Source: an uncultured Solirubrobacterales bacterium
Lineage (GTDB): Bacteria > Actinomycetota > Thermoleophilia > Solirubrobacterales > 70-9
Length of the DNA: 64,000 nt
NCBI GenBank assembly: GCA_963695805.1
Contig: CAVOHV010000001.1
Coordinates: forward strand, 67,843 to 131,842
Direction of reading: 5' to 3'
In this document: one piece after another, positions 1 through 64,000 of the stretch
How the letters are laid out: each line of letters begins with the position of its first letter
Position numbering within the stretch: the first letter of the stretch is position 1
Position numbers and translations under genes: made by a program
The notes under the pieces: model-generated
Databases searched by the model: none
What the model was told of the DNA's origin: nothing
The model's input: only the letters and a program-made list of their open reading frames with translations

Positions 1-416
1 ACGATGACGAAGAGGCTGAGTCCTGCCGTGTCGGACGCATAGGCGGTGCCAATTGCGAAGCCCTCCGGGAGGCTGTGGACGAAGAGCACGAAGAAGACGA
101 GCACTGACAACCGGACGCCGGCCCCGCTCATCGTGCCGACATGGATATCGCGACCGCGCAGCGCGAGCCGGGCGATCGTCAGGAACGCAACTCCTATCCC
201 GAGGCCCACCGCCACTTCCGCCGTGGTGCCCTCGTCGGTCGCCGGCAGGAGCAGCCCCACGATCGACGCGACCGTCATGACGCCTGCGGCGAGCCCCCAG
301 AGCGCCGGCTCCCAGTTCGAGGCGCCCCGGCCGAGGTAGAAGACGGGGATCGCGCCAAGCCCCGTCGCCAACGCCGTCGCGGCGCCAAGGGCCACGACTG
401 TCAGCAGCTGGATCAT
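1..416 (-). CDS. ZIP (ZupT-like) divalent metal transporter, N-terminal part only (gene runs off the window start)
   Basis: Not in the ORF track because it has no stop inside the window. Manual reverse translation from ATG (complement of 414-416) gives MIQLLTVVALGAATALATGLGAIPVFYLGRG...VFFVLFVHSLPEGFAIGTAYASDTAGLSLFVI. It is multi-TM and HSLPEGFAIG is a typical ZIP/ZupT signature. Confidence 0.8.
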   Translation of the reverse strand, partial: MIQLLTVVALGAATALATGLGAIPVFYLGRGASNWEPALWGLAAGVMTVASIVGLLLPATDEGTTAEVAVGLGIGVAFLTIARLALRGRDIHVGTMSGAGVRLSVLVFFVLFVHSLPEGFAIGTAYASDTAGLSLFVI

Positions 417-524
417 CGGGTTAGTGTGGACGTCGTGGCGGCGCTCACCGAGTCGCCTCCCTGGAGCTGATCGAGAGGATGCTCCGCGCGGCCGGGGCCC
501 GAGCCGGGTAAATTGCGCCGCCGC

Positions 525-953
525 ATGTACCGCAACGTCGTAGTCGCCTATGACGGAAGCGAGACAGCGCACACAGCGCTCGCTCGCGCCGCCGAGATCG
601 CGCAGAGCGACGGCGCCTCCCTGACGCTGGTGGAGGCGGTAGCGGGCAAGGTGCCCTCGCCGGCGCCGGGCGGGCCGCCCCTTGCCAAGCCGGAGAAGCG
701 GGCGATGGTCCGGGAGGATCTCAGAAGGGCCATCCAGGAGGTCGATTCCGAGGTTCTGGCCGGCGGCTGGGTGATCGGGGGTCCGCCAGCCAAGGGGATC
801 CTTACGGTGGCTGACGACATTGGTGCCGACCTGATTGTCACCGGCTCGCGTGCCCGCGGCGCCGTCACGCGGACCGTGCTGGGCAGCGTCTCAACCGAGA
901 TCCTGCACGGCGCGCATTGCGACGTGCTCGTCGTGCATCCCTCCACGGGCTAG
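525..953 (+). CDS. universal stress protein (UspA family)
   Basis: ORF 513..953 with ATG at 525. VVVAYDGSE near the N-terminus and LIVTGSRARGAVTRTVLGSVSTEILHGAHCDVLVV at the C-terminus match the USP ATP-binding motif. Confidence 0.85.
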   Translation: MYRNVVVAYDGSETAHTALARAAEIAQSDGASLTLVEAVAGKVPSPAPGGPPLAKPEKRAMVREDLRRAIQEVDSEVLAGGWVIGGPPAKGILTVADDIGADLIVTGSRARGAVTRTVLGSVSTEILHGAHCDVLVVHPSTG

Positions 954-2284
954 GGCAGCGCTTGCCCGGCGAGCGGCGCCGAGACAGCCCCGTTCGGGGG
1001 CACCGCACACCGGGTCGCCACGTCTACTGGCGCGTCGCCCGCCGTCGGCGGGCGCTCCTGGCAGGAGGATCCGTCGCCGCCCTGCTTGCGGTCGTGGGCC
1101 CCGGGCTTCTCGCCGGGCTCTCCGACGACGACCCGGCGGGGATCACGACCTACTCCATCCTCGGCGCCGACCACGGCTACCAGTTGCTCTGGGTGCTGGC
1201 GCTCTCAACCGGGGCCCTGATCATCTTTCACGAGCTCGCCGTGCGCATGGGAGTGGTGACCGGGAAGGGACTGCTGGCCCTGGTCCGAGACCGGTACGGC
1301 GCCCGAGGGGCGGGGGTCGTCCTCGCCGCTCTCGTCGTCGCCAACACCGGAACACTCTGTGCCGAGTTTGCAGGTGTCGCCGCCGGAATGGACCTGCTCA
1401 CGGGGATGAGCCGCTACGTGAGCGTCCCGCTGGCAGCGACCGCTGTCTCCCTGCTCGTCCTCAGGGAGTCCTTCAAGCGGGTCGAGCACGTTCTGCTGCT
1501 GCTCAGCGCGATCTTCGTCACCTACATCGTCTCGGGCATCCTCGCCCACCCGGACTGGGGCGCGGCGGCGAAGGGGCTGGTGGTCCCGAGCATCGCTCTG
1601 AATCGGGACGCTGTCCTGGTCGCCGTGGCGACGGTGGGCACGACGCTCGCCCCATGGGGGCTTGCCTTCATCCAGTCCTATGCCGTCGACAAGAAGATCA
1701 GAGTCGAGGACCTGCGCTACGAACGCGTCGATGTCGTGGTCGGTGCCGTCCTCACCGGCGTGATCGGCTTCTTCATCGTGGTCGCCTGCGCCGCGACCCT
1801 CCATCCTCAGGGAATCTCGATCGATGATGCGCGCGACGCTGCGCGCGCCCTGGAGCCCCTCGCGGGAAGTCTGGCGGCGACGCTGTTCGGTCTCGGCTTC
1901 CTCGGCGCTGCACTGCTCGCCGCCGCGATCGTCCCGCTGTCGACGGCTTACTCGGTCTCAGAGGCCGTCGGAGAACCATGCGACATCAACGATTCCTTTC
2001 AGGAGGCTCGACTCTTCTACCTCTCGTATGGAGCTGTCGCTCTGGTCGCCGTCGCGGTCGTCCTCATCCCGGGGGCGCCACTGATCAAGATCCTCTTTTT
2101 GTCCCAGGCGCTGAACGCCGTTCTCCTGGTGGTGCTGCTGCCCTTCATGCGCTCTCTTGGTCAAGACGAGAGCCTGATGGGCGCGCATGCGCTTGGGCCG
2201 GCCGACCGGATCGCGACCGGCGTCGCGCTCGCCCTGATCGTTGCCTCGGTACTGGCCCTGGCCGGCCTGACGGTGGCCGGGTGA
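917..2284 (+). CDS. mntH: NRAMP-family divalent metal (Mn/Fe) transporter
   Basis: 455-aa multi-TM ORF. GPGLLAGLSDDDPAGITTYSILGADHGYQLLWVL resembles the NRAMP N-terminal signature region. Start is uncertain: TTG at 917 overlaps the USP 3' end, and there is no in-frame ATG or GTG just before the first TM. Confidence 0.8.
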   Translation: MRRARRASLHGLGQRLPGERRRDSPVRGHRTPGRHVYWRVARRRRALLAGGSVAALLAVVGPGLLAGLSDDDPAGITTYSILGADHGYQLLWVLALSTGALIIFHELAVRMGVVTGKGLLALVRDRYGARGAGVVLAALVVANTGTLCAEFAGVAAGMDLLTGMSRYVSVPLAATAVSLLVLRESFKRVEHVLLLLSAIFVTYIVSGILAHPDWGAAAKGLVVPSIALNRDAVLVAVATVGTTLAPWGLAFIQSYAVDKKIRVEDLRYERVDVVVGAVLTGVIGFFIVVACAATLHPQGISIDDARDAARALEPLAGSLAATLFGLGFLGAALLAAAIVPLSTAYSVSEAVGEPCDINDSFQEARLFYLSYGAVALVAVAVVLIPGAPLIKILFLSQALNAVLLVVLLPFMRSLGQDESLMGAHALGPADRIATGVALALIVASVLALAGLTVAG

Positions 2285-2359
2285 TGTCGACCGACGGGGA
2301 TTCGAACGATCGTGCGCGATAGCGTTGATACCGGCCGAGGAGAGCGAGACGAGGAAGGA

Positions 2360-3601
2360 ATGAACGACCAACCCCAGAGCAGCGGCAGTCGCGTGGTGAT
2401 TGTGGGCGGCGGGGTCGCAGGTCTTGAGGCGCTGCTCGCACTGCACGACCTGGCCGGTGAGCATGCCGAGCTCACCCTGGTCTCGCAGTCACCCGACTTC
2501 CTATACAAGCCCCTGTTGGTGGAGGAGCCGTTTGGCGTGGGGCCGGCGGAGTGGCACGAGCTCGCGCCGCTCGCGGAAGAGCAGGGAACCCGCTTCGTGG
2601 GCCAATCAGTCGGCGCTGTCAACACAGACGCGCATGTGGTCGAGCTCGACGACGGCTCCGAGCTCGAGTACGACCAGCTGGTCGTCTGTGCTGGGGGCCG
2701 CTACAAGCCGGCTTTCGATCAGGCGACCACCTTCCCCTCAGGCGGACGTGAGCCGTACCGGGCCGACGAAGTCCTGGATCGGGCGGCGGGGAAGGATCAT
2801 CGGATGGCCTTCGTCGTTCCGTACGGCGTCACCTGGTCGCTGCCGCTGTACGAGATCGCCCTGATGACACAGCGCCGGGCGGCCGATCGGAGGCTCGACG
2901 TCAAAATCGCGATAGTGACACCGGAATCCGCTCCCCTTGCCATATTCGGGCCAGCGGCCAGCGCGGCTGTCGGAGAGTTGCTCGACGCCCGTGGGATCGA
3001 CTTCTTCCCGAGCTCCACCGTGCGCGAGCTCGGCGATGCCGGAATCAAGCTCAGTCCCGGCAATCGGGCACTGGGCCCGGCCGAGGTGGTCGCCTTGCCG
3101 CTGATGGAGGGACCGGCGATCCACGGCCTGCCCGCTGATGACAAGGGCTTCATCCCGATCGACGATCACGCCCGAGTAAAAGGTGTCCATGACGTCTACG
3201 CGGCGGGCGACGGGACGACGTTCCCGATCAAGCAGGGCGGCCTCGCTACCCAGCAGGCCGATGCCGCCGCCGAGGATATCGCCCACCGCTTGGGCGCCGC
3301 TGTCGAGCCGGAGCCATTCCGGCCGGTGCTGCGCGGCAAGCTGTTGACTGGCGACGAGTCGGTCAACCTCCGCACCGATGTCGCGGGTGGGGGCGGCGAA
3401 GGCCAGGCCTCGCCGGACATACTCTGGTGGCCTCCGCACAAGATCAGCGCCCGGTACCTGGCGCCCTTCCTCGACCGCGGCGCGGTCCACGAGGAGCCGG
3501 AGCCGCCGCGTCGCTCCCTCGACGTGGAGGTCGCCTTTCCCAAAGAGTGGCACGAGGAGCCAATGGCCCTCGACCCCTACGAGCCGCCCAACGTCGAGTA
3601 A
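2360..3601 (+). CDS. FAD-dependent pyridine-nucleotide-disulfide oxidoreductase (sulfide:quinone reductase / NDH-2-like)
   Basis: ORF 2312..3601, with ATG at 2360 preceded by GAGGAAGGA. Rossmann motif VVIVGGGVAGLEALLAL, a second dinucleotide region, and YAAGDGT near the C-terminus. Confidence 0.7.
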   Translation: MNDQPQSSGSRVVIVGGGVAGLEALLALHDLAGEHAELTLVSQSPDFLYKPLLVEEPFGVGPAEWHELAPLAEEQGTRFVGQSVGAVNTDAHVVELDDGSELEYDQLVVCAGGRYKPAFDQATTFPSGGREPYRADEVLDRAAGKDHRMAFVVPYGVTWSLPLYEIALMTQRRAADRRLDVKIAIVTPESAPLAIFGPAASAAVGELLDARGIDFFPSSTVRELGDAGIKLSPGNRALGPAEVVALPLMEGPAIHGLPADDKGFIPIDDHARVKGVHDVYAAGDGTTFPIKQGGLATQQADAAAEDIAHRLGAAVEPEPFRPVLRGKLLTGDESVNLRTDVAGGGGEGQASPDILWWPPHKISARYLAPFLDRGAVHEEPEPPRRSLDVEVAFPKEWHEEPMALDPYEPPNVE

Positions 3602-3770
3602 GCCTTCACCGCCGTGATCAGTACGACCAATTCAGACGGCGAGGTCCCGCCGCTCGAACAGCCATCCTCCGATCACGGCGAGCAGGCCAGCCGCCACGAC
3701 GACGCCGAGAAACGACCACGGGTCGATGCCATCCTCGATGGCATTCCCGTAGTACCGGAAGATCGAGGCA

Positions 3771-4706
3771 TTAGGCCGAATCGGCTGCTGCAGCCGTGTA
3801 TACCTCGATGAAGCGGAGGTAGCTGTCGGCAATCTGCGACGCGGCATCCTCGCGGGAGAGGGAGCCTTCGATCCAGCCCTTCAGCGGATCGCCCCAGATC
3901 GACCGACCGATTGCGAAGCCGACGTAGCCTTCGACCGGGGCTCCCTGGCGAAGCCAATGATCGACCTTGTCGTTATCGGCACCGCGGCCAAGTACAACGC
4001 AGACGACGCCATCGCGGCCGCCCTCGCGGCATTGGGCAGCGATTCGCTCGCAGTCGGCACGCTCGTCGACGCCTTCAATCTTCCAGATGTCGGACTCGAT
4101 TCCGGCGTCCTGCAATTCACGGATCGCGCGGATCATCAGGTCGGGGCGCAGCTCGGCGTCGTAGCGATCGGAGTCACCATCCACCGAGGCGAGCTGGTTC
4201 TCCTCCGCCGGCACCAGCAACTCGAAGAGGAGCTTGCGATCGTGCTCGTGTAGCCAGTCCGAGAGGCGTCGCAGGCGCTCGGCCTGGCGCCGGTTCATCT
4301 CCGAGTCGCCATCGGGGTTGTAGCGGACGAGCACCTTCGAGAAGTTGGGGTCGTAGCGCTCGATGTGGGCGCCGAAGTCGTCGCCGTACTCGAAGTCAAA
4401 CTCCTTCTGGCCGCTCTTCTCCACCGGCATCGCGAGCTTGATGCCGCGGGCCTTGGCCTGCTGGGGCACCTCGGTCGGGCCCCCGAACCGCTCGTCCACG
4501 AGCGCCCCGGTTGCCGACGGGTCGGCGCCGCGCGCGAGCGCCGTTTCGATGCCCTCGAAGATCAGATGCTTGCCCTCCGCGAAGCGCTGGTTGTCCTCGG
4601 CGGTGGGATCGCCGTCGACACCGAACCGCCTCGTGAATGATCCGCGGTGATCGAACGCGAGGATGTAGAGGCTGCCGCTGTAGCCAAGGTCCATGAGCTC
4701 AGGCAA
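3771..4706 (-). CDS. DUF2090-type aldolase-like TIM-barrel protein (stand-alone form of the domain often fused to IolC-type kinases)
   Basis: 311-aa ORF. LYILAFDHRGSF...ALVDERFG...KLAMPVEKSGQKEF matches my recollection of the DUF2090 / 5-dehydro-2-deoxyphosphogluconate aldolase-like family. Not verified by search. Confidence 0.6.
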   Translation of the reverse strand: MPELMDLGYSGSLYILAFDHRGSFTRRFGVDGDPTAEDNQRFAEGKHLIFEGIETALARGADPSATGALVDERFGGPTEVPQQAKARGIKLAMPVEKSGQKEFDFEYGDDFGAHIERYDPNFSKVLVRYNPDGDSEMNRRQAERLRRLSDWLHEHDRKLLFELLVPAEENQLASVDGDSDRYDAELRPDLMIRAIRELQDAGIESDIWKIEGVDERADCERIAAQCREGGRDGVVCVVLGRGADNDKVDHWLRQGAPVEGYVGFAIGRSIWGDPLKGWIEGSLSREDAASQIADSYLRFIEVYTAAAADSA

Positions 4707-5112
4707 ACCGTTTCGTTCGGATTGCTACTACGGACCCTGGATTGTCCAGCATCCGCCGGGCTCGCACTGCGCGCTCGATCGCCGGTCAAGCGGTGCGCTC
4801 CGAGCGCCGCGTAGTGGAAAGGATCCCGATTTCGCCATCGTGGCAGCGGACGATGGCATGCCGATGCCGCTGGAAGGGCCGGTCGACCACCCGGACCGGC
4901 GAAGCCGATCCTTTCATGCGAAGTGCCGTTTCTCGTCCGAAGCGAAGCCTTCTGAAACACCGCACTTAGGCGACGCAACCGAACCTCCTAGGTGGAAAAC
5001 CCCTAAACAGATCCAGTGGTACTCGCCGATGCCTGGAGTCTCGGCGAAGCGGAAGGTAGGACGGAGTCGATGAGGATGGCGCCGATGCACGGCGCGGGCC
5101 CACCCGAAGGCG

Positions 5113-5715
5113 ATGGAGACCGAAATGAACCCGCGAGAGACGGACAGACCGGAGCGGCGGAGGGAAGGCGATCGTAGGTTCTTCGTCCGGCTGTTCGGCT
5201 TCCTTGCCGGCCTCTTGATGCTGGGCCTGATCGCCATCGCCTACGTGATCGGCTTCAGCAACGGCAAGGACGAGGGGCGCAAGGTGCAGCCGGCCGCTGC
5301 GCAGGTCTCAACCACCGAGACTCAGGCCGCTCAGCCGCCCTCAACCACCTCCGCGAGCGCCTCCGATGGCAAGGCGCTTCAGATCACGATGAGCGACGAC
5401 TTCTTCACTCCTAAGGATGCGAGCGCCAAGGCTGGGTCGGTGACGATCAGCACCCCCAACACAGGGCAGCTTGTACATGAGATGGTGCTGGCGAAGACGG
5501 AAGCCGACCCCTCCAAGCTGCCGACCACCCCAGACGGAAGCGTCGATGAGGCGAAGCTCGAGTCTGCCGGACAGGACGCGGGAGAGATTGCCGACGTGGC
5601 GCCCGGAGGAACGAAGAAAGGGACATTCAAGCTCGCGCCTGGCAGGTACGTGATGTTCTGCAACGTCCCCGGCCACTACGCGGCGGGCATGTACGGAACG
5701 ATCACCGCCAAATAG
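5113..5715 (+). CDS. membrane-anchored type-1 (blue) copper protein, cupredoxin fold
   Basis: N-terminal TM (FFVRLFGFLAGLLMLGLIAIAYVIGF), a Thr/Ser/Ala linker, then candidate Cu ligands H (LVHEMVL) and C-x4-H-x4-M (FCNVPGHYAAGMYG). Confidence 0.75.
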   Translation: METEMNPRETDRPERRREGDRRFFVRLFGFLAGLLMLGLIAIAYVIGFSNGKDEGRKVQPAAAQVSTTETQAAQPPSTTSASASDGKALQITMSDDFFTPKDASAKAGSVTISTPNTGQLVHEMVLAKTEADPSKLPTTPDGSVDEAKLESAGQDAGEIADVAPGGTKKGTFKLAPGRYVMFCNVPGHYAAGMYGTITAK

Positions 5716-5771
5716 GGCGGGCCATCATCCGCGACGGGTACTGCTCCCGGAGGATTGTGGCGACCGCCTTG

Positions 5772-5800
5772 GTGCCGCTTTCCATGCAAAGCGGCACTTT
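5772..5800 (+). terminator. intrinsic-terminator-like hairpin downstream of the cupredoxin gene
   Basis: Perfect 10-bp stem GTGCCGCTTT / AAAGCGGCAC (5772-5781 and 5788-5797), 6-nt loop, followed by TTT. Confidence 0.6.
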
Positions 5801-5991
5801 CGAAATGGCACCTCAGCTGAGGGGGGGCCGGGTCTGATGCCCTATGTGCTCCAACGAGATGCGAGAGGGAGGAGCACTGGTGGGCAACAAAAGGGCAACA
5901 GACGGGACGGAGTCCAGCCGAACCCAGACGAACTCGAGTCCCGATATAGAGCCGAATCCTGAGCCCAGACGAGCTCCGCCGAACTCCCCCT

Positions 5992-6038
5992 GCGGTCTAC
6001 GAAACCGAACGTCACAGGTTCGAATCCTGTCGGGCGCG
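5992..6038 (+). pseudogene. 3' half of a tRNA-Arg(ACG) with no matching 5' half
   Basis: Anticodon arm GCGGT-CTACGAA-ACCGA (anticodon ACG), variable loop ACGTC, T arm ACAGG-TTCGAAT-CCTGT, acceptor 3' strand CGGGCGC plus discriminator G. The 30 nt upstream cannot form a D arm or a complementary acceptor 5' strand (the requirement is G-Y-G-Y-Y-Y-G). Confidence 0.6.
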
Positions 6039-6121
6039 CTATCTCGGATCGCTTTTGCGTCGCGGTGGACTGCGAGTAAGAGCAGGGGGCGCGTGCGCCC
6101 CGGGCGTGGGACGATCACACC

Positions 6122-7645
6122 GTGACGGCAGCGCCGGATTCTGCCCGCCCCCCGGATTTCACTGCCCGCGGCGCCGAGGGCACTCTGGCCGAGTTGGATG
6201 CGATCGGGTCCGCGGAGCGGGTCCACACGGGTACGTGCACACCGCGGGAGCTAGTCGCCGCGGCGATCGCGCGCATCGAGGCGGCGAACCCGCGCCTGAA
6301 CGCCGTCGTGCACGAACGCTTCGAGCGAGCGCTGGCAGAGGCTGACGCGGTCGACATGTCGGCGCCGTTCGCCGGAGTTCCCTTCCTCTACAAAGACATC
6401 GGCGCCTTCGAGGCGGGTGAGCGCGTGACCCTAGGGATGCGGCTGCTGCGCAACCGCGAAATGCTGGCCCCCTTCGGCAGCAACTACGCCGACCGGATCA
6501 GAGCGGCGGGGTTCATCCCGCTCGGGCGGACCAACACGCCCGAGCTCGGTCTTTGCGCGACGACCGAGCCGCAGGCCTTCGGAGCAACGCACAATCCGTG
6601 GGATCCGAGCCGCACGCCGGGCGGCTCGAGCGGCGGCTCCGCGGCCGCCGTCGCCGGCGGCCTCGTCCCGGTCGCCCACGGCAACGACGGCGGTGGCTCC
6701 ATCCGGATCCCGGCGGCCGCCTGCGGGCTGGTCGGACTGAAGCCATCGCGAGGACGCATCTCCTGGGGCCCCGTCCTCTGGGAGACTGACGCCGGCCTCG
6801 CGGTCGAGGGGGTGCTGACGCGAACCGTGCGTGACAGCGCGGCCCTCCTCGATGTGCTGGCTGGGACCTTCCCGGGTGATCCGTACGCGGCGCCCGCGCC
6901 GGGGCGTGCCTGGCGCGAGGAGGTCGGCGCCGACCCTGGGAGGCTTCGTATCGGCATCCTCGAGCAGGGCCCCGCCGACGCCTGGCGGACCGACCCCGCG
7001 TGCGCAGACGCGGTCTGGCGCTGCGCGGCGACCTTGGAGGAGCTCGGGCACGCGATCGAAGATTCCGCTCCCCAGGCGATCAGCGACGGGTTCTTTGCCG
7101 CCGGCTGGCTCGATTGGTGGGCGGTCACGGCAGCCGCCGCCACGATCGCGACGATCGAGGGTGTGGTCGGGTCCCCAATCCGAGATGGCGACGTGGAGCC
7201 CATGACCTGGGCGCTCGCAGAGCGCGGGCGGGCGACCTCGGCGGTCGAGTTCATTCAGCGGCGCGACGAGCTTGGCACCCTGGCCCGGTTCGCCGCCACC
7301 TGGTGGGGCGAGGGATTCGATCTGCTGCTGACCCCGACCGTCCAGGCCCCGGCGCCGGCCCTCGGTGTGCTCATGGAGGGTGACCCGGCGACCCTGCTCC
7401 AGCGACAGCTGCGCTGGTGCCCGCTCACCCCATTCGCCAACGTCAGCGGACAGCCGGCGATCTCGGTGCCGGTCGACTCCGGCACGGACGCGTTGCCCGT
7501 CGGCGTGCAGCTGATCGCCGGGCTCGGACGGGAGGACGTGCTGATGCGCGTCGCGGCGCAGCTCGAGCGAGCGATGCCCTGGCGAGGGGTGGCGCCGGCT
7601 TTCGCTTACGACAAGCTCCCGACGCCCGATCCCCACATACGGTGA
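6122..7645 (+). CDS. amidase (amidase-signature family)
   Basis: 507-aa ORF with the AS-family Gly/Ser-rich block GGSSGGSAAAVAGGLVPVAHGNDGGGSIRIPAAACGLVGLKPSRGR. Confidence 0.85.
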   Translation: MTAAPDSARPPDFTARGAEGTLAELDAIGSAERVHTGTCTPRELVAAAIARIEAANPRLNAVVHERFERALAEADAVDMSAPFAGVPFLYKDIGAFEAGERVTLGMRLLRNREMLAPFGSNYADRIRAAGFIPLGRTNTPELGLCATTEPQAFGATHNPWDPSRTPGGSSGGSAAAVAGGLVPVAHGNDGGGSIRIPAAACGLVGLKPSRGRISWGPVLWETDAGLAVEGVLTRTVRDSAALLDVLAGTFPGDPYAAPAPGRAWREEVGADPGRLRIGILEQGPADAWRTDPACADAVWRCAATLEELGHAIEDSAPQAISDGFFAAGWLDWWAVTAAAATIATIEGVVGSPIRDGDVEPMTWALAERGRATSAVEFIQRRDELGTLARFAATWWGEGFDLLLTPTVQAPAPALGVLMEGDPATLLQRQLRWCPLTPFANVSGQPAISVPVDSGTDALPVGVQLIAGLGREDVLMRVAAQLERAMPWRGVAPAFAYDKLPTPDPHIR

Positions 7646-7840
7646 AGGCCATCACACAGATCACAGGCGTGCGAGGACGCGCTAGTGGAACGCGTTCCTC
7701 GACCCCCTGACTGCGGCTCGTACCCCGCCGTACTCGGCGAGCCACAGCGAGGGCGGCGAATCGGGCAGGTCCCGCATCTTCGACTCCTGGCGATAGCGTA
7801 GTCAGCAGACCGCAGTCCCGGTACCGGGAAGGAGACCGAG

Positions 7841-9082
7841 ATGGAAGCCACGCGGAATGCCGGACCCATTCCCGGCATCCAGCCGTACGCGACCCGGGAG
7901 GATGCAATTGCGGCGTTCGCCGCCCACGTCAACCGCGGCAAGGCGAACGCTCTGCGTGCGATGGGCGTCGACATCGTCGTCGGTGAGCGCGAGGGAGCGC
8001 GGTTTCGCGACGCCTACAGTGGGCGCTGGTACTGGAACTGCCACTGCAACGGCGGCGTGTTCAACCTGGGACACCGGTATCCGGCGGCAGTCCGGGCGCT
8101 TCGCGACGCGCTGGAGCACCTCGACGTAGGCAACCACCACCTGATCAGCGGCTGGCGCGCCCGTCTCGGCGCGCAGCTGGCGGAGAGCACGGAGGGGGCG
8201 CTGCCTTATGCGATCCTCGCGCCCTCGGGCTCGGAGGCGGTGGATCTCGCGGTGCGCCTGGCGCGGGCCCACACTCGGCGCGAGGGGATCGTCGCGGCGC
8301 TCGGCGCCTACCACGGCCTGGCTGGATTCGGCTGGGCTGCCAGCGATCCGCGCTGGCTGGAGCCGTTTGGCTTTGGCCCTCCGGGCTTCGTCCACGTCCC
8401 ATTCAACGACCACGCTGCTCTACGGGAGGTCGTCGACCAGCGGACGGCCGCGGTCATCCTCGAGGCGATCCCCGCGACGCTTGGCTTCCCGCCACCCGAG
8501 CGCGGCTACTTCGAGGCGGTCGCGGCGACCGCCCGGAAACAGGGAGCCCTGCTGATCATCGACGAAGTCCAGACGGGACTGGGCCGAACAGGGACCCCGT
8601 GGTACTTCCAGCAGGAAGGAGTAGTGCCGGACATCCTGATCACCGGCAAGGGGCTCGGGGGTGGCGTCTACCCGGTCAGCGCCGCGATGGTGAGCGCAGA
8701 GGTGGAGTCGTTCTTCGACGATCACCCATTCGCTTACGTTTCGACCTTCGGGGGAGCCGAGCTCGGGTGCACGGTGGCGAGTGCTGTGCTTGATGAGGTC
8801 ATGCGGCCCGACTTCCTCGCCAGGGTCAGCGAGTTGGGGGAGCGATTTGAGAGCGGCCTTCGCGGCCTTCCGTTGCAGCTCCGCCGGCGCGGCCTGACGA
8901 TGGGACTCGAGTTCGATGGCGAGGAGGGCGGCGTGATCGCCGCAAAGCGGCTGATCGACGCCGGGGTGTTCGCCGTCTTCGCCGAGCATGACCACTCGGT
9001 CACCCAGTTCAAGCCTCCCCTGATCCTCACGGACGCCGAGGCGGACAAGGTCATCCAAACGGTCGGCGAGGCGCTCGCTTGA
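7841..9082 (+). CDS. class-III PLP-dependent aminotransferase-fold enzyme
   Basis: 413-aa ORF with SD GGAAGGAG upstream. LIIDEVQTGLGRTG and DILITGKGLGGGVYPVSA (PLP-lysine motif) are typical of the acetylornithine/omega-aminotransferase class. Confidence 0.85.
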   Translation: MEATRNAGPIPGIQPYATREDAIAAFAAHVNRGKANALRAMGVDIVVGEREGARFRDAYSGRWYWNCHCNGGVFNLGHRYPAAVRALRDALEHLDVGNHHLISGWRARLGAQLAESTEGALPYAILAPSGSEAVDLAVRLARAHTRREGIVAALGAYHGLAGFGWAASDPRWLEPFGFGPPGFVHVPFNDHAALREVVDQRTAAVILEAIPATLGFPPPERGYFEAVAATARKQGALLIIDEVQTGLGRTGTPWYFQQEGVVPDILITGKGLGGGVYPVSAAMVSAEVESFFDDHPFAYVSTFGGAELGCTVASAVLDEVMRPDFLARVSELGERFESGLRGLPLQLRRRGLTMGLEFDGEEGGVIAAKRLIDAGVFAVFAEHDHSVTQFKPPLILTDAEADKVIQTVGEALA

Positions 9083-10020
9083 CCGGGCCTTCGACCACTG
9101 GGGCGGGGGGTGCCGCCGCGGCGCGACCCGTGGCCGCCGGGCTCCCGGACGACGCTCTTCTCAGCCTCGACGAGCAGGTGGAGGCGGCGCTCGGCGCCGG
9201 CGACGAGTCGGCACTCCCGATCCTCGGCTATGGGGAGATCTCCCTGGTGCTCGGCTGGCCTTCGGAGCAACCCAGGTTCGCCTGCAAGAGGCTCCCGGTC
9301 TTCGCCACCCGCTCCGGGTTCAACGCCTACCTGCGCACTCTCGACGCCTACCTCGACGCGCTGCGGCAAGCTGGGATTAGGGTCGTGCAGACCGAGCTGC
9401 GGCCGGTGACCCGAGATGACGGAAGCGTTGCCGGCTACGTGGTGCAGCCGGTCCTGCCCGCCGAGGACCTGGCTCCGGCCATCCTCGCTCACGAGGACCC
9501 CTATCCCGGGCATCCTCTCGTTGCGGCCCTGGTTGGCACGGTTGCAGACGCGGTCAGCCCGACGGTGGGACTGGATGCGCAGCTCTCCAACTGGACCTGG
9601 GACGGCTCCGTACTCACCTACCTCGACGTGTCCACCCCACTGCTGTGGTCCGACGAAGGCCGCCCGCTGCTCGATCTCGATCTGCTCTCGCGCGCCATCC
9701 CCTGGGCGCTGCGGGGAGCGCTGCGGCGACTCGTGGTCCCGGGAATCGTCGAGACCTACCACGACCTGCAAAAGGTCTACCTCGACCTCTGCGGGAACCT
9801 GGTCAAGGAGCGCCTCGACCGCTGGCTGCCGGTCTTCCTGGAGCAGGTCGCCCGCCGTCTGGACACCCCTCTCACCGCCGGCGAGGTCCACCGCTACTAC
9901 CGATCGGATGCCCGGCTGTGGGCGATGCTGCTACGGATCCGTCGGCTCGACCGGGCCTGGCAGCTGCGCGTCCGGCGCCGGCCGTATCCGTTCCTGCTGC
10001 CGGGGGAGATCGAGCGCTGA
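9079..10020 (+). CDS. hypothetical protein with protein-kinase-like motifs
   Basis: Start overlaps the aminotransferase stop (TTG 9079; alternative GTG 9130). Candidate kinase-fold elements: Gly-rich loop GYGEISLV, Lys in FACKRL, catalytic-loop-like GLDAQLSNW, and YLDVS. Family not identified. Confidence 0.5.
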   Translation: MTGPSTTGAGGAAAARPVAAGLPDDALLSLDEQVEAALGAGDESALPILGYGEISLVLGWPSEQPRFACKRLPVFATRSGFNAYLRTLDAYLDALRQAGIRVVQTELRPVTRDDGSVAGYVVQPVLPAEDLAPAILAHEDPYPGHPLVAALVGTVADAVSPTVGLDAQLSNWTWDGSVLTYLDVSTPLLWSDEGRPLLDLDLLSRAIPWALRGALRRLVVPGIVETYHDLQKVYLDLCGNLVKERLDRWLPVFLEQVARRLDTPLTAGEVHRYYRSDARLWAMLLRIRRLDRAWQLRVRRRPYPFLLPGEIER

Positions 10021-10356
10021 CGAAGGTCAGCCCCGGCGACGTAGGCCAACGGGCCGGTCGCGGCGAAACGCTGCCGGCCTCTGTCGGTATCTCTGACGTA
10101 CCCCCGGAAACGAGAAGCAGCGGGATTGATACGTACGCTGGCGAGGCGGGGCGGCTAGCCGGACACCCCCTTCCAAGAAAAGCGACACTCTTGTAGTTCT
10201 CTGCTCCGCGCCTCTTTTGGGCGAGAACCGGAACCCCGCCCGCGCCTCTATTTAGGCGCCGACGAAGGCACCCCACGCCTCAACCGGGAGCTCCTGTCGG
10301 TGCCCTTTCTGCAACAGGCTTCCTTCAAGCAGTAGTTGCCGAGCCCCGAGCCTCGG

Positions 10357-11430
10357 TCAACCAGCCACCCGGGGGCGCTGGAACTGGTCGCGCCAGTCGG
10401 GCCACTCGGAGGGCGGGCCCTTGGGGCGACGGACCCTGCGCGGATCCCCCTTTGGGAGGCCGGCGAGCAGCTCGCGGTTTCGCGGGTCGCGAAGCTGCTC
10501 GGCGACCGTGAGTCGGGCAACTTCGATGACGCGATTTCGGTTCGCGCTTCGCATGAGGTTGGGCCCCATCGCCTCGAGGTCATCGCCCGTGGGCTGAATG
10601 AGGAGAACGTCGGCGCCGTCGGCGCGGATCTTCTTCGCCTCGCTGCCCAGGCGCCGACCGGAGGCGCGACGGAAGAAGATAGCGACGGCGTCGCGGGGGT
10701 TGATCGCGCGGATCGGGTGCAGCGTGGAGGTCGGGTTGAGGCAGATGACGAGGTCCAAGCTCTCGTTGCGAAGCAGGTCCAGATTCGAGACCGAATAGAG
10801 GCCGCCGTCGACGAAGCGACGATTCGCGATCGTCACCGGGTGATAGATGCCGGGGATCGCACAGGAAGCGGCGACGGCATCGGCGAGGTCGGCCCGCGGG
10901 GCATCGACGCGGCCGAAGGGGGTGCGGCGGCCGGTCTCGTAGTCGCAGGCCACGATCCACAGGTTCGGGTGCGGGCTCCAGCCTCTGGGGACGACGCGAC
11001 GGATCGTCTGCTTGAGCGGCTCGGTCGAGAAGACGCCGCGCCACAACCAGCCGCTAAAGACAGTTGCCGGCGTGTAGCGGCGAGGGTTGACGAGAGTGCG
11101 AAGTGCGAGCTTCCAGGAGCCGGGACCGATCGGCGGCCAGGCGCGCTCCAGCTCGAATCGCGCCCCCGCGGCGCGGTCGGCCGTCGCCGCCGCGCGTCCC
11201 TGGGCGTCGCGCACGCCGTCGAAAGTTTCTCCACGCGAGTGGGCGACCATGAACCAGGGCGGGACGCCGGAGGCGCAAAGCGCGCCGATCATCGAGCCGG
11301 CCGAGGTTCCGATCACATAGTCCGCCTCCGCCGGGTCCCAGCCCGTCTCCTCGGCGAGCGCGTCCAAACCGCCGGTGAGCCATGCACCTCCCTGGATCCC
11401 GCCGGCACCGAGGACGAGCCCGATCTTCAT
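10357..11430 (-). CDS. patatin-like phospholipase
   Basis: ORF 10357..11553, with likely start ATG at 11430 (MKIGLVLGAGGIQGGAW). Oxyanion G-x-G-x-x-G and nucleophile elbow GTSAG are present. Confidence 0.85.
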   Translation of the reverse strand: MKIGLVLGAGGIQGGAWLTGGLDALAEETGWDPAEADYVIGTSAGSMIGALCASGVPPWFMVAHSRGETFDGVRDAQGRAAATADRAAGARFELERAWPPIGPGSWKLALRTLVNPRRYTPATVFSGWLWRGVFSTEPLKQTIRRVVPRGWSPHPNLWIVACDYETGRRTPFGRVDAPRADLADAVAASCAIPGIYHPVTIANRRFVDGGLYSVSNLDLLRNESLDLVICLNPTSTLHPIRAINPRDAVAIFFRRASGRRLGSEAKKIRADGADVLLIQPTGDDLEAMGPNLMRSANRNRVIEVARLTVAEQLRDPRNRELLAGLPKGDPRRVRRPKGPPSEWPDWRDQFQRPRVAG

Positions 11431-11582
11431 CCTTGTCGGAGCCGTGCATTCACGCCAGACGGCAGAATCATAGGTCGCTGCAGGCGACCGTGACGCCTCT
11501 GCCTGGTGGGGCGATCCCCAGTCCCCGGCTGGTTGCCTGCTGTAACTGCGCATGGTGCGTTCGGTGGGCTTGGGATTCGGCT

Positions 11583-12524
11583 CTATATCTGCCCTCCCCG
11601 CTTCTTGACTTCGTCGGCGTCGATCGCGGCCTCGACCTCGCGCTCCAGACCGCCGTGCTCCAGCTCCTCGACGACTTCGCTCTTCTCGTGCCGCGAACCG
11701 AGCGTGCCGACGACCGGCAGCTCGCGCTCGGCCGAGAGTTCGTCGAGCGCCTCCTGCATCATCGCCGTGACCGCGTGGTAGACCGCCTCCTCGTCGGGCT
11801 GGGGGCCAAATCGGCGGCGCAGGTCGAGCCTGGGCAGGACCTGGATCGTGATCTGGGAGGGCAGCGGGATGCGGCCCGGCAGGTCCAGCACCGTCACGCC
11901 GAAGGGAGGTGCGACTTGGATCGGCACGACCTTTAGCCGCAGCAGCCTGTCGAGGGCAAGGAGGTGAGAAAGCCGCTCGCCGCGGGTCAGGAAGAGGGCG
12001 GTCTCCTGGCCGCCGATCGCCACTACGGGGACGATCGGCACGTCAGCCGCAAGCGCGAGACGGACGAAGCCGCTGCGATGTCCGAAGTCGATTTCCCCCG
12101 AGTGCCAAGAGGGGCGGTAGGTCTCGTGGTCCCCGCCCGGATAGACCAGAACCGCAGCGCCCTTCCCCAGCGCCCTCATGGCGTTTTTGTGATTGGCCGG
12201 GATCGTCCCGTACCGGCGCAGCATGACGAGACCCGGTACCCGGAAGACGAGGTCGTGGGCGAGCTGGTGGAACAGCCGGTCGGGGCCGAAGTAGTTGTAG
12301 AAGCCGTAGGCGAAGGCGAAGGTGTCGGCGATCAGCGTGCCGCCCGAGTGGTTGCCGACAAGAAGCACCGGCCCCTCGGCCGGGATCTGCTCTAGACCGC
12401 GCACCTTGGGACGGAAATAGAGTTGCGCCACGCGCCTATAGGCTGGCAGGGTCTGGCGGATGAACCGCGGGTCGCGCTCGGCCAGCGGGTCCTCGGCGCG
12501 GGAGCCGAGCAGGTCCCGGGCCAT
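11583..12524 (-). CDS. lysophospholipid (PlsC-type) acyltransferase family protein
   Basis: 313-aa ORF with H-x4-D-type block LLVGNHSGGTLIAD and VLVYPGGDHE, as in 1-acyl-sn-glycerol-3-phosphate acyltransferase-like proteins. Confidence 0.8.
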   Translation of the reverse strand: MARDLLGSRAEDPLAERDPRFIRQTLPAYRRVAQLYFRPKVRGLEQIPAEGPVLLVGNHSGGTLIADTFAFAYGFYNYFGPDRLFHQLAHDLVFRVPGLVMLRRYGTIPANHKNAMRALGKGAAVLVYPGGDHETYRPSWHSGEIDFGHRSGFVRLALAADVPIVPVVAIGGQETALFLTRGERLSHLLALDRLLRLKVVPIQVAPPFGVTVLDLPGRIPLPSQITIQVLPRLDLRRRFGPQPDEEAVYHAVTAMMQEALDELSAERELPVVGTLGSRHEKSEVVEELEHGGLEREVEAAIDADEVKKRGGQI

Positions 12525-12806
12525 TACCGAGGCCGTTGCGCGGGTGGCGCCGAGCGCCTGGCTGAAGATCTCCCTTACCAGCTTCTCCTACCCGCCAATA
12601 GGGAGTGCCTCATTGCTTCCTCCCTTGAATCAAGTTCACCTGGACACGGTCGCATCTCGTGCTCGCGCTGCCATCCGTGTTCTCCACCGAGTGCGCTCGG
12701 AGTAGGAACACGGAGCCATGCCTGCTGGACGCGGGAACCGCCGGTTTTCATGAAAAGCGCCGCCATCACGATCGCAGGCAGCGAACCGGAACCGTCTCAA
12801 CTCCCC

Positions 12807-13253
12807 CTAGGAAGTGCTGCTGGTCACTGGTGGAGGAGAGTACGAGTAGCCGCTCGAGCCTGAGGCGCCACCTGAGCCTGACGAATAGCCGCTCGAGGAG
12901 CCGTAGTAGCCGTCATCGCCATACGTCTGCGCGTACGGATCTGTCGCGGAGCCGCTCGCCGGCGAACTGCCGCTCGAACCGCTAGTGGCTTTCGAGGTCG
13001 AGGCCTTGTTTGCACGATCTGCCGCCTTTGGGCCGAGCGCCGGGTCGCTCCCGGCGGCCATCTGCGCGGCGATCAGTCCGCCGATTGCGAGGGTGGCAAC
13101 GACGGCGAGCATCGCCACCTTCGCCGTCAGCGCTTTGGTGGATTGCCGTGGCGCACGCGACTTGGGGCGGTTCCACTGAGACGAGCGGACCATTTGCGGC
13201 TGCTCGACATCGCGCCGTGGAATCCACTCCGGGTATCGATCTCTGGAGTTCAT
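12807..13253 (-). CDS. signal-anchored Gly/Ser/Tyr-rich low-complexity protein
   Basis: ATG at 13253 overlaps the upstream stop (ATGA). Basic N-terminus, one TM (VAMLAVVATLAIGGLIAAQMAAG), then about 85 residues rich in S/G/Y (SGSSGSSPASGSATDPYAQTYGDDGYYGSSSGYSSGSGG...). Confidence 0.55.
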   Translation of the reverse strand: MNSRDRYPEWIPRRDVEQPQMVRSSQWNRPKSRAPRQSTKALTAKVAMLAVVATLAIGGLIAAQMAAGSDPALGPKAADRANKASTSKATSGSSGSSPASGSATDPYAQTYGDDGYYGSSSGYSSGSGGASGSSGYSYSPPPVTSSTS

Positions 13254-13891
13254 GCGGCTGGCTCGTAGTCGTAGGAGCGCGCCCCTGCCGGCCTTGAGAG
13301 CTGCTCGGACGGGAGGGGGATCCTCCGCTGCCGCCGGCCTCTGGTCGGCTCATCGCTCGGGAGGAGGCGGATCGTCGCCATCAACGCAACCGGAGCGACG
13401 GTGGCGATCACGATCAGCACCAGCCAGAGTGAACGGGCGTCCGTCCCGGCGCCGAGCGTGTGGACGACGGCCAGGACGTAGACGGCCAGCGTCCAGCGGT
13501 GCATCTTGCGCCAGAGCTTGGGGCCGATCCAGCGACGGACGTAAAAAGTGAGCCCAAGCAGCGCGGCCAGCCAGCCACCGATGATGCCGAGGCCGGTCCA
13601 AAGAGGCTTATGGGCCATGACGAAGGGAATGGCGATCCCGGCCAGCCCGGGCCGGAGGTAGCTATCGCCAAGCAGCGCCAAGCCATGGGCGGTAATGAAG
13701 ATCAGCGTCGCCAAGGCCGTCGCCTCGTGCACCTGCCTCAGCCTGGCCATCGCGCCTGGGCCCTTGGCCGCGCGCATCGCCATGGCCAGTCCGAGTCCGA
13801 CTGAAATCGCGGCCAGGGCCAGGGCTACGACGCCGGAGGCTCGGCTGAGGATCCAGAAGATGTGTTGGCCGGGGTCGCTGTAGGAGTTCAC
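13250..13891 (-). CDS. ferric-reductase-like transmembrane (MsrQ/YedZ-like, di-heme b) protein
   Basis: 213 aa and about 6 TM. Four conserved-looking His lie in TM helices (VHEAT, TAHGL, KMHRW, VVHTLG). GTG start overlaps the ApbE stop (GTGA). Confidence 0.7.
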   Translation of the reverse strand: MNSYSDPGQHIFWILSRASGVVALALAAISVGLGLAMAMRAAKGPGAMARLRQVHEATALATLIFITAHGLALLGDSYLRPGLAGIAIPFVMAHKPLWTGLGIIGGWLAALLGLTFYVRRWIGPKLWRKMHRWTLAVYVLAVVHTLGAGTDARSLWLVLIVIATVAPVALMATIRLLPSDEPTRGRRQRRIPLPSEQLSRPAGARSYDYEPAA

Positions 13892-14877
13892 GCGGGCACC
13901 GCCGTAGCCCCGTCACTGGGCTGCTCCGCTAGGGAGCCGCAGAGCTCGACTCGACCGTCGTCGAGAACGATCAGCCCGCCGTGCTCGGAGAGGATCTCGG
14001 GCGCCGCCTCTGGGCCTGAGAGAAAGGCCATCTTGGCCAGGGTCTCTGCCTCGAGGGCTGTCGTACCTAGTGAGGTCGTTTGGATCAGCCCGGTCCAGGC
14101 TGGGTTTCCGGTCGAGGGGTCGAGCAGGTGGTGGGCGAAGCCACCGTCCGTACGCCAGAGGCGAGTCTTGATCCCGCTCGTCGCCACCGCTCCGAGACTG
14201 AGATGGAACTCGTGTGCCGGACGGTCATCGAGCGGGTGGTCGATCCGGACCAGGCGCTCGAGCGGGCGCTCGCCGCCGATCCGTAGGTCGCCACCAGCGT
14301 CAATGACGAAGGTCGAGTAGCCGTCCATGCGCTCGGCGGCCAGATCCGCAGCAAGACCCTTGCCGCTGCCGCCGGTGTCGATGCGGACGCCAGATGGCCT
14401 ACTCACGAGTCCCGTAACAGCGTCGACCGAGACGTCGCGCCAACGAGCGTCCGCCCGGGGAGTGGCGGCTTCACGCTTGGGGGCGACTGACAGGGCCTCG
14501 GCGATGCTCTCCGTGGGTAGTTCGGCGTGCGAGCTGGCATAGCCGGCTTTTTCCAGTTCTTCCACCAAGGTCGGATCGACGAGACCCCCGGAACGCCGCG
14601 CAGCCCAGAGCGCACCCTGGACGGCAATGGCAACTGTTGGGCTGACGGAGCAGGATTCGCCGGGCTCCGCATTCAGTGCGCAGAGCTCGCTGTCCTTGTC
14701 GAAGCGGGTCAGCTTGCGGTGCAGCAGCCTCAGGAAGAACTCGATCTGGATACCCATCGCCTCGGGTGAGGGAAGCCCCGGCCGAACCGGCGCGCCGATC
14801 AGGACGCGCACATGGGTGCCGAAGAGCTTGAAGCGACGGTCGTATTCAACGTGCGGGTGGCCTGGGCCCGGGCTCAC
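13888..14877 (-). CDS. apbE: FAD:protein FMN transferase (ApbE family)
   Basis: 329-aa ORF. FGTHVRVLIG, LVDPTL, IDTGGSGKGLAADL and VIDAGGDLRIGG blocks are typical of ApbE. No obvious signal peptide or lipobox. Confidence 0.8.
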   Translation of the reverse strand: MSPGPGHPHVEYDRRFKLFGTHVRVLIGAPVRPGLPSPEAMGIQIEFFLRLLHRKLTRFDKDSELCALNAEPGESCSVSPTVAIAVQGALWAARRSGGLVDPTLVEELEKAGYASSHAELPTESIAEALSVAPKREAATPRADARWRDVSVDAVTGLVSRPSGVRIDTGGSGKGLAADLAAERMDGYSTFVIDAGGDLRIGGERPLERLVRIDHPLDDRPAHEFHLSLGAVATSGIKTRLWRTDGGFAHHLLDPSTGNPAWTGLIQTTSLGTTALEAETLAKMAFLSGPEAAPEILSEHGGLIVLDDGRVELCGSLAEQPSDGATAVPA

Positions 14878-14979
14878 AACTGGGATAGTCGCCTTGGGCG
14901 ATGAACGCCCCGTAAGCCCCCGATGAGAGTTCTCTTAGACAGTCGTGGCCGGACTCGGGCGCCCTCCTAGCATTGCCCC

Positions 14980-15657
14980 ATGCGGATCCTGGTCGTCGAG
15001 GACGAGCGTCCGATTGCCGAGTTCATCCAGCGCGGGCTCGAGGCTGAGGGCTACTCGGTCGCCTGCGCTTTCAACGGCGAGGAAGGCCTGGCGCTGGCGC
15101 GAAGCGGCGACTACGCCCTCGTTGTCCTCGACGTGCTCCTACCCAAGCTGAGTGGGCTCGAGGTGGTCAAGGGAATCCGCGAGACCGATGAGACCTTGCC
15201 GGTGATCATGCTGACCGCCCTGGCCGAGACCGACGACATCGTCACCGGACTCGATCTCGGCGCCAGCGACTACCTGACCAAACCCTTTGCCTTCGCCGAG
15301 CTGCTGGCGCGGAGCAGGGCACACCTGCGCCAGCCCGGCCAGGTCAACGCCACCTCACTGGTGGTCGGCGGGATCAGCCTCGACTTCCGCACCCGCGCCG
15401 TCGATCGAGACGGCCGCGGCGTCAGCCTCACGGCACGAGAGTTCGAGCTCCTGGCCTACCTGATGCGCTACCCCGACCAGGTGCTCTCCCGCGCTCAGAT
15501 CCTGAACGCGGTTTGGGGCTACGACTACGACCCTGGGACCAATGTCCTCGACGTCTACATCGGCTACCTGCGCAGAAAACTCGCCGAAGCCGACGGGGAG
15601 GCGCCGATAGAGACCGTTCGCTCGGCCGGCTTCCGGCTGGTGAGCGCCGATGCTTAG
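14980..15657 (+). CDS. OmpR-family response regulator
   Basis: MRILVVEDE, phospho-acceptor region LVVLDVLLP, and a C-terminal winged-helix (LTAREFELLAYLM...VRSAGFRL). Confidence 0.9.
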   Translation: MRILVVEDERPIAEFIQRGLEAEGYSVACAFNGEEGLALARSGDYALVVLDVLLPKLSGLEVVKGIRETDETLPVIMLTALAETDDIVTGLDLGASDYLTKPFAFAELLARSRAHLRQPGQVNATSLVVGGISLDFRTRAVDRDGRGVSLTAREFELLAYLMRYPDQVLSRAQILNAVWGYDYDPGTNVLDVYIGYLRRKLAEADGEAPIETVRSAGFRLVSADA

Positions 15658-17086
15658 CTGGATCCCGCGCGGGATTCGCCTGCGGCTCGTCCTGGCGATC
15701 TCCGCGGTCAGCGTCGCTGCAGTAGCCGCGAGCTTCTTTGCTCTGCACGAGACGACTGCCGCCAACCTCCGCAGTCGCATCGACCGCGAGCTGAATGAGC
15801 AGTACGCCGAGTTCCAGCAGCGCGTGCTCAGCGGCGGCAAAGTCACGGATCCGGCAGGGCTGCGGGCGGCAGGCGAACGCTTCGTCGCCGGGCAGCGCTA
15901 CCACCCCGAGGCCCGCATCTATCTGGTCTCGCCGCACGGGCTGGCCCCTGTCACCAACCAGACCCGGATCGTCGACGAGGAGCTCGCCGAGAGCCGCCCA
16001 GGCGGAGAGAGCGGCGAGGCTGATGCCGACGGCATCGTCTCCGCCGGGGACGGCTTGACAACGATCTCCACCGATGAGACTGGCAAGCTGAGGGTGCTGA
16101 CCGAGCCCGTCGTGGTCGGTGGGACGAGGATCGGCACCTTCCGCGTGGCCGATCCGCTTACCTCGATCGACCAAGCCCTGGCCTCGCTGCGCAACCGCTT
16201 CATCGCAGTCGGGCTCGGAGTCCTGCTGCTCTCCGTGGCGATCGCGATCTGGCTCGCCAACGTGATCTCGCGGCCGCTGCGGCGCATGGCGGCCGTAGCC
16301 TCGGCGGTCGACTCCGGGGACCTCTCGCACCGGATCGACTACGAGGGTGAGGACGAGGTCGGCGTGTTGGCTGAGGCGTTCAACCACATGCTCGACCGGC
16401 TCGAGCACGGCTTTCGCCTGCAACGCGACTTCGTCTCCGACGCATCCCACGAGCTGCGCAGCCCGCTCACCGTGCTCCGGGGGCGAATCGAGCAGCTGGC
16501 TGACCACGCCGGCGACCGTCAGGCCGTCGAGGCCGAGGCCAGTGAGTTGATGCGCGAGGTCCGGCGCATGGAGCGGCTCAGCGACGACATGTTGACGCTG
16601 GCCAAGGCCGAGCGTGGAGGATTGGTGCAGCGGCGCCGCGTCCCGGTCGACGACTTCGTCGAGGATCTTCGTCGCGATCTGCCCCTGCTTGGATCCCGCC
16701 ACTTCAGCGTCGAGTCGAGCCTCCATGGCGATCTCGAAGCTGACCCGGATCGACTGGCACAGGTCCTGCGCAACCTGGTCACGAATGCGGTGAGTCACAC
16801 CAGCGCTGACGGACACATCGACATCGCAATTGCCCCAGAGGACGGCTCGGCAGTCTTCGCCGTCAGCGACGACGGCAGTGGGATCGAGCCCGACCAGCTC
16901 GTGCGGATCTTCGATCGCTTCCACCGCACTGACGAGGGGCGCAGCCGTGCCGAGGGAGGCAGCGGGCTGGGGCTGGCGATCGCCCGAGCGATCGTCGAGG
17001 CCCATGGGGGCTCGATCACGGTGAAGTCCCCTCCGGGTGAGGGCGCGACCTTCCGCTTCTCGATCCCGGGCTACAGGTCGGCCTAG
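15650..17086 (+). CDS. sensor histidine kinase (two TM, HAMP, HisKA, HATPase_c)
   Basis: ATG overlaps the RR stop. H-box FVSDASHELRSPLT, N-box NLVTNAVSHT, G-boxes DDGSGI and GGSGLGLAI. Confidence 0.9.
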   Translation: MLSWIPRGIRLRLVLAISAVSVAAVAASFFALHETTAANLRSRIDRELNEQYAEFQQRVLSGGKVTDPAGLRAAGERFVAGQRYHPEARIYLVSPHGLAPVTNQTRIVDEELAESRPGGESGEADADGIVSAGDGLTTISTDETGKLRVLTEPVVVGGTRIGTFRVADPLTSIDQALASLRNRFIAVGLGVLLLSVAIAIWLANVISRPLRRMAAVASAVDSGDLSHRIDYEGEDEVGVLAEAFNHMLDRLEHGFRLQRDFVSDASHELRSPLTVLRGRIEQLADHAGDRQAVEAEASELMREVRRMERLSDDMLTLAKAERGGLVQRRRVPVDDFVEDLRRDLPLLGSRHFSVESSLHGDLEADPDRLAQVLRNLVTNAVSHTSADGHIDIAIAPEDGSAVFAVSDDGSGIEPDQLVRIFDRFHRTDEGRSRAEGGSGLGLAIARAIVEAHGGSITVKSPPGEGATFRFSIPGYRSA

Positions 17087-17298
17087 GGCGCGAGCTGCTC
17101 GCCAGTCTCGGCGTCGACCAGTGTGATCGCCTCCGTGGGACAGGCGCGAGCCGCGTCGACCATCTGGCGCAGCGGCGCGCTGCCGACGAGGTGAGCCGTG
17201 TCATCGACCTCGAAGGCCTCGGGCGCCAACTCGGCACAGTCCCCGTAGGCGAGACAGGCGTCTCCGTCGATATGGACCTTGAGCTTCATGAGGGCCAT
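17083..17298 (-). CDS. small ferredoxin (single-cluster, 3Fe-4S/4Fe-4S type)
   Basis: 71 aa. The pattern C-x5-C...C-P (DGDACLAYGDCAELAPEAF...ACPTEAI) is typical of actinobacterial ferredoxins. Confidence 0.7.
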   Translation of the reverse strand: MALMKLKVHIDGDACLAYGDCAELAPEAFEVDDTAHLVGSAPLRQMVDAARACPTEAITLVDAETGEQLAP

Positions 17299-17398
17299 CG
17301 TGGCCGGCCTGAATGAGCCCTGGGTAAGGCTCGGGTGAGAGGTTTCTTACAGAAGCGGTCCTAGCCCGACGCCGGCGTACGCGACTCAGGCCACGCTG

Positions 17399-17719
17399 TT
17401 ACCCGAGGCCTTCGGCCTGCTCAGCCCTCTCGCCAGCCTCGACGATGTCACCGTCGGTGAACAGCGTCGTCTTCAGTGCGATCCGCCACTTCTCAGTTCG
17501 TCGGGTCAAGAACTCGAGATCCATCGCAAAGTGCTTGAACTCCTCCTGCTGAGCGTTCTCCATGATCGCCCGTGCCTGCTTGTCGGGCTCAACCGACATG
17601 CGCTGCTCATACCAGCCGATAGCTTCGGCCTCTTCCGTTAGTGAGGCGATCATGCGGGCGAAGGTCCGGGTCTCCGCGCTCAGCTCGGCTGCGGGCTCGT
17701 GGTACTGATCGAATCCCAT
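17399..17719 (-). CDS. EncFtn-like (encapsulated-ferritin-type) ferritin-like protein, with no encapsulin shell gene recognised among neighbouring ORFs
   Basis: ORF 17399..17779. Best start is ATG 17719, with GGAGG 5 nt upstream. Motifs are E-x6-Y (EAEAIGWY) and E-x2-H (EFKH) 30 residues later, the di-iron ligand pattern I recall for encapsulated ferritins. Confidence 0.6.
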   Translation of the reverse strand: MGFDQYHEPAAELSAETRTFARMIASLTEEAEAIGWYEQRMSVEPDKQARAIMENAQQEEFKHFAMDLEFLTRRTEKWRIALKTTLFTDGDIVEAGERAEQAEGLG

Positions 17720-17775
17720 CGTGTCCTCCATGGTCGGGGTGCGAATTCGCTGAGGTCCACCCGTCACGGCAAGAC

Positions 17776-18399
17776 TCAACCCGAGGGACCGCCGTGCCAG
17801 CCGCTGATCGAACTGATCAGCGAGATTGCGAGCGCGGCGCCAACGCCGAGTGAAGCGGCGACAAGCAGGCCGCGTAGGCCAGATCCGGGAACCGGGTGGT
17901 CCCGAACGGAACCCCAGTCGCGACGCGCCGATTTCAATGCGCGTGGTGCGTAGACGAGGAAATGGATCGCGAAGACGACGCCCCAGATGATGAAGGTGAC
18001 CTTATGGAGCAGAAGCACCTGGTCAGACTTGTGCTCGAGAGCCAGGAGCCAGATCCCAGTAGCGAACACCCCAATTGTCATGGCGACGAGGACGGGTGCG
18101 AGCAGGCGCATCGGCAGCGCCGGCGGCCCTTTCTCCTCATACGCCCTCGTGCCCCCGTAGTAGCGGGCAAAGCGATAGCCCGTGCTCGCCAGCTTGAGAA
18201 TGATCGGCGGTACCAGCACCAGTCCAATGAACATGTGAACGCTGAGGAGGCCGCCCATCTCCAGAATCGTGATCCCTTCAGCGATCAGTAGAACGGTGAG
18301 GATCCCGGCCACAGAGCTCGTGAGTATTTGGTTCCCCTCTGTCCCGCCAAGGTGATCTGCACGGTTCACTGTGGCGGGATGCCGGGTGTGGACCTCCAT
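17776..18399 (-). CDS. five-TM membrane protein with intramembrane His residues (possible b-type cytochrome; hypothetical)
   Basis: 207-aa ORF with hydrophobic segments including LLSVHMFIGLVLVPPIILKLA and LLLHKVTFIIWGVVFAIHFLVYA. Family not identified. Confidence 0.55.
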   Translation of the reverse strand: MEVHTRHPATVNRADHLGGTEGNQILTSSVAGILTVLLIAEGITILEMGGLLSVHMFIGLVLVPPIILKLASTGYRFARYYGGTRAYEEKGPPALPMRLLAPVLVAMTIGVFATGIWLLALEHKSDQVLLLHKVTFIIWGVVFAIHFLVYAPRALKSARRDWGSVRDHPVPGSGLRGLLVAASLGVGAALAISLISSISGWHGGPSG

Positions 18400-18487
18400 C
18401 GCTAGATCGTCACTAGCGGCGATCAGATGCGTCTAAGAATGGGATTAGAAATCTCTTATCTGCTGCCCAGGAGGTTGATCTGGTGAC

Positions 18488-18551
18488 GGCTAGCCTTCCC
18501 GAACGTGATCTCGACCAACCGGTTCTGATCGACACAACCCACACATCGACG
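18488..18551 (+). repeat. diverged duplicate of the efp upstream leader plus first codons
   Basis: GGCTAGCCTTCCC-GAAC-GTGATCTCGACCAACCGGTTC...CACATCGACG aligns with 19250-19316, GGCTAGCCTTCCC-TGGCC-GTGATTTCGACGAACCAGTTC...CACATCGATGTCGACG. The relic reads V-I-S-T-N-R-F-stop; efp reads V-I-S-T-N-Q-F-K. Confidence 0.7.
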
Positions 18552-18744
18552 ATTCGTCAGCGAAGGGTCGCCGAGCACCCGGCAGCGAACGGCCGTTGAG
18601 GAGAAGATTCAGACGTAGGTGTCTTGGCCGAGGTACTTCTTGGCCAGTTCGTCGACTAGGAGCGACAACGTGAGGACATCGTCCAAGAGGCACATTCAGA
18701 AACGGTTCCGGAAGCGAGCGAGATACTCTGGCGCGCGTCGCGCC

Positions 18745-19209
18745 GTGAGGAGGTGGCGAGGGACCTCGTGGCGGGATGCGCTCGGCGGCAGCGTGTTGCT
18801 TGGAGCCGCGTCGGGCCTGCGCGGCCAGATCGGTGTGGCGGTCATCGCGGTTCGCTCGGACCCCTCTCTGCCTCCGATACTCCGCCAACCGTGGAGCAGG
18901 CGGGTGTTGGTGGCGGCGGCAGTTGGCGAGCTGATCGCCGACAAGTTGCCGAGCACCCCGAGCAGGCTCGAGCCGCAGGGGATCGTCGGTCGACTCGTCC
19001 TGGGGGCGCTGGCAGCCGGGCTCTTCGCCCAGACTCGGCAAGCACCTTGGCTTCCTGCCTCCGGCATCGGGGCGGCGAGCGCAATTGTGGCGGCAAAGAT
19101 CGGCCACGACCTACGGGCCCAATTGGCCAAGCAGATGCCCGACCCTGCCGTGGCAGTCGTCGAAGACACCGTCGCACTCAGCCTGGCCACTGAGGGAGCC
19201 GCGCGGTGA
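18745..19209 (+). CDS. DUF4126-like membrane protein
   Basis: ORF 18619..19209. A GTG at 18745 is a plausible start. VGELIADKLPSTPSRLEPQGIVGRLVLGALAAGLFA resembles the DUF4126 core. Confidence 0.6.
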   Translation: MRRWRGTSWRDALGGSVLLGAASGLRGQIGVAVIAVRSDPSLPPILRQPWSRRVLVAAAVGELIADKLPSTPSRLEPQGIVGRLVLGALAAGLFAQTRQAPWLPASGIGAASAIVAAKIGHDLRAQLAKQMPDPAVAVVEDTVALSLATEGAAR

Positions 19210-19267
19210 TTGGGTACTGAAGCTGCGTCTGCTGTCGTCCTGGCCCGGCGGCTAGCCTTCCCTGGCC

Positions 19268-19828
19268 GTGATTTCGACGAACCAGTTCAAGAACGGAACG
19301 CACATCGATGTCGACGGGACCGTCTTCCGGATCGTCGAGTTCCAGCACGTGAAGCCGGGCAAGGGTGGCGCGTTCGTGCGCTCGAAGCTCAAGCGGGTCG
19401 ACGACGGCGCCGTGATCGACAAGACCTTCAAGGCCGGTGAGAAGTTCCGGCCGGTTCGCACCGAGACCCGCAAGATGCAGTTCCTCTACGACTCGGGGGA
19501 AGCAGCCGTCTTCATGGACAACCAGAGCTACGACCAGGTGGAGATCCCGAAGTCCGTGGTCGAGGACGCCCTGCGCTGGGTCCCGGCCAACTCGGACGTC
19601 GACCTGCTCTTCGTGGACGAGCGACCGGCGGGCGCCCAACCGCCGACCGCGGTCGAGCTGACCGTGACCCAGACGGATCCGGGGCTCAAGGGCGACACCG
19701 CCTCTGGAGGGGGGTCCAAGCCGGCGACGCTGGAGACAGGTGTCGTGGTTCAGGTTCCCCTCTTCATCGAGGAGGGCGAGAGGGTCAGGGTCGACACCCG
19801 CAGCGGCGAGTACGTATCGCGTGCGTAG
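19268..19828 (+). CDS. efp: elongation factor P
   Basis: 186 aa. ISTNQFKNGTHIDVDGTVFRIVEFQHVKPGKGGAFVRSKLK is the canonical EF-P N-terminus. Confidence 0.95.
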   Translation: MISTNQFKNGTHIDVDGTVFRIVEFQHVKPGKGGAFVRSKLKRVDDGAVIDKTFKAGEKFRPVRTETRKMQFLYDSGEAAVFMDNQSYDQVEIPKSVVEDALRWVPANSDVDLLFVDERPAGAQPPTAVELTVTQTDPGLKGDTASGGGSKPATLETGVVVQVPLFIEEGERVRVDTRSGEYVSRA

Positions 19829-20201
19829 GTCGGACCAGAGAAGAGACGCGGTCTTCGCGCTCTACCAGCACGAGGTGACCGGGAGGCCGGTCGGAGAGCT
19901 CCTCGGGGAAGCCAAGCCATTCACCCGGGAGCTCGCGGAGCAGGTGGAAGCGAACCGCGATGAGTTGGATGACCTGATCTCGCGCCATTCCCAGAACTGG
20001 TCGCTGGACCGGATCGCGCCCCTGGAGCGGAGCATCTTGCGCACCGCCCTCTACGAGGCCCTCCACAGCGACGACGTCCCGGTCGAGGTCGCGATCGACG
20101 AGGCCGTCGAGCTCGCCAAGCAGTACTGCGGCGCGGACGCCCCGGGATTCGTCAATGGAGTCCTCGGGGCCGCCCTCGAAGAGAGGGGCGCCGTCGACTG
20201 A
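19821..20201 (+). CDS. nusB: transcription antitermination factor NusB
   Basis: In-frame GTG at 19821 overlaps the efp stop. RRSDQRRDAVFALYQHEV...WSLDRIAPLERSILRTALYE fits NusB, and efp-nusB synteny is conserved. Confidence 0.85.
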   Translation: MRRSDQRRDAVFALYQHEVTGRPVGELLGEAKPFTRELAEQVEANRDELDDLISRHSQNWSLDRIAPLERSILRTALYEALHSDDVPVEVAIDEAVELAKQYCGADAPGFVNGVLGAALEERGAVD

Positions 20202-20983
20202 TGGCGGCCGCGCTCGAGGGCATCGAGGGGCTCCTCCTCGACCTGAGCGGCGTTCTCTACGTGCAGGATGAGGCGGTGCCCGGGGCAGCCGACGCCCTGG
20301 CGAAGCTGCGCGATGACGGCATCCCGCTCCGCCTCGTCACCAACACGACGATGCGCCCGCGGCGCTCGATCCTGGAGCGCCTCCATCGTCTCGGGATCGA
20401 GGCTGAGCCATCGGAGCTGCTGACGCCGGCCACCCTCGCGGTTCGGCGGTGCGAGGAGGCGGGGTACGAATCTGTCTCGCTGGTCGTGCTCGACGAGCTC
20501 CGGGAGGACCTGGACGGCCTCGAGGAGGGCGAGGGATCCGTCGACGCGGTGATTGTCGGCGACCTCGGGGAGGGCTGGGGCTACGGGATCCTCAACCGCG
20601 CCTTCCGGCAGCTGATGGACGGGGCCGAGCTGATCGCCCTGCAGAAGAACCGCTACTGGGAAACCGCGGAGGGGCTCTCTCTCGATGCGGGGCCGTTCGT
20701 CTCGGCGCTCGAGTACGCGACCGGGCGGGAGGCTGAGGTCGTCGGCAAGCCATCGGACTCCTTCTTCGAGCTCGCCCTCTCGGAGCTCGGTGTGCGCGCC
20801 GACCGGGCGGCGATGGTGGGCGACGACGTCGAGGCCGATGTAGGCGGCGCGATGGACGCGGGTCTCGCCGGAATCCTGGTCAGAACCGGCAAGTACCGGG
20901 AGGATCTGGTGCGGAAGAGTGGAATTGAGCCCACCGCGACGGTTGACTCGATCGCGGACGTGCCCGATCTGCTCTCGGTCTGA
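20201..20983 (+). CDS. HAD-superfamily hydrolase, subfamily IIA
   Basis: ATG overlaps the nusB stop (TGATG). LLLDLSGVLY (DxxG-type motif I variant), VTNTT (motif II), and GDDVEADVGGA (motif IV). Confidence 0.8.
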   Translation: MAAALEGIEGLLLDLSGVLYVQDEAVPGAADALAKLRDDGIPLRLVTNTTMRPRRSILERLHRLGIEAEPSELLTPATLAVRRCEEAGYESVSLVVLDELREDLDGLEEGEGSVDAVIVGDLGEGWGYGILNRAFRQLMDGAELIALQKNRYWETAEGLSLDAGPFVSALEYATGREAEVVGKPSDSFFELALSELGVRADRAAMVGDDVEADVGGAMDAGLAGILVRTGKYREDLVRKSGIEPTATVDSIADVPDLLSV

Positions 20984-21176
20984 CGGTCCGTAGTTTCCCG
21001 GCGCCTCTGCCGAGCAAACCGATGAACCCGGGGGTGTGAAGTTGCATCCTGCCGTGGACCCAGGGGGAGGATCTCGCTTCGGATGCCATCGAAACGGATT
21101 TCGGACGAATCGGAGATCGAATTGACTCGAGGCGCGTCCGATCAGTGGGCGCGCCCGATCAACTACCGTGACGGCG

Positions 21177-21365
21177 ATGGAGGCCCGGTCTCCAGACCTG
21201 GAAGCGATAACGGCGCGGCTGGAGCGGATAGCGGAGGAGCTCGAAGCCGGGCCGAGCGACGAGCGCGCCGTCGAGCTGGTGCGAGAGGCCTCCGAATCCG
21301 CGGCGGAGGCGGGGAGGGCGGTGGGAGCCGCGCTGAGGGCCGCGACGGATACGTCGTCGCCCTGA
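21177..21365 (+). CDS. xseB: possible exodeoxyribonuclease VII small subunit
   Basis: 62-aa helical ORF (LEAITARLERIAEELEAGPSDERAVELVRE) immediately upstream of the polyprenyl synthase and dxs, matching the xseB-ispA-dxs order known from E. coli. Sequence similarity is weak and no xseA is adjacent. Confidence 0.4.
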   Translation: MEARSPDLEAITARLERIAEELEAGPSDERAVELVREASESAAEAGRAVGAALRAATDTSSP

Positions 21366-21373
21366 ACAGGGCC

Positions 21374-22279
21374 ATGAGCGAGTACCCCGACGACCTGCGA
21401 GAGCAGGTCGAGAACTATCTGAAGGGGATTCGGTTCTCACGGATCCCCCCGACCGAGGGCCTCGAGGAGGCGATGCGCTACTCGCTGCTCGCCGGGGGAA
21501 AGAGGATCCGCCCGGTGCTCGCGCTCGCGACGGCGCGGTCGATCGGCCTCGACCCCGAGCGCGTGCTTCCCGCAGCCGCGGCGCTCGAGCTCATCCACAC
21601 TTACTCCCTGATCCACGACGACCTGCCCGCGATGGACGACGACGAGCTGCGACGGGGGATGCCGACGGCACACGTCAAGTTCGGTGAGAACGTCGCCATC
21701 CTCGCCGGCGACGCTCTCTTCGCCGAGGCGATGCACCTGTTCACCGAGGAGCAGAGGGGGCACCCGGCGGCAGTGCTCGCCGCGCTCAGGGAGCTGGTCA
21801 CGGCCGCGGGAGTGGGGGGCATGGTGGGCGGTCAGTACATCGACGTGACCGAGTTCGATGCTGCCGCGAGGGGTGACTGGGAGGCGGCGGTCAACCTCAA
21901 CGCCTCGCGGCTGCGGGAAATGCACTCGCTCAAGACCGGCCGCCTGATCGCCGCCAGCGTGTCGGTTGTGCTGATCCTCGGCGAGGTGCCCGAAGCTGAG
22001 ACAATCCCGTACCGGCGTTTCGCCGATGAGCTCGGGGTGTTGTTCCAGATCGTCGACGACATACTCGACGTGACGGGCTCCGATGAGGAGCTCGGCAAGC
22101 CGAGCGGCAGCGACGAGAGGCACGGAAAGCTCACGTATGTGAGTGCGTATGGACTGGAAGAAGCGCGCGAGCTAGCCTCCGAGTCGCATCGGAAGGCTCG
22201 TGCGGCGCTCGATGGGGCACGGCCCCGCACAGATGACTTGATCCGGATAACCGACTTCATTCACACGCGACACACCTGA
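21374..22279 (+). CDS. polyprenyl (farnesyl/geranylgeranyl) diphosphate synthase
   Basis: ORF 21083..22279; the real start is likely ATG 21374 (MSEYPDDL). First DDxxD motif is LIHDDLPAMDDDELRRG and the second is FQIVDDILD. Confidence 0.85.
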   Translation: MSEYPDDLREQVENYLKGIRFSRIPPTEGLEEAMRYSLLAGGKRIRPVLALATARSIGLDPERVLPAAAALELIHTYSLIHDDLPAMDDDELRRGMPTAHVKFGENVAILAGDALFAEAMHLFTEEQRGHPAAVLAALRELVTAAGVGGMVGGQYIDVTEFDAAARGDWEAAVNLNASRLREMHSLKTGRLIAASVSVVLILGEVPEAETIPYRRFADELGVLFQIVDDILDVTGSDEELGKPSGSDERHGKLTYVSAYGLEEARELASESHRKARAALDGARPRTDDLIRITDFIHTRHT

Positions 22280-24300
22280 TGCCGAAGAACAACAGCGATC
22301 CGAAGAAGACCGAGACGCGGCTGCTCGATTCGATCGACTCCCCCGCCGACCTCAGCAGTCTCTCCGACGAGCAGCTCCAGCAGGTCGCGCAGGAGACGCG
22401 CGAGCTGATCATCGGCACGATCGGCGAGATCGGCGGCCACTTCGGCGCCAACCTCGGCACCTGCGAGCTCGCCGTGTCGCTGCACAGCCTCCTCGACTCC
22501 CCGAAGGACAAGATCCTCTGGGACGTCGGACACCAGGCCTATCCCCACAAGGTTCTCACCGGCCGGCGCGACCGGCTCGACACGATCCGCCAGTACGAGG
22601 GGCTGGCGCCGTTCTGCTCGATCTTCGAGTCCGAGCACGACATCATGGGCGCGGGGCACGCCTCGACCTCGATCGGGTACGCGGTCGGCCTGAAGGAGGC
22701 GATGCGCAAGGGCATCGGCGAGGACGGCAAGGTCGTCGCGGTGATCGGCGACGGAGCGCTCACGGGAGGCGTCGCCTACGAGGCGCTCCACCACGCGGGC
22801 GGCCTGCAGACCCCGATGGTGATCGTGGTCAACGACAACGGGATGTCGATCTCACCGAACGTCGGGGCGATGTCCCGCTACTTCCAGCGGGCACGGCTCA
22901 ACAAGCGCCTCTACTTCGCGCGCTCGACCACCGAGGAGCGCCTCACCCAGCTGCCGCTCGGCCTGGGCCGGCGGATCGACAGGGTCGGACCCGAGCTGAA
23001 GGCGGCGATCAAGGCGTACTTCGCACCCGGTCTCTTCTTCGAGGAGCTCGACCTTGCGTATATGGGCCCGATCGACGGCCATGACGTCGCCGAGCTCCGC
23101 GCGGCCCTTCGCAAGGGGCTCCAGGCCGGCCGGCCGGTCGTGGTCCACATCCAGACGGTCAAAGGCAAGGGATTCGAGCCGGCCGAGGAGGGCGGCCTGG
23201 TGGGAATGGAGAAGTGGCACGCCGCCAAGCCGGGCTCGATCGTGGATGGCAAGGAGGCCCCCAAGAAGCCGGTGCCGGTGAGCGAGTCCGACTCGCCCGA
23301 GAAGATCGAGAAGCTCGAGAAGCCCCCGCCCAAGGCGCCGCCGCAGTACACGGCGGTGTTCGCAGACGCTCTGGTCGAGGAGGCCAAGCGGGATCCGCGG
23401 GTGATCGGCATCACCGCCGCGATGGCCGGCGGTACGGGATTGAACAAGCTCCACGAGGCGCTGCCCGAGCAGTACTACGACGTCGGCATCGCCGAACAAG
23501 ATGCCGTCCTGTTCGCGGCCGGTCTGGCGCTGCAGGGAGCGAAGCCGGTCTGCGCGATCTACTCGACCTTCCTGCAAAGAGCCTTCGACCAGCTCGTGCA
23601 TGACGTCTGCCTGCAGAAGCTGAACGTGGTGTTCGCAATGGACCGGGCGGGCCTTGTCGGCGACGATGGGCCGACCCACCACGGCTTCATCGACGTCTCC
23701 TACTTCCGCCCGCTGCCGAACGTCGTGGTGATGGCGCCCCGCGACGAGGCCATGCTCGTCCACATGCTGCGCACGGCGCTCGCCTACGACGACGGCCCGA
23801 TCGCCTTCCGCTATCCCCGGGGCGCGGCCGAGGGTGCCCCGATGCCCAATGTGCCGAAGGAGATCGAGATCGGCAAGGGCGAGTACCTCCTCCCCGGCCA
23901 GCGTGTCGCCCTGCTCGGCTATGGCTACGGGGTCCAGGTGGCCTTGAGCGCCGCGGAGATCCTCCGCAACAAGGGCCTCGAGCCCACCGTCGCGGACGCA
24001 CGCTTCGCCAAGCCGCTGGACGGCGAGATGGTCGAGAGGCTGGCATCCGACCACGAGCTGCTGGTGACCATCGAGGAGAACGTGCTGCCCGGCGGCTTCG
24101 GGTCGGCCGTGCTCGAGCACGCCGAGGACGGCTTCGCCTACGGCGGCGAGCGCGCCCGCATCCTCCGCGTCGGGCTGCCGGACCGCTACGTGACGCACGG
24201 CAAGCCCGCCCAGCTCCGCGAGGAGGTCGGATTCACCGGCGAGGCCGTCGCCGACCGCGTCCTCGCGGCCCTGGGTACGCGCGAGACCATCTTCGGTTGA
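22279..24300 (+). CDS. dxs: 1-deoxy-D-xylulose-5-phosphate synthase
   Basis: 673 aa. LLDSIDSPADL, GGHFGANLG, GDGALTGG (ThDP motif), and a C-terminal transketolase-like domain. ATG overlaps the upstream stop. Confidence 0.95.
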   Translation: MPKNNSDPKKTETRLLDSIDSPADLSSLSDEQLQQVAQETRELIIGTIGEIGGHFGANLGTCELAVSLHSLLDSPKDKILWDVGHQAYPHKVLTGRRDRLDTIRQYEGLAPFCSIFESEHDIMGAGHASTSIGYAVGLKEAMRKGIGEDGKVVAVIGDGALTGGVAYEALHHAGGLQTPMVIVVNDNGMSISPNVGAMSRYFQRARLNKRLYFARSTTEERLTQLPLGLGRRIDRVGPELKAAIKAYFAPGLFFEELDLAYMGPIDGHDVAELRAALRKGLQAGRPVVVHIQTVKGKGFEPAEEGGLVGMEKWHAAKPGSIVDGKEAPKKPVPVSESDSPEKIEKLEKPPPKAPPQYTAVFADALVEEAKRDPRVIGITAAMAGGTGLNKLHEALPEQYYDVGIAEQDAVLFAAGLALQGAKPVCAIYSTFLQRAFDQLVHDVCLQKLNVVFAMDRAGLVGDDGPTHHGFIDVSYFRPLPNVVVMAPRDEAMLVHMLRTALAYDDGPIAFRYPRGAAEGAPMPNVPKEIEIGKGEYLLPGQRVALLGYGYGVQVALSAAEILRNKGLEPTVADARFAKPLDGEMVERLASDHELLVTIEENVLPGGFGSAVLEHAEDGFAYGGERARILRVGLPDRYVTHGKPAQLREEVGFTGEAVADRVLAALGTRETIFG

Positions 24301-24398
24301 TTACCGACTGCGGCCGCTCGATGGCTTAGTGGCACGGGTGGCGCCCGATGCCTCGACTCGCATTGTGGGCGTCCGTGCCGGCGGGATACTCCATCGTG

Positions 24399-24802
24399 AT
24401 GTCCGCCGAGAACGTGAAGGTCGTGACGGCCATGTACGAAAGCCGTGAGCGAGGCGACATGGACGTGGGGGAGTTCGTTCATCCCGAGATCGTCTTCGCT
24501 CGCATCGGCTCTCCGAGCTTCCTGGCTCGGCCGGCGAATGGCATGGCCTTGACGGAATGCGGAAGGCCACCGTCGAGTATCTGAACGTCTGGGAGGATTA
24601 CCGCCTCGAGGTTGAGCGGATGATCGATCTGGGCGATCGCGTTCTCGTCCTCGAGACGCAGACCGCTCGGGGCAAGCGCAGCGGAGCCGTCACCAGCCAG
24701 GACGTCGGCACGCTGCTCACCCTCCGTGGCGGCCTGATCGTGCGCTGGGAGTACTACTGGGAGCGGGCCGAGGCCCTGGAGGCCGCCGGGATCGCCGAGT
24801 AG
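24399..24802 (+). pseudogene. SnoaL/NTF2-like small protein, frameshifted copy of the MSEENV...ALEAAGLxE family
   Basis: The N-terminal 40 residues (MSAENVKVVTAMYESRERGD...FARIGSPS) are in phase 0. The rest (GSAGEWHGLDGMRKATVEYLNVWEDYRLEVERMIDLGDRVLV...RAEALEAAGIAE) is in another phase. The shift maps to about 24516-24526. Confidence 0.65.
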
Positions 24803-25533
24803 GCGAGTGCCGAGAGCCCCCTGTGCAGTTCGGCGAATGCGGCCAACGCCCGCGGAGCGAGCGCGATGGCGGCGACGTCGAAGAGCACGTAGATGCCCGC
24901 GATCCCGCTCGGTGGGTTGCCCGCCGGCAGGGGGGTGTCCGGCGCGGTCGGGGCCCAGTGCCAGGCCCCGATCGAGGTCCCATAGATCTCCAGGAAGCCA
25001 ACGACGAGGAAGACCCCGGCGTAGAGCGTCGCGGCGCGGCCCCGGAGAAGCACGTAGATCAGCAGCGCTCCCGCGATCGCCCCGAGGACGTCCGCGCGGC
25101 CAAGCAGGAAGAGTCCGGCGATCCCCCAGGCCGCCACGATCGCGATGACAGCGCCCAGGAAGAGCCGCGGATTCCGCAGCACCTGCACGGACTGGCTGAT
25201 GCGGAGACCCGCCAAGAAGACGAGCCCGTGGCCCGGCGGGACGAAGGCCGGCAGGTTCTCGAGCCGGTAGGTGTAGGCGCCGAGCACGATCGAGCCGAGC
25301 ACCTCCGCGCAGCTCGCCACCAGCACGACGACCAGCGCCCTGGCGCGATCCTGCGGCTCCACAGAGACACAGGAGGCGATCAGGATCGCCCAGGTCGCCG
25401 CCCCGAGTAGGAGCTGCTGGCCCGGGCTGGCGTAGTGATCGAGAGCGAGGAAGGTCGCGATCACGCAGAGCACCATCGCCGCGAATGGCAGCGGCGCTGA
25501 CAGCGGGTGCTTGGCGGCTCCTCTCCCCATCAC
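24754..25533 (-). CDS. hypothetical polytopic membrane protein
   Basis: 259-aa ORF with about 7 hydrophobic helices. No family recognised. Its 3' end overlaps the convergent SnoaL pseudogene by 49 nt, and the start is uncertain. Confidence 0.5.
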   Translation of the reverse strand: MMGRGAAKHPLSAPLPFAAMVLCVIATFLALDHYASPGQQLLLGAATWAILIASCVSVEPQDRARALVVVLVASCAEVLGSIVLGAYTYRLENLPAFVPPGHGLVFLAGLRISQSVQVLRNPRLFLGAVIAIVAAWGIAGLFLLGRADVLGAIAGALLIYVLLRGRAATLYAGVFLVVGFLEIYGTSIGAWHWAPTAPDTPLPAGNPPSGIAGIYVLFDVAAIALAPRALAAFAELHRGLSALAYSAIPAASRASARSQ

Positions 25534-25703
25534 TAATCGGGTGGCTCCTCCTGCATTTCACGGGTCGCGCTGTCGCGCGCCCTCGCATCATCGGGGCCCC
25601 CTCGCATTACGCCCGTGCTGCGGGGACGAATTGCGATTGGATCATCCCCTCGCGGGCGCTGTCAAATGAGAGACTGCGCGCGGTGATCGAACGGCCGGTG
25701 TTC

Positions 25704-26108
25704 ATGCTCGAAGATCCCGTCGAACACGGGGCTCTGGGCGCTGAATACACCTTTGAGTGGGACAGCAATCGGCTCACCGCGGGCGATCTGGAGGCGCGCG
25801 CCGTCGAGGAGCTGCGCGGTCGGCTGAAGGGCGGCCTCGCATTCGTGGGCCTCTCCCAGGTGAGGGAGACGGCGACGTTCGGCGGGCTGCCGCTGATGGA
25901 GCGCCTCGACGAGCGGCTCTGCGGCGTCTGGGCCGTCAACCCTCAAAGCGGACAGATTGTCGGATTTCTCCGTTTCGAGGAACTCGTCAAGGAGGTCTTC
26001 GACGTCGCGCTGCTGGCCGGGGTGCGCTATCCCGAGATCGCGGAGGAGGGCGCCGACACGGCAATCAACTCCTTCGTGCTGCCGGAGGCGCAGCCGGCCG
26101 CCGGATGA
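25704..26108 (+). pseudogene. C-terminal remnant of a TIGR03032/DUF4915-like protein
   Basis: GLAFVGLSQVRETATFGGLPLMERLDERLCGVWAVNPQSGQIVGFLRFEELVKEVFDVALLAGVRYPEI...NSFVLP matches my recollection of the C-terminal region of about 350-aa TIGR03032 proteins. There is no room upstream for the rest of the gene. Confidence 0.5.
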
Positions 26109-27544
26109 AGCCGATCGACCGGGGCACCTGGCTGGCGCTCGGCGCGATGGGCGTCGCCGTCTTCGTGATCGCCAACGATTTCTCGGCGATCAACGTCGCG
26201 ATTCCGCAGATCGAGAAGGACTTCGACACGAGCGTCACCACCGCGCAGTGGGTGGTCAATGCCTACGCCCTGGTCTTCGGGGTCCTGATCGTCACCGGCG
26301 GCCGCCTGGCGGACCTCTTCGGCCGCCGGCGCGCGTTCTTCATCGGCAGTGGGATCTTCGCGACCTTCTCACTGCTCGGCGGGGCGGCCCAGACAGAGAC
26401 CGAGCTGATCGCGATGCGGGTGCTGATGGGGATCGGCGGAGCGCTGATGTGGCCGGCGATCCTCGGGATGACCTACGCCGCGCTGCCGGAGGAGCGCGCC
26501 GGGCTGGCCGGCGGCTTCATTCTCGGCGCCGCCGGCATCGGCAATGCCGCCGGGCCCCTGATCGGCGGCGCCCTGACCGACCTGCTCAGCTGGCGCTGGA
26601 TCTTCTTCCTCAACGTCCCCGTGACGGCCTTCGCCGTCTTCGTCACCCTGCGCGAGATCCACCAGCCGCGGCCGGAGGTCGAGGACACCCGTATCGACTA
26701 CGGTGGGATCGCCACGGTGTCCGTGGGCCTGGTGGCCCTGCTGATCGCCTTCGACCAGGCCACGGATTGGGGTTGGGGCAACCCGAAGATCATCGGGTTG
26801 CTGGTGCTCTTCGTCGTGCTGATCGGAAGCTTCGTGGCGGTCGAGCGGCGGGCGGGCGAGCATGCGCTGGTCCCGCCCGACGTGATCGGGAACCGGAACT
26901 TCGCCTACACCTGTGCAGCGATCCTGCTGATGTCCGCCGTCTTCTTTGCGGCGATGCTCTATCTGCCGCAGTTCATGATCTCCGTCCTCGGCTACTCGCC
27001 GATCGGCGCCGGCGCCGGCATGCTGCCGATGATGGCGACCTTCGCAGCCGTCTCCTTCGTCGCCGGCAACCTCTACAACCGGTTCGGCTCGAAACCGCTT
27101 CTCATCCTCGGCTCGCTGTGCATCGCCGTCGGGCCTGCCTTGATTGCGATCTTTGCCGAACAGGAGAGCTACGGAGCGATCGTTCCGGGGATGGCGATCC
27201 TCGGCCTCGGGATCGGCCTCTTCTATCCGACGGCGACCACGGACGGCGTGACGGCCTGCAATGAGTCGAGGCGGAGCCTGGCCGGCGCGATCATCTACAT
27301 GTTCCAGATCGCCGGCGGCTCGGTGGGCCTGGGCCTGACCACGGCGATCTTCATCGGCGCGAGCGACGGAGCCACGAGCGGTCCCGACTTCGTCAACGGC
27401 ATCCAGACCGCCTTCGGCGTCGATGCGGCCATCGCTGTGGGCGGCTTCCTGATCGCCACCTTCCTGATCGGTGGGCGTCTCCGTCTGGCGCACGCCCATC
27501 GTCCGGCGCTGGCCGGCCACTCGCCGCGCGGGCACGGACCCTAG
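26105..27544 (+). CDS. MFS transporter, DHA2 (EmrB/QacA, 14-TM) type
   Basis: ORF 25757..27544. ATG 26105 (MKPIDRGTWLALGAMGVAVFVIANDFSAINVAIPQIEKDF) overlaps the upstream stop. The motif LADLFGRRR is present, with about 14 TM. Confidence 0.85.
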   Translation: MKPIDRGTWLALGAMGVAVFVIANDFSAINVAIPQIEKDFDTSVTTAQWVVNAYALVFGVLIVTGGRLADLFGRRRAFFIGSGIFATFSLLGGAAQTETELIAMRVLMGIGGALMWPAILGMTYAALPEERAGLAGGFILGAAGIGNAAGPLIGGALTDLLSWRWIFFLNVPVTAFAVFVTLREIHQPRPEVEDTRIDYGGIATVSVGLVALLIAFDQATDWGWGNPKIIGLLVLFVVLIGSFVAVERRAGEHALVPPDVIGNRNFAYTCAAILLMSAVFFAAMLYLPQFMISVLGYSPIGAGAGMLPMMATFAAVSFVAGNLYNRFGSKPLLILGSLCIAVGPALIAIFAEQESYGAIVPGMAILGLGIGLFYPTATTDGVTACNESRRSLAGAIIYMFQIAGGSVGLGLTTAIFIGASDGATSGPDFVNGIQTAFGVDAAIAVGGFLIATFLIGGRLRLAHAHRPALAGHSPRGHGP

Positions 27545-27564
27545 GTTCTCGAGGGCTTGCCGGC

Positions 27565-27587
27565 TTTTGGTCGCTATGCGACCAAAA
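27565..27587. repeat. AT-flanked palindrome TTTTGGTCGC-TAT-GCGACCAAAA, related to the element at 54310-54355
   Basis: 10-bp perfect arms. It shares the core and flanks GCCGG(C)TTTTGGTC(G/A)C...G(C/T)GACCAAAA with the second copy. Confidence 0.6.
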
Positions 27588-27714
27588 TCGACCACAGCCG
27601 CAGGTAGGTCAGGAAGTCTGGCCGGGTCCGGAGTCCGCGGGCGTCCCAGTGCAGCAGAAGGGCGGTGCACGCAAGCGCCACCCTCTGTCGCATTCGTTGG
27701 CGGGAGCCGGTCCC

Positions 27715-28227
27715 CTAGTCGTGGGCGGGTGGATCGTCGGAGCCGCCGCCGCCACTGCCCCCGCCACTGCCGCCGGCGTCTCCGCTCGACCCGCTCGAGC
27801 CGTTGGAGCCGCTCGAACCGCTGCCGCCGCTGGAACCGCTCGAGCCGCTGCCTCCGGAACCGCTGCCTCCGGAGCTGCTGCCTCCCGAGCCGGACTCCTT
27901 GCGCTGGCCGCCGTGGTCGTCACCGCCGCCGCCCCCAGATCCGGAGGTTGAGGACCGGCCGGAGTCATCCGAACCCGAGCCTGAGGTGCCGGTGTCATCG
28001 CCCGAGACGTCGTCGCTCTGGCCCGAGGCTCCACCGTGGTCGTCGTTGCGGTCCTCCACCACCGGCGCCGGCCTCGGCTTCGGGGCGGACGCGACGAGTG
28101 AGACCGGCTGGGCGGAGAGTCCGATGTCTCGGCCCGAGATCGCGTTTGCAGCGAGCGCGATCGCCCCTGCCGCCACGATCCCGGCGATCCCGAGGAGGAC
28201 GGTGAGGATTCGCTCCTTGGTGGTCAT
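27715..28227 (-). CDS. signal-anchored Asp/His/Gly/Ser low-complexity protein (DDHGG motifs), co-transcribed with the two-component system
   Basis: ATG 28227 lies 4 nt after the HK stop. TM is ILTVLLGIAGIVAAGAIALAA. The tail contains NDDHGGASGQSDDVSGDD, GDDHGGQRKESG and long (SGS)n tracts. Confidence 0.6.
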   Translation of the reverse strand: MTTKERILTVLLGIAGIVAAGAIALAANAISGRDIGLSAQPVSLVASAPKPRPAPVVEDRNDDHGGASGQSDDVSGDDTGTSGSGSDDSGRSSTSGSGGGGGDDHGGQRKESGSGGSSSGGSGSGGSGSSGSSGGSGSSGSNGSSGSSGDAGGSGGGSGGGGSDDPPAHD

Positions 28228-28231
28228 GCGA

Positions 28232-29620
28232 TCACCGTAGAGGTCGCGAGTTAGGAGATGGCAAAGGCTCGCTGGGCAGGGTGACCTCGGCCCGGACGGC
28301 CCCCTCCTCCGCGTTCTCGATCCGGGCGGTGCCGCCCCTGCGACGTGCGAGGGCAGCCACGATCGGCAATCCAAGGCCCGTGCCCTCGCGGCGGCCGCTC
28401 CCACGGTAGAAACGCTCGAAGGCGCGGCGGCTGAGCTCGGGATCGATCGGTCCCGACTGGCTGAGCACGCCGATCCTGCCCGCCCCGTCCACGTGATCGG
28501 TCTCGACCCTCACGGTGGAGCCCCGGGGCGAGTACTTGAGTGCGTTCTCGATCAGGTTGTCGAGGATGGCCGCGAGCTCTGTGTCGCCGGCCCGGACGAC
28601 ACCCCCGCCCTGTCCGTCGAGCATGATCCCGTGCCCCGATTCGTCGGCGGGCCCGCGCCAGCGCTCGATGGCGTCGCGTGCCGCGGCGTCGAGATCCGCG
28701 CTCGCCTCCTCGGCGGACTGCTCACTCGAGGCCAGCTCGAGCAGATCCGAGACGAGTCCCTCGAGACGGGCGCTCTCGCGCTCGGCAGCCTCGAGTTCCT
28801 TGCGGACCTCGGGATCGTCGGTCTTCACACCCGCGGCCTCGAGGCGGAGTCGCAGGCCTGTCAGAGGGGTGCGCAGCTGGTGCGAGGCATCCGCGACGAA
28901 CACCCGCTGGGACTCCAGCACGGCATCGAGCCTGTCCGCCATCTCATTGAACTCATGGGCCACCTCGACCTGTTCGCTCGAGCCGCGCTCGGGTGCACGC
29001 GCCTCCGAGTCCCCGGCGGCGCGGCGGCGTGCGGCCTCACCGAGCGAGCGCAATGGCCTCGCAATGGACCCGGCGAGGATCCAGGCGACGCCGAGTCCCA
29101 GCACCAGGGCGAGCACCCCGATGCCGATCAGGGCGAGCACGTCCTGGCGGACCTGGCTGTGGACCGCGTGCAGGCTCTGCTCGACCTCGAGGGCACCGAT
29201 CGTCCGGCCGTTGCGGACGATGGGCACCGCGGTGGAGAGCACATCGCGGCCCTCGTGGTGGCGGCCCTGAGCGATGTTCCCGTCGAGCGCCTGCAGCGCA
29301 ACGGGGTCGTCGGTCAGCCGCGGTGGGCTCGCCACCGCACTGGGATCCGAGCTCGCGATCTCCTTGCCCCGCCCGTCGATGATGAAGACGAGTCCGTCGA
29401 GCCTCGCCGACGCCTCGGTCGCGACCCGCTGAAGCCGAGCGGGTGTCCGGAGCTGGTCGGCGACGGAAGCGGCGACGACCTGGGCCTGGGCGGCGGAATC
29501 CGCCTCGACCTCCGCGTTCACGCGGTCGCTGACGTTGGCCGACAGGGGGACCTCGAGGGCGACGATCACCACCAGCAGCGTGTAGGCGAAAGCCGCCAGG
29601 AGGCGGGCGCGCAGGCTCAT
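28232..29620 (-). CDS. sensor histidine kinase (HAMP, HisKA, HATPase_c)
   Basis: 462 aa. H-box FVADASHQLRTPLT, N-box LIENALKYSP, and G2 GTGLGLPIV. Confidence 0.9.
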   Translation of the reverse strand: MSLRARLLAAFAYTLLVVIVALEVPLSANVSDRVNAEVEADSAAQAQVVAASVADQLRTPARLQRVATEASARLDGLVFIIDGRGKEIASSDPSAVASPPRLTDDPVALQALDGNIAQGRHHEGRDVLSTAVPIVRNGRTIGALEVEQSLHAVHSQVRQDVLALIGIGVLALVLGLGVAWILAGSIARPLRSLGEAARRRAAGDSEARAPERGSSEQVEVAHEFNEMADRLDAVLESQRVFVADASHQLRTPLTGLRLRLEAAGVKTDDPEVRKELEAAERESARLEGLVSDLLELASSEQSAEEASADLDAAARDAIERWRGPADESGHGIMLDGQGGGVVRAGDTELAAILDNLIENALKYSPRGSTVRVETDHVDGAGRIGVLSQSGPIDPELSRRAFERFYRGSGRREGTGLGLPIVAALARRRGGTARIENAEEGAVRAEVTLPSEPLPSPNSRPLR

Positions 29621-29627
29621 CGGTGTC

Positions 29628-30341
29628 TCAGGCCTCGTCGGCCCCGGAGAACCTGAAGCCGACTCCGCGGACCGTGTGGATGTAGCGCGGGTTCGACGGA
29701 TCGTCGTCGAGCTTCTTGCGAAGCCCGCTGACGTGGACGTCGAGTGTCTTGGTGGAGCCGAACCAGTTCATGTCCCAGACCTCGTCGATCAGGGCCTCGC
29801 GCGTCAGCACCGAGCCCGCGCTCTCCATCAGTACCCGGAGCAGCTCGAACTCCTTGCGCGAGAGCTCGATCGGATTCCCTCCGAGGCGCGCCTCGTGCTT
29901 GTCCCTATCGAGGGTGAGGTCGCCGATCCTCATCGGGCCGGTGCCGTCGGCGCTCGGCACGGGCGCTGCGCGCCTCAGAACCGCCCTGACGCGCGCCATC
30001 ACCTCGCGGGCCGAGAACGGCTTGACGATGTAGTCGTCCGCCCCGAGCTCGAGGCCCGCGACCCGGTCGGCCTCGGACCCTCGCGCGGTGAGCATGATGA
30101 TCGGGACCCGGCTGTCCTGGCGCAGCTCCCGGCAGACGTCTAGGCCGGAGCCGTCGGGCAGGCCGATGTCGAGCAGGACGAGGTCCGGCGACTGCGCGCC
30201 GGCCTTCTCCATGGCCTCGGCGGCCGTACCGGCCACGGAGGCGTTGAAGCCCTCGCGCTCGAGGGCCTCCGCGAGGGGCTCGGTGATCGCCCGCTCGTCC
30301 TCGACGAGCAGGATGGTCTGGCGCTGGGGCGACGGGTTCAC
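29628..30341 (-). CDS. OmpR-family response regulator
   Basis: ILLVEDE, DLVLLDIGLPDGSG, and a winged-helix C-terminus (LSRKEFELLRVLM...VRGVGFRF). Confidence 0.9.
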   Translation of the reverse strand: MNPSPQRQTILLVEDERAITEPLAEALEREGFNASVAGTAAEAMEKAGAQSPDLVLLDIGLPDGSGLDVCRELRQDSRVPIIMLTARGSEADRVAGLELGADDYIVKPFSAREVMARVRAVLRRAAPVPSADGTGPMRIGDLTLDRDKHEARLGGNPIELSRKEFELLRVLMESAGSVLTREALIDEVWDMNWFGSTKTLDVHVSGLRKKLDDDPSNPRYIHTVRGVGFRFSGADEA

Positions 30342-30461
30342 AGCGACCTGATGCTAGGGGTGGCAAAGAAAACGGCTTGGGGCCGCCGGCCGGAGATTCG
30401 GCCAGCGGCCCCGCACCTGTCCTCGACGTCTCTCAGTCGTGGTGCTCGGATCCGTTCGGTC

Positions 30462-30986
30462 CTAGTCGTCGTCCGAGCCGCCCGAGTGGCTCGACGCGGA
30501 GCTGCCCGACCCCGAGCTGCCGGAGCCAGAGCTCCCGGAGCCGGAGTTGCCGGAGTCGCCACCGTGATCGTCGGCGAGATCGTGGCCTGGGCCGTCATCG
30601 GCGCCCTGGCCACCGTGGTCGTCCCCGACGTCGTGGCTCGGGCCATCATCGCTGTGCGAGCTGCCGGGACCCGAGTTCTGCGAGCCGGGACCGCGGTTGC
30701 CGTGCTCGCCGGGGTTGTCGTCGCCGACATCGTGGCCGGGACCGTCGTCGGTCGTGGTGGTCCGCCCGTTGTCCTCGGGCCGCTGCGGTCCCGCACAGCG
30801 CGGATCGTTGGCGTGCTCTGCCTCGTCGCACGGTCCGCTGACGTCCACGGTGTCGGTGGTGCTGGTCGTGGCGGCCGCCGGGGTGGCGGTGGAACTCTTG
30901 TCGGCCGGCGCCGCCATCACGTAGGCGGCCCCTCCGACGAGGATGCCGACCAGTACGGCCAGCAGCGTCTTCGACATGGTTCCCAT
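30462..30986 (-). CDS. signal-anchored Asp/His/Gly/Ser low-complexity protein (three DDGPxHDxxDD repeats), paralogue-like of 27715-28227
   Basis: ATG 30986 with AAGGAGG 7 nt upstream. TM is LLAVLVGILVGGAAYVMA. Contains CDEAEHANDPRC, repeats DDGPGHDVGDD / DDGPSHDVGDDHGG / DDGPGHDLADDHGG, and an (SGS)n tail. Confidence 0.6.
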   Translation of the reverse strand: MGTMSKTLLAVLVGILVGGAAYVMAAPADKSSTATPAAATTSTTDTVDVSGPCDEAEHANDPRCAGPQRPEDNGRTTTTDDGPGHDVGDDNPGEHGNRGPGSQNSGPGSSHSDDGPSHDVGDDHGGQGADDGPGHDLADDHGGDSGNSGSGSSGSGSSGSGSSASSHSGGSDDD

Positions 30987-31131
30987 CAACAATCCTCCTT
31001 GCACTTGGGTGTGGCGGCCACTATCCGCGGCCCGCGTCAGACGATGCCCAGGGGCAGGAAACCGGTTGGCAAGGGGAGGGTTAAGCCTTCGTAAGGTAGG
31101 CAGGACACCCCTCCACGCCCAGGAGTTGCCC

Positions 31132-31866
31132 ATGAGCCCTGACCAGGATCAAAGCCGCGTCGCCGTGATCACCGGAGCGTCGTCCGGCATCGGCGAGGCC
31201 ACGGCACGCGCCCTCGCCGCCGACGGCCACCGCCTCGCGCTGCTGGCCCGCCGTGCCGACCGCATCGAGGAGCTCGCCGCCGAGCTCGGCAACGGCGCGG
31301 TATCGATCGTCGCCGACGTCACCGACCGGGACTCGCTCGTCTCTGCCGCGGAGCGCGTTCAGGCAGACCTCGGAGGCGCCGACATCCTCGTCAACAACGC
31401 GGGCGTGATGCTGCTCGGCCCGTTCGACTCCGAGCACAGCGACGAGCTCCGCCAGATGGTCGAGGTCAACCTGCTCGGGGCGATGACGGCGACCGAGGTC
31501 TTCCTCGACCAGCTTCGTGACGGCGGGGGGGACCTGGTCAACATCTCGTCGGTGGCCGGTCGGACGGCACGCGCCTTCGGTTCCGGCTACAACGCGACGA
31601 AGTGGGGTCTGAACGGCTGGTCGGAGGCCCTGCGCCAGGAGCTGCTGCCCGACATTCGGGTGATGGTGATCGAGCCCGGGGCCGTCGGTACGGAGCTCAC
31701 CGATCACATCACCGACTCGAGCGTCAAGGAGGCCACCGAGAAGTTCTACGGCGAGGTCGCGATCACGGCCGCGGACATCGCCGAGATCATCGCCTTCTCG
31801 GTCTCACGCCCGCGGCGGGTCAACCTGAACGAGATCCTGGTCAGGCCCACGGCGCAGGCGCGCTGA
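31132..31866 (+). CDS. short-chain dehydrogenase/reductase (SDR)
   Basis: ATG 31132 preceded by AGGAG. VAVITGASSGIGEA (TGxxxGxG), NNAG, and the catalytic Y-x3-K in YNATKWG. Confidence 0.85.
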   Translation: MSPDQDQSRVAVITGASSGIGEATARALAADGHRLALLARRADRIEELAAELGNGAVSIVADVTDRDSLVSAAERVQADLGGADILVNNAGVMLLGPFDSEHSDELRQMVEVNLLGAMTATEVFLDQLRDGGGDLVNISSVAGRTARAFGSGYNATKWGLNGWSEALRQELLPDIRVMVIEPGAVGTELTDHITDSSVKEATEKFYGEVAITAADIAEIIAFSVSRPRRVNLNEILVRPTAQAR

Positions 31867-31885
31867 CGAGATTCCCCACCCGGTG

Positions 31886-31912
31886 ATAAGTTGACTCTTA
31901 GTCAATAAGTTG
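31886..31912. promoter_or_regulatory. AT-rich operator-like element upstream of the copper-protein operon
   Basis: Direct repeat ATAAGTTG (31886-31893 and 31905-31912) interlocked with the inverted repeat TTGACT-CTT-AGTCAA (31891-31905). It lies 20 nt upstream of the 31932 start in otherwise GC-rich DNA. Confidence 0.35.
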
Positions 31913-31931
31913 CCTCGGAGAGGATGCATGC

Positions 31932-33887
31932 ATGGAAGCGGCGACTCGTTTCGGGATCCGCAACTGGCTAGCTGCGTTCGGCTGCGCGGTAATTGCGCTG
32001 CTTGTGATCTCACCTGCAGCCAAGGCGGGGGTAAACGGCCAGTGCCCGTCGATCGCCGATAAGCCCGCCGCCGCGTCCCACGTCCCCTACCAGGACGTCC
32101 AGCACATCACCTACTGCTACGGGCCGATCAACATGACGCCGGGGCAGAACATCATCAAGTTCCGACCCGCGATCGACAGCATCGGGAACAAGCTCTGGCC
32201 CCAGGAGGACGGCTACATCACCCGCTTCGACCCGGAGCTGGTCTACACCGATGGAACGGTCCCGCGGGTCGACTTCCTGCATTTGCACCACGCGGTCTGG
32301 GCCGTCAACGGGGCCCCGCAGTTCGCGGTCGGGGAGGAGAAGACGGTCCAACAGCTTCCCCAGGGATTCGGCTGGCGCAGCCATCCCGGCGACAGCTGGA
32401 TCCTCAACGACATGCTGCACGACCTCGTCGCCCAGCCCGCCCAGGTCTACGTCGTCTGGCGCATCGACTTCGTCCCTGACAGCTCACCCGACGCGGCCTC
32501 GATTCACACCGTGCACACCAAGTGGATGGACGTGGCCGGCAACCCGAGCATCTATCCCGTCTTCGACTCGCTGCGCGCCTACGGCAAGAACGGCCGCTAC
32601 ACGTTCCCTGATCAGGCGCCGGCCTCGGACCTTCATCCATGCGGATCGAGCGGTCGGGCGCCGGACACCCACGGTTGTCTCGGAGCCGCCCAGAGCTGGA
32701 CCCCGACTCAGGGCTCGACCCTGATCGCCACCGCCGGGCACCTGCATCCTGGCGGGCTCTACACCCAGTTATGGGACACCCGCAACGGCACCACCAACAC
32801 GCTCTTCACCTCCGACGCCCATTACTACGAGCCCGCGGGTGAGGTCTCATGGGACGTCGCGATGGGCGCCACGCCGCCCGCCTGGAGGGTGCAGGTGAAG
32901 GCAGGCGACACGGTGAGCGTGCACGCCACCTACGACACGACGAGATCGGACTGGTACGAGGTGATGGGCATCATGCCCGTCGCGGTCTACAACGGGACCG
33001 ACGTCGGGGGGAAGGACGCGCAGGCGAATGACATCCCGCAGGACGAGGTCCGGACCCACGGGCACCTGGCCGAGAACGACAACCACGGCGGCGAGCCCAC
33101 GGGCGCCGCGAACCCGCTGTCGCTGCCGAGCGCGGCGGTGCCGAACAGCACGATCGGCATCCAGTTGTTCACGTACCAGGCGGATCAGAGCGCTGGCCTG
33201 AGCGTGCCGACGGTCGAGCCGGGGCAGTCGATCACCTTTCACAACCTCGACGCGGTGCCGAGCGTCAATGCCTTCCACACGATCACGGCCTGTAAGGACC
33301 CCTGCACCGCAAGGACCGGAATCGCCTTCCCGATCGCCAACGGGCCGGTGACCTTCGACTCGGGCGAGCTGGGCTTCAACGGGAACCAGGGTTCATTCGG
33401 GAATGCCCCGGCGGCCAATCGCGACACCTGGCAGACCCCCAAGGACCTTCCAACCGGCACCTACACCTTCTTCTGCCGGATCCATCCGTTCATGAGAGGA
33501 GCCTTCCGCGTGGAGCCGCAGTCCGGCCCACGGCAAACGCTGAGGGCGAGGAAGAAGCAGAAGCTCGCAGCGGCGGCGGTCAGCGAGACGGTCGAAAAGG
33601 CGGCCACGGTGCGGCTTCGGGCGAGGGTGAAGGGGGCGACGAAGTCGGCGGGCGCCTCCGGCGCGTCGCACGTCCTCTCCCAGGCACTCGACGCCAAGCG
33701 GTCCACGATTTCGCTCAATCCCAGGGTCAGGACGAAGATCAAGCTGAGGTTCTCGAAGGCAGCGCGCAAGCGACTCGGGGCGGCGCTCGCGCAGGGCGGA
33801 CCGCAGAAGATCGTCGTCACGGCCACGGCCACCGACGGGTTCGGCAAGACGTCGACCGCCAAGGCGAGCTTCAGGCTGATCGGCTAG
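31932..33887 (+). CDS. secreted multidomain copper protein: N-terminal domain with a PHM/DBH-like His/Met pattern, amicyanin-like cupredoxin domain, basic beta-rich C-terminal domain
   Basis: Signal peptide WLAAFGCAVIALLVISPAAKA. HLHH (about residue 117-120), LHD (about 163), GHLHPGG (about 270-272), EVMGIM (about 345). Cupredoxin ligands are H (NAFHTITAC) and C-x2-H-x2-M (FFCRIHPFMRG). Confidence 0.6.
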   Translation: MEAATRFGIRNWLAAFGCAVIALLVISPAAKAGVNGQCPSIADKPAAASHVPYQDVQHITYCYGPINMTPGQNIIKFRPAIDSIGNKLWPQEDGYITRFDPELVYTDGTVPRVDFLHLHHAVWAVNGAPQFAVGEEKTVQQLPQGFGWRSHPGDSWILNDMLHDLVAQPAQVYVVWRIDFVPDSSPDAASIHTVHTKWMDVAGNPSIYPVFDSLRAYGKNGRYTFPDQAPASDLHPCGSSGRAPDTHGCLGAAQSWTPTQGSTLIATAGHLHPGGLYTQLWDTRNGTTNTLFTSDAHYYEPAGEVSWDVAMGATPPAWRVQVKAGDTVSVHATYDTTRSDWYEVMGIMPVAVYNGTDVGGKDAQANDIPQDEVRTHGHLAENDNHGGEPTGAANPLSLPSAAVPNSTIGIQLFTYQADQSAGLSVPTVEPGQSITFHNLDAVPSVNAFHTITACKDPCTARTGIAFPIANGPVTFDSGELGFNGNQGSFGNAPAANRDTWQTPKDLPTGTYTFFCRIHPFMRGAFRVEPQSGPRQTLRARKKQKLAAAAVSETVEKAATVRLRARVKGATKSAGASGASHVLSQALDAKRSTISLNPRVRTKIKLRFSKAARKRLGAALAQGGPQKIVVTATATDGFGKTSTAKASFRLIG

Positions 33888-34576
33888 TGCGGGGGAGGCC
33901 TTTCACCGTGCGGCGGGTGATCGTTGCCTTGGCCGTAATCGGCGTGGCCGCCTTAGGCGCCGGCCAGGCGCTCGGAGCCTCCGAGGCAATCACCACGTCG
34001 ACCACGTGCTGCACCTACGGCAAGGCCACCTTCACGATCGACCGGGGAACAGTGGCCACGTTCCAGAATCAGGACCCGAGCATCTCGCCACATGACGTCT
34101 TTTCGGTCGACAGCGGGGCCAAGAACAAGCCGTTGTTCAGCTCCGCCGAGATCAACATCGGCCAGACGCCGGTGAACGGAACGGACGCCCTCGGCGCGGG
34201 CACGTACCGCTTCTTCTGCACGGTTCACCCCACTCAGATGTCAGGCGAGCTCGTGGTGACGCCGAGCGGCTCTCCCACCGTTGCAGTCACGATCCTCAGC
34301 CGCAAGCTGGGTCCGGTTGCCTCGAGTGGCAAGCTGCAGGTCAAGCTGCGAGGTCTGCTCCCGAGCAACAACGTGTCGCTGACGGCACGCAAGGGGAGCA
34401 GGAAGCTCGGCTCGATGCACGGCATCGACTTGGCGGCGGGCGCCTCGCGCATCGTCAAGCTGCCGGTCAGCCGCGCCGGCCGGAGCTCCCTCAAGAACCT
34501 CGGTAGTGCCAAGGTCAAGGTGATGGCGGCTCCGCCTGGAGACCAACAGGTCAGCGTGGCGCGGCGCCTGGACTAG
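33887..34576 (+). CDS. secreted cupredoxin (type-1 copper) protein with the same kind of C-terminal beta-rich domain
   Basis: GTG overlaps the upstream stop (TAGTG). Signal peptide VIVALAVIGVAALGAGQALGA. Ligands are H (SISPHDV) and C-x2-H-x3-M (FFCTVHPTQMSG). Confidence 0.7.
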   Translation: MRGRPFTVRRVIVALAVIGVAALGAGQALGASEAITTSTTCCTYGKATFTIDRGTVATFQNQDPSISPHDVFSVDSGAKNKPLFSSAEINIGQTPVNGTDALGAGTYRFFCTVHPTQMSGELVVTPSGSPTVAVTILSRKLGPVASSGKLQVKLRGLLPSNNVSLTARKGSRKLGSMHGIDLAAGASRIVKLPVSRAGRSSLKNLGSAKVKVMAAPPGDQQVSVARRLD

Positions 34577-34617
34577 CCCAGCAGGCGGAGGCCCCGCCGC
34601 GGGATACTGCGTAAGCG

Positions 34618-35025
34618 ATGTCGGAGGAGAACGTCGAGATCGTGCGGGGCGTCTATGACGCCTGGCAACGGGGCGACTTTGAAGCCGCGTTAGAGCCCTT
34701 CCACGAGGACGTCGAGTGGTTTGGCCCGCCGGATATCTCCCGCGCGGGCGGCGGCGGAGTTGCGCGCGGGCACGAGGGCGTTAGCCGTTCGATCGGTCGC
34801 TGGATGGGCGCATGGGGTGAACTCCGCTTCGAGCTTCGCGACCTGATCGATTTCGGCGACGAGGTGCTGGCTGAAGGTTGGCAACAGGGACGCGGCCGGG
34901 GGAGCGGAGTCGAGGTCTCAGAGGAAATCTTCAGCGTCTGGACTCTCCGAGCGGGCAAGATCGTCCGGCAGCGGATGTTTCGCGACAGAGCACAGGCCCT
35001 CGAAGCCGTCGGCCTTTCGAAGTAG
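34618..35025 (+). CDS. SnoaL/NTF2-like small protein (MSEENV...ALEAVGLSK family member)
   Basis: 135 aa. MSEENVEIVRGVYDAWQRGDFEAALEPFHEDVEW is typical of SnoaL_2-type proteins. Shares N- and C-terminal blocks with five other ORFs in the window. Confidence 0.8.
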   Translation: MSEENVEIVRGVYDAWQRGDFEAALEPFHEDVEWFGPPDISRAGGGGVARGHEGVSRSIGRWMGAWGELRFELRDLIDFGDEVLAEGWQQGRGRGSGVEVSEEIFSVWTLRAGKIVRQRMFRDRAQALEAVGLSK

Positions 35026-35162
35026 GCCGACATACGAGGAAGCCCGGCGCTGGGCGTCCCTTCCGCCACTGTGCGACTCGGCACACCGGACTCGCAACGT
35101 GCTGACTCCCACAGGGGGAGGACTCCCGGCGGGGAAGATGGGCCCACGCGAGGAGAAGGGAG

Positions 35163-35578
35163 TTGAAGATGACGGATCTCTCGAGTGAGTCAATGATGGT
35201 GGCGGCGGTGCGTTCCCGGCGTTGGCGCCTGAAGCTCGCGTTGGCGGCGGCGCTGGCGACGATGGTGCTGGTGGCGCCGACGGCCCCGCTCGTCCGGCAG
35301 GCGCCGGGGCGGGCGCGGGGCTCGCGGAACTGGTCCAGGGACCAGGCGGCGTCTCGACGACTTCGGCGACCCCTCCGGCCACGGGTGACGTCGTGCTGCG
35401 CCGTGACGGGTCGAAGGCCGATCCCTTCGTCGCAGACCTAGCCCCGACCGGGGCCCCCGCAGCCGACGGCTTCGACTGGGGAGACGCGGCGGTCGGCGTC
35501 GGCGCCGGCATGATCGTGAGTCTGCTCGGGATCGCCGCGATCGGTGCCTATGGAGGGCGCCCCGCGCGAACCGCCTAG
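35163..35578 (+). pseudogene. possible frameshifted small secreted/C-terminally anchored protein
   Basis: A signal-peptide-like start (MMVAAVRSRRWRLKLALAAALATMVLVAPTAP) is in one phase (ORF 35163..35441). A plausible mature part with a C-terminal TM (GDVVLRRDGSKADPFVADL...GVGAGMIVSLLGIAAIGAYGG) is in another (ORF 35222..35578). The switch would fall in a G-rich run near 35290-35320. Confidence 0.3.
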
Positions 35579-35607
35579 CTTGCGGCAAAGCCCAGCCTCA
35601 AGAAACT

Positions 35608-35635
35608 CCAAGGGCCCTCTGTCGAGGGCCCTTGG
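35608..35635. terminator. bidirectional terminator-like hairpin between convergent genes
   Basis: 12-bp perfect stem CCAAGGGCCCTC / GAGGGCCCTTGG with loop TGTC. Confidence 0.6.
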
Positions 35636-35700
35636 AATTCCCGAGAGCTCGTCTGCGGGGTCACCGTTCGCGCCGTCAGCTTTCGGCGCGACGGGCGAAC

Positions 35701-36525
35701 TCAGACGTGTTGCGCGAGCCAGTCGTGGACTTCGCCGATGCGCCCCGCCACCACCGCTAGGTGTCCTTCGTGATCGCACAGCTCGGCTTCTGCCCCCGGA
35801 ATGGTGTCCGCGAGCCAGCGGGCGTGTACGAACGGCACAAAGCGATCCTCCAGACCGTGCCATACCTTCACGGGGATCGAAATCGAAGCCGGATCGAAGC
35901 CCCACGCCGAGTGGGACACGGCGATGTCGTCGTCGGTCCAGCCGTCGATGCTGGACGCCAGTGCGACCTGGGCCGCTCGGTGCAGCCAGACGCCGAATTC
36001 GCCGTGGAGCACCGCGCCATCGGATGCGGACTTCCCTGCCGACCACTGCTCGGCTAGCTCGCGGGCGTTCATTGCCAGAAGCTCCTCCCGCTGCTGCTCG
36101 CCCTGCCGCTCCCATTTGGCGCAATCGGACAGGAAGAGCTCATAGTCCTCCCGATCTTCGTCAGAGCTACCCGCTAAGAAGTCCAGCCCGGGCGCATCGA
36201 ACGGAGCGGGCGAGCCAATTGTCGCCACAGCCGCCACCAGATCGTCAAGCAACGCGCCGCAAGCGAGCGCGTGGGGACCACCACCTGAGAAGCCCCAGAC
36301 GACGCATCGCTCGAAACCCAGGACCTCACTGAGCCTGCGCACGTCAGCTGCGCAATCAGCCACCGTCCGCCCTAGCTGTCTCGACGAGCCGCGATAGCCC
36401 GGCCGGTCGTAGGTGATCAACGTCAAGCCTCGGCCGGCTGCGTCCTGAACCCAGTCGTGGTACAGCAGGCCCGCGTTGGGCGAGCCGACTTGGACGAGCA
36501 CCACGCGACGGCCGTCGCCGGCCAC
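35701..36525 (-). CDS. alpha/beta-fold hydrolase
   Basis: 274 aa with nucleophile elbow VVWGFSGGGPHA (G-x-S-x-G) and a C-terminal His (CDHEGHLA). Confidence 0.8.
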   Translation of the reverse strand: MAGDGRRVVLVQVGSPNAGLLYHDWVQDAAGRGLTLITYDRPGYRGSSRQLGRTVADCAADVRRLSEVLGFERCVVWGFSGGGPHALACGALLDDLVAAVATIGSPAPFDAPGLDFLAGSSDEDREDYELFLSDCAKWERQGEQQREELLAMNARELAEQWSAGKSASDGAVLHGEFGVWLHRAAQVALASSIDGWTDDDIAVSHSAWGFDPASISIPVKVWHGLEDRFVPFVHARWLADTIPGAEAELCDHEGHLAVVAGRIGEVHDWLAQHV

Positions 36526-36725
36526 CTCCGCGTGCAGCCGGCGCCCATCCGCAGTGTCAACGTGCCTCGTGTGCGCTAACTCCGGATGGGTGCCATGTGC
36601 GCTCAGAGCAAGACACTCTCAGATCCGCTTGGGAGCCCGAAGCCGGCTTCCCACGTGTCGCTTCGCTACGAACGACGACCGGCAGCCGGGTGCGGCCTGT
36701 TCGGCCGCGAGATAGTGGGCGGGCG

Positions 36726-37118
36726 ATGTCCGAGGAGAACGTCGAGTTGGTACGTGAGAGCTACGTGACTCCCGGTGCATTATTCACGAGTTGGTCCGAG
36801 CGGATGGCACCGAAGGTCGAGTTCGATTTCACCGCGGCGTATCCCGACCGGCCCGTGATGCGAGGGATTGAGGAGCTGCGGAGATTCCGCGAGGAAGGGC
36901 CTTGGGCGGAGCTGAGGTTCGATCCCGAGCGCTTTGTCGACGTCGATGATGAGCGCGTACTCGTCTTGGTCAGGGTCCACGCCGAGGGGAAGGGGAGTGG
37001 CGTACCGGTCGAGCTTCGAAACGCTCACGAGTACACGATCCGCGACGGCATGTTGGTTCGGTTCAAGGTCTATGGCGACCGAGCCGAGGCCCTCGAAGCC
37101 GGCGGACTGTCGGAGTAG
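36726..37118 (+). CDS. SnoaL/NTF2-like small protein (family member)
   Basis: ORF 36597..37118 with ATG 36726. MSEENVELVRESY...RAEALEAGGLSE. Confidence 0.75.
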   Translation: MSEENVELVRESYVTPGALFTSWSERMAPKVEFDFTAAYPDRPVMRGIEELRRFREEGPWAELRFDPERFVDVDDERVLVLVRVHAEGKGSGVPVELRNAHEYTIRDGMLVRFKVYGDRAEALEAGGLSE

Positions 37119-37215
37119 GCGGCTCGGCAAAGTCCGTTTCCTCGCACAGAGCCACCCGGTGGTCTGACCTTCTGAATCGCCATCTCGACCGTCCCACAAT
37201 CCGACCCTGCTCCCG

Positions 37216-37479
37216 GTGCCTAAGATCGGCGCCGTGCTCGTGCTGATCGGCCTCATTCTGCTCGGAGTTGCCGCCACTGCCCTCGCGTCCGTGGTGGTGC
37301 TGCGCCAACGCGAGGCGGGCGAAGCGCGGAAGGTGCAAGACCTCTACCCGGAAGGGAGCGAGAGGGCGGTCTACGAGACGCTCTACGGAAAGCGCTCGAC
37401 GACGGTATCCGCCCCGGTGCCCGTACAGCGATCACCAGAAGCCGATCTGGATAGTCCCCAGGGTGGATTGCGGGAGTAG
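37216..37479 (+). CDS. small hypothetical membrane protein ending in a SnoaL-family 3' junction relic
   Basis: 87 aa with TM IGAVLVLIGLILLGVAATALASVVVL. The last codons (...GGLRE-stop) and the following GCG-ATG are the same junction sequence seen between the SnoaL copies. Confidence 0.35.
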   Translation: MPKIGAVLVLIGLILLGVAATALASVVVLRQREAGEARKVQDLYPEGSERAVYETLYGKRSTTVSAPVPVQRSPEADLDSPQGGLRE

Positions 37480-37482
37480 GCG

Positions 37483-37887
37483 ATGCCGGAGGAGAACGTC
37501 GAGGCGGCGAAACTCGCTGTTGCGGCTTTCAACCGGGGAGACTTTGAGGGCTTGGAGGAGCTCTACGCCGCAGATGCCGTGCTCCAAGACCTGCAGAACG
37601 CTCCTGATCAGCCGGTGACGGTTGAGGGCGTTCAGGCGATTCGACAGACCCTGAATCTGTGGGCGGCCGCCTTCGACGAGCTGCGCGTTGATATCGAGGA
37701 ATACATCGATGGCCCGGACGCCGTGATCTGCGCGGCGCATTGGCAGGGGCAGGGCAAGACGAGCGGCATCTCGATCGATGTCCACCAGTTCGACCTCTAC
37801 GAGTTCCGCGACGGAAGGGTCATCCGAGCGGTCCTCGGCTTCAGATCCAAGAACGATGCGCTCGAAGCCGCCGGGCTTCAGGAGTAA
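37483..37887 (+). CDS. SnoaL/NTF2-like small protein (array copy 1)
   Basis: MPEENVEAAKLAVAAFNRGDFEGLEELYAADAV...NDALEAAGLQE. The next copy starts 3 nt after the stop. Confidence 0.8.
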   Translation: MPEENVEAAKLAVAAFNRGDFEGLEELYAADAVLQDLQNAPDQPVTVEGVQAIRQTLNLWAAAFDELRVDIEEYIDGPDAVICAAHWQGQGKTSGISIDVHQFDLYEFRDGRVIRAVLGFRSKNDALEAAGLQE

Positions 37888-37890
37888 GCG

Positions 37891-38298
37891 ATGTCGGAGG
37901 AGAACGTGGCGCTGGCACAAAAGGCCATCGACGCTGTCAACCGCGGCGACTTCGACGCCTTGCTGGCCTTCCTCAGCCCTGATGTCGTGTGGGAGGCCCT
38001 TGAAGGTGTCACTGGGATTGGTGAGCTCTACCGCGGGCGGGCAGGGGTGCGAGAGTGGATCGAGCTGATGTGGGAAAACGCGGAGGAGGGCGTCCACATC
38101 GAGATCGGGCAGATAGCGGACTTGGGTGATGACCGGGTCTTCATCGCCGTGGTTATCACGGCACGCCGGAGGGGCAGCGGCATGCCGCTCGAATACCGCA
38201 CCTGGCAGATCGTCTGGTTCGCGGACGGCCTGATTTCGAGACGTCAAGCCTTCTGGACCCGTGCCGAAGCCCTCAAAACCGCCGGACTGCGGGAGTAG
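37891..38298 (+). CDS. SnoaL/NTF2-like small protein (array copy 2)
   Basis: MSEENVALAQKAIDAVNRGDFDALLAFLSPDVVW...RAEALKTAGLRE. 3-nt spacers on both sides. Confidence 0.8.
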   Translation: MSEENVALAQKAIDAVNRGDFDALLAFLSPDVVWEALEGVTGIGELYRGRAGVREWIELMWENAEEGVHIEIGQIADLGDDRVFIAVVITARRRGSGMPLEYRTWQIVWFADGLISRRQAFWTRAEALKTAGLRE

Positions 38299-38301
38299 GC
38301 G

Positions 38302-38700
38302 ATGTCGGAGGAGAACGTCGAGGTCGTTCTGGATCAGTGGGATGCGTGGAGCGACGGAAACCTGGACAGGTGGGCACAGGCCTGGGACCCCGAGGTGGTC
38401 GTAGTTGCCCCGAAGGGTTGGCCCGAGGGAGACGTCGAGCGGGGCCTCGAAGCCTGGAGGCGTCAGGCCCAACGTTTGCGGCATACCTGGGCGGAGGCGC
38501 GGATCGAGGTTGACGAGATTCGGGATGTAGAAGATCGGGTGCTTGCTCGGATTCGCTACGTGACGGTTGGAGGGGACACCGGCATCCCCTTTGAGACGCC
38601 CATGGGCGTTGTCTTCCTCCTCAGCGAGCGAAAGATCAGGCGGGCGTATTTCGGCTGGACGATGGCCGACGCCCTCGAAGCCGCCGGGCTGCCGGAGTAG
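38302..38700 (+). CDS. SnoaL/NTF2-like small protein (array copy 3)
   Basis: MSEENVEVVLDQWDAWSDGNLDRWAQAWDPEVVV...MADALEAAGLPE. Followed by a strong hairpin. Confidence 0.8.
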   Translation: MSEENVEVVLDQWDAWSDGNLDRWAQAWDPEVVVVAPKGWPEGDVERGLEAWRRQAQRLRHTWAEARIEVDEIRDVEDRVLARIRYVTVGGDTGIPFETPMGVVFLLSERKIRRAYFGWTMADALEAAGLPE

Positions 38701-38723
38701 CGAGCCTCTGGACTCAGCCATAG

Positions 38724-38753
38724 AGAAACGGCCCTCCGAAGAGGGCCGTTTCT
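38724..38753 (+). terminator. intrinsic-terminator-like hairpin closing the SnoaL array
   Basis: 13-bp stem AGAAACGGCCCTC / GAGGGCCGTTTCT with loop CGAA. The T-rich 3' arm is followed by GGGG. Confidence 0.65.
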
Positions 38754-38816
38754 GGGGTACTACAGGGAGGAGAGATATGTTTTGCTGCTGTGTTGTCTGT
38801 GGGAGGTAGCCGGTAC

Positions 38817-39179
38817 TCAGGCTCCGAGTGGACGACTGAACCGCGTTGAGGCGGTCAGCGTCATGTGAGCGGAGCCGAACCCGGCCAAAAAGACTGTTGC
38901 GACGTAGTCGCCCCCGATTCCGGCCAGCACCGCCGCCGCGATGGTCGCGCCGGCCAGCGTGTAGTCGAGCCCGGCGTGGGCACTCAGCGGCACATTTCCA
39001 CGAGTGCTGTCGCCGTAGACGGAGGTCGCGAGACCGATCAGCAGGACGCCGAGCGCGATGCTGAGACCGCCCGCCAGGTAGTCGAAGCCGAGCGCGAACG
39101 GCGCCACGATCAGCAGCGGCGCGGCCAGCACCTCGAGGGCAGCATGGACGTTGATCGGTATCGCTCTGAAGAGACTCAT
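38817..39179 (-). CDS. hypothetical four-TM membrane protein
   Basis: ORF 38817..39230 with ATG 39179 (MSLFRAIPINVHAALEVLAAPLLIVAPFALGF...). Family not recognised. Confidence 0.5.
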   Translation of the reverse strand: MSLFRAIPINVHAALEVLAAPLLIVAPFALGFDYLAGGLSIALGVLLIGLATSVYGDSTRGNVPLSAHAGLDYTLAGATIAAAVLAGIGGDYVATVFLAGFGSAHMTLTASTRFSRPLGA

Positions 39180-39289
39180 CGCGAAACCAGGGTACGAACG
39201 TATGTGCGATTCGTGTGTGAGGGCGATCACAGTCCAAGCTGCGATCGGATTGCCGCTCCGGGCGCAGCGGCGCTTGTACGGTTCGCCGC

Positions 39290-40072
39290 GTGACCCGTCG
39301 TCGCGCCGATACGCTGCTCGCCGACCGCGGCCTCGCGCCGTCGCGCACCGCAGCCGCCGCCACCGTCCGCGCCGGGCGGGTGCGCCTTGGGAAGGACGGG
39401 TCCACGATCGAAAAGCCGAGCGAGCTGGTCCCGGAGGACGCCGAGCTCTTGGTCGAAGAGGGGGAGGAGTTCGTCTCGCGAGGCGGGATCAAGCTCAACA
39501 ACGCCCTCGACGAGCTTTCCGTCGCGGTCGAGGATCGCCTGGCGCTGGACGTCGGCGCCTCGACCGGGGGGTTCACGGATTGCCTGCTGCAGCGCGGCGC
39601 GCGGATGGTGATCGCGGTCGACGTCGGCTACGGGCAGCTCGACTGGAGCCTGCGGCAGGACTCTCGCGTTCTGGTCATGGAGCGGCTCAATGCCAGGTAC
39701 CTGGGCGATTCGTTCCTGCCCTTTCGGCCCGAGCTGATCACGGTGGACGTCGCCTTCATCTCTCTGGCGATGGTGATGCCTTCGATCGTCACCACCGCGG
39801 CCGATGAGTTCGACCTACTGGGCCTCGTCAAGCCGCAATTCGAGCTCGGCAAGGAGAAGGTCGGGAAGGGGGGCGTCGTTCGCGATGCCGGCGACCGCCG
39901 CGACGCGATTCGCCGGGTGGCCGAGGCCGCGCAGCAGGAGGGGCTGATCGTCCGCGGGCTGGCCTCGTCCGGACTGCCGGGCCCGAAGGGGAATCGCGAG
40001 ACCTTCGTCTGGGCCGCGCGCAGCGGGGAGGCGATCGACCTCGACGCCGCACTTAGGGAGGTCGAGCCGTGA
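39290..40072 (+). CDS. tlyA: TlyA-family rRNA (cytidine-2'-O)-methyltransferase
   Basis: S4-like N-terminus RRADTLLADRGLAPSRTAAAATVRAGRV, SAM motif LDVGASTGGFTDCLL, and the KPQFE motif. Confidence 0.85.
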   Translation: MTRRRADTLLADRGLAPSRTAAAATVRAGRVRLGKDGSTIEKPSELVPEDAELLVEEGEEFVSRGGIKLNNALDELSVAVEDRLALDVGASTGGFTDCLLQRGARMVIAVDVGYGQLDWSLRQDSRVLVMERLNARYLGDSFLPFRPELITVDVAFISLAMVMPSIVTTAADEFDLLGLVKPQFELGKEKVGKGGVVRDAGDRRDAIRRVAEAAQQEGLIVRGLASSGLPGPKGNRETFVWAARSGEAIDLDAALREVEP

Positions 40073-40920
40073 CCGTGACGGTGAAGCGCGCGATGCTGAT
40101 CACGCCCGTGCATCCGGAGCGCGCCGAGAAGGCGGTCGCCACCGCGGCCGAGGCGGCGAGGGCGGCGGGCGTACAGCTCGTCTCGACCGCTGACGAGCAG
40201 GAGAAGCACGCGGTGGCCGCGGCGCACATCGAGAAGGTGGCCGACGGTGAGCAACCCGACGTCTGCCTGGTCCTCGGCGGAGACGGCAGCATTCTCTACG
40301 CGCTCCGTCACTTCGCCCACACGGGCGTCCCTGTTTTCGGCATCAACTTCGGCACGATCGGGTTCCTGGCCGCCGTCGAGCGCGCCGATCTCGCGAGTGG
40401 TCTCGAGAGGGTGTTCAGCGGCGACTTCGAGGTGATGGACATGCCCGCGCTGACGGTGGACCTGCCCATCGACCATCGGGCGGCCCTCAACGACGTCAGC
40501 TTCCTGCGTCAGCCGCGCGGCCGGGTCGCCGAGCTCTCCTACACGATCGGCGATGAGGAGGTCGGCAACGTCCGCTGCGACGGGCTGGTCGCCGCGACTC
40601 CGGCCGGGTCGACCGGCTACAACCTCGCCAACAACGGCCCGATCCTGGCCTGGGGCGTGAAGGGGTTTGTGGTCAGCTTCATCGCCCCTCACACGCTCGC
40701 TGCGCGGGCACTCGTGGTCGCGCCGGACGACGCGCTCATCGTGCGCAACGCCGCCGGCCGGGAGGCGGTCGAGATCTCGCTGGACGGCGCGCCCGCCGGG
40801 AAGCTCGAGGCGGGCGCGGAGCTCGAGATGCGCTTCGAGGAATCGGTCAGCAAGCTGGCGCAGCTGCCGGGCACGAACTTCTACCACCGCATCCGCGAGA
40901 AGTTCGGGAAGCTCGCCTAG
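40069..40920 (+). CDS. nadK: NAD kinase
   Basis: GTG overlaps the tlyA stop. VLGGDGSILYA (GGDG), INFGTIGFL, and the GLVAATPAGSTGYNL motif. Confidence 0.9.
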   Translation: MTVTVKRAMLITPVHPERAEKAVATAAEAARAAGVQLVSTADEQEKHAVAAAHIEKVADGEQPDVCLVLGGDGSILYALRHFAHTGVPVFGINFGTIGFLAAVERADLASGLERVFSGDFEVMDMPALTVDLPIDHRAALNDVSFLRQPRGRVAELSYTIGDEEVGNVRCDGLVAATPAGSTGYNLANNGPILAWGVKGFVVSFIAPHTLAARALVVAPDDALIVRNAAGREAVEISLDGAPAGKLEAGAELEMRFEESVSKLAQLPGTNFYHRIREKFGKLA

Positions 40921-40933
40921 CTAGTCTCCGGGC

Positions 40934-42466
40934 ATGGAGCGCAAGTGGTGGAGCCTGCTCGCGGTCTGTCTGGCGACGTTCATGTTGCTGCTCGACATCA
41001 CCGTCGTCAACGTCGCGCTCCCGGACATCCAGAAGGAACTCCACACCGACCTCACCGGGCTCCAGTGGGTCGTCGACGCGTACACGCTGACCCTCGCCGC
41101 CTTCACCCTGACCATGGGCGCGCTCGCCGACCGCTTCGGCCGCCGCCGGCTGTTCGTGATCGGGGTCGCGCTCTTCACCCTCGCTTCGCTGCTCTGCGGG
41201 CTGGCCACCAACGCCACCTTCCTGCACCTGGCGCGCGGACTGCAGGGAATCGGGGGCGCGGCGATGTTCGCGACCTCGCTGGCCCTGATCGCCCAGGAGT
41301 TCCAGGGCCCCGAGCGCGGCACTGCGATCGCCGCCTGGGGCGCGACGATCGGCGGCGCGGTCGCGGTCGGGCCGCTGGTCGGCGGGGCTCTGACTGACGG
41401 GTTCGGCTGGGAGTGGATCTTCTTCGTCAACGTCCCGATCGGGATCGGCACCGTGATCCTGGCCCAGACTCAGGCTGGCGAGTCGCGCGATCCCGAGGCC
41501 AAGAGCGTCGACTGGGCGGGCCTGATCACCTTCTCGCTCGGGCTCTTCGCTCTGATCTTCGGCCTGCTGCGGGGCAACGCCGAGGGCTGGGGCAGCGCTC
41601 AGATCGTCGGCTCTCTGGTCGGCGCGGCGGTCCTGCTGGTGGCGTTCGTGATCTTCGAGTGGCGGCAGGACCACGCGATGTTCGACCTCAGCCTCTTCCG
41701 AAAGCCCGCCTTCTCGGGCGTCTCCTACGGCACCTTCGCGATCGGCGCCGGGATGTTCGCGATGTTCCTCTACATCACGATCTACATGCAGAGCGTGATC
41801 GGGATGACGCCGCTCGAGGCCGGTGTCCGCTTCCTGCCGCTGACCCTCTTTGCGTTCATCGTGCCGCTCGTCACCCGCAACCTTGTCTCGAAGATCCCGG
41901 CGCGGGTCCCGCTGACGATCGGGCTGGCGCTGGTCGGCCTCGGCCTTCTGCTGATGCGCGGCGCCAAGCCCGACTCGGAGTGGACAACTCTGCTCGCCGG
42001 GTTCATCGTCAGCGGCGTCGGAATCGGGCTCTCCAACCCGTCGATCGCCTCGACCGCGCTCGGGGTGGTGCCCGCCGCGCGATCGGGCATGGCCTCGGGG
42101 ATCAACAACACGATGCGGATCGCCGGCGTCGCGACGGGGATCGCGGCGCTCGGGGCGGTTTTCCAGAGCAAGATCACCGATTCGCTCCACACACTGCTGC
42201 CACAGGCGCCGAGCGGATTCGCTGAGGGCGTTGCCGCCAGCGGCACGCAGGCGGCGAACCAGGCACCTCCGCAGTTCCATGACCAGGCCGTCCAAGCGGC
42301 GGGCGTCGCGTTCACCGACGCCTTCAACGACATCCTTCTGATCGGAGCGCTGATCCTGTTCAGCGGCGCGCTCGCGGCCTTCGCACTGGTGCGCCAGAGG
42401 GACTTCGTCCCGCATGGCTCGCCACAGCAGGCGGAGACCGAGGCGGGAGAGCCCGCCGCCGCTTAA
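40934..42466 (+). CDS. MFS transporter, DHA2 (14-TM) type
   Basis: 510 aa. WWSLLAVCLATFMLLLDITVVNVALPDIQKEL and LADRFGRRRLF. It is a paralogue-like of 26105-27544. Confidence 0.85.
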   Translation: MERKWWSLLAVCLATFMLLLDITVVNVALPDIQKELHTDLTGLQWVVDAYTLTLAAFTLTMGALADRFGRRRLFVIGVALFTLASLLCGLATNATFLHLARGLQGIGGAAMFATSLALIAQEFQGPERGTAIAAWGATIGGAVAVGPLVGGALTDGFGWEWIFFVNVPIGIGTVILAQTQAGESRDPEAKSVDWAGLITFSLGLFALIFGLLRGNAEGWGSAQIVGSLVGAAVLLVAFVIFEWRQDHAMFDLSLFRKPAFSGVSYGTFAIGAGMFAMFLYITIYMQSVIGMTPLEAGVRFLPLTLFAFIVPLVTRNLVSKIPARVPLTIGLALVGLGLLLMRGAKPDSEWTTLLAGFIVSGVGIGLSNPSIASTALGVVPAARSGMASGINNTMRIAGVATGIAALGAVFQSKITDSLHTLLPQAPSGFAEGVAASGTQAANQAPPQFHDQAVQAAGVAFTDAFNDILLIGALILFSGALAAFALVRQRDFVPHGSPQQAETEAGEPAAA

Positions 42467-42498
42467 TCCGTCGGGGCTCCTCGTTAGAACGGGGTCCG

Positions 42499-44178
42499 AT
42501 GCTGCTCGAGCTCCGAATCGAGAATCTGCTCTTGATCGAGCGGGCCGAACTGCGCCTCGGCCCGGGCCTGAACGCGATCACGGGGGAGACGGGCGCCGGC
42601 AAGACGATCCTGGCCCACTCCTTCGACCTGCTGATGGGAGGCCGGGCGAAAGAGGGAATCGTCCGGCCAGGGGCGAGCGAGGCCTACGTCGAGGGGGTCT
42701 TCCAGCTGCCGGACAACCTGCTCGACGATCCCGAGCTCACCGAGATCGCCGAGCGACTGCCGGAGGGAACCATGGAGCTGGTGGTCGGCCGACGCGTCTC
42801 GGCTTCTGGCAGGACGAGCGCCTTCCTCGGTGGGCGCTCTGCCTCGGCGCCGGACCTCCAGGCCCTCGGCTCCCGGCTGCTCGCCTTCTACGGGCAGCAC
42901 CAGCACCGCAAGCTGACGCTCTCGGCCGCCCAGCTCGAGACCCTGGATGGCTTCGCGGGCGAGCGGCACCTCGAGCGTCGGCGCGCCTACCGGGAGGCGC
43001 ATGCCGAGGTGCGGCGCGTCGAGGGTGAGCTGGAGGGGATCCGCGAGCGCGAGGGGGCGCGGGTTCGCGATCTTGACCTGCTTCGCTACGAGCTCGACGA
43101 GATCGTGGCGGCGCAGCCCGATGCCGAGGAGGAGGCGGAGCTGGCCGCAGAGCGGGAGAGGCTTCGCCATGGGGAGTCGCTGCGGGGAGCAGCCGCCGAG
43201 GCGCTCGCGGCGATATCAGGCGATGACGAGGCGGGTGGGGCCGCCGAGGCGATGGGATCGGCCGAGGCGGCACTCGCCGCCCGGGAAGGGGTCGATCCGG
43301 CGCTCGACAAACTCGCAGAGATCGCGACCGGGGTGCGCCTGGAGCTGCAGGACCTGGCGGGTGAGTTGCGCGGATATGCCGAGGGAATCGAGGCCGAGCC
43401 GGGCCGGTTGGAGCAGGTCGAGGAGCGGCTCGACGCGATGGATCGCCTCAAGCGCAAGCACGGCGGCTCGATCGAGTCGGTGCTCGCTCACGCCGAGCAC
43501 TGCCGCGCCGAGATCGACGCGATCGAGGGCGCCGACCAGACGACAGAGCGGCTGGAGGCCGACCTGACGAAGGCGATGCGGACGCGCACCGATCTGGCGG
43601 GCGGCCTCAGCGAGGTGCGGGCCAAGTCGGCAAAACGCCTCGAGAGGCGGATCGCCAAGGAGCTCGACCAGCTCGGGATGAGCGGCGCGAAGCTCGAGAT
43701 CTCGCTCGAGCCCCACCCGGATGGCTTCGGAGCTCTCGGCCAGGAGCGGGTCGGTTTCCGCGTCGCCACCAATCCTGGAATGCCCACCTCGCCGTTGCGC
43801 GATGCAGCCTCGGGCGGGGAGCTCTCGAGGCTGATGCTCGCGCTCGCGGGGCAGGCCGCGCCGGGTGGCGCCGCGACGTACGTCTTCGACGAGATCGACG
43901 CGGGCGTCGGCGGTAACACCGCCAGGACGGTGGGGGAGAGGCTGCGCGCGCTCGGCGACGAGCGGCAGGTGCTCTGCATCACCCACCTGCCCCAGGTGGC
44001 CTCGATGGCCCAATCCCACTTCCGGATCGAGAAGAGCATCGATCGCGGGCAGGCGACGGCGACCGTCGAGCGAGTCGACGGCGATGAGCTCGTTGCGGAG
44101 ATCGTGCGGATGCTCGGAGGCGGAGATGGCGACGAGGCCGCCGACCGGCATGCCCGCGAGCTGCTCAAGGCCGCCTAG
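42499..44178 (+). CDS. recN: DNA repair protein RecN
   Basis: MLLELRIENLLLIERAEL, Walker A GETGAGKT, coiled-coil middle, and C-terminal SGGELSRLMLAL / VFDEIDAGVGG. Confidence 0.95.
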   Translation: MLLELRIENLLLIERAELRLGPGLNAITGETGAGKTILAHSFDLLMGGRAKEGIVRPGASEAYVEGVFQLPDNLLDDPELTEIAERLPEGTMELVVGRRVSASGRTSAFLGGRSASAPDLQALGSRLLAFYGQHQHRKLTLSAAQLETLDGFAGERHLERRRAYREAHAEVRRVEGELEGIREREGARVRDLDLLRYELDEIVAAQPDAEEEAELAAERERLRHGESLRGAAAEALAAISGDDEAGGAAEAMGSAEAALAAREGVDPALDKLAEIATGVRLELQDLAGELRGYAEGIEAEPGRLEQVEERLDAMDRLKRKHGGSIESVLAHAEHCRAEIDAIEGADQTTERLEADLTKAMRTRTDLAGGLSEVRAKSAKRLERRIAKELDQLGMSGAKLEISLEPHPDGFGALGQERVGFRVATNPGMPTSPLRDAASGGELSRLMLALAGQAAPGGAATYVFDEIDAGVGGNTARTVGERLRALGDERQVLCITHLPQVASMAQSHFRIEKSIDRGQATATVERVDGDELVAEIVRMLGGGDGDEAADRHARELLKAA

Positions 44179-44205
44179 GGCGCCTGTGGAAATAGTCTCC
44201 AGGCG

Positions 44206-47602
<3,397 letters not shown>

Positions 47603-47605
47603 CCG

Positions 47606-48583
47606 CTACTTCATCCCCATCGAACGGCCCTGCGGCATCGGCTCCGTACGGGTCGGCATCTTGCCCTCCATCGAACCGCCCTGGTCCTGCATCGGCGTTT
47701 GGTTGTCGTTCATCTGCTCCTCGCCCATCGAACCGCCCTCCGACGATCCCTCGCCCATCCCCATGGAGTCCATCGCGGCCTGAGCCTCGGGTGAGTTCGG
47801 GAGCGTGAGGCCCGGAACGTCGGCGGCGAAGAAGGCCACACCGATCCCGAGGACGACGAGCAGCAGGGCGACGCTCCCGTTGGCGACGGCCTTCCAGGGA
47901 AGCAGCTTCTCGACCGCGATCAGAGCGGCGACCAGCACCATCCAGCCGATGCTCATCACGCCGAGGGCGAAGAGCGCGGCCATCAGCCCCCAGCAGCAGC
48001 CCACGCACCAGGCGCCGTGCTCGGTGCCCATCTGGAGGGCGCCGCGTCTGCCGGGACGCCAGGACGTGAGCAGGAACCCCATCGGGCTGCGGCAGCGCCG
48101 CAGGCAGGCGTCCTTGAGTGGTGTGAGCTGATAGATCCCCGCGACGACGATCACTGCGCCTGCGACGTAGGGGCCGCCGCTGTCCCAGGCGAGGAATCCG
48201 ATGTCCAGGGCCCGGCCGCCCTGGATGATCGCGTAGCCCAGCAGGCCCGCCGCCGCCCAGGTCAGCAGGTAGCCGCCGACGAACATCGCAGCCGCCCCGG
48301 GCTGGGCGGACTCACCGTTCTGGCGCTTGCCCTCCTCGATCCGGGCGTACATCAGAACCATCGGCGCGATCGAGGGGAACATCATCGCGGCCATCATCAC
48401 CACCCACGCCGTGATCCAGAAACCGAGCCCGCCGAGGTCGGTGCCGGGTCCGGCGTCCATGCCGTCCATCCGGTTGCCGGTCATCGCCCAAGCCACTGCC
48501 GCGAGCAGCAGGAGGCTGAAGATCAGCCCGACCTGGACGGCGCTCGAGAGCTGGGGAACCCTGCGGAGAGTCGCTGACTCCAT
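47606..48583 (-). CDS. DUF2182-like integral membrane protein with a Met-rich C-terminal tail
   Basis: ORF 47606..48658 with ATG 48583. ITAWVVMMAAMMFPSIAPMVLMY resembles the DUF2182 core. The last ~60 residues contain 11 Met (MDSMGMGEG...SMGEEQMNDNQTPMQDQGGSMEGKMPTRTEPMPQGRSMGMK). Confidence 0.65.
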   Translation of the reverse strand: MESATLRRVPQLSSAVQVGLIFSLLLLAAVAWAMTGNRMDGMDAGPGTDLGGLGFWITAWVVMMAAMMFPSIAPMVLMYARIEEGKRQNGESAQPGAAAMFVGGYLLTWAAAGLLGYAIIQGGRALDIGFLAWDSGGPYVAGAVIVVAGIYQLTPLKDACLRRCRSPMGFLLTSWRPGRRGALQMGTEHGAWCVGCCWGLMAALFALGVMSIGWMVLVAALIAVEKLLPWKAVANGSVALLLVVLGIGVAFFAADVPGLTLPNSPEAQAAMDSMGMGEGSSEGGSMGEEQMNDNQTPMQDQGGSMEGKMPTRTEPMPQGRSMGMK

Positions 48584-48672
48584 GCAGCTGGGGATTATTT
48601 CCACCTCGCGGGAGGAGTCAACCCCCCGCCTCCCATAGCCTGGGCGCGGTGAGCGCACCGGAGGACCAGCGG

Positions 48673-49776
48673 ATGCTCGATCGCTTCGCCCGTCTCTGCG
48701 AGATCTCCAGCCCCACCGGTGAGGAGCGGGAGGTTGCGGACGCCGTTTTGGAGGAGTTGCGCGAGTTCGGCGTGGACGTCGCCGAGGATGCCTCCGCGAC
48801 CCCGGCGCGGGCCGGGGCCGGGAACCTGATCGCGCGGGTCCCGGGGCGTGGAGAACGCTGGCTCTCCTTCTTCGCCCACCTGGACACCGTCCCCCACGAC
48901 GGCCCGGTGGAGGTGGACCAGGAGGGCGGTACGTTCCGGAGCGCCGGGGACACCATCCTCGGCGCCGACAACAAGGCGGCCGTGACCGTCCTGATGGAGC
49001 TCGCCATTCGCCACCGGGCGGACCCTGCGCCCCTGGGGCTCGAGCTCGTCTTCACCGTCGCGGAGGAGGACGGGCTCCGCGGGGCCAAGGAGCTCGACAT
49101 CTCGTCGTTGCAAGCCCCGTTCGGCTACGTGCTCGACCACGCGACGCCCATCGGGGAGCTGATCGTGGCGGCGCCGACCTACAAGCGCCTGATCGCCGAG
49201 TTCACCGGCCACGAAGCGCACGCCGGGATCAATCCGGAGGACGGGCACAGCGCGATCGCCGCGGCGGCCGTCGCCATCGCGGAGATGGAGCTGGGCCGCC
49301 TCGATGAGGAGACCACCGCGAACATCGGAATGATCGAGGGCGGGACCGCGTCCAACGTTGTCGCCGGCCACTGCAGGATCCTTGGAGAGGCGCGCAGCGT
49401 CGACGGGGAACGGGCCGCCGCCACGATCGGGGAGATGGTCGACGCGTGCACCTGGGGAGCGAGCCAGCAGGGGTGTGACGTCGACGCGCAGGTCAGCGAG
49501 ATGTTCCGCGGTTATCGCCTCGACCCCAGGGCAGAGCCCGTGCGGATCGCCTCGGAGGCCCTGCGCGCGGCCGGGTATGAGCCTGAGCTTGTCGCGACCG
49601 GCGGTGGCAGCGACGCCAACGCGCTGGTCGCCTCCGGCTACGAGGCCGTTCTGCTCGCCAACGGGACCGAGGCGAACCACACGCCCCAGGAGCTGGTCAC
49701 CGAGGGCGCCATCGTTGAGATGCTGCGGGTGTGCGAAGCGGCGATCGGGCTGGCTGGAGATGCTGAAGCTACGTAG
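48673..49776 (+). CDS. M20-family metallopeptidase (tripeptidase/PepT-like)
   Basis: MLDRFARLCEISSPTGEEREVADAV, HLDTV, and the GADNKAAV / EEDGLRG metal-ligand blocks. Confidence 0.8.
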   Translation: MLDRFARLCEISSPTGEEREVADAVLEELREFGVDVAEDASATPARAGAGNLIARVPGRGERWLSFFAHLDTVPHDGPVEVDQEGGTFRSAGDTILGADNKAAVTVLMELAIRHRADPAPLGLELVFTVAEEDGLRGAKELDISSLQAPFGYVLDHATPIGELIVAAPTYKRLIAEFTGHEAHAGINPEDGHSAIAAAAVAIAEMELGRLDEETTANIGMIEGGTASNVVAGHCRILGEARSVDGERAAATIGEMVDACTWGASQQGCDVDAQVSEMFRGYRLDPRAEPVRIASEALRAAGYEPELVATGGGSDANALVASGYEAVLLANGTEANHTPQELVTEGAIVEMLRVCEAAIGLAGDAEAT

Positions 49777-50782
49777 GGGTGTGGTCAGCGGGACTGACCC
49801 GCTGGTGGTGCAGGTCGGCGCCGAGCTGAGGCCCGCCTGGGCGGATCTCGGGTTGGTCGGCGAGGTGATGGAGGGCGACGAGGTGATCGTCAACGTCGAG
49901 GCGCGCGACCTCGGGCTCGGCTCGGGCGGCTTCGACGTCGTCCACGTCAACCTGACTCGCGGGCTGGAAGCACCTGGCACGAAAGAGGCGGCGGCGATGA
50001 AGCTCAACTACTCGCCGCTGCAGCATCCGGTCGAGCCGGTGGAGGCCCTGCCGGAGGAGGGTGCCGGGCGGCCGGTTCCCGTGCTCGTGCTCTCCCTCCA
50101 CGGACAGCTCGCCCCGGCAGCCTGGGCCGCCGGTCGTGCGGCGAGCGGTCTGCGGGTGGGCTACGTCCAGACGGCCGGCGGTGCCTTGCCCGGAGCCCTG
50201 TCGACGGATGTCGCTGAGCTTCGCGCGCGCGAGTTGCTCTGCGAGCACGTCACGGCCGGCCCTGCCTACGGCGGCGAGCGCGAGGCGCTCTCGGTAATTG
50301 GAGCGCTTGGCGGCGCGGCGGGGCCGCTCGGCTGGGATGCGACGATCGCCGGGCCGGGGCCGGGCATCGCCGGTTCCGGCAGCGCGCTGGGGCACGGCGG
50401 CATGGCCGCCCTCGACACCGCCCACGCCGCCATCGCCCTGGGTCTGGAGACGCTGCTCGCGCCCCGCCTCTCGAGCGGCGACTCGCGAGAGCGACACCGC
50501 GGCCTGAGCCATCACACGGAATCCGTGTTGCGGATGCTGCTCGCGGGCGTACGGGTGCCGGCTCCGGCTGACGATCGCGACGCGCTCGATTGCCTCCGGG
50601 TTGCCTGCGGCGATCGGCATGGGGTCTGGGACAGGGAGGCAGACGTCGACGAGTACGCGGCGAGCGGCCTGTCCGCGCGCCACATGGGGCGTTCGATCGA
50701 GGAGGACCGTTTGTTCTTCGCCGCCGGGCTCGCCGCCGGGGACGGCCTGGCCGCGGCGGCGCTGGTCGGGGAGGCGGCGTGA
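49760..50782 (+). CDS. DUF3866-like protein
   Basis: ORF 49358..50782; ATG 49760 overlaps the peptidase 3' end. MLKLRRGVVSG...VIVNVEARDLGLGSGGFDVVHVNLTRGL matches my recollection of DUF3866. Confidence 0.65.
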   Translation: MLKLRRGVVSGTDPLVVQVGAELRPAWADLGLVGEVMEGDEVIVNVEARDLGLGSGGFDVVHVNLTRGLEAPGTKEAAAMKLNYSPLQHPVEPVEALPEEGAGRPVPVLVLSLHGQLAPAAWAAGRAASGLRVGYVQTAGGALPGALSTDVAELRARELLCEHVTAGPAYGGEREALSVIGALGGAAGPLGWDATIAGPGPGIAGSGSALGHGGMAALDTAHAAIALGLETLLAPRLSSGDSRERHRGLSHHTESVLRMLLAGVRVPAPADDRDALDCLRVACGDRHGVWDREADVDEYAASGLSARHMGRSIEEDRLFFAAGLAAGDGLAAAALVGEAA

Positions 50783-51327
50783 ACGACGAGAACCCGAAGA
50801 ACGACGAGACCCTCAAGAAGGAGGGGAGCAAGCTCGTCTATCGGGGCCCGATCGCGTCGGTGCGCATGGAGACCTTCCAGTACTCCGACGGGAGCCGGTC
50901 GACGAGGCAGGTGGTGCTCCATCCCGGGGCGGTCTGCGTCGTCCCGCACGACGGGCGCTCGGTCTACATGGTCGAGCAGCCGCGGGAGGCGGTCGAGGAA
51001 CCGGCGCTGCTCGAGCTGCCGGCCGGGAAGCTCGACGTCGAGGGGGAGACTCCGCTCGAGTGTGCCCAACGCGAGCTCGGTGAGGAGATCGGCAAGTCCG
51101 CCGGCGACTGGCGCGAGCTGAAGAGCTTCTACACGAGCCCGGGGTTCGCCAACGAGCGGGTCTGGCTTTTCCTGGCGACCGAGCTCTACGACACCCCGGC
51201 GCGCCGGCACGCGGACGAGCGGATCGAGATCGTCGAGTTCGCGCTCGACGATCTCGACACCGCAATCGACCGCTGCGAGGACGCCAAGTCCCTCATCGGC
51301 CTGATGATGCTCAAGCAGCTGATCTAG
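50779..51327 (+). CDS. NUDIX hydrolase (ADP-ribose pyrophosphatase-like)
   Basis: GTG overlaps the upstream stop (GTGA). NUDIX box is GKLDVEGETPLECAQRELGEEIG. Confidence 0.8.
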   Translation: MNDENPKNDETLKKEGSKLVYRGPIASVRMETFQYSDGSRSTRQVVLHPGAVCVVPHDGRSVYMVEQPREAVEEPALLELPAGKLDVEGETPLECAQRELGEEIGKSAGDWRELKSFYTSPGFANERVWLFLATELYDTPARRHADERIEIVEFALDDLDTAIDRCEDAKSLIGLMMLKQLI

Positions 51328-51370
51328 GCCCCCGTGAAGGGACCGGCGGGTGGCCGCGGAAGTACTTGGC

Positions 51371-52339
51371 ATGGCCACGATTGCGCCGCCGCGTGAGGCG
51401 ACAGAACCGAAGCCGTCCGAGCGCTACGAGGCTCTGGTGCTGGATTTCCTCGCGCATCTGGAGTTCGAGCGCGGGCTATCCCGCAACACGCTCTCCGCGT
51501 ACCGCACGGACCTGCTCCAGTTCGGTCGCTTCCTGTCCGAGCGTGGCCGCGACGCGACCAGCGCCACGGCCGGCGACCTCTCTGACTTCCTCGCGGACCT
51601 GGCCAAGGGAGACGGGAACGGCCGAGCCGCCTGCTCGACCGCCACCGTCCATCGGAAGGCAGCCTGCCTGCGGTCCTTCTACCGGCATCTGCGCCGCGAG
51701 GAGACGATCGACGACGACCCGGCAGCGAGGCTCGAGACACCCCAGCGCGGCCGCAAGCTTCCCGAGGTCCTGAGCTATGCGGAGGTGCAGAAGCTGCTCG
51801 CGCAGCCGCGCGGCGACGAGCCGACCGCCATTCGGGACCGCGCGCTCCTCGAGCTGATGTACGCGTCCGGGCTGCGGGCGTCGGAGACGATCTCGCTGGA
51901 GGTCTCCGATGTCGACGTCGAGCACGGGATCGTCCGCGCCAGAGGCAAGGGATCCAAGGAACGCCTCGTCCCGGTTGGTGGCAAGGCCGTCGCCGCGGTC
52001 AGGGTCTATCTGCGCTCCGGGCGGCCCAAGCTGCTGAACTCACCGGAGGAGCCCAAGCTGTTCCTCAACTTCCGCGGCGGGCCGCTGACCCGCCAGGGCC
52101 TCTACAAGATCGTGCTTCGCCACGCGCAGTCCGCCGGGCTCGGCAACCGGATGAGCCCGCACACGCTGCGGCACTCGTTCGCCACGCACCTGCTGAGCGG
52201 CGGCTGCGACCTGCGCTCGGTTCAGGAGATGCTCGGCCACGCCGACCTCTCGACCACCCAGCTGTACACCCATCTCTCGGGTGAGGAGCTCAAGGAGGCC
52301 TACTTCAAGGCCCATCCGCGGGCTCATCTGTCTCGCTAG
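51371..52339 (+). CDS. xerD: site-specific tyrosine recombinase XerD
   Basis: LDFLAHLEFERGLSRNTLSAYRTDL at the N-terminus. The catalytic region is ASGLRASE...HTLRHSFATHLL...GHADLSTTQLYTH. Confidence 0.9.
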   Translation: MATIAPPREATEPKPSERYEALVLDFLAHLEFERGLSRNTLSAYRTDLLQFGRFLSERGRDATSATAGDLSDFLADLAKGDGNGRAACSTATVHRKAACLRSFYRHLRREETIDDDPAARLETPQRGRKLPEVLSYAEVQKLLAQPRGDEPTAIRDRALLELMYASGLRASETISLEVSDVDVEHGIVRARGKGSKERLVPVGGKAVAAVRVYLRSGRPKLLNSPEEPKLFLNFRGGPLTRQGLYKIVLRHAQSAGLGNRMSPHTLRHSFATHLLSGGCDLRSVQEMLGHADLSTTQLYTHLSGEELKEAYFKAHPRAHLSR

Positions 52340-52363
52340 CGCGGGTCACTAGCATCGGGCGGG

Positions 52364-53350
52364 ATGCCCGAGCTACCCGAGGTGGAGACGGTCCGTGGCC
52401 AACTCGAGCCGGAGCTGGTCGGGAAGCGAATCGAGTCCGCCACCGTGCTCGACGAGCGGCTCACCAGGCCGGAGCCGCCCGCGGCGCTCGAGCGTGCCGT
52501 TGCCGGCCGCGAGGTGACCGCCGTTGCGCGGCGCGGCAAGTACCTGCTGCTCGGCCTCGAGGGCGGCCGAACACTCGCTCTGCACCTGCGGATGACGGGG
52601 AACCTCCTGCTGCGAGATCCGCGGGAGGGCATGACGGCCGACCTGATGAAGAGCGAGCCGGCGTCACGCGGGTCGGGCTCGGCGGATCCTCGCGCACCCT
52701 CGCCGGAACCGAGCCATGTGAGGGCTCGCTTCGAGCTCGACGACGGGCGGGTGCTGCTGTTCACGGACGTGCGCCGCTTCGGGCAGGCCGTCGTGCTGGA
52801 CGCGGGCGATCAGCTCGATGACTTCTTCGCCTCCCGCCTCGGCATCGAGCCGCTCTCGGGCGAGCTCACCCCGGAGCGGCTGCTCGAGCTGGCGGCGGGC
52901 CGGAAGGCACCGCTCAAGTCGTTCCTTCTGAGCCAATCGAGGATCGCGGGCATCGGGAATATCTACGCGGACGAGGCCCTCTGGCGGGCACGGCTGCATC
53001 CGCTCTCGCCGGCGGGCTCGATGAAGATGGAGCACGCGGAGCGGCTGGTCCATGGGATCGTCGGCGCTCTGCAGGCGGGCCTTGACCATGGCGGCGCCAG
53101 CATCGACGACTACCTCGACGCCCGGGGAGAGCGGGGCTCGATGCAGGAGGAGTTTCTGGTCCACAGTCGCGAGGGCGAACCGTGCCTCCGGCCCCCGGAG
53201 GAGCACCGTCCCTCTCCGGCGCCGGTGATCCAGCGGATCGTGGTGGCCGGCCGCTCGACCTACTTCTGCCCGAACTGCCAGGAGCGCCTGCGGCGGCGAC
53301 CGCGGAGAAAGGCGCGTCGGCGGGGATCGCGCAGGTCGGAGGCGAGGTGA
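52364..53350 (+). CDS. mutM: formamidopyrimidine-DNA glycosylase (Fpg/MutM) with an internal insertion, an atypical zinc finger and an Arg-rich tail
   Basis: MPELPEVETVRGQL, H2TH IAGIGNIYADEALWRARLHP, and C-terminal GRSTYFCPNCQ. The first CxxC of the zinc finger is replaced by PC-LRPPEEHRPSPAPVIQR. The tail is RLRRRPRRKARRRGSRRSEAR. Confidence 0.85.
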   Translation: MPELPEVETVRGQLEPELVGKRIESATVLDERLTRPEPPAALERAVAGREVTAVARRGKYLLLGLEGGRTLALHLRMTGNLLLRDPREGMTADLMKSEPASRGSGSADPRAPSPEPSHVRARFELDDGRVLLFTDVRRFGQAVVLDAGDQLDDFFASRLGIEPLSGELTPERLLELAAGRKAPLKSFLLSQSRIAGIGNIYADEALWRARLHPLSPAGSMKMEHAERLVHGIVGALQAGLDHGGASIDDYLDARGERGSMQEEFLVHSREGEPCLRPPEEHRPSPAPVIQRIVVAGRSTYFCPNCQERLRRRPRRKARRRGSRRSEAR

Positions 53351-54282
53351 GCGAGCCGCCGCCGCTGCCGGACGGCTTCGCTGTCGGCCACTGGTCGGAT
53401 CCGGAGGGCGGTACGGGCTGCACCGTGGTGCTCCCGCCACCCGAGACGCGGGGTGGGGTCTGCGTGCACGGTGGGGGGCCGGGGACACGCGAGACCGACA
53501 CGCTGCGGCCGCTCGCCAACGCCCAGGAGGCGAACGCGATCCTGATCACCGGAGGCAGCGCGTTCGGGCTGGCGGCGGCGGACGGCGTCGTGCGCTGGCT
53601 CGAAGAGCATGGGCGCGGCTACGACACCCCGTATGGCCGTGTGCCGCTGGTGCCCGCGGCGGTGATCTACGACCTGCCCTCGGGCTCGGGCCCTGATGCT
53701 CGCCCCGGCCCCGAGGCCGGGTATGCAGCGTGCGAGGCGGCCGAGCCGGGGGTGCCGGTGCGGGGCGCCGTCGGCGCGGGGACCGGCGCGACGGTGGGGA
53801 AGATCCTCGGCCGCGATCGCGCCAGGCCGGGCGGCGTCGGCTATGCGGCGCTCGTCACTGGGACCGCTCACACGGTCGCCGCGGTGGCGGCTGTCAATGC
53901 GGCCGGGGACGTAATCGACGAGGACGGCTCGGTGCTCGCCGGCCCCCGCGGGGAGGAGGGGGAGGTCCTGCGCGGCGCTGAGTTGATTGCCGCGATGGAG
54001 GCGCCGCCGCAGTTCCGGGTGCCGGAGGGGAACTCGACGCCGGTCTGCGTCTGCACGGACGCGGCGTTGGACAAGCGGGGCTGCTCGATGGTGGCGCGCG
54101 CCGCCACGGCCGGGCTGGGGCGGGCGGTGGATCCGGTGTTCACTCCGGTGGACGGCGACGTCGTTTTCTGCCTGGCTTCGGGCCGGGATGAGCCGGATCC
54201 GTTCGCGCCCTTCCAGATCGGCGCGGCGGCGGCGACGGTGACCGCTGCCGCGGTCCGGGACGCTGTGCGGCAGACCGGCTGA
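53347..54282 (+). CDS. P1/S58 (DmpA-like) family aminopeptidase
   Basis: GTG overlaps the mutM stop (GTGA). GFAVGHWSDPEGGTGCTVVL, AILITGGSAFGLAAADGV and VCVCTDAALDK resemble the DmpA/S58 family. Confidence 0.7.
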   Translation: MSEPPPLPDGFAVGHWSDPEGGTGCTVVLPPPETRGGVCVHGGGPGTRETDTLRPLANAQEANAILITGGSAFGLAAADGVVRWLEEHGRGYDTPYGRVPLVPAAVIYDLPSGSGPDARPGPEAGYAACEAAEPGVPVRGAVGAGTGATVGKILGRDRARPGGVGYAALVTGTAHTVAAVAAVNAAGDVIDEDGSVLAGPRGEEGEVLRGAELIAAMEAPPQFRVPEGNSTPVCVCTDAALDKRGCSMVARAATAGLGRAVDPVFTPVDGDVVFCLASGRDEPDPFAPFQIGAAAATVTAAAVRDAVRQTG

Positions 54283-54309
54283 GCGGAGATACTCTGAGTC
54301 CTCCGGCCG

Positions 54310-54355
54310 GTTTTGGTCACTTGCGCGCGCTGTGGCGATCCAAAGTGACCAAAAC
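54310..54355. repeat. palindromic element GTTTTGGTCACTT-N20-AAGTGACCAAAAC, related to 27565-27587
   Basis: 13-bp perfect arms (54310-54322 and 54343-54355). It lies between the peptidase stop and the recO start and is AT-rich relative to its surroundings. Confidence 0.6.
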
Positions 54356-54387
54356 TCGTCCGAGCCGTGCGGCAACGTGGATTGGTC

Positions 54388-55107
54388 ATGCCTGGAAGCG
54401 TGAAGACGGAGGCCGTCGTGCTGCGCAGCATCCGCTACGGCGAAGCCGACCGCGTCGTGCATCTGTACTCGGCGACGCGGGGGCGCGTCGGGGCGATCGC
54501 GAAGGGGTCCCGCCGGCCGAAGTCCAGGTTCGGGGGGCGGCTCGAGCCGTTCTTCAGGCTCGACCTGGTGCTCTACGAGGGCAGGGGCGATCTGCTCACG
54601 GTCACCGGCGCCTCCACCGTCGATGGTTACGCGCGGCTGCGCTCGTCAGGGCCGGCGCTGGGGGCGGCGGGCCGAGCCTGCGACTCGGTACTGCGGCTGC
54701 TCGACTCGGGAGAGCCGAACGGGGCGGCCTACAACCTGCTCTGCAACTACCTGGGGCTGCTGGATGCGGATTCGGCGGCCGCCAGCGCGCCGGGCGCCGC
54801 ACTCGCCTTCCGGCTCAAGTTGGCTCTGGCCGCCGGGTTCTCACCGGAGCTGGGGAGCTGCGCCAGCTGCGGTGAGGCCGACCACATCGCGGCGTTCTCG
54901 GGCGCGGCGGGCGGCGTGGTCTGCGCCAGCTGCGAGGGGGGAGGCTTTTCGCTCACAGAGGAGGCGCACCGGTTCATGGTCGACGCGCTGGCCAGTCCGC
55001 TGTCCGAGGCCCCGTCCGCGGGCCGTGGGGTGGCCGCGCAGGCGGATCGGGCGATCACCGAGACGCTCGAGCACCACGCGCATGTGCGGCTGCGCGCCGC
55101 GGCCTAG
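54388..55107 (+). CDS. recO: DNA repair protein RecO
   Basis: KTEAVVLRSIRYGEADRVVHLYS (OB fold) and zinc motif CASCGE...CASCEG. Confidence 0.85.
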   Translation: MPGSVKTEAVVLRSIRYGEADRVVHLYSATRGRVGAIAKGSRRPKSRFGGRLEPFFRLDLVLYEGRGDLLTVTGASTVDGYARLRSSGPALGAAGRACDSVLRLLDSGEPNGAAYNLLCNYLGLLDADSAAASAPGAALAFRLKLALAAGFSPELGSCASCGEADHIAAFSGAAGGVVCASCEGGGFSLTEEAHRFMVDALASPLSEAPSAGRGVAAQADRAITETLEHHAHVRLRAAA

Positions 55108-55862
55108 CTGCGCGGCCGGTACATGCGCTCGGCGACGCGGAGCTTGACCCCCTTCGGCCCCTTGCTGGCGCGCATGAACCAGGGGAAGAAGCGGCCGGTG
55201 ACCGTCGAGCGCTTGCTGCGGTCATAGGCACGGAGTGAGTCCGAGACGCACTGCTCGGCGGTGATCATTCCGGGCGGGATCTGAGTGGTCTCGTCGTAGC
55301 CGGCGACGCCCTGCCACTCGGTCTTCACGGGTCCAGGGTTGACCACCAGGATCTTGACGCCGGTGCCACGAAGCTCCGTCCAAAGCGCCTCCATGAAAGA
55401 GATCGCGAACGCCTTGCTGGCGCCGTAGACGGCCTCGTAGGGGAGGGGCTGCATGCCGGCGGTGGAGGCGACGGTGATCACGCCGCCACGCCCCCGCTCG
55501 ACCATCGCCGGGAGGTAGGCGTGGGTGAGGGTGACGACCGCCTCGCAATTGACCCGAACCATCTCGGCATCGCGCTCGGGGTCGAGCTCGAGGAAGCGAC
55601 CGCGGAGGCCGAAGCCGGCGTTGTTGACCAGCAGGTCCACATTCACGCCGAGCTTCTGGACCTCTCCGGGAAGGTCGGCCGCGTTGGTGACGAGGTCGCT
55701 CTCGATGACGTGCGCCGTGGTCGGAAGCTGCTCGGCGAGCTGTTCGAGGCGGTCCTTACGCCGGGCGACGAGGATCAGGTCGTAGCCGCGACCGGCGAGC
55801 TGGCGGGCGAATTCCTCGCCGATGCCGGCGGAAGCGCCGGTGATCAGTGCTGTCTCTGCCAT
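55104..55862 (-). CDS. short-chain dehydrogenase/reductase (SDR)
   Basis: ORF 55104..55955 with ATG 55862. ALITGASAGIGEEFA, NNAG, and YGASKAF (Y-x3-K). Confidence 0.85.
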   Translation of the reverse strand: MAETALITGASAGIGEEFARQLAGRGYDLILVARRKDRLEQLAEQLPTTAHVIESDLVTNAADLPGEVQKLGVNVDLLVNNAGFGLRGRFLELDPERDAEMVRVNCEAVVTLTHAYLPAMVERGRGGVITVASTAGMQPLPYEAVYGASKAFAISFMEALWTELRGTGVKILVVNPGPVKTEWQGVAGYDETTQIPPGMITAEQCVSDSLRAYDRSKRSTVTGRFFPWFMRASKGPKGVKLRVAERMYRPRS

Positions 55863-55936
55863 CGATCGGAGCCTATTCAGATACGCCGAGCCGCGTTCCC
55901 GGCAGACGCGCCGTCCGGGGTGCGAACATCGGGTCG

Positions 55937-56983
55937 ATGGAGACTCGCGCTGCAACGTTCGAGGATCGGATCCGCTCCTGGGAGTCGGAGTACCTCTGGG
56001 ACCTTGCGACGCCCTCGTATCCGGCGCACAGGCGGGAGCAGGAACCGGACAGCCCGGTGAGGACGCCGTTCCAGCGGGATCGGGATCGGATCGTGCATTC
56101 GAAGGCGTTTCGGCGCCTCAAGCACAAGACCCAGGTGTTCGTGGCGCCGGAGGGAGACCACTACCGGACGCGGCTCACGCACACGCTCGAGGCCTGCTTC
56201 ATCTCGAGGACCGTCGCGCGGGCGCTCGGGCTGAATGAGGACCTGACCGAGGCGGTGGGACTGGGTCACGACCTCGGGCATCCACCCTTCGGGCACATCG
56301 GCGAGGAGGTGCTGGACGAGGCTCTCAAGGAGCACGGCATGCGGTTTCGGCACAACGAGCACTCGCTCCGGGTCGTCGAGGTGCTGGCGCGTGACGGTCG
56401 GGGACTCAACCTGACCGAGGAGGTCCGGGACGGGATCCTCAATCACACCGGCCCGGGGAAGCCGGAGACGCTGGAGGGGCGGGTGGTGCGGATCGTGGAC
56501 CGGGTCGCGTACATCAACCACGACATCGACGACGCGGTGCGGGCCGGGATCATCTCGGACGCGGATCTGCCGGCCGAGGAGATCGAGTTGCTCGGCGAGA
56601 CCGGCGCGGCCCGGATCGACCTGTTGGTGCGTGACATGGTGGAGCGGACCCGAGCCGAGGGGGACATCGCGCAGAGCGATCAGGTCGGTGGGGCGATGCT
56701 GCGACTGCGGAAGTTCATGTTCCAGCGGGTATACCTGGGTGAGGAGGCGCGGGCAGAGCAGGAGCGGGCGAGGCTGGCGCTGCGCGCGCTGTTCGAGCAC
56801 TACCTGGGGCACCTCGACGAGGTGCCGGCGACTGATCCGACGGCCGGGCCGGTGCAGCGGGTGACCGACTATCTGGCCGGAATGACCGACCGTTTCTGCC
56901 TCTCGACGTACGAGCGGCTGATGGCCGGCAATAGGCATATGCGAGGGTGCCCCGCAGGCGAAGCCGAGGAGCAACCCGATTAG
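55937..56983 (+). CDS. dgt: dGTP triphosphohydrolase-like HD-domain protein
   Basis: ATG 55937. FQRDRDRIVHSKAFRRLKHKTQVF and HD motif THTLEAC...GHDLGHPPFGH. dgt-dnaG synteny is conserved in Actinomycetota. Confidence 0.85.
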   Translation: METRAATFEDRIRSWESEYLWDLATPSYPAHRREQEPDSPVRTPFQRDRDRIVHSKAFRRLKHKTQVFVAPEGDHYRTRLTHTLEACFISRTVARALGLNEDLTEAVGLGHDLGHPPFGHIGEEVLDEALKEHGMRFRHNEHSLRVVEVLARDGRGLNLTEEVRDGILNHTGPGKPETLEGRVVRIVDRVAYINHDIDDAVRAGIISDADLPAEEIELLGETGAARIDLLVRDMVERTRAEGDIAQSDQVGGAMLRLRKFMFQRVYLGEEARAEQERARLALRALFEHYLGHLDEVPATDPTAGPVQRVTDYLAGMTDRFCLSTYERLMAGNRHMRGCPAGEAEEQPD

Positions 56984-56985
56984 CC

Positions 56986-58746
56986 ATGTCTAGGTTCACT
57001 CGCGAGAGCGTCGACCGCGTGAAGGAGGCGGTCGACATCGTCGAGATCGTCTCGCCCTACACCGACCTGCAGCAGCGTGGGCAGGACTACTGGGGGAACT
57101 GCCCGTTCCACGACGAGCGGACGCCGTCGTTCAAGGTCAACCCGCGGGACAAGCTCTATTACTGCTTCGGCTGCGAGGCGAGCGGGGACGTGTTCCGCTT
57201 CGTCGAGGAGCAGGAGGGACTGGACTTTGCGTCCGCGGTGGAGTCGCTGGGCGAGCGGACCGGCGTCGAGCTCAAGCGGGAGGACGAGGATCCCCGGGCC
57301 GAGGAGCGGCGCCGGCGGAAGGCGAAGCTCTGGGAGCTGCTCGAGCGGACCGCGAAGTTCTACGAGCGGTACCTGTGGGAGTCGCCGAAGGCGGAGAAGG
57401 CTCGGGCCTACCTGGCCGAGCGGGGGCTGGGGGAGGAGGTGATGCGGCGCTTCGGCGTCGGGATGGCGCCGAGCCCGTGGGACCAGGTGCTGACCGGGAG
57501 CCAGAGGGCGGGGTTCAAGGTCGATGAGCTGCTCGCGGCCGGGCTCGCGCAGAAGGGCCGGCAGGGTGGGCACTACGACCGCTTCCGGAACCGCATCACG
57601 TTCCCCATCCGGGACCAGCGGGGGCGGGTGCTCGGTTTCGGGGCGCGGGCGTTGAGCCCTGACGCCCAGCCGAAGTACCTGAACTCGCCTGAGGGCGAGC
57701 TCTATCGGAAGAGCCACACGCTCTACGGGATCGATCGGGCCAGGGGGCCGATCGCGAAGGCGCGGAGGGCGATCGTGGTCGAGGGGTACACGGACGTGCT
57801 GGCGCTGCACCAGGCCGGGGTGGAGGAGGCGGTGGCGATCATGGGGACGGCGATCACGCCGGAGCAGGTCGCGATGCTGGCCGGGCTGACCGATGCGGTG
57901 GTGCTGGCGCTCGATGCCGACCGGGCCGGGGCGGACGCGATGATCCGGGCGCAGAAGGTGGCCGGTGGCAGGGGGCTGGAGCTGCGGGTCGCGGCGATGC
58001 CGGAGGGGGAGGACCCGGCCGACATGCTTCAGGAGGGGTCTTCGGATCGGTTCATGGAGCTGGTGGACGGGGCGATCGATCTGCCGAGCTTCCGGGTGGA
58101 CGTGGCGCTCGGGCGGGGCGAGCTGGGCAGCCTGGCCGGGAGGGAGCGGGTGTTGGAGGAGGTCGGACCCGTCCTGAAGGCGATGGGCGAGACGGCGCTC
58201 GGCTTCGATGAGCTGGTGCGGAAGGTGGCGGACCGGCTCGATACGGATCCGAGCCTGGTACTGGCGCGGGTACGGTCGGCCCGCGAGGCTGGGGCGGACC
58301 AGAATGGGGCGGGGGAGCCGGTGCCCCGGCCGGTGGCCGTCTCGCTGACGCCGCGCGAGACTCGGGAGAGGGCGCTTCTCGCCATGTGCCTCGTCGATCC
58401 GGGGACCGGACGCCAGTTCATCGAGAAGCTGACCGACGAGCACATGTCGCCGTCCGGTGCCCCGGCGCTGAGCTGGCTGCGCACTCACCTCGACGATCCC
58501 ATGTCCGGTCTGCCCCGAGACGACCCGGCGCTCACCTCGCTGATCACCGAGCTGGTTATGCGGGCGGAGAGCGAGCCGGCCTCGGAGGCGGCGATGCAGC
58601 TCAACTTCGATCTGCTCGAGCAGCAGCGGCTGGAGGACGGGATCTCGGCGGCGCAGAAGGCGGGCGACTACGAGGTGAGCTCGCGCCTGTCCCAGGAGCG
58701 CGCGGCTCTCACGGACCGGATCGCGCACGCCGGCGTCGTCTCCTAA
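56986..58746 (+). CDS. dnaG: DNA primase
   Basis: ATG 56986. Zinc-binding CPFHDERTPSFKVNPRDKLYYCFGCEASGD, and a TOPRIM domain VVEGYTDVLALHQAG...LDADRAG. Confidence 0.95.
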   Translation: MSRFTRESVDRVKEAVDIVEIVSPYTDLQQRGQDYWGNCPFHDERTPSFKVNPRDKLYYCFGCEASGDVFRFVEEQEGLDFASAVESLGERTGVELKREDEDPRAEERRRRKAKLWELLERTAKFYERYLWESPKAEKARAYLAERGLGEEVMRRFGVGMAPSPWDQVLTGSQRAGFKVDELLAAGLAQKGRQGGHYDRFRNRITFPIRDQRGRVLGFGARALSPDAQPKYLNSPEGELYRKSHTLYGIDRARGPIAKARRAIVVEGYTDVLALHQAGVEEAVAIMGTAITPEQVAMLAGLTDAVVLALDADRAGADAMIRAQKVAGGRGLELRVAAMPEGEDPADMLQEGSSDRFMELVDGAIDLPSFRVDVALGRGELGSLAGRERVLEEVGPVLKAMGETALGFDELVRKVADRLDTDPSLVLARVRSAREAGADQNGAGEPVPRPVAVSLTPRETRERALLAMCLVDPGTGRQFIEKLTDEHMSPSGAPALSWLRTHLDDPMSGLPRDDPALTSLITELVMRAESEPASEAAMQLNFDLLEQQRLEDGISAAQKAGDYEVSSRLSQERAALTDRIAHAGVVS

Positions 58747-58856
58747 CGGGTTTCACACACTCGCCTCATTCGCGCGCAGCTCCAGCGCGATTTCGCGCGC
58801 CTTTCGTCACAGGTTCGGGCCCGATCCATCCGGCCCGCTTTGGAAACTGCCTGCAA

Positions 58857-59594
58857 ATGAGTAAAGAAGAGCTAGAGCGCTATCTGGCGGAGGGCCTCTC
58901 CCTCGAGCAGATCGGGAAGCGCGTGGGCCTAGAGAAATCGACCGTGAGTTACCACTTGCAGAAGCATGGCCTCGAGCCTGTAAACAAGGGCAGGGCGGCG
59001 AACCGAGGTGGCCTAGCTGAAGAAACGTTACGAGCGCTTGTTCAAGAGGGTGTGAGTCTGAGTGAGATGGCGCGCCGATTGGATCGAAGCATCTCCACCG
59101 TGCGTTACTGGCTCCGGAAGTACGGACTCTGGCCGCTGCCCGCGGGCCGTCGTAGGACCGAGGCTCGCCGAGCGCGAGAGCAGGGACTCAAGCGCGTTGA
59201 GTTGGAGTGCCGCCATCACGGGCGCACCGAGTTCGTGTTGGAAGTCAGGCGTTATCGGTGCCTGAAGTGCCGCCGCGCAGGGGTGATCCGGTGGAGACGC
59301 AGCGCAAAGCTGCGACTTGTCGAGGAAGCCGGCGGGAAGTGCGTGCTTTGTGGTTACGACGAATTCCCTGGCGCACTTCAGTTCCACCACGTGGACCCGA
59401 AGCAGAAGGCGTTTGGGCTCGCCATGCGTGGCTTGACCAGATCGATTGAGGAGCTTCGCCGGGAGGCCGCAAAGTGCGTACTGCTTTGCGCGAACTGCCA
59501 TGCGAAGGTCGAATGGGGTTCCGCAACGCTTCCAGCCGATGCCCTGCGATCGGTCTTGAACGGAGCACCGGACGGTAATCTTGGTGGTGCTTGA
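58857..59594 (+). CDS. HNH endonuclease with two N-terminal helix-turn-helix modules
   Basis: ORF 58386..59594 with ATG 58857. Repeated HTH-like segments (LSLEQIGKRVGLEKSTVSYHLQKHGL; VSLSEMARRLDRSISTVRYWLRKYGL). HNH core is CVLCGYDEFPGALQFHHVDP...LLCANCHAKVE. G+C is visibly lower than in the flanks. Confidence 0.8.
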   Translation: MSKEELERYLAEGLSLEQIGKRVGLEKSTVSYHLQKHGLEPVNKGRAANRGGLAEETLRALVQEGVSLSEMARRLDRSISTVRYWLRKYGLWPLPAGRRRTEARRAREQGLKRVELECRHHGRTEFVLEVRRYRCLKCRRAGVIRWRRSAKLRLVEEAGGKCVLCGYDEFPGALQFHHVDPKQKAFGLAMRGLTRSIEELRREAAKCVLLCANCHAKVEWGSATLPADALRSVLNGAPDGNLGGA

Positions 59595-59622
59595 TTAGGA
59601 CCTAGCAATCGGGTGTACATGG

Positions 59623-59695
59623 TCCGGGGTGGGCCATTTGGTAGGCCAGCACACTGTTAATGTGCCGCATGTCGGTTCGAGTCCGACCCCCGGAG
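59623..59695 (+). tRNA. tRNA-Asn (anticodon GTT)
   Basis: Hand-folded cloverleaf. Acceptor TCCGGGG/CCCCGGA, D arm GGCC-ATTTGGTA-GGCC, anticodon arm GCACA-CTGTTAA-TGTGC, variable CGCAT, T arm GTCGG-TTCGAGT-CCGAC, discriminator G. No encoded CCA. Confidence 0.9.
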
Positions 59696-59708
59696 CTCTC
59701 GAAGCGAC

Positions 59709-60943
59709 CTAGTAATGAGCCGGCGAAAGCTGGCTCTTCTGCTTTCGGGCGACGTTCTCTATGGCCTCCGCGGCAGCAACCGCGCTGTCGTGGGTGTCCG
59801 ACCACGCGGCAAGCTGAAGGGCCTTCGCCACGAACCGCTCCTCACCGAGTAGCCGCCGGGTTGCCAGCCTGATCGCGCGCCGCGAGAGCAGCCGCCGCGG
59901 CACGGAAAGGCCGGTCCCGGACCACGCCACCCGGGCGGCGTTCTCAGCCATATCCCCGACGGAAGGACAGACCAGCAGCGGCTTGCCGGCCGCCAGCGCC
60001 CGCGCCACCGTCCCGTGCCCCCCGTGGCAGATCACCACGTCCGCCGCCGGCATCGCCTGCGAGTAGAGCACCCAATCGACCAGCTCCGCGTTGGCGGGGA
60101 CCTCTATCGGCCGCTCGGGCCGGTGCCCGTTCGTGGTCGCCAGCACCCGCAGCGGCTCATCCGCCAGCCCCTCGAGCGCCACCCTGATCAGCTCGCATTC
60201 CGGGTCCTGGGAAGTACTCGGCGCGACCAGAACCAGCGGCCCATCTCCCTGCGGGATCGCCACCTCCTCACCGGGCAGCTCGAAGAACAGCGGCCCCGTG
60301 ACCCGCACGTTCGCCGGCCACTCCCGCGGATACTCCAGGTGTGGAAACGTCGCCGACGATCGCCAGCAGCTCGCTGATCCCACCGTGAAACCGCTCGATC
60401 GGTCCGAGCCCCAGCCGTGCCCGTGGTCTCGTTGAGCTCGTCGCGTCCCCGCCGCAGCCCCATCGCCATCAGCGGGTCCGTCGCGCGCCAGGCGAGCCGC
60501 CCCACCGCGGTCCGCGGCGGGCGCAGCCCCAGCGAGTACATCGGCATTCCCGGCTGCTGCACGGGATAGACGTGCGGGATCAGGGTGGCGTGCGGCACCC
60601 CGGCCACCTCCGCCGCGAGCGTCGGCGCCAGGGTCAGGATGTCGCTCACCACCAGATCCGGTTCGAAGTCATCCATCAACCGGGCGAGCGCCCGCGCGGC
60701 AGCCGCCGCCGTCTGGCCATCGGGCGTGTCCGGACCGGGCGGCGGATACACCGTGTACTCCTGCGCCCCGGTAAAGGCGAGCCCCTCGGCCTCCACCGGG
60801 TCCCGCCACCGCTCCCAGGTCTCGACCAGCACCTCGTGTCCCCTGCGACCGAGCTCCCGCGCGAGCGCGATCGCCGGGAAGGCGTGCCCCGGATCGCCGA
60901 AGGCGGCGACCAGCAACCGCAGCTCTCGGTCTGAACGGCCCAT
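59709..60943 (-). pseudogene. MGT/UDP-glycosyltransferase (GT1) family gene disrupted by two single-nucleotide insertions
   Basis: The N-terminal part (MGRSDRELRLLVAAFGDPGHAFPAIALARELGRRGHEV...RGRDELNET) is in one phase. RARLGLGPIERFHGGISELLAIV is in a second phase. ATFPHLEYPREWPANVRVTGPL...ICHGGHGTVARALAAGKPLLVCP is in a third. Total length is 1235 nt, that is 3n+2. Confidence 0.75.
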
Positions 60944-60981
60944 TGCGCTGACCCTACGGGGTAGGCGGTATCCCTTGATAG

Positions 60982-61518
60982 ATGGCAAAGCGCCGCAACA
61001 ACGCCCAACGCCTCCGCAATGCCGTCTACGCCCTGCCGGGCCGTACCAAGGCGGCCATGCTCCGCGGCATCCGCGCCAACCGAGTGATCGTCGGCGCCTA
61101 CGTGGACAAGCGCGGCGGCGTCTGCCCGATGCTCGCCGCTCACCGCAACGGCGGCCGCACCAACTTCGGGACCTTCGCCCGCGCCTGGGACTCCTACACC
61201 GGCGCCAACCAGCGCAAGCCCCGTCGCGCTTCCCGCCGCGAGGTCCGCACCCTCGAGGGCTATCTCGAGATGTCGCTGATCCGCGACGGCATCGAGCTCT
61301 ACACCGAGACCCACCCTGACCGTCCACTCGCGGAGGAGGTTCGGGACGTCCAGGCCACCCGGCGCCGCCTCGCCGAGGCCGACGCCCGCCAGGGCTCCGA
61401 CGTCAGCGTCGACGACGTGCTCACCACGGCCTACGGCGAGCACTCGCCCGCCGAGGGCTCCGCCGAGACCTGGGCCTCCAAGCTCAACCAAGCCGACACC
61501 GAACGAGCCGACGCCTGA
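60982..61518 (+). CDS. hypothetical protein (no family recognised)
   Basis: 178-aa ORF with GC-rich third positions; the antisense alternative looks like junk. Basic N-terminus, CPMLAAHRNGGRTNFGTFARAWDSY, and an acidic C-terminus. Confidence 0.45.
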   Translation: MAKRRNNAQRLRNAVYALPGRTKAAMLRGIRANRVIVGAYVDKRGGVCPMLAAHRNGGRTNFGTFARAWDSYTGANQRKPRRASRREVRTLEGYLEMSLIRDGIELYTETHPDRPLAEEVRDVQATRRRLAEADARQGSDVSVDDVLTTAYGEHSPAEGSAETWASKLNQADTERADA

Positions 61519-61540
61519 TCCACCGGGCTACCTTGCGCCC

Positions 61541-62482
61541 GTGAACCGGGCGCCATCCGACCAGCCCTTCGTCTCAGTGATCGTCCCCGTCCGCGACGGC
61601 GAGTCAACGATCGCCGACGGTCTGGACTCCATCCTCGCCACCGACTACCCAGCGGACCGCCGGGAGATCCTGGTGATCGACAACGGCTCCAGCGATGGCA
61701 CCGCCGCCCTGATTCAAGCCCGGCCCGTCACCTACCTGCGAGAGGCCAAGCGCGGTGTGTCCAACGCCCGCAATCGCGGCATCGCCGAGAGCCGCGGCGA
61801 GATCCTCGCGTTCGTCGATGCGGACTGCCTGGTCGAGCCCCAATGGCTCACCGAGCTCGTCCGCCCTTTCGAGGACCCCGCGATCGGCAGCGTCGGCGGC
61901 GACCTCCGGCACGCGCCCCCGACCACCGCGGCCGAGCGCCAGGCAGCCCGCATGCTCGGCAACTGGCAGCGCTTCGCCTTCAGCTCCAACCCCGCCTACC
62001 CGATCACGGCGAACGCCGCGTACCGCCGCGACGTCCTCGACCGAATCGGGCCATTCGACCCCCGTTTGACCCGCGCCCAGGACGTCGAACTCGGCCTCCG
62101 CTTTCAGGAGCGCAGTGGCCTTCGGCTCGCCTACGCCGAACGTGCGACCGCGCTCCACCGTCACCGCTCCACCCAGCGAGGCTTCTTCCGCCAGCAGTTC
62201 GGCTGGGCGTATGGAGCCGGACTGGTCGGCGCCAAGTTCGAAGCCATGGGCGGCCATCCCGTCACGCCTCCTCGGATCCGGGATCTAATCCGTCCCCTAC
62301 AGGGGCTCGGCATGGTCACCTGGGTTGGCCTCCGCCGCCGCGGCCGGCGCCAGTGGATCGAGGACGCCTGGTTCGACTTTCTCCGCCAGCTCGCCTGGTG
62401 GACCGGCGCTCGCATCGGACTCCGCCGCGGCGCCCGGATCTGGCGACTCAGCCCAGAGGTCGAGCCCGAAAGCTCAACCTAG
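61541..62482 (+). CDS. family-2 glycosyltransferase
   Basis: FVSVIVPVRDGESTI...ILVIDNGSSDGT...FVDADC (DxD) are typical of GT2 (GT-A fold). Confidence 0.85.
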   Translation: MNRAPSDQPFVSVIVPVRDGESTIADGLDSILATDYPADRREILVIDNGSSDGTAALIQARPVTYLREAKRGVSNARNRGIAESRGEILAFVDADCLVEPQWLTELVRPFEDPAIGSVGGDLRHAPPTTAAERQAARMLGNWQRFAFSSNPAYPITANAAYRRDVLDRIGPFDPRLTRAQDVELGLRFQERSGLRLAYAERATALHRHRSTQRGFFRQQFGWAYGAGLVGAKFEAMGGHPVTPPRIRDLIRPLQGLGMVTWVGLRRRGRRQWIEDAWFDFLRQLAWWTGARIGLRRGARIWRLSPEVEPESST

Positions 62483-63214
62483 TTCGGGCGTATCCATCGT
62501 GTCCCCTGGCCGCAGGAAGAGGATCTCGGGGACCATGCAGTTCGGGGATGTCCGCAGGAGGAAGCGCACGCCCTCCGCGATGTCCTCGGGCCGGATCATC
62601 GCCTCGGGCGCCACCTGACCCCTGACGAACTCGGTCATCGGCGTGTCGACGAACCCCGGCGCGAACGCGGTCACCTGAATCCCCTGGCCCGCGATCTCCT
62701 TTTGGGTGGCCTGAGAGAAGCCGATCACCGCCGCCTTGGTCGCGGAGTACACCGACAACCACGGCTGACCGGACTTGCCGGAGATCGAGGCGGTGTTCAC
62801 CAGCAGCGCCTTGCCGTGTTCGGCACCGGCCTCGCGCAGCATCGGCAGGCACTCGCGCGTCATCAGGATCAGCGCGCGCAGGTTCACCCCCAGCTGCATA
62901 TCGACGTACTTGGTCGTCAGCGCGTGCATCTCCTCGCCGATGCCGACGCCCGCGTTGTTGATCAGCACGTCCAGCCGCCCGTACTCCTCCCGGTGCGACT
63001 CGACGAGCGCGTTGAGGTTCTCCTCATCGGCCATGTTCGCCGGCACGCTCTGAACCTCGAGCCCAGCCGAGCGCAGATCCTCGGCGGCAGCCTCCAGCTT
63101 CTCCGGGCGCCGGGCGGACACGGTGAGGCCGTATCCGTCCTCTCCGAGCGCGCGGGCGATCGCCAGCCCGATCCCGCTCGAACCGCCTGTGATCAGGGCC
63201 GCCTTTTCCGCCAC
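62474..63214 (-). CDS. short-chain dehydrogenase/reductase (3-oxoacyl-ACP reductase-like)
   Basis: ORF 62474..63445. GTG 63214 preceded by GAGGAGG. AALITGGSSGIGLAIA, NNAG, and YSATKAA (Y-x3-K). Confidence 0.85.
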   Translation of the reverse strand: MAEKAALITGGSSGIGLAIARALGEDGYGLTVSARRPEKLEAAAEDLRSAGLEVQSVPANMADEENLNALVESHREEYGRLDVLINNAGVGIGEEMHALTTKYVDMQLGVNLRALILMTRECLPMLREAGAEHGKALLVNTASISGKSGQPWLSVYSATKAAVIGFSQATQKEIAGQGIQVTAFAPGFVDTPMTEFVRGQVAPEAMIRPEDIAEGVRFLLRTSPNCMVPEILFLRPGDTMDTPELG

Positions 63215-63317
63215 GTTCTCCTCCTCTTCCCAGCATGAATCGGTTGTGCCTCGGCTTTCGCCTGCGTCACACCCTCTCTTTAATCGCGGGCGGCACCCTA
63301 TCGGGGCCATCTCTACG

Positions 63318-64000
63318 ATGCCGCCCGTGTCCAGAACGATCATCGCCGCAGCGACGGCACTCGTGGCCACCATCGCGCTGGTCGCCGGCTGCGGCGGCTC
63401 CGACAACGGCACGGGCAGCCGCAGCAAGCCCGCCCTGCCGGCCACTGACTTCCCGGCCCCGCACGGCCAGAGCCTCCAGCAGGTCCTGCTCTCGGCCTCG
63501 AAGGGCCAGCAGGGCCCCGTGGTCGCGCCGGCGGCCGCGATGTTCTACGTCGGCACCAACCGCTTCCCGTTCGGCGTCTTCACCGCAGGCCGCGACCAGG
63601 TCACAGACGCGCAGGTGGCGATCTACGCCACGCCCGGCAAGAGCCCGAGCGGGCCCGCGATCGGCCCCTTCCCGGCCCGGATCGAGGACCTCACCACCAA
63701 GCCGGCCTTCCGCGCCAAGACCACCGCCGATGATCCAAGTGCGGCCCAAGTCGCCTACGTCAGCGACGTCCCGCTGGACAAGACCGGTCCCTGGGCGTTC
63801 GGCGCGCTGATCAAGACCGGCGACTCCTACCAGTACAGCCTGCTGCCGACTCCACACCCGGTGGGCCAGTATCCGGCCCCGCGGGTTGGCCAGCCGGCCC
63901 CGGCCGTGCACACCCTGACCGTCGGCCAGGTCTCCGACGTCTCCCAGATCGACACGCGTGTCCCGCCCGACGACATGCACAACGACGACCTGGCCAGCGT
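63318..64000 (+). CDS. lipoprotein, N-terminal part (gene runs off the window end); probably precedes a thioredoxin-like domain
   Basis: Not in the ORF track (no stop in the window). Manual translation from ATG 63318 gives MPPVSRTIIAAATALVATIALVAGCGGSDNG (lipobox LVAGC)...FYVGTNRFPFGVFTAG...DVSQIDTRVPPDDMHNDDLAS. The thioredoxin-like continuation is a guess. Confidence 0.7.
   Translation, partial: MPPVSRTIIAAATALVATIALVAGCGGSDNGTGSRSKPALPATDFPAPHGQSLQQVLLSASKGQQGPVVAPAAAMFYVGTNRFPFGVFTAGRDQVTDAQVAIYATPGKSPSGPAIGPFPARIEDLTTKPAFRAKTTADDPSAAQVAYVSDVPLDKTGPWAFGALIKTGDSYQYSLLPTPHPVGQYPAPRVGQPAPAVHTLTVGQVSDVSQIDTRVPPDDMHNDDLAS

Follow-up and report, generated by a model that had tools for sequence, protein, structure and literature searches.

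The window, a stretch of 64 kb of DNA from an uncultured Solirubrobacterales bacterium, carries four genes on its minus strand in the order up174, response regulator (RR), histidine kinase (HK) and down170 (Table 1). This order and the 4 nt between the HK TGA and the down170 ATG had been given in a first-pass annotation of the same DNA, and the ORF list and the coordinates agree with both.

Table 1. Genes, motifs and candidate control elements of the locus
Feature	Position	Strand	Remarks
up174 (MOT family)	30986-30462	minus	174 aa
OmpR/PhoB-family response regulator (RR)	30341-29628	minus	237 aa; GTG start
Histidine kinase (HK)	29620-28232	minus	462 aa; TGA stop
down170 (DN family)	28227-27715	minus	170 aa; ATG start
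Invariant module VDVSGPCDEAEHANDPRCAG	30789-30848	minus	residues 47-66 of up174; C53-x4-H58-x2-D61-x2-C64
Gly/Ala-rich TM helix and juxtamembrane motif ILTVLLGIAGIVAAGAIALAANAISGRDIGLSAQPVSL	28096-28209	minus	residues 7-44, best-conserved part of down170 in the alignment
Candidate RR operator, three CTTA/CTTG-core direct repeats, CCTTACG-AAGGCTTAACC-CTCCCCTTGCC	31068-31096	minus	from conservation
Second conserved block CTGGGCATCGTCTGACG	31035-31051	minus	between repeats and -10-like box; 19 upstream regions aligned
-10-like GATAGT, conserved as GATAGTGGCCGCC	31020-31025	minus	34-39 nt before up174 ATG; putative promoter element
Shine-Dalgarno AAGGAGG	30994-31000	minus	7 nt before up174 ATG
Terminator-like 14-bp GC hairpin, then GUUUUCUUUG	30379-30412, then 30364-30373	minus	between up174 stop and RR start
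-10-like TAGCAT	30351-30356	minus	9 nt before RR GTG; putative promoter element
Imperfect 15/9-nt repeats, (SGS)n tract of up174	30481-30560	minus	Tandem Repeats Finder periods 15/9
Imperfect 9/15/27-nt repeats, (SGS)n tract of down170	27782-27892	minus	Tandem Repeats Finder periods 9/27/15

Both small ORFs are real genes under purifying selection. We judged this from the GC3 of their sense frames (0.87 in up174 and 0.84 in down170), from substitutions relative to orthologues that are dominated by the third codon position (against L005, for instance, 11/11/54 and 27/20/68 at positions 1/2/3), from the conserved AAGGAGG, and from hundreds of homologues of similar length. It is hardly credible that they are low-complexity artefacts or that the antisense Pro/Leu/Glu-rich frame is coding: the antisense ORF 27803-28240 (plus strand) has a GC3 of 0.83 and a GC1>GC2 pattern slightly more canonical than that of down170, and a naive GC3-based caller chose the antisense frame in L004, but it is the sense frame that keeps the N-terminal helix, the start codon, the Shine-Dalgarno site and the translational coupling and that diverges mainly at position 3, the Cys-loop codons vary only synonymously, and the many homologues of similar length argue against artefacts.

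The RR has Response_reg and Trans_reg_C domains, and with none of the named NCBIfam equivalogs does its score reach the cut-off; it was rejected as an orthologue of YycF (WalR; 227 vs 340 bits) and of MtrA (226 vs 300 bits). The HK consists of TM1, a WalK-like sCache/PDC ectodomain (about residues 30-160), TM2, HAMP, HisKA and HATPase_c. Residues 1-195 were modelled by AF2 with a pLDDT of 85.6, and the top PDB matches of the ectodomain in Foldseek were WalK structures (9a5d_A with a TM-score of 0.84, and 5is1/7dud/4ywz). As modelled, the ectodomain is a WalK-like sCache fold. Nevertheless, the NCBIfam cut-offs rejected the HK as an orthologue of WalK (HK_WalK, 134 vs 725 bits) or MtrB (118 vs 450). 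Its best NCBIfam match was TIGR01386 (cztS/silS/copS), which is full-length and sub-threshold; at 169.6 vs 292.55 bits, far under the curated cut-off, the HK was not accepted as a heavy-metal sensor kinase of the CztS/SilS/CopS type. No conserved Cys, His or Met was found in the HK ectodomain.

up174 starts with a signal/anchor helix (residues 3-26), followed by the Cys-loop module, a DNSGPGSxNSGPG block, the repeats, the SGS tract and an acidic GGSDDD end. Each small protein has a single hydrophobic helix (residues 8-26 in up174 and 7-25 in down170), a 19-mer near the N-terminus preceded by K/R, and by the positive-inside rule this helix would be an N-terminal anchor with the remainder outside the cell. 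The ectodomains are 72% (up174) and 76% (down170) G/S/D/H/T/N, the pI values are 4.1 and 4.25, and the disordered tails of about 140 residues hold 18-29 acidic residues and 3-9 His; the up174 ectodomain lacks Met. In the AF2 prediction for up174, the mean pLDDT was 52, 95 of the 174 residues were below 50, only helix 3-21 was ordered, no helix occurred outside the anchor, and the pLDDT was slightly raised at residues 50-70. The earlier proposal of acidic, probably disordered ectodomains is thus borne out, and up174 and down170 are predicted to be genuine signal-anchored or secreted, disordered, acidic proteins. A classical cleavage site, between AFA and A, is present in the L050 orthologue of up174.

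The D/H/G/S repeats are not the hallmark of the MOT family; the invariant VDVSGPCDEAEHANDPRCAG is. The motif DDGP[GS]HD[VL][GA]DD indeed occurs three times in up174 (residues 80, 113 and 130), although spaced and not strictly in tandem as first described, and a motif scan found DDHGG twice in each protein. The reported C-x10-C corresponds to CDEAEHANDPRC at residues 53-64; the first-pass annotation mentioned this loop, the most conserved feature, only in passing. There are 1-3 copies of the module per protein and 164 distinct instances in 120 proteins, and its 51 distinct DNA versions differ at third codon positions only. The conserved Cys/His/Asp stretch (about 14-20 residues) is invariant across at least two orders. 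Invariant columns of the alignments include E55, E57, H58 and D61-P62, and ligand-type residues (C, D, E, E, H, D, C) are crowded into 12 positions. Most degenerate copies keep C, H, D-P and C, and a form in L061/L071 is without the His. The MOT family includes 573 clusters at 50% identity, with relatives in 371 species genomes, and is unannotated. Neither up174 nor down170 matched a Pfam or NCBIfam family at E<=1, and up174 had no match in the PDB; together with a literature search, this confirmed that no described family matches. In addition, the Cys-loop motif is found in proteins far from any two-component system (L050, L028, and P0243 with an extra folded domain), which speaks for a module that binds a ligand or metal rather than for a peptide that only docks on the kinase.

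Linkage to the two-component system, whose absence had been named beforehand as a refuting condition, is strongly conserved: a MOT protein adjoins the same OmpR-type RR and HK in 74 of 80 related loci. The loci follow arrangement A (MOT-RR-HK-DN), to which the window locus belongs, or arrangement B (RR-HK-DNlike-MOT), and the module is conserved across the class Thermoleophilia. The related organisms are all uncultured MAGs. Our neighbour survey found no conserved metal-efflux or metal-handling gene beside the module, including efflux pumps and P-type ATPases; the only conserved neighbour is an MFS transporter, in Solirubrobacterales only. DUF5666 proteins adjoin the module in some loci, directly upstream in L002, L031, L062 and L076 and divergently in L001.

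down170 is composed of a conserved anchor helix with a juxtamembrane segment, the two DDHGG motifs, a long SGS tract and a DDPPAHD end. A profile of its first 50 residues identified the gene directly 3′ of the HK in 33 loci, and in the orthologues the start codon is no more than about 30 nt away from the HK stop. The two small proteins had been called paralogue-like. Direct comparison did not detect homology (BLASTP E=0.65), and profile-profile comparison aligned no more than 15 low-complexity columns. However, where the order is RR-HK-x-MOT, the protein encoded in the place of down170 takes several forms, from a full GPCDEAEH loop through degenerate C-x10-C loops to DDHGG only, and in Gaiellales-type loci it still bears full or degenerate Cys loops. 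Thus, the MOT and DN families are probably old paralogues.

The repeats of the candidate operator are spaced by 10-12 bp and lie 82-110 nt 5′ of the up174 ATG, in the intergenic region that up174 shares with a divergent SDR gene. The pattern is unique in the window (expected 0.05), as is CTGGGCATCGTCTGACG. In arrangement-A loci it recurs about 100 nt 5′ of the MOT genes; the Gaiellaceae version, AGGCTTTACC-A-AGGCTTTGCC, has an exact 11-bp period. It was not found in arrangement-B loci. We infer that these 11-bp-periodic direct repeats serve the adjacent RR as its operator. No full promoter upstream of up174 came out of a generic sigma-70 scan. Nearly all MOT orthologues have CAAGGAGG 5-7 nt 5′ of the start codon. 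The hairpin between up174 and the RR has z = -3.6, and a perfect 12-15-bp stem of differing sequence occupies the same position in every arrangement-A locus folded. Before the RR start, TAGCAT/TACGAT/TAGCCT is kept at 7-12 nt in arrangement A, and TATTGT/TATCGT is similarly placed in arrangement B. From the conserved direct repeats, the Shine-Dalgarno site, the structure-conserved hairpin and the -10 box before the RR, up174 appears to be a separate transcription unit, and the RR-HK-down170 mRNA is probably leaderless or short-leader. We lean, if only slightly, towards control of up174 by the adjacent regulator.

The closest known arrangement is that of WalR-WalK-YycH-YycI in Bacillota, where WalK is modulated by two N-terminally anchored accessory proteins encoded after walK (PMC7355866, PMC5013275). 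Both systems combine a regulator of the OmpR type with a kinase whose extracytoplasmic domain shares the sCache/PAS fold, and the order walR-walK-yycH-yycI equals arrangement B, with two single-anchor proteins after the kinase in one operon. Like the YycH/YycI genes, down170 lies directly 3′ of a kinase of predicted WalK-type fold, and in arrangement B the two small genes both come after the HK. A single N-terminal anchor is common to YycH/YycI and, by the predicted topology, to up174/down170. However, the ectodomains of YycH/YycI are large and folded, whereas those of up174/down170 are acidic and low-complexity, with predicted disorder and short invariant motifs, and neither matched Pfam YycH/YycI. 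Unlike in the WalRK operon, one accessory gene in the window has moved upstream and gained its own predicted promoter and terminator.

SilE and PcoE are exported, disordered proteins that bind metal, are expressed from a promoter of their own, lie beside a two-component system or under its control, and have been proposed to signal to the sensor (PMC5008109). Like these proteins with SilRS/CusRS, up174 is small, exported, predicted to be disordered and His-bearing, and adjoins a two-component system. Its repeats, Shine-Dalgarno site and terminator mark a putative separate unit, for which the adjacent RR is the candidate regulator. However, SilE/PcoE use His/Met motifs (MxxH, HxxM), whereas up174 relies on Asp/His and one Cys pair, and there is no sequence similarity; the efflux pump or P-type ATPase of the Sil/Cus-type setting is also missing beside the up174 module. 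In CpxP-CpxA and QseG-QseE, an exported accessory protein encoded beside the system modulates the kinase through its periplasmic domain (PMC4160245, PMC12691602). CpxP (a helical LTXXQ protein) and QseG (a lipoprotein) are folded and unrelated in sequence to up174/down170, and a CpxP/Spy/ZraP (LTXXQ) modulator was rejected for lack of a Pfam match and of predicted helices outside the anchor. Secreted DUF5666 proteins of Actinomycetota share a C-terminal Gly-rich DDPPxH-type tail with down170; unlike the MOT family, they lack a Cys loop and possess a small beta domain that is folded.

Since the invariant loop is absent from databases and the linkage is tight, the four genes have the appearance of a sensing module, so far undescribed, that brings its own accessory proteins. 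We are fairly confident that up174 and down170 are functionally coupled accessory or output proteins of the RR-HK system. We give about an even chance to a four-gene sensing module, possibly metal- or redox-responsive, in which the exported disordered proteins would serve as co-sensor and regulated output. In this module, down170 would be translationally coupled to the HK, and its helix would pack against the HK transmembrane helices and tune the HK as YycH/YycI do WalK. In the DN family, conservation is concentrated in the helix and juxtamembrane segment, through which the HK would be contacted. up174, probably highly expressed as a separate unit, would be exported to the cell surface as the main regulated output and feedback element. 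Its C-x4-H-x2-D-x2-C loop would bind the cue, most plausibly a transition-metal ion and alternatively the redox state, and the Asp/His/Gly/Ser tail would be a flexible cation-binding spacer. A metal site in the loop is tentatively suggested by the Cys/His/Asp composition, the sub-threshold heavy-metal-kinase match and analogy. In Actinomycetota, the Cys pairs of exported proteins usually form disulfides, which would leave no thiolates for a metal site; this counts against the metal reading, as do the HK ectodomain, in which neither Cys nor His is conserved, and the neighbour survey, in which no metal-handling gene proved conserved beside the module. More speculatively still, the GPCDEAEHANDPRC loop may be an undescribed autonomous extracytoplasmic binding mini-module for a metal or small ligand in disordered exported proteins, which with the WalK-like HK would form a Thermoleophilia-specific "sense, secrete and feed back" circuit with the disordered protein as primary sensor and effector.

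Three other readings were weighed. The proteins could be surface-anchored acidic polymers that bind divalent cations in bulk (Ca2+/Mg2+) or buffer the pH at the membrane, with their level set by the two-component system and the Cys loop as a staple or attachment site. The low pI, the acidic residues and His of the disordered tails, the freely varying tract length and the similar DDxPxH/GGSDD tails of neighbouring DUF5666 proteins fit this reading; we consider it unlikely, as it fails to explain why the 19-mer and, in down170, the helix and juxtamembrane segment are so extremely conserved when the acidic tails are free to drift. Somewhat less likely is an extracytoplasmic thiol-disulfide sensor, in which the dithiol/disulfide state of C53-C64, in a loop free or presented to the sCache, sets HK activity and the tail is a spacer only. 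The two invariant Cys, whose C-x10-C spacing is retained even in degenerate copies, the predicted export of up174 and the tight HK linkage agree with it, but a simple disulfide switch leaves the invariance of H58, D61-P62, E55 and E57 unexplained, the neighbour survey found no conserved thioredoxin-like or Dsb-like gene nearby, and loop copies exist far from two-component systems.

Gram-positive pheromone/two-component cassettes offer the model for a third reading: up174 would be a secreted peptide-signal precursor, from which 1-3 copies of the conserved 19-mer are cut out, each as a 12-residue loop cyclised by a disulfide, for the adjacent HK to sense. Such a precursor would be in line with a gene beside the RR-HK that is small, strongly translated and followed by a terminator of its own, with multi-copy cores that have variable linkers between them and with a candidate autoregulatory operator. 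We regard it as improbable, and a ComC/AgrD-type precursor was rejected, because in the 50 loci surveyed no processing protease, C39-ABC exporter, AgrB-like or modification enzyme is conserved beside the cassette, and the core is invariant across orders, without pherotype diversification; moreover, no cleavage motif is conserved outside the core, and orphan copies occur without a kinase.

To our knowledge, the accessory proteins so far described for two-component systems are folded. Those of the present module are predicted to be almost wholly disordered, and selection acts on one membrane helix and one Cys/His/Asp loop of about 19 residues. Should the loop turn out to be a metal or redox site, it would be a new minimal binding module, and the system would offer a tractable case in which bacteria signal through an intrinsically disordered surface protein, in Thermoleophilia, an abundant and barely cultured soil class. 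In addition, the 573 clusters of "hypothetical proteins" gain a name and a test, and the predicted operator could be used to define the RR-HK regulon in Thermoleophilia genomes.

Tandem Repeats Finder found the imperfect DNA repeats proposed to encode the SGS tracts in both genes. The suggested slippage is supported on the evolutionary time scale only: in-frame indels between species cluster in the tracts (residues 143-166 of up174 and 115-123 of down170), whereas near-identical metagenome contigs showed no change in tract length. up174 is also covered by soil metatranscriptome contigs of 94-97% identity, which we graded as weak evidence. Finally, a third, G/S/Y-rich protein (12807-13253, minus strand) had been pointed out beside the other two-component system of the window; it has no motif or similarity in common with up174/down170 and belongs to an ApbE/ferric-reductase cluster.

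Four minus-strand genes of the window (G+C about 69%) form one locus, in which two small proteins rich in Asp, His, Gly and Ser, up174 and down170, flank an OmpR-type response regulator (RR) and a histidine kinase (HK). We found this gene order and every motif listed in the first-pass annotation, including the C-x10-C of up174 (CDEAEHANDPRC, residues 53-64), two copies of DDHGG and one N-terminal hydrophobic helix in each small protein, and the imperfect DNA repeats. However, the three DDGPxHDxxDD copies of up174, described as tandem, are spaced (residues 80, 113 and 130). The G/S/D/H/T/N share of the ectodomains is 72% for up174 and 76% for down170, and the pI values are 4.1 and 4.25, respectively.

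Features of the locus and its surroundings (window positions)
Feature	Position	Strand	Remark
Third G/S/Y-rich anchored protein	12807-13253	minus	4-nt overlap with stop of the ferric-reductase-like gene
Ferric-reductase-like membrane protein	13250-13891	minus
ApbE flavin transferase	13888-14877	minus
Second OmpR/HK pair	14980-17086	plus
DHA2/TRI12-like MFS transporter	26120-27544	plus	convergent with down170
down170	28227-27715	minus	170-aa ORF; ATG 4 nt past kinase TGA
DNA repeats	27782-27892		imperfect, 9/15/27 nt (Tandem Repeats Finder)
Antisense ORF	27803-28240		Pro/Leu/Glu-rich
Histidine kinase	29620-28232	minus	HAMP, HisKA, HATPase_c domains
Response regulator	30341-29628	minus	OmpR type; between up174 and HK
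Hairpin	30364-30412		14-bp GC stem, then U-rich run; z = -3.6; between up174 and RR
up174	30986-30462	minus	174-aa ORF
DNA repeats	30481-30560		imperfect, 9/15/27 nt (Tandem Repeats Finder)
CTGGGCATCGTCTGACG block	31035-31051	minus	between direct repeats and -10-like box of up174
Direct repeats	31068-31096		three CTTA/CTTG cores, 10-12-bp spacing; upstream of up174
Cupredoxin-like protein	31932-33887	plus	651 aa, secreted; no Pfam family

Both up174 and down170 are real genes in these frames. Their GC3 values are 0.87 and 0.84, and the differences from orthologues lie mostly at codon position 3 (against related locus L005, 11/11/54 over the three positions for up174 and 27/20/68 for down170). 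In addition, an AAGGAGG consensus lies 7 nt before the up174 ATG, and CAAGGAGG is kept 5-7 nt ahead of the start in nearly all orthologues; thus, we place the start at 30986. The antisense ORF, which had been named as a possible true gene, is an expected by-product of GGC/AGC/GAC codons, its sole support being base composition (GC3 0.83, GC1>GC2).

The relatives were sought by a scan of one genome per species and were found in 371 genomes, and linkage was counted in the best 80 loci. Among these, 78 came from MAGs of Solirubrobacterales, Thermoleophilaceae and Gaiellales or MAGs labelled only Actinomycetota, Actinomycetes or Thermoleophilia; the remaining two were an Ilumatobacteraceae MAG and a bin labelled Vicinamibacteria. 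The up174-type motif protein (MOT) adjoins an orthologous RR-HK pair in 74 of the 80 loci, and three independent look-ups agree. The linkage to two-component systems, whose absence had been proposed as a refutation, is therefore conserved. It takes two forms: arrangement A, MOT-RR-HK(-DN), where DN is the down170-type protein (48 loci; Solirubrobacterales, Thermoleophilaceae and some Gaiellaceae), and arrangement B, RR-HK-DNlike-MOT (26 loci; Gaiellales and unclassified bins). The other six loci are unlinked. Just two of them, L028 and L050, have enough flanking sequence on either side and lack an RR-HK pair; the flanks of the gene in L078 measure about 3.4 kb (downstream) and 0.5 kb (upstream), and in the other three the sequence ends at the gene or within 160 nt.

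In the neighbourhood survey of the related loci, neither genes for metal efflux or metal handling nor processing enzymes were conserved. In about 20 loci of Solirubrobacterales (L001, L003, L004, L009-L020, L022, L023, L029), the MFS transporter gene lies 8-134 nt past down170 and is convergent with it, and this synteny could reflect mere relatedness of the loci. Meanwhile, small secreted DUF5666-like genes stand directly upstream of the module in L002 (5593-5949), L001 (5427-5795), L031, L062 and L076, at 31-52 nt and on the same strand except in L001, where they are divergent. In L001 and one further locus, these proteins have Gly-rich tails ending in ADDPPNHT or GADDTPGH...GADDPAGHR, which look like the DDGPxHD repeats in up174 and the DDPPAHD terminus of down170; a short motif, DDxPxH, may thus be shared.

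A search with up174 returned 430 proteins at E<=1e-3, and the 120 matches listed are mostly 100-240 aa long and carry no Pfam domain or functional name. In the alignments, the D/H/G/S tail drifts, the DNSGPGSxNSGPG block is nearly invariant and the module (V/E)D(V/I)(S/K)GPCDEAEHANDPRC(A/T)G is essentially invariant. This module contains the Cys loop, which in up174 lies in the peptide VDVSGPCDEAEHANDPRCAG. It occurs in 1-3 copies per protein (164 distinct instances in 120 proteins), and its 51 distinct DNA versions vary at third codon positions only, so that the peptide, and not a DNA or RNA element, is under selection. Furthermore, a motif-only profile matched 573 clusters at E<=1e-3 and 243 at E<=1e-10 among 1.84 billion representative proteins; nearly all of the 150 best matches listed have 67-300 aa.

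AF2 modelling of up174 (33-sequence alignment) gave a mean pLDDT of 52, with only helix 3-21 ordered and a slight rise in confidence around the loop (residues 50-70). By this model, up174 is predicted to be intrinsically disordered with one short constrained element. Neither up174 nor down170 has a lipobox or a twin-arginine motif, and the Ilumatobacteraceae orthologue of up174 has a classical AFA↓A cleavage site; the N-terminal helix of up174 may be an anchor or a signal peptide that is removed.

Loop-bearing proteins also occur away from any two-component system, as in L050 and L028, so the loop seems to have a function of its own. Also remote from such systems is a sub-family (P0233, P0243, P0266 and P0228; also L084/L085 5001-5804) in which 2-3 GPCDEAEH loops precede a beta-rich domain without annotation (about 90 aa; ..VAYSFDG.TFTL..GW..EVxF..GTxRVDV..G.VRERVRxRDxADDSETR..), and this domain precedes an Asp/His tail.

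The search with down170 returned a different family. After the N-terminus, M(T/S)xRExxLTVLLGxxGxxAAxAIxLAANAISGxxIGLSAxPVS, come DDHGG and an SGS tract, and the proteins end in GGSDD or DDPPxHD. Conservation lies in the Gly/Ala-rich helix and the juxtamembrane segment, with G16, A27 and P41 invariant and A20 near-invariant, and this pattern points to helix-helix contacts in the membrane.

The two small proteins had been called paralogue-like. Direct comparison does not bear this out, since BLASTP of the window pair was not significant (E=0.65) and hhalign of the two profiles aligned only a low-complexity NSGPGS stretch. However, the protein directly after the kinase in arrangement B has a related anchor (LALPVGLALAVYLSSA..) and an ectodomain that differs by locus. 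The loop at this position is canonical in L033, L064 and L026/L060, degenerate in L051/L082 (GKCKDRDHRLDPDC), L079 (GKCDDPKHSLDPDC) and L061/L071 (RECEDDDDSLDPDC); the proteins of L039, L042, L046, L049 and L055 have DDHGG only. The strongest case for MOT and DN as old paralogues, with loss of the loop in the Solirubrobacterales DN lineage, comes from this gradient. The third protein, noted earlier beside the other two-component system, showed no relationship to either. It follows the ApbE and ferric-reductase-like genes in a cluster divergent from the second OmpR/HK pair, and is probably part of a gene cluster for extracytoplasmic flavinylation/electron transfer.

Conservation along the HK ectodomain (about residues 30-160) follows a PDC/Cache-like pattern that includes no Cys or His, and orthologue fragments have precomputed sCache_like or sCache_3_2 matches. 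AF2 modelled residues 1-195 with good confidence (pLDDT 85.6). The best PDB matches of this model are WalK, namely the integrative WalK-YycH model 9a5d_A (TM-score 0.84) and the S. aureus ectodomains 5is1, 7dud and 4ywz, followed by DctB, DcuS, CitA and Tlp3. By sequence, the pair is neither WalRK nor MtrAB nor a heavy-metal system, since every NCBIfam equivalog scored far below its cut-off; the best kinase match was cztS/silS/copS (169.6 against a cut-off of 292.55 bits).

The CTTA/CTTG direct repeats are kept about 100 nt upstream of MOT genes, and the Gaiellaceae version has an exact 11-bp period (AGGCTTTACC-A-AGGCTTTGCC). They occur once in the 64-kb window; no such operator was found elsewhere in it or in arrangement-B loci. 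Regulators of the OmpR/PhoB family typically bind sites with such a geometry, and we regard the repeats as a candidate RR operator. The CTGGGCATCGTCTGACG block is also strongly conserved and non-coding, and holds a CGTCT resembling ECF-sigma -10 elements. Between up174 and RR, every arrangement-A locus folded has a perfect 12-15-bp stem of other sequence; thus, the structure of the hairpin is conserved and its sequence is not. Past it, a conserved -10-like TAGCAT lies 9 nt before the RR GTG, mirrored by TATTGT/TATCGT in arrangement B. A generic sigma-70 scan gave no promoter, and Rfam gave no known RNA over 27300-31400. We infer two units: a monocistronic, strongly translated up174 message under RR control, and a leaderless or short-leader RR-HK-down170 message.

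Slippage of the SGS tracts had also been suggested. In-frame indels between species do cluster there (down170 residues 115-123, up174 residues 143-166), but near-identical strains in soil-metagenome contigs have the same tract length as the window, and indels in them are limited to 3-nt changes at 30465, 30660 and 30891. Thus, the tracts are labile over evolution and show no sign of rapid phase-type variation. Soil metatranscriptome contigs 94-97% identical to up174 (e.g., 30789-30936 and 30854-30986) hint at its transcription, weakly because depth is low and DNA carry-over is possible. The very high metagenome and metatranscriptome depth at 29979-30260, the receiver-domain core, is cross-mapping from many unrelated response regulators and not expression of this RR.

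Read most economically, RR, HK, down170 and up174 would make up a four-component system. By analogy with YycH/YycI of WalK (PMC7355866, PMC5013275), down170 would be a membrane partner of the kinase, and up174, by analogy with cpxP (PMC4160245) and silE/pcoE, would be a regulated, exported output and feedback element. SilE and PcoE are disordered exported metal sponges, to which up174 may be likened; silE is transcribed as a separate unit next to silRS, and CusRS controls the expression of pcoE (PMC5008109). The C-x4-H-x2-D-x2-C loop, with seven potential ligand residues in twelve positions, would be the obvious candidate cue-binding site, and the acidic tails with their His residues may serve in bulk-cation binding or simply as spacers.

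A transition metal is our first, tentative guess for the cue at this loop. Against it, the module comes without accompanying efflux or metal-handling genes, the kinase ectodomain lacks metal ligands, and exported Cys pairs in Actinomycetota are normally oxidised. Our second guess, a thiol-disulfide switch at the loop, is improbable. The invariance of the core and the lack of genes for processing or export make a peptide-pheromone precursor unlikely. The 651-aa protein near the locus matches the amicyanin C-terminal copper-ligand loop at residues ~506-528 (TYTFFCRIHPFMRGAFRV; NCBIfam TIGR02657 E=0.005 over 21 residues; PDB amicyanins E ~0.7). Because synteny of its gene is confined to the closest relatives (L004, L009, L029), we left it out of the evidence for copper.

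Two-component systems with exported accessory proteins are already known. What is new is that the partners are predicted to be disordered, that the mini-loop is invariant and that conservation is class-wide and in two layouts. Homologues of both small proteins are all labelled hypothetical. We found no Pfam or NCBIfam match to either protein (E<=1), no PDB sequence match to up174 or the motif profile (E<=10) and no paper on the motif, with DUF5666 only in gene lists; no entry or paper found covers either family or the loop. In addition, apparent frameshifts in orthologues, in down170 of L006 (~8705-9178) and in the kinase of L004 (7223-8756) and L029, which is split into two ORFs, are most likely long-read MAG assembly errors and not pseudogenes.

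Follow-up and report, generated by a model that had tools for sequence, protein, structure and literature searches.

Gene content of the SnoaL_2 locus

The locus raises the question of why neighbouring small genes with divergent cores share nearly the same ends, and how such an arrangement may have evolved. The window, i.e. the whole stretch of 64,000 nucleotides that was analyzed, contains the five intact ORFs and the frameshifted sixth copy that had been described before. All five ORFs belong to one SnoaL_2/NTF2 family, and each scored above the Pfam SnoaL_2 gathering score (E 2e-8 to 1e-17). Two of them are solo cassettes on the plus strand, c1 (34618..35025, 135 aa, E 1.1e-17, C-terminus ...ALEAVGLSK), whose protein has an identical counterpart on public contigs reaching 192 kb in length, and c2 (36726..37118, 130 aa, E 2.1e-8, family profile E 5e-54), whose ATG start sits within a longer GTG ORF. 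The others form a head-to-tail array on the same strand comprising c3 (37483..37887, 134 aa, E 2.2e-17), c4 (37891..38298, 135 aa, E 3.4e-17) and c5 (38302..38700, 132 aa, E 5.1e-11). As predicted, these three genes are spaced by stop, GCG and ATG, and all lie in one reading frame. The frameshifted copy (24399..24802, plus strand) is located directly downstream of dxs and preceded by GGGATACTCCATCGTG. Its matches to profile positions 1-36 and 46-132 fall in different frames, the second match having an E of 1.5e-21.

The array is headed by an 87-aa ORF encoding a single-pass membrane protein (37216..37479, plus strand), for which no Pfam family was matched. It indeed ends in the GGAGTAGGCGATG junction of the family (...CGGGAGTAGGCG-ATG) but is not a relic family unit as had been suggested. 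It is instead a small membrane gene that is conserved in a related genome (L005), where its homologues again precede cassettes. One homologue is complete (13832-14050, minus strand) and followed by stop, GCG, ATG and cassettes; the second is a partial match (~12494-12700, minus strand). Downstream of the array, the strong hairpin of the original prediction was recovered (38724..38753, 13-bp stem, 4-nt loop, -35.7 kcal/mol, z = -3.5). Placed between the convergent c5 and a membrane gene (38817-39230), it is likely a terminator that lacks a long U tract, and it was missed by a consensus terminator scan.

Conservation of the junction as DNA

A shared start motif had been noticed, and ATGYCGGAGGAGAACGT occurs five times compared to 0.03 expected occurrences. 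What is new here is that the gene ends are conserved at the DNA level, beyond the protein level. Where two copies share an amino acid, they share its codon with a frequency of 0.83 at the N-terminus and 0.82 at the C-terminus, compared to 0.46 in the core. The C-terminal codons are nearly fixed (GCC CTC GAA GCC GCC GGG CTG), the Glu among them being encoded by GAA in 29 of 31 cases, a triplet that makes up 10% of the background Glu codons, while the invariant Gly of the core uses all four codons. The stop codon is TAG in 35/37 copies (background 44%). The block joining two cassettes is a nearly invariant unit of 50 nt composed of the final nine codons, TAG, GCG, ATG and five further codons. 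In the window it is represented by the c3-c4 junction (37858..37907, plus strand; final nine codons, TAA, GCG and 17 nt of the c4 start) and by the c4-c5 junction (38269..38318, plus strand; GCCCTCAAAACCGCCGGACTGCGGGAGTAGGCGATGTCGGAGGAGAACGT). Across genomes, the junction 50-mer is 87% identical and its flanks 44-49%; the metagenome loci were picked by a junction 25-mer, which inflates junction identity there, but the same figure was obtained for the set collected by protein search.

It had been proposed that the C-terminal codons double as the ribosome binding site of the next gene. The last two sense codons do form a GGAG 6 nt before the following ATG, as seen upstream of c4, and translation of downstream cassettes would therefore proceed by coupling or by re-initiation along a polycistronic mRNA. 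The third position of the penultimate codon is G in 198 of 202 counted copies irrespective of the amino acid (TCG, CGG, GCG, GAG, CAG and ACG all preserve GGAG), which argues for selection at the nucleotide level. Coupling is unlikely to be the sole cause because GGAG and the terminal Glu are kept equally well in copies scored as lacking a full downstream cassette (106/117) and in those with one (80/91), the former class being impure since TAGGCGATG directly follows 53 of its copies.

A connector upstream of first and solo copies

In place of the junction, a 20-nt motif (cgcG.GATACTGcGcGGGCG) abuts the ATG of first or solo copies. Elsewhere, 63 of 79 non-junction regions upstream of such copies carry it immediately before the ATG, and no further conservation was found upstream of it. 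In the window it precedes c1 (34598..34617, plus strand, cgcGGGATACTGCGTAAGCG) and c2 (36706..36725, plus strand, cgcGAGATAGTGGGCGGGCG). Thus, CTGCGTAAGCGATG before 34618, previously taken for a relic junction, belongs to this second conserved connector (GGGATACTGCGTAAGCG). The CTGCGTAAGCG sequence was likewise rejected as a relic unit, being the promoter-like connector.

The connector harbors a -10-like GATACT, 9 nt before the ATG of c1, and no Shine-Dalgarno sequence, suggesting that the first cassette of an array may start on a leaderless or nearly leaderless transcript, although a somewhat shorter distance would be expected if the start were strictly leaderless. A consensus promoter scan found nothing. 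We infer promoter function, leaderless initiation and translational coupling from sequence alone.

Recombination and divergence

The assumption that the ends are recombinogenic was borne out by comparison with L005, which is syntenic to the window at 84-88% nucleotide identity. Within the array, shared homology covers only c3-c4 (94% identity) and breaks exactly at the junctions, at 37474 and 38300. The dS values are 0.13 for c3 and c4 versus 0.29-0.75 for the flanking genes; c3 itself is 94% identical to its orthologue (dS 0.130, dN/dS 0.21). Orthologues of c4 are numerous (78-93% identity) and neighbored by four different downstream and two different upstream partners. Codon 3 appears to track the genome and not the orthologue group. 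It is GAG in 5/5 copies of the window and 7/7 copies of a second locus (L002), and CAG in 69% of all copies; homogeneity within contigs is modest (0.65 vs. 0.54, p ~0.009).

On the other hand, the paralogues are not fast-diverging, as had been presumed, but ancient. Those of the window are 27-42% identical with saturated dS, and every one has orthologues in other species (80-93% identity). For orthologues, dN/dS is ~0.2-0.4 (median 0.34; 0.21-0.23 for c3/c4), and no pair exceeds 1.

Since neighbouring cassettes are in frame across the junction, a lost stop codon converts them into a two-domain protein. Such fusions exist and reveal a linker column of E-[W/Y/Q/E/L/R]-A-[M/V/L/I/A]-S-QENV, in which all residues at the stop position but R are one nucleotide from TAG. 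One of them (L003, 6311-7126) carries CGG where the stop codon would be. By their sequence, the fusion proteins arose by stop loss in the junction.

Repertoire and protein fold

Arrays of this kind are genuine and enriched, those of relatives comprising 2 to ~15 copies each. At least 120 metagenome contigs from soil carry the junction. The 236 full copies fall into 193 core clusters, and stop plus 3-nt spacer are present in 86 of 91 adjacent pairs. With at least 193 gene types on one junction, the genes behave as swappable cassettes. Orthologues of c5 (80-90% identity) occur in four Solirubrobacterales MAGs, each in a different array. Many cassettes are dispersed across the genome with their own promoter-like connector. 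Cassettes are lower in GC and GC3 than flanking genes. In agreement with the original prediction, no toxin or secretion gene was detected near the copies here or in ~130 related loci (10 long and ~120 short); neighbours are heterogeneous without a recurrent gene family, and mobile-element genes are sporadic (one transposase-like ORF, one HNH-type gene).

In the AF2 model of c4 (pLDDT 93.9), an NTF2 cone is accompanied by a helix at the C-terminus, and Foldseek related it to cyclase-like, KSI and LEH folds with TM values of 0.74-0.80, the best structural matches being enzymes and ligand binders. Conserved helices at the N-terminus (MS-E/Q-ENVE) and, in shorter form, at the C-terminus (EALEAAGLxE) enclose a highly variable core, and no polar pocket residue is invariant across cassettes. 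The cassettes might tentatively be regarded as a panel of small-molecule binding or catalytic pockets of differing specificities, not as one conserved enzyme. Family members are annotated by JGI as 'ketosteroid isomerase-like protein'. That the termini are family-wide, the objection foreseen in the original prediction, holds within this subfamily only, since the C-terminal ALEAAGLxE is missing from distant SnoaL_2 proteins as well as from PDB relatives.

Evolution of the cassette arrays

We consider it fairly probable that these loci, throughout soil Solirubrobacterales, are self-contained arrays whose cassettes are coupled in translation and which evolve by junction recombination. Each unit encodes an NTF2-fold protein of ~132 aa that is cytoplasmic and belongs to a single SnoaL_2 subfamily. 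As comparison of genomes shows, the 50-nt block serves as crossover site for homologous recombination, by which whole cassettes are added, deleted or swapped within and between related genomes. Recombination also homogenizes the ends, while the cores diverge under purifying selection. As a whole, the earlier interpretation is partly supported.

A polyimmunity locus, in which orphan immunity proteins against different competitor toxins are kept as a recombining stockpile as in esaG/tipC, is an unlikely alternative despite the matching architecture of paralogues with recombining 5' and 3' nucleotide blocks (PMC9484751) and the polyimmunity loci, fused polyimmunity proteins and NTF2-fold immunity families on record (PMC3482391). 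The pan-repertoire (193 types/236 copies), shuffling, lateral exchange, fusions and lower GC/GC3 would fit as well. However, none of the arrays in the 10 long and ~120 short loci adjoins a toxin, T7SS/WXG, Rhs, CDI or other delivery gene, the Pfam models Imm-NTF2 and Imm-NTF2-2 did not match the window copies at E <= 0.1, and PADLOC returned no match. Moreover, the closest structures are enzymes and ligand binders, no orthologue pair has a dN/dS above 1, and many cassettes are scattered with a connector of their own.

Somewhat less credible is that the ends are a shared control element, through which one sRNA, RNA-binding protein or regulator acts on all members, with recombination as a by-product. 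Synonymous sites fixed across species and not just in single genomes, maintenance of the rare GAA, the translation-initiation region inside the block and the 20-nt connector kept before dozens of unrelated cassettes would agree with it. By contrast, neither a consistent RNA fold nor covariation is seen in the junction (alifold -9 kcal/mol), Rfam gave no match, the arrays have no linked candidate regulator, and the low c3-c4 dS and partner shuffling are left unexplained.

With similarly low probability, adjacent cassettes are subunits of hetero-oligomers whose amounts are equalized by coupling, with fusions as the single-chain version. NTF2 folds usually dimerize, head-to-tail coupling is the rule, and two-domain fusions, derived from the tandem junction, are frequent in the best family matches among 1.84 billion representative proteins. 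Yet the partners of c4 vary (four downstream, two upstream), arrays of one, three and five cassettes exist, and a natural two-domain protein modelled by AF2 has confident domains (pLDDT 90) but a pTM of only 0.60, so that inter-domain packing is not confident.

That these are ordinary old ketosteroid-isomerase-like paralogues, tandem by simple duplication and with ends set by protein constraint and GC-rich codon bias, is very improbable and appears largely refuted by the codon patterns: an N-terminal ENVxIV common to distant PDB relatives (e.g., 3fgy), ancient origin under purifying selection and the JGI annotation would suit it, but the terminal codons are far from background bias while equally conserved core residues mix codons, spacer and stop codon are fixed too, homology breaks at junctions with discordant dS, codon 3 goes with the genome and not the orthologue group, and the codon patterns are common to 193 distinct core clusters and thus no artefact of a few recent duplications.

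Comparison with known systems

Fold relatives of the cassettes are SnoaL/AclR cyclases, TerC, IdmH, limonene epoxide hydrolase and ketosteroid isomerase. The cassettes differ in having no biosynthetic gene cluster context or identified conserved catalytic residue set. With the structural-genomics proteins of SnoaL_2 (PF12680; PDB 3fgy, 3grd, 3ec9, 3ebt), which have no assigned function, they share the fold, an evident sequence relationship (profile E 1e-15 to 1e-18), a length of ~130 aa and the N-terminal ENVxIV. However, the PDB relatives align at profile positions 1-121 only, lacking the C-terminal EALEAAGLxE helix, and are not known in arrays. Paired NTF2-fold modules, in adjacent genes or one chain, are also found in the epoxide hydrolases Lsd19 and MonBI/MonBII, which act in polyether biosynthetic clusters with a defined set of catalytic residues, whereas the cassette fusions arise when a generic junction loses its stop, and their partners vary. 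Like integron arrays, the loci contain promoter-proximal, co-oriented variable cassettes reshuffled between genomes, but they possess neither integrase nor attC, have 3-nt spacers only, comprise a single protein family and exchange by homologous, not site-specific, recombination.

Polyimmunity loci and proteins (Zhang et al. 2012, PMC3482391) resemble the arrays in that distantly related tandem paralogues occur alongside multi-domain proteins built by fusing the same modules. The NTF2 fold serves as immunity scaffold in some systems (PMC3482391), and Imm-NTF2 was unreported from Actinobacteria in that survey; the cassettes differ from Imm-NTF2/Imm-NTF2-2 by the absence of HMM similarity and of a neighbouring toxin gene. 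The nearest analogues are the T7SS immunity gene arrays of esaG (S. aureus) and tipC (Streptococcus) (Garrett et al. 2022, PMC9484751). These belong to Firmicutes and to the DUF600 or TipC families, while the cassettes are SnoaL_2/NTF2 proteins of Actinomycetota, have no linked toxin or T7SS, and can use an alternative, promoter-type connector. What the systems have in common are strings of non-identical tandem paralogues, gene-end blocks (~55 nt) of high nucleotide identity at 5' and 3', homologous block recombination that expands, deletes and reshuffles copies, and a divergent middle in which specificity is thought to reside. In the cassettes, both blocks are fused over a fixed 3-nt in-frame spacer, Shine-Dalgarno included.

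The SnoaL_2 cassettes and their family

Five intact SnoaL_2 reading frames are located on the + strand of the window, which has a G+C content of 68.5%. The cassettes c1 (34618-35025) and c2 (36726-37118) stand alone; c3 (37483-37887), c4 (37891-38298) and c5 (38302-38700) form an array in which stop codon, GCG and ATG follow each other directly and all three genes share one reading frame. A profile built from the five copies detected a frameshifted sixth copy at approximately 24399-24802 and no further family member in the window. The motif ATGYCGGAGGAGAACGT occurs five times in the window, compared to 0.03 expected occurrences. Downstream of c5, a 13-bp hairpin (38724-38753; -35.7 kcal/mol, z -3.5) probably functions in transcription termination, to judge from its sequence; a scan of positions 34300-39400 for intrinsic terminators gave no match. 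The copies, 3-nt spacers, shared termini and hairpin of the original prediction proved to be described accurately when coordinates, Pfam matches, a profile search, motif counts and folding were considered, since the reading frames, their SnoaL_2 matches, the frameshifted copy, the spacers, the hairpin and the junction at the end of a membrane ORF were all found.

This membrane ORF of 87 aa (37216-37479) ends in ...GGAGTAGGCG-ATG and thus in the same junction as the cassettes. It had been regarded as the relic of a unit but is a genuine small membrane gene. In L005, a locus of a relative that is syntenic with the window, a complete 72-aa homologue with the same transmembrane segment and the common motif ...VYE.LYG.RS.TVSAPV... 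is followed by stop, GCG, ATG and cassettes, and a second, partial match to the 87-aa ORF was detected. An antisense "ORF" of 714 aa (37432-39576, - strand) spanning the entire array was rejected as a gene, GC3 favouring the + strand. Its repeating peptide ...DVLLRHRLLPQ.GGFEG... results from the conserved junction, in high-GC sequence, being read as its reverse complement.

All five cassettes exceed the gathering cut-off of SnoaL_2 (PF12680) with 35-65 bits versus 27 (E 2e-8 to 1e-17), in agreement with the family assignment originally proposed. The AF2 model of c4 (pLDDT 93.9, pTM 0.87) displays the NTF2 cone with an additional short C-terminal helix (residues 124-130), and the alpha+beta cone of three helices on a curved sheet is likewise supported by Foldseek (TM 0.74-0.80 to NTF2-fold structures). 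A profile of 14 copies matched best the uncharacterised NTF2-like PDB entries 3fgy, 3grd, 3ec9 and 3ebt (E 1e-15 to 1e-18), followed by TerC, IdmH, limonene epoxide hydrolases and ketosteroid isomerases. In all of these the alignment is confined to profile positions 1-121, which makes the C-terminal EALEAAGLxE specific to this subfamily. No polar pocket residue is invariant across the cassettes; what is invariant are structural glycines and the termini. The cassettes do not qualify as SnoaL-type polyketide cyclases (PF07366), for which a conserved catalytic Asp/His set and an aromatic polyketide cluster would be expected in addition to the HMM score, as only c1, c3 and c5 pass the cut-off of 28.4 bits while c4 scores 19 bits and c2 gave no match, and no PKS or tailoring genes were found near the cassettes. 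The NCBIfam search yielded matches below threshold only, among them the ketosteroid isomerase-related TIGR02096 for c4 (31.3 bits) and c3 (27.5 bits) versus a curated cut-off of 97.1, the other copies having no match to this model. An affiliation with Imm-NTF2-type families, suggested for examination by the original prediction, was not borne out; no copy matched the Pfam models Imm-NTF2 or Imm-NTF2-2 at E <= 0.1. The PADLOC models for anti-phage defence matched neither cassettes nor neighbours. By tblastn against plasmids, only six weak matches were obtained (Streptomyces and Paludisphaera), and these distant plasmid-borne homologues lack both termini. The metagenomic protein P0167 (1945 aa, 13 tandem NTF2-like repeats) is another distant relative without the MSEENV and ALEAAGL termini.

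Arrays and fusion proteins in relatives

The cassette arrays are real and more general than could be seen from the window sequence alone. Head-to-tail arrays with the same stop+3-nt spacing were present in every related locus examined and comprised two (L006, L009), three (L001), four (L007), five plus a fragment (L002) or about 15 copies and fragments in 15 kb (L003). This range of 2 to about 15 copies substantiates a genuine enrichment of arrays. The number of metagenome contigs, from soil or rhizosphere, that contain a 25-nt junction pattern is at least 120; the junction 25-mer gave no match in viral contigs. In a census of the window and 129 loci, which include the junction-pattern matches listed, 388 family domains and 236 full copies were counted, the latter falling into 193 core clusters at >= 65% identity, and 86 of the 91 adjacent pairs showed the stop+3-nt spacing. 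Searching 1.84 billion representative proteins with the profile gave 24,340 matches at E <= 1e-3 and 189 at E <= 1e-30. Each copy of the window has many orthologues in soil metagenomes; those of c4 are 78-93% identical and named 'ketosteroid isomerase-like protein' by JGI, those of c5 come from four MAGs of Solirubrobacterales or uncultured Actinomycetes. Protein-cluster look-ups for the wider subfamily returned metagenome sources only.

Truncated or frameshifted cassettes occur within the arrays of L003 (6029-8365) and L002 (12022-12120), covering profile positions 41-132, 31-132, 60-131 and 1-33. These fragments point to ongoing decay and imprecise recombination. L003 also contains a 105-aa ORF (13314-13631, + strand) which follows a junction (GGAGTAGGCAATG) and starts with MSEENEG... 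although the family profile gives no match to it; the 5' block of the family may here precede a body that is unrelated or badly degraded.

Many of the best profile matches are two-domain proteins of 250-290 aa. In 14 diverse proteins of this kind the linker reads ...GLEE-[W/Y/Q/E/L/R]-A-[M/V/L/I/A]-S-QENVE..., where all residues at the stop position except R are one nucleotide away from TAG; the GCG spacer and a drifting ATG come next. In a fused pair of L003, CGG is found where the stop codon stood. Because the junction is in frame and the linkers are derived from stop codons, neighbouring cassettes become fusion proteins. An AF2 model of one natural two-domain protein showed both domains with confidence, but its pTM was 0.60 and gave no support for a fixed packing between them. 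In some metagenome cassettes, the stop codon is replaced by an extension of eight codons (...GLSE-QDAHADS-TGA), with the connector, a 20-nt motif otherwise preceding first or solo cassettes, directly behind it.

The junction is conserved as DNA

The junction is a block of 50 nt consisting of the last 27 coding nucleotides, the stop codon, GCG and the first 17 nt of the next cassette. Between genomes its identity amounts to 87%, compared to 44-49% for the 50 nt on each side, and the value for the block is the same in loci obtained by protein search as in those obtained by the junction pattern. Where two copies agree in the amino acid of a column, they also agree in the codon in 83% (codons 2-7), 46% (core) and 82% (codons 124-132) of the cases. 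The C-terminal codons are nearly fixed (GCC CTC GAA GCC GCC GGG CTG nnG GAG TAG). GAA was found in 29 of 31 cases versus 10% of the Glu codons in neighbouring genes, and TAG terminates 35 of 37 copies versus a background of 44%; for an invariant glycine of the core, all four codons are in use. At the penultimate codon the amino acid varies (S, R, A, E, Q, T, G) but the third base is G in 198 of 202 copies counted, whereby GGAG is preserved 6 nt before the next ATG. It is likely from this arrangement that the terminal GGAG mediates translation coupling. Array-final copies revealed no relaxation of the terminal Glu/GGAG, in a class that is imperfect because many 'terminal' copies lie at contig ends. 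RNA structure was rejected as the main cause of the conservation, since the MFE folds of 16 junctions disagree. The weak alifold consensus (-9 kcal/mol) contains no compensatory changes, and Rfam gave no match over 34000-39500 at E <= 1. The junction is thus conserved at the nucleotide level, and the arrays are modular.

Cassettes without a preceding cassette have a different upstream sequence. In 63 of 79 such distinct copies, the connector cgcG.GATACTGcGcGGGCG lies directly before the ATG, with no conservation seen farther upstream. It precedes c1 and c2 in the window and, in degraded form, the pseudogene. The GATACT of the connector resembles a -10 element, with A at position 2 and T at position 6; a Shine-Dalgarno sequence is lacking. 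Since actinobacterial promoters can rely on a -10 element alone, giving leaderless or short-leader mRNA, we infer from the motif that the connector may be such a promoter whose transcript is leaderless or has a leader of 3-4 nt. A scan of 34300-39400 for consensus sigma-70 promoters yielded no match. In four first-cassette upstream regions (L002 ~9935-9975; L003 ~12845-12885, ~14280-14320 and ~14805-14845), the near-palindromic GCTTTGCATGGAAAGC is situated upstream of the GATACT connector at a distance of about 15 nt. This sequence, which is absent before the copies of the window, could represent an operator or form a hairpin. In one metagenome locus, the 3' end of a tRNA (GGTTCGAATCC...) lies about 40 nt upstream of the connector.

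Exchange of cassettes and genomic context

The window and L005 are syntenic (dxs ... tlyA-nadK-MFS-recN) with 84-88% nucleotide identity. In the variable region, their sole homology is c3-c4, which are 94% identical from 37474 to 38300, both ends lying inside junctions. The dS values of c3 (0.130) and c4 (0.131) are low compared to 0.29-0.75 for flanking genes, which dates the exchange of this block to a time after the divergence of the genomes. Orthologues of c4 have four downstream and two upstream partners, all different, and those of c5 reside in four different, non-syntenic arrays. Codon 3 (GAG or CAG) tracks the genome rather than the orthologue group: it is GAG in 5/5 copies of the window and 7/7 of L002, compared to CAG in 69% overall (within-contig homogeneity p ~0.009), while codon 6 tracks the c4 orthologue group. 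The codon, dS and partner patterns match the expectation for crossovers or gene conversion within the junction. These sequence comparisons indicate that cassettes are reshuffled and exchanged at the junction, and the idea that the conserved ends are recombinogenic is upheld. By contrast, the paralogues had been called fast-diverging, which the substitution rates do not bear out. Paralogues of the window are 27-42% identical with a core dS > 1, and the core dN/dS of orthologue-group pairs has a median of 0.34 (IQR 0.26-0.41, maximum 0.81); for c3 and c4 versus L005 it is 0.21-0.23, compared to 0.09-0.17 for housekeeping neighbours. The cassettes are old, and purifying selection on them is somewhat relaxed.

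The arrays are part of a variable region bounded by dxs (22279-24300) and tlyA (39290-40072), with GC (0.64) and GC3 (0.74-0.79) below those of flanking genes (0.68-0.71 and 0.87-0.92, respectively). The variable island of L005 contains cassettes differing from those of the window. A comparison of window 24294-34600 with L005 3855-8507 revealed that L005 lacks the window segment at ~25.8-31.0 kb, where an MFS pump is encoded (25757-27544) together with a histidine kinase/response regulator pair (28232-30341).

Neighbours in the window encode an alpha/beta hydrolase, an SPW-like membrane protein, cupredoxin-like secreted proteins, an SDR, a two-component system and MFS pumps; among the neighbours in other loci are Usp, hydrolases, methyltransferases, GNAT, cupin, DUF892 and glyoxalase. 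When 168 ORFs lying up to 1.5 kb from arrays were clustered, no family occurred in more than three loci. Unrelated hydrolases recur near arrays, and the alpha/beta hydrolase adjacent to c2 has no homologue in L001-L009 by tblastn. At 31932-34576 (+ strand), two adjacent genes with apparently secreted products overlap by 1 nt (ATGA-type coupling at 33887); the first encodes a 651-aa protein without Pfam match that has an orthologue in L005, the second a 229-aa cupredoxin-like protein. Convergent to c5, the gene at 38817-39230 (- strand) encodes a multi-pass membrane protein of 137 aa that weakly matches the SPW repeat. It is syntenic in L005 (15440-15835, 78% identity), tblastn gave no match outside L005, and the Pfam-less 136-aa proteins beside the arrays of L006 and L008 have no detectable relation to it. 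Mobile-type genes are sporadic, being limited to a transposase-like ORF in L097 and an HNH-type gene in L008. As already noted for the window, no toxin or secretion gene lies nearby, and the same holds for L001-L009 and about 120 metagenome loci, where no such domains were detected among the neighbours.

Possible role and comparison with known systems

It is conceivable, albeit rather improbable, that soil Solirubrobacterales keep an undescribed, self-contained cassette system of hundreds of interchangeable NTF2-fold specificities, in which the 50-nt junction would both couple translation and act as the homologous-recombination site shuffling cassettes within and between genomes. The stockpile might then supply binders that neutralise, or factors that confer immunity to, diverse toxins or antibiotics, and polyimmunity loci would have an actinobacterial counterpart uncoupled from any resident toxin. 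Outside Firmicutes and known toxin-immunity pairs, the family would clearly exemplify ends conserved as DNA for expression and recombination around diversifying cores. It also offers a tractable model for the building and exchange of large one-fold repertoires in bacteria, for the origin of multi-domain proteins from in-frame junctions via stop loss and for the combination of leaderless and coupled translation in one operon type. Soil metagenomes contain the family in abundance, with thousands of members whose sole annotation is 'ketosteroid isomerase-like'; if it could be assigned a role in neutralising toxins or antibiotics or in binding xenobiotics, a sizeable part of actinobacterial dark matter would be annotated. 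Should the arrays reflect a mere expansion of an enzyme family, the junction would still be a useful marker of concerted evolution.

Full-text literature searches did not find a prior description of arrays in this SnoaL_2 subfamily. Integrons possess IntI, attI and attC sites, whereas the arrays described here have 3-nt spacers and no integrase was found in any examined locus, which separates them from this group. Nor do they qualify as Imm-NTF2 or Imm-NTF2-2 systems, there being no adjacent toxin gene with a secretion-associated N-terminal domain. 'Polyimmunity loci and proteins' belong to polymorphic toxin systems (PMC3482391), and their architecture of tandem divergent paralogues together with multi-domain fusions of the same module is also seen here. 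In the esaG/tipC immunity arrays of the T7SS, conserved end blocks of about 55 nt are the places of recombination (PMC9484751). The cassettes likewise have end blocks of high nucleotide identity common to all paralogues (87% versus 44-49% in the flanks), at which homology breaks, dS, partners and codon 3 indicate recombination. However, esaG/tipC arrays have a cognate secreted toxin, and none linked to the cassettes was seen. Among described architectures, the esaG/tipC arrays are the closest, with polyimmunity loci also close. As homology and toxin linkage fail, the resemblance is one in the mode of array evolution rather than in identity.
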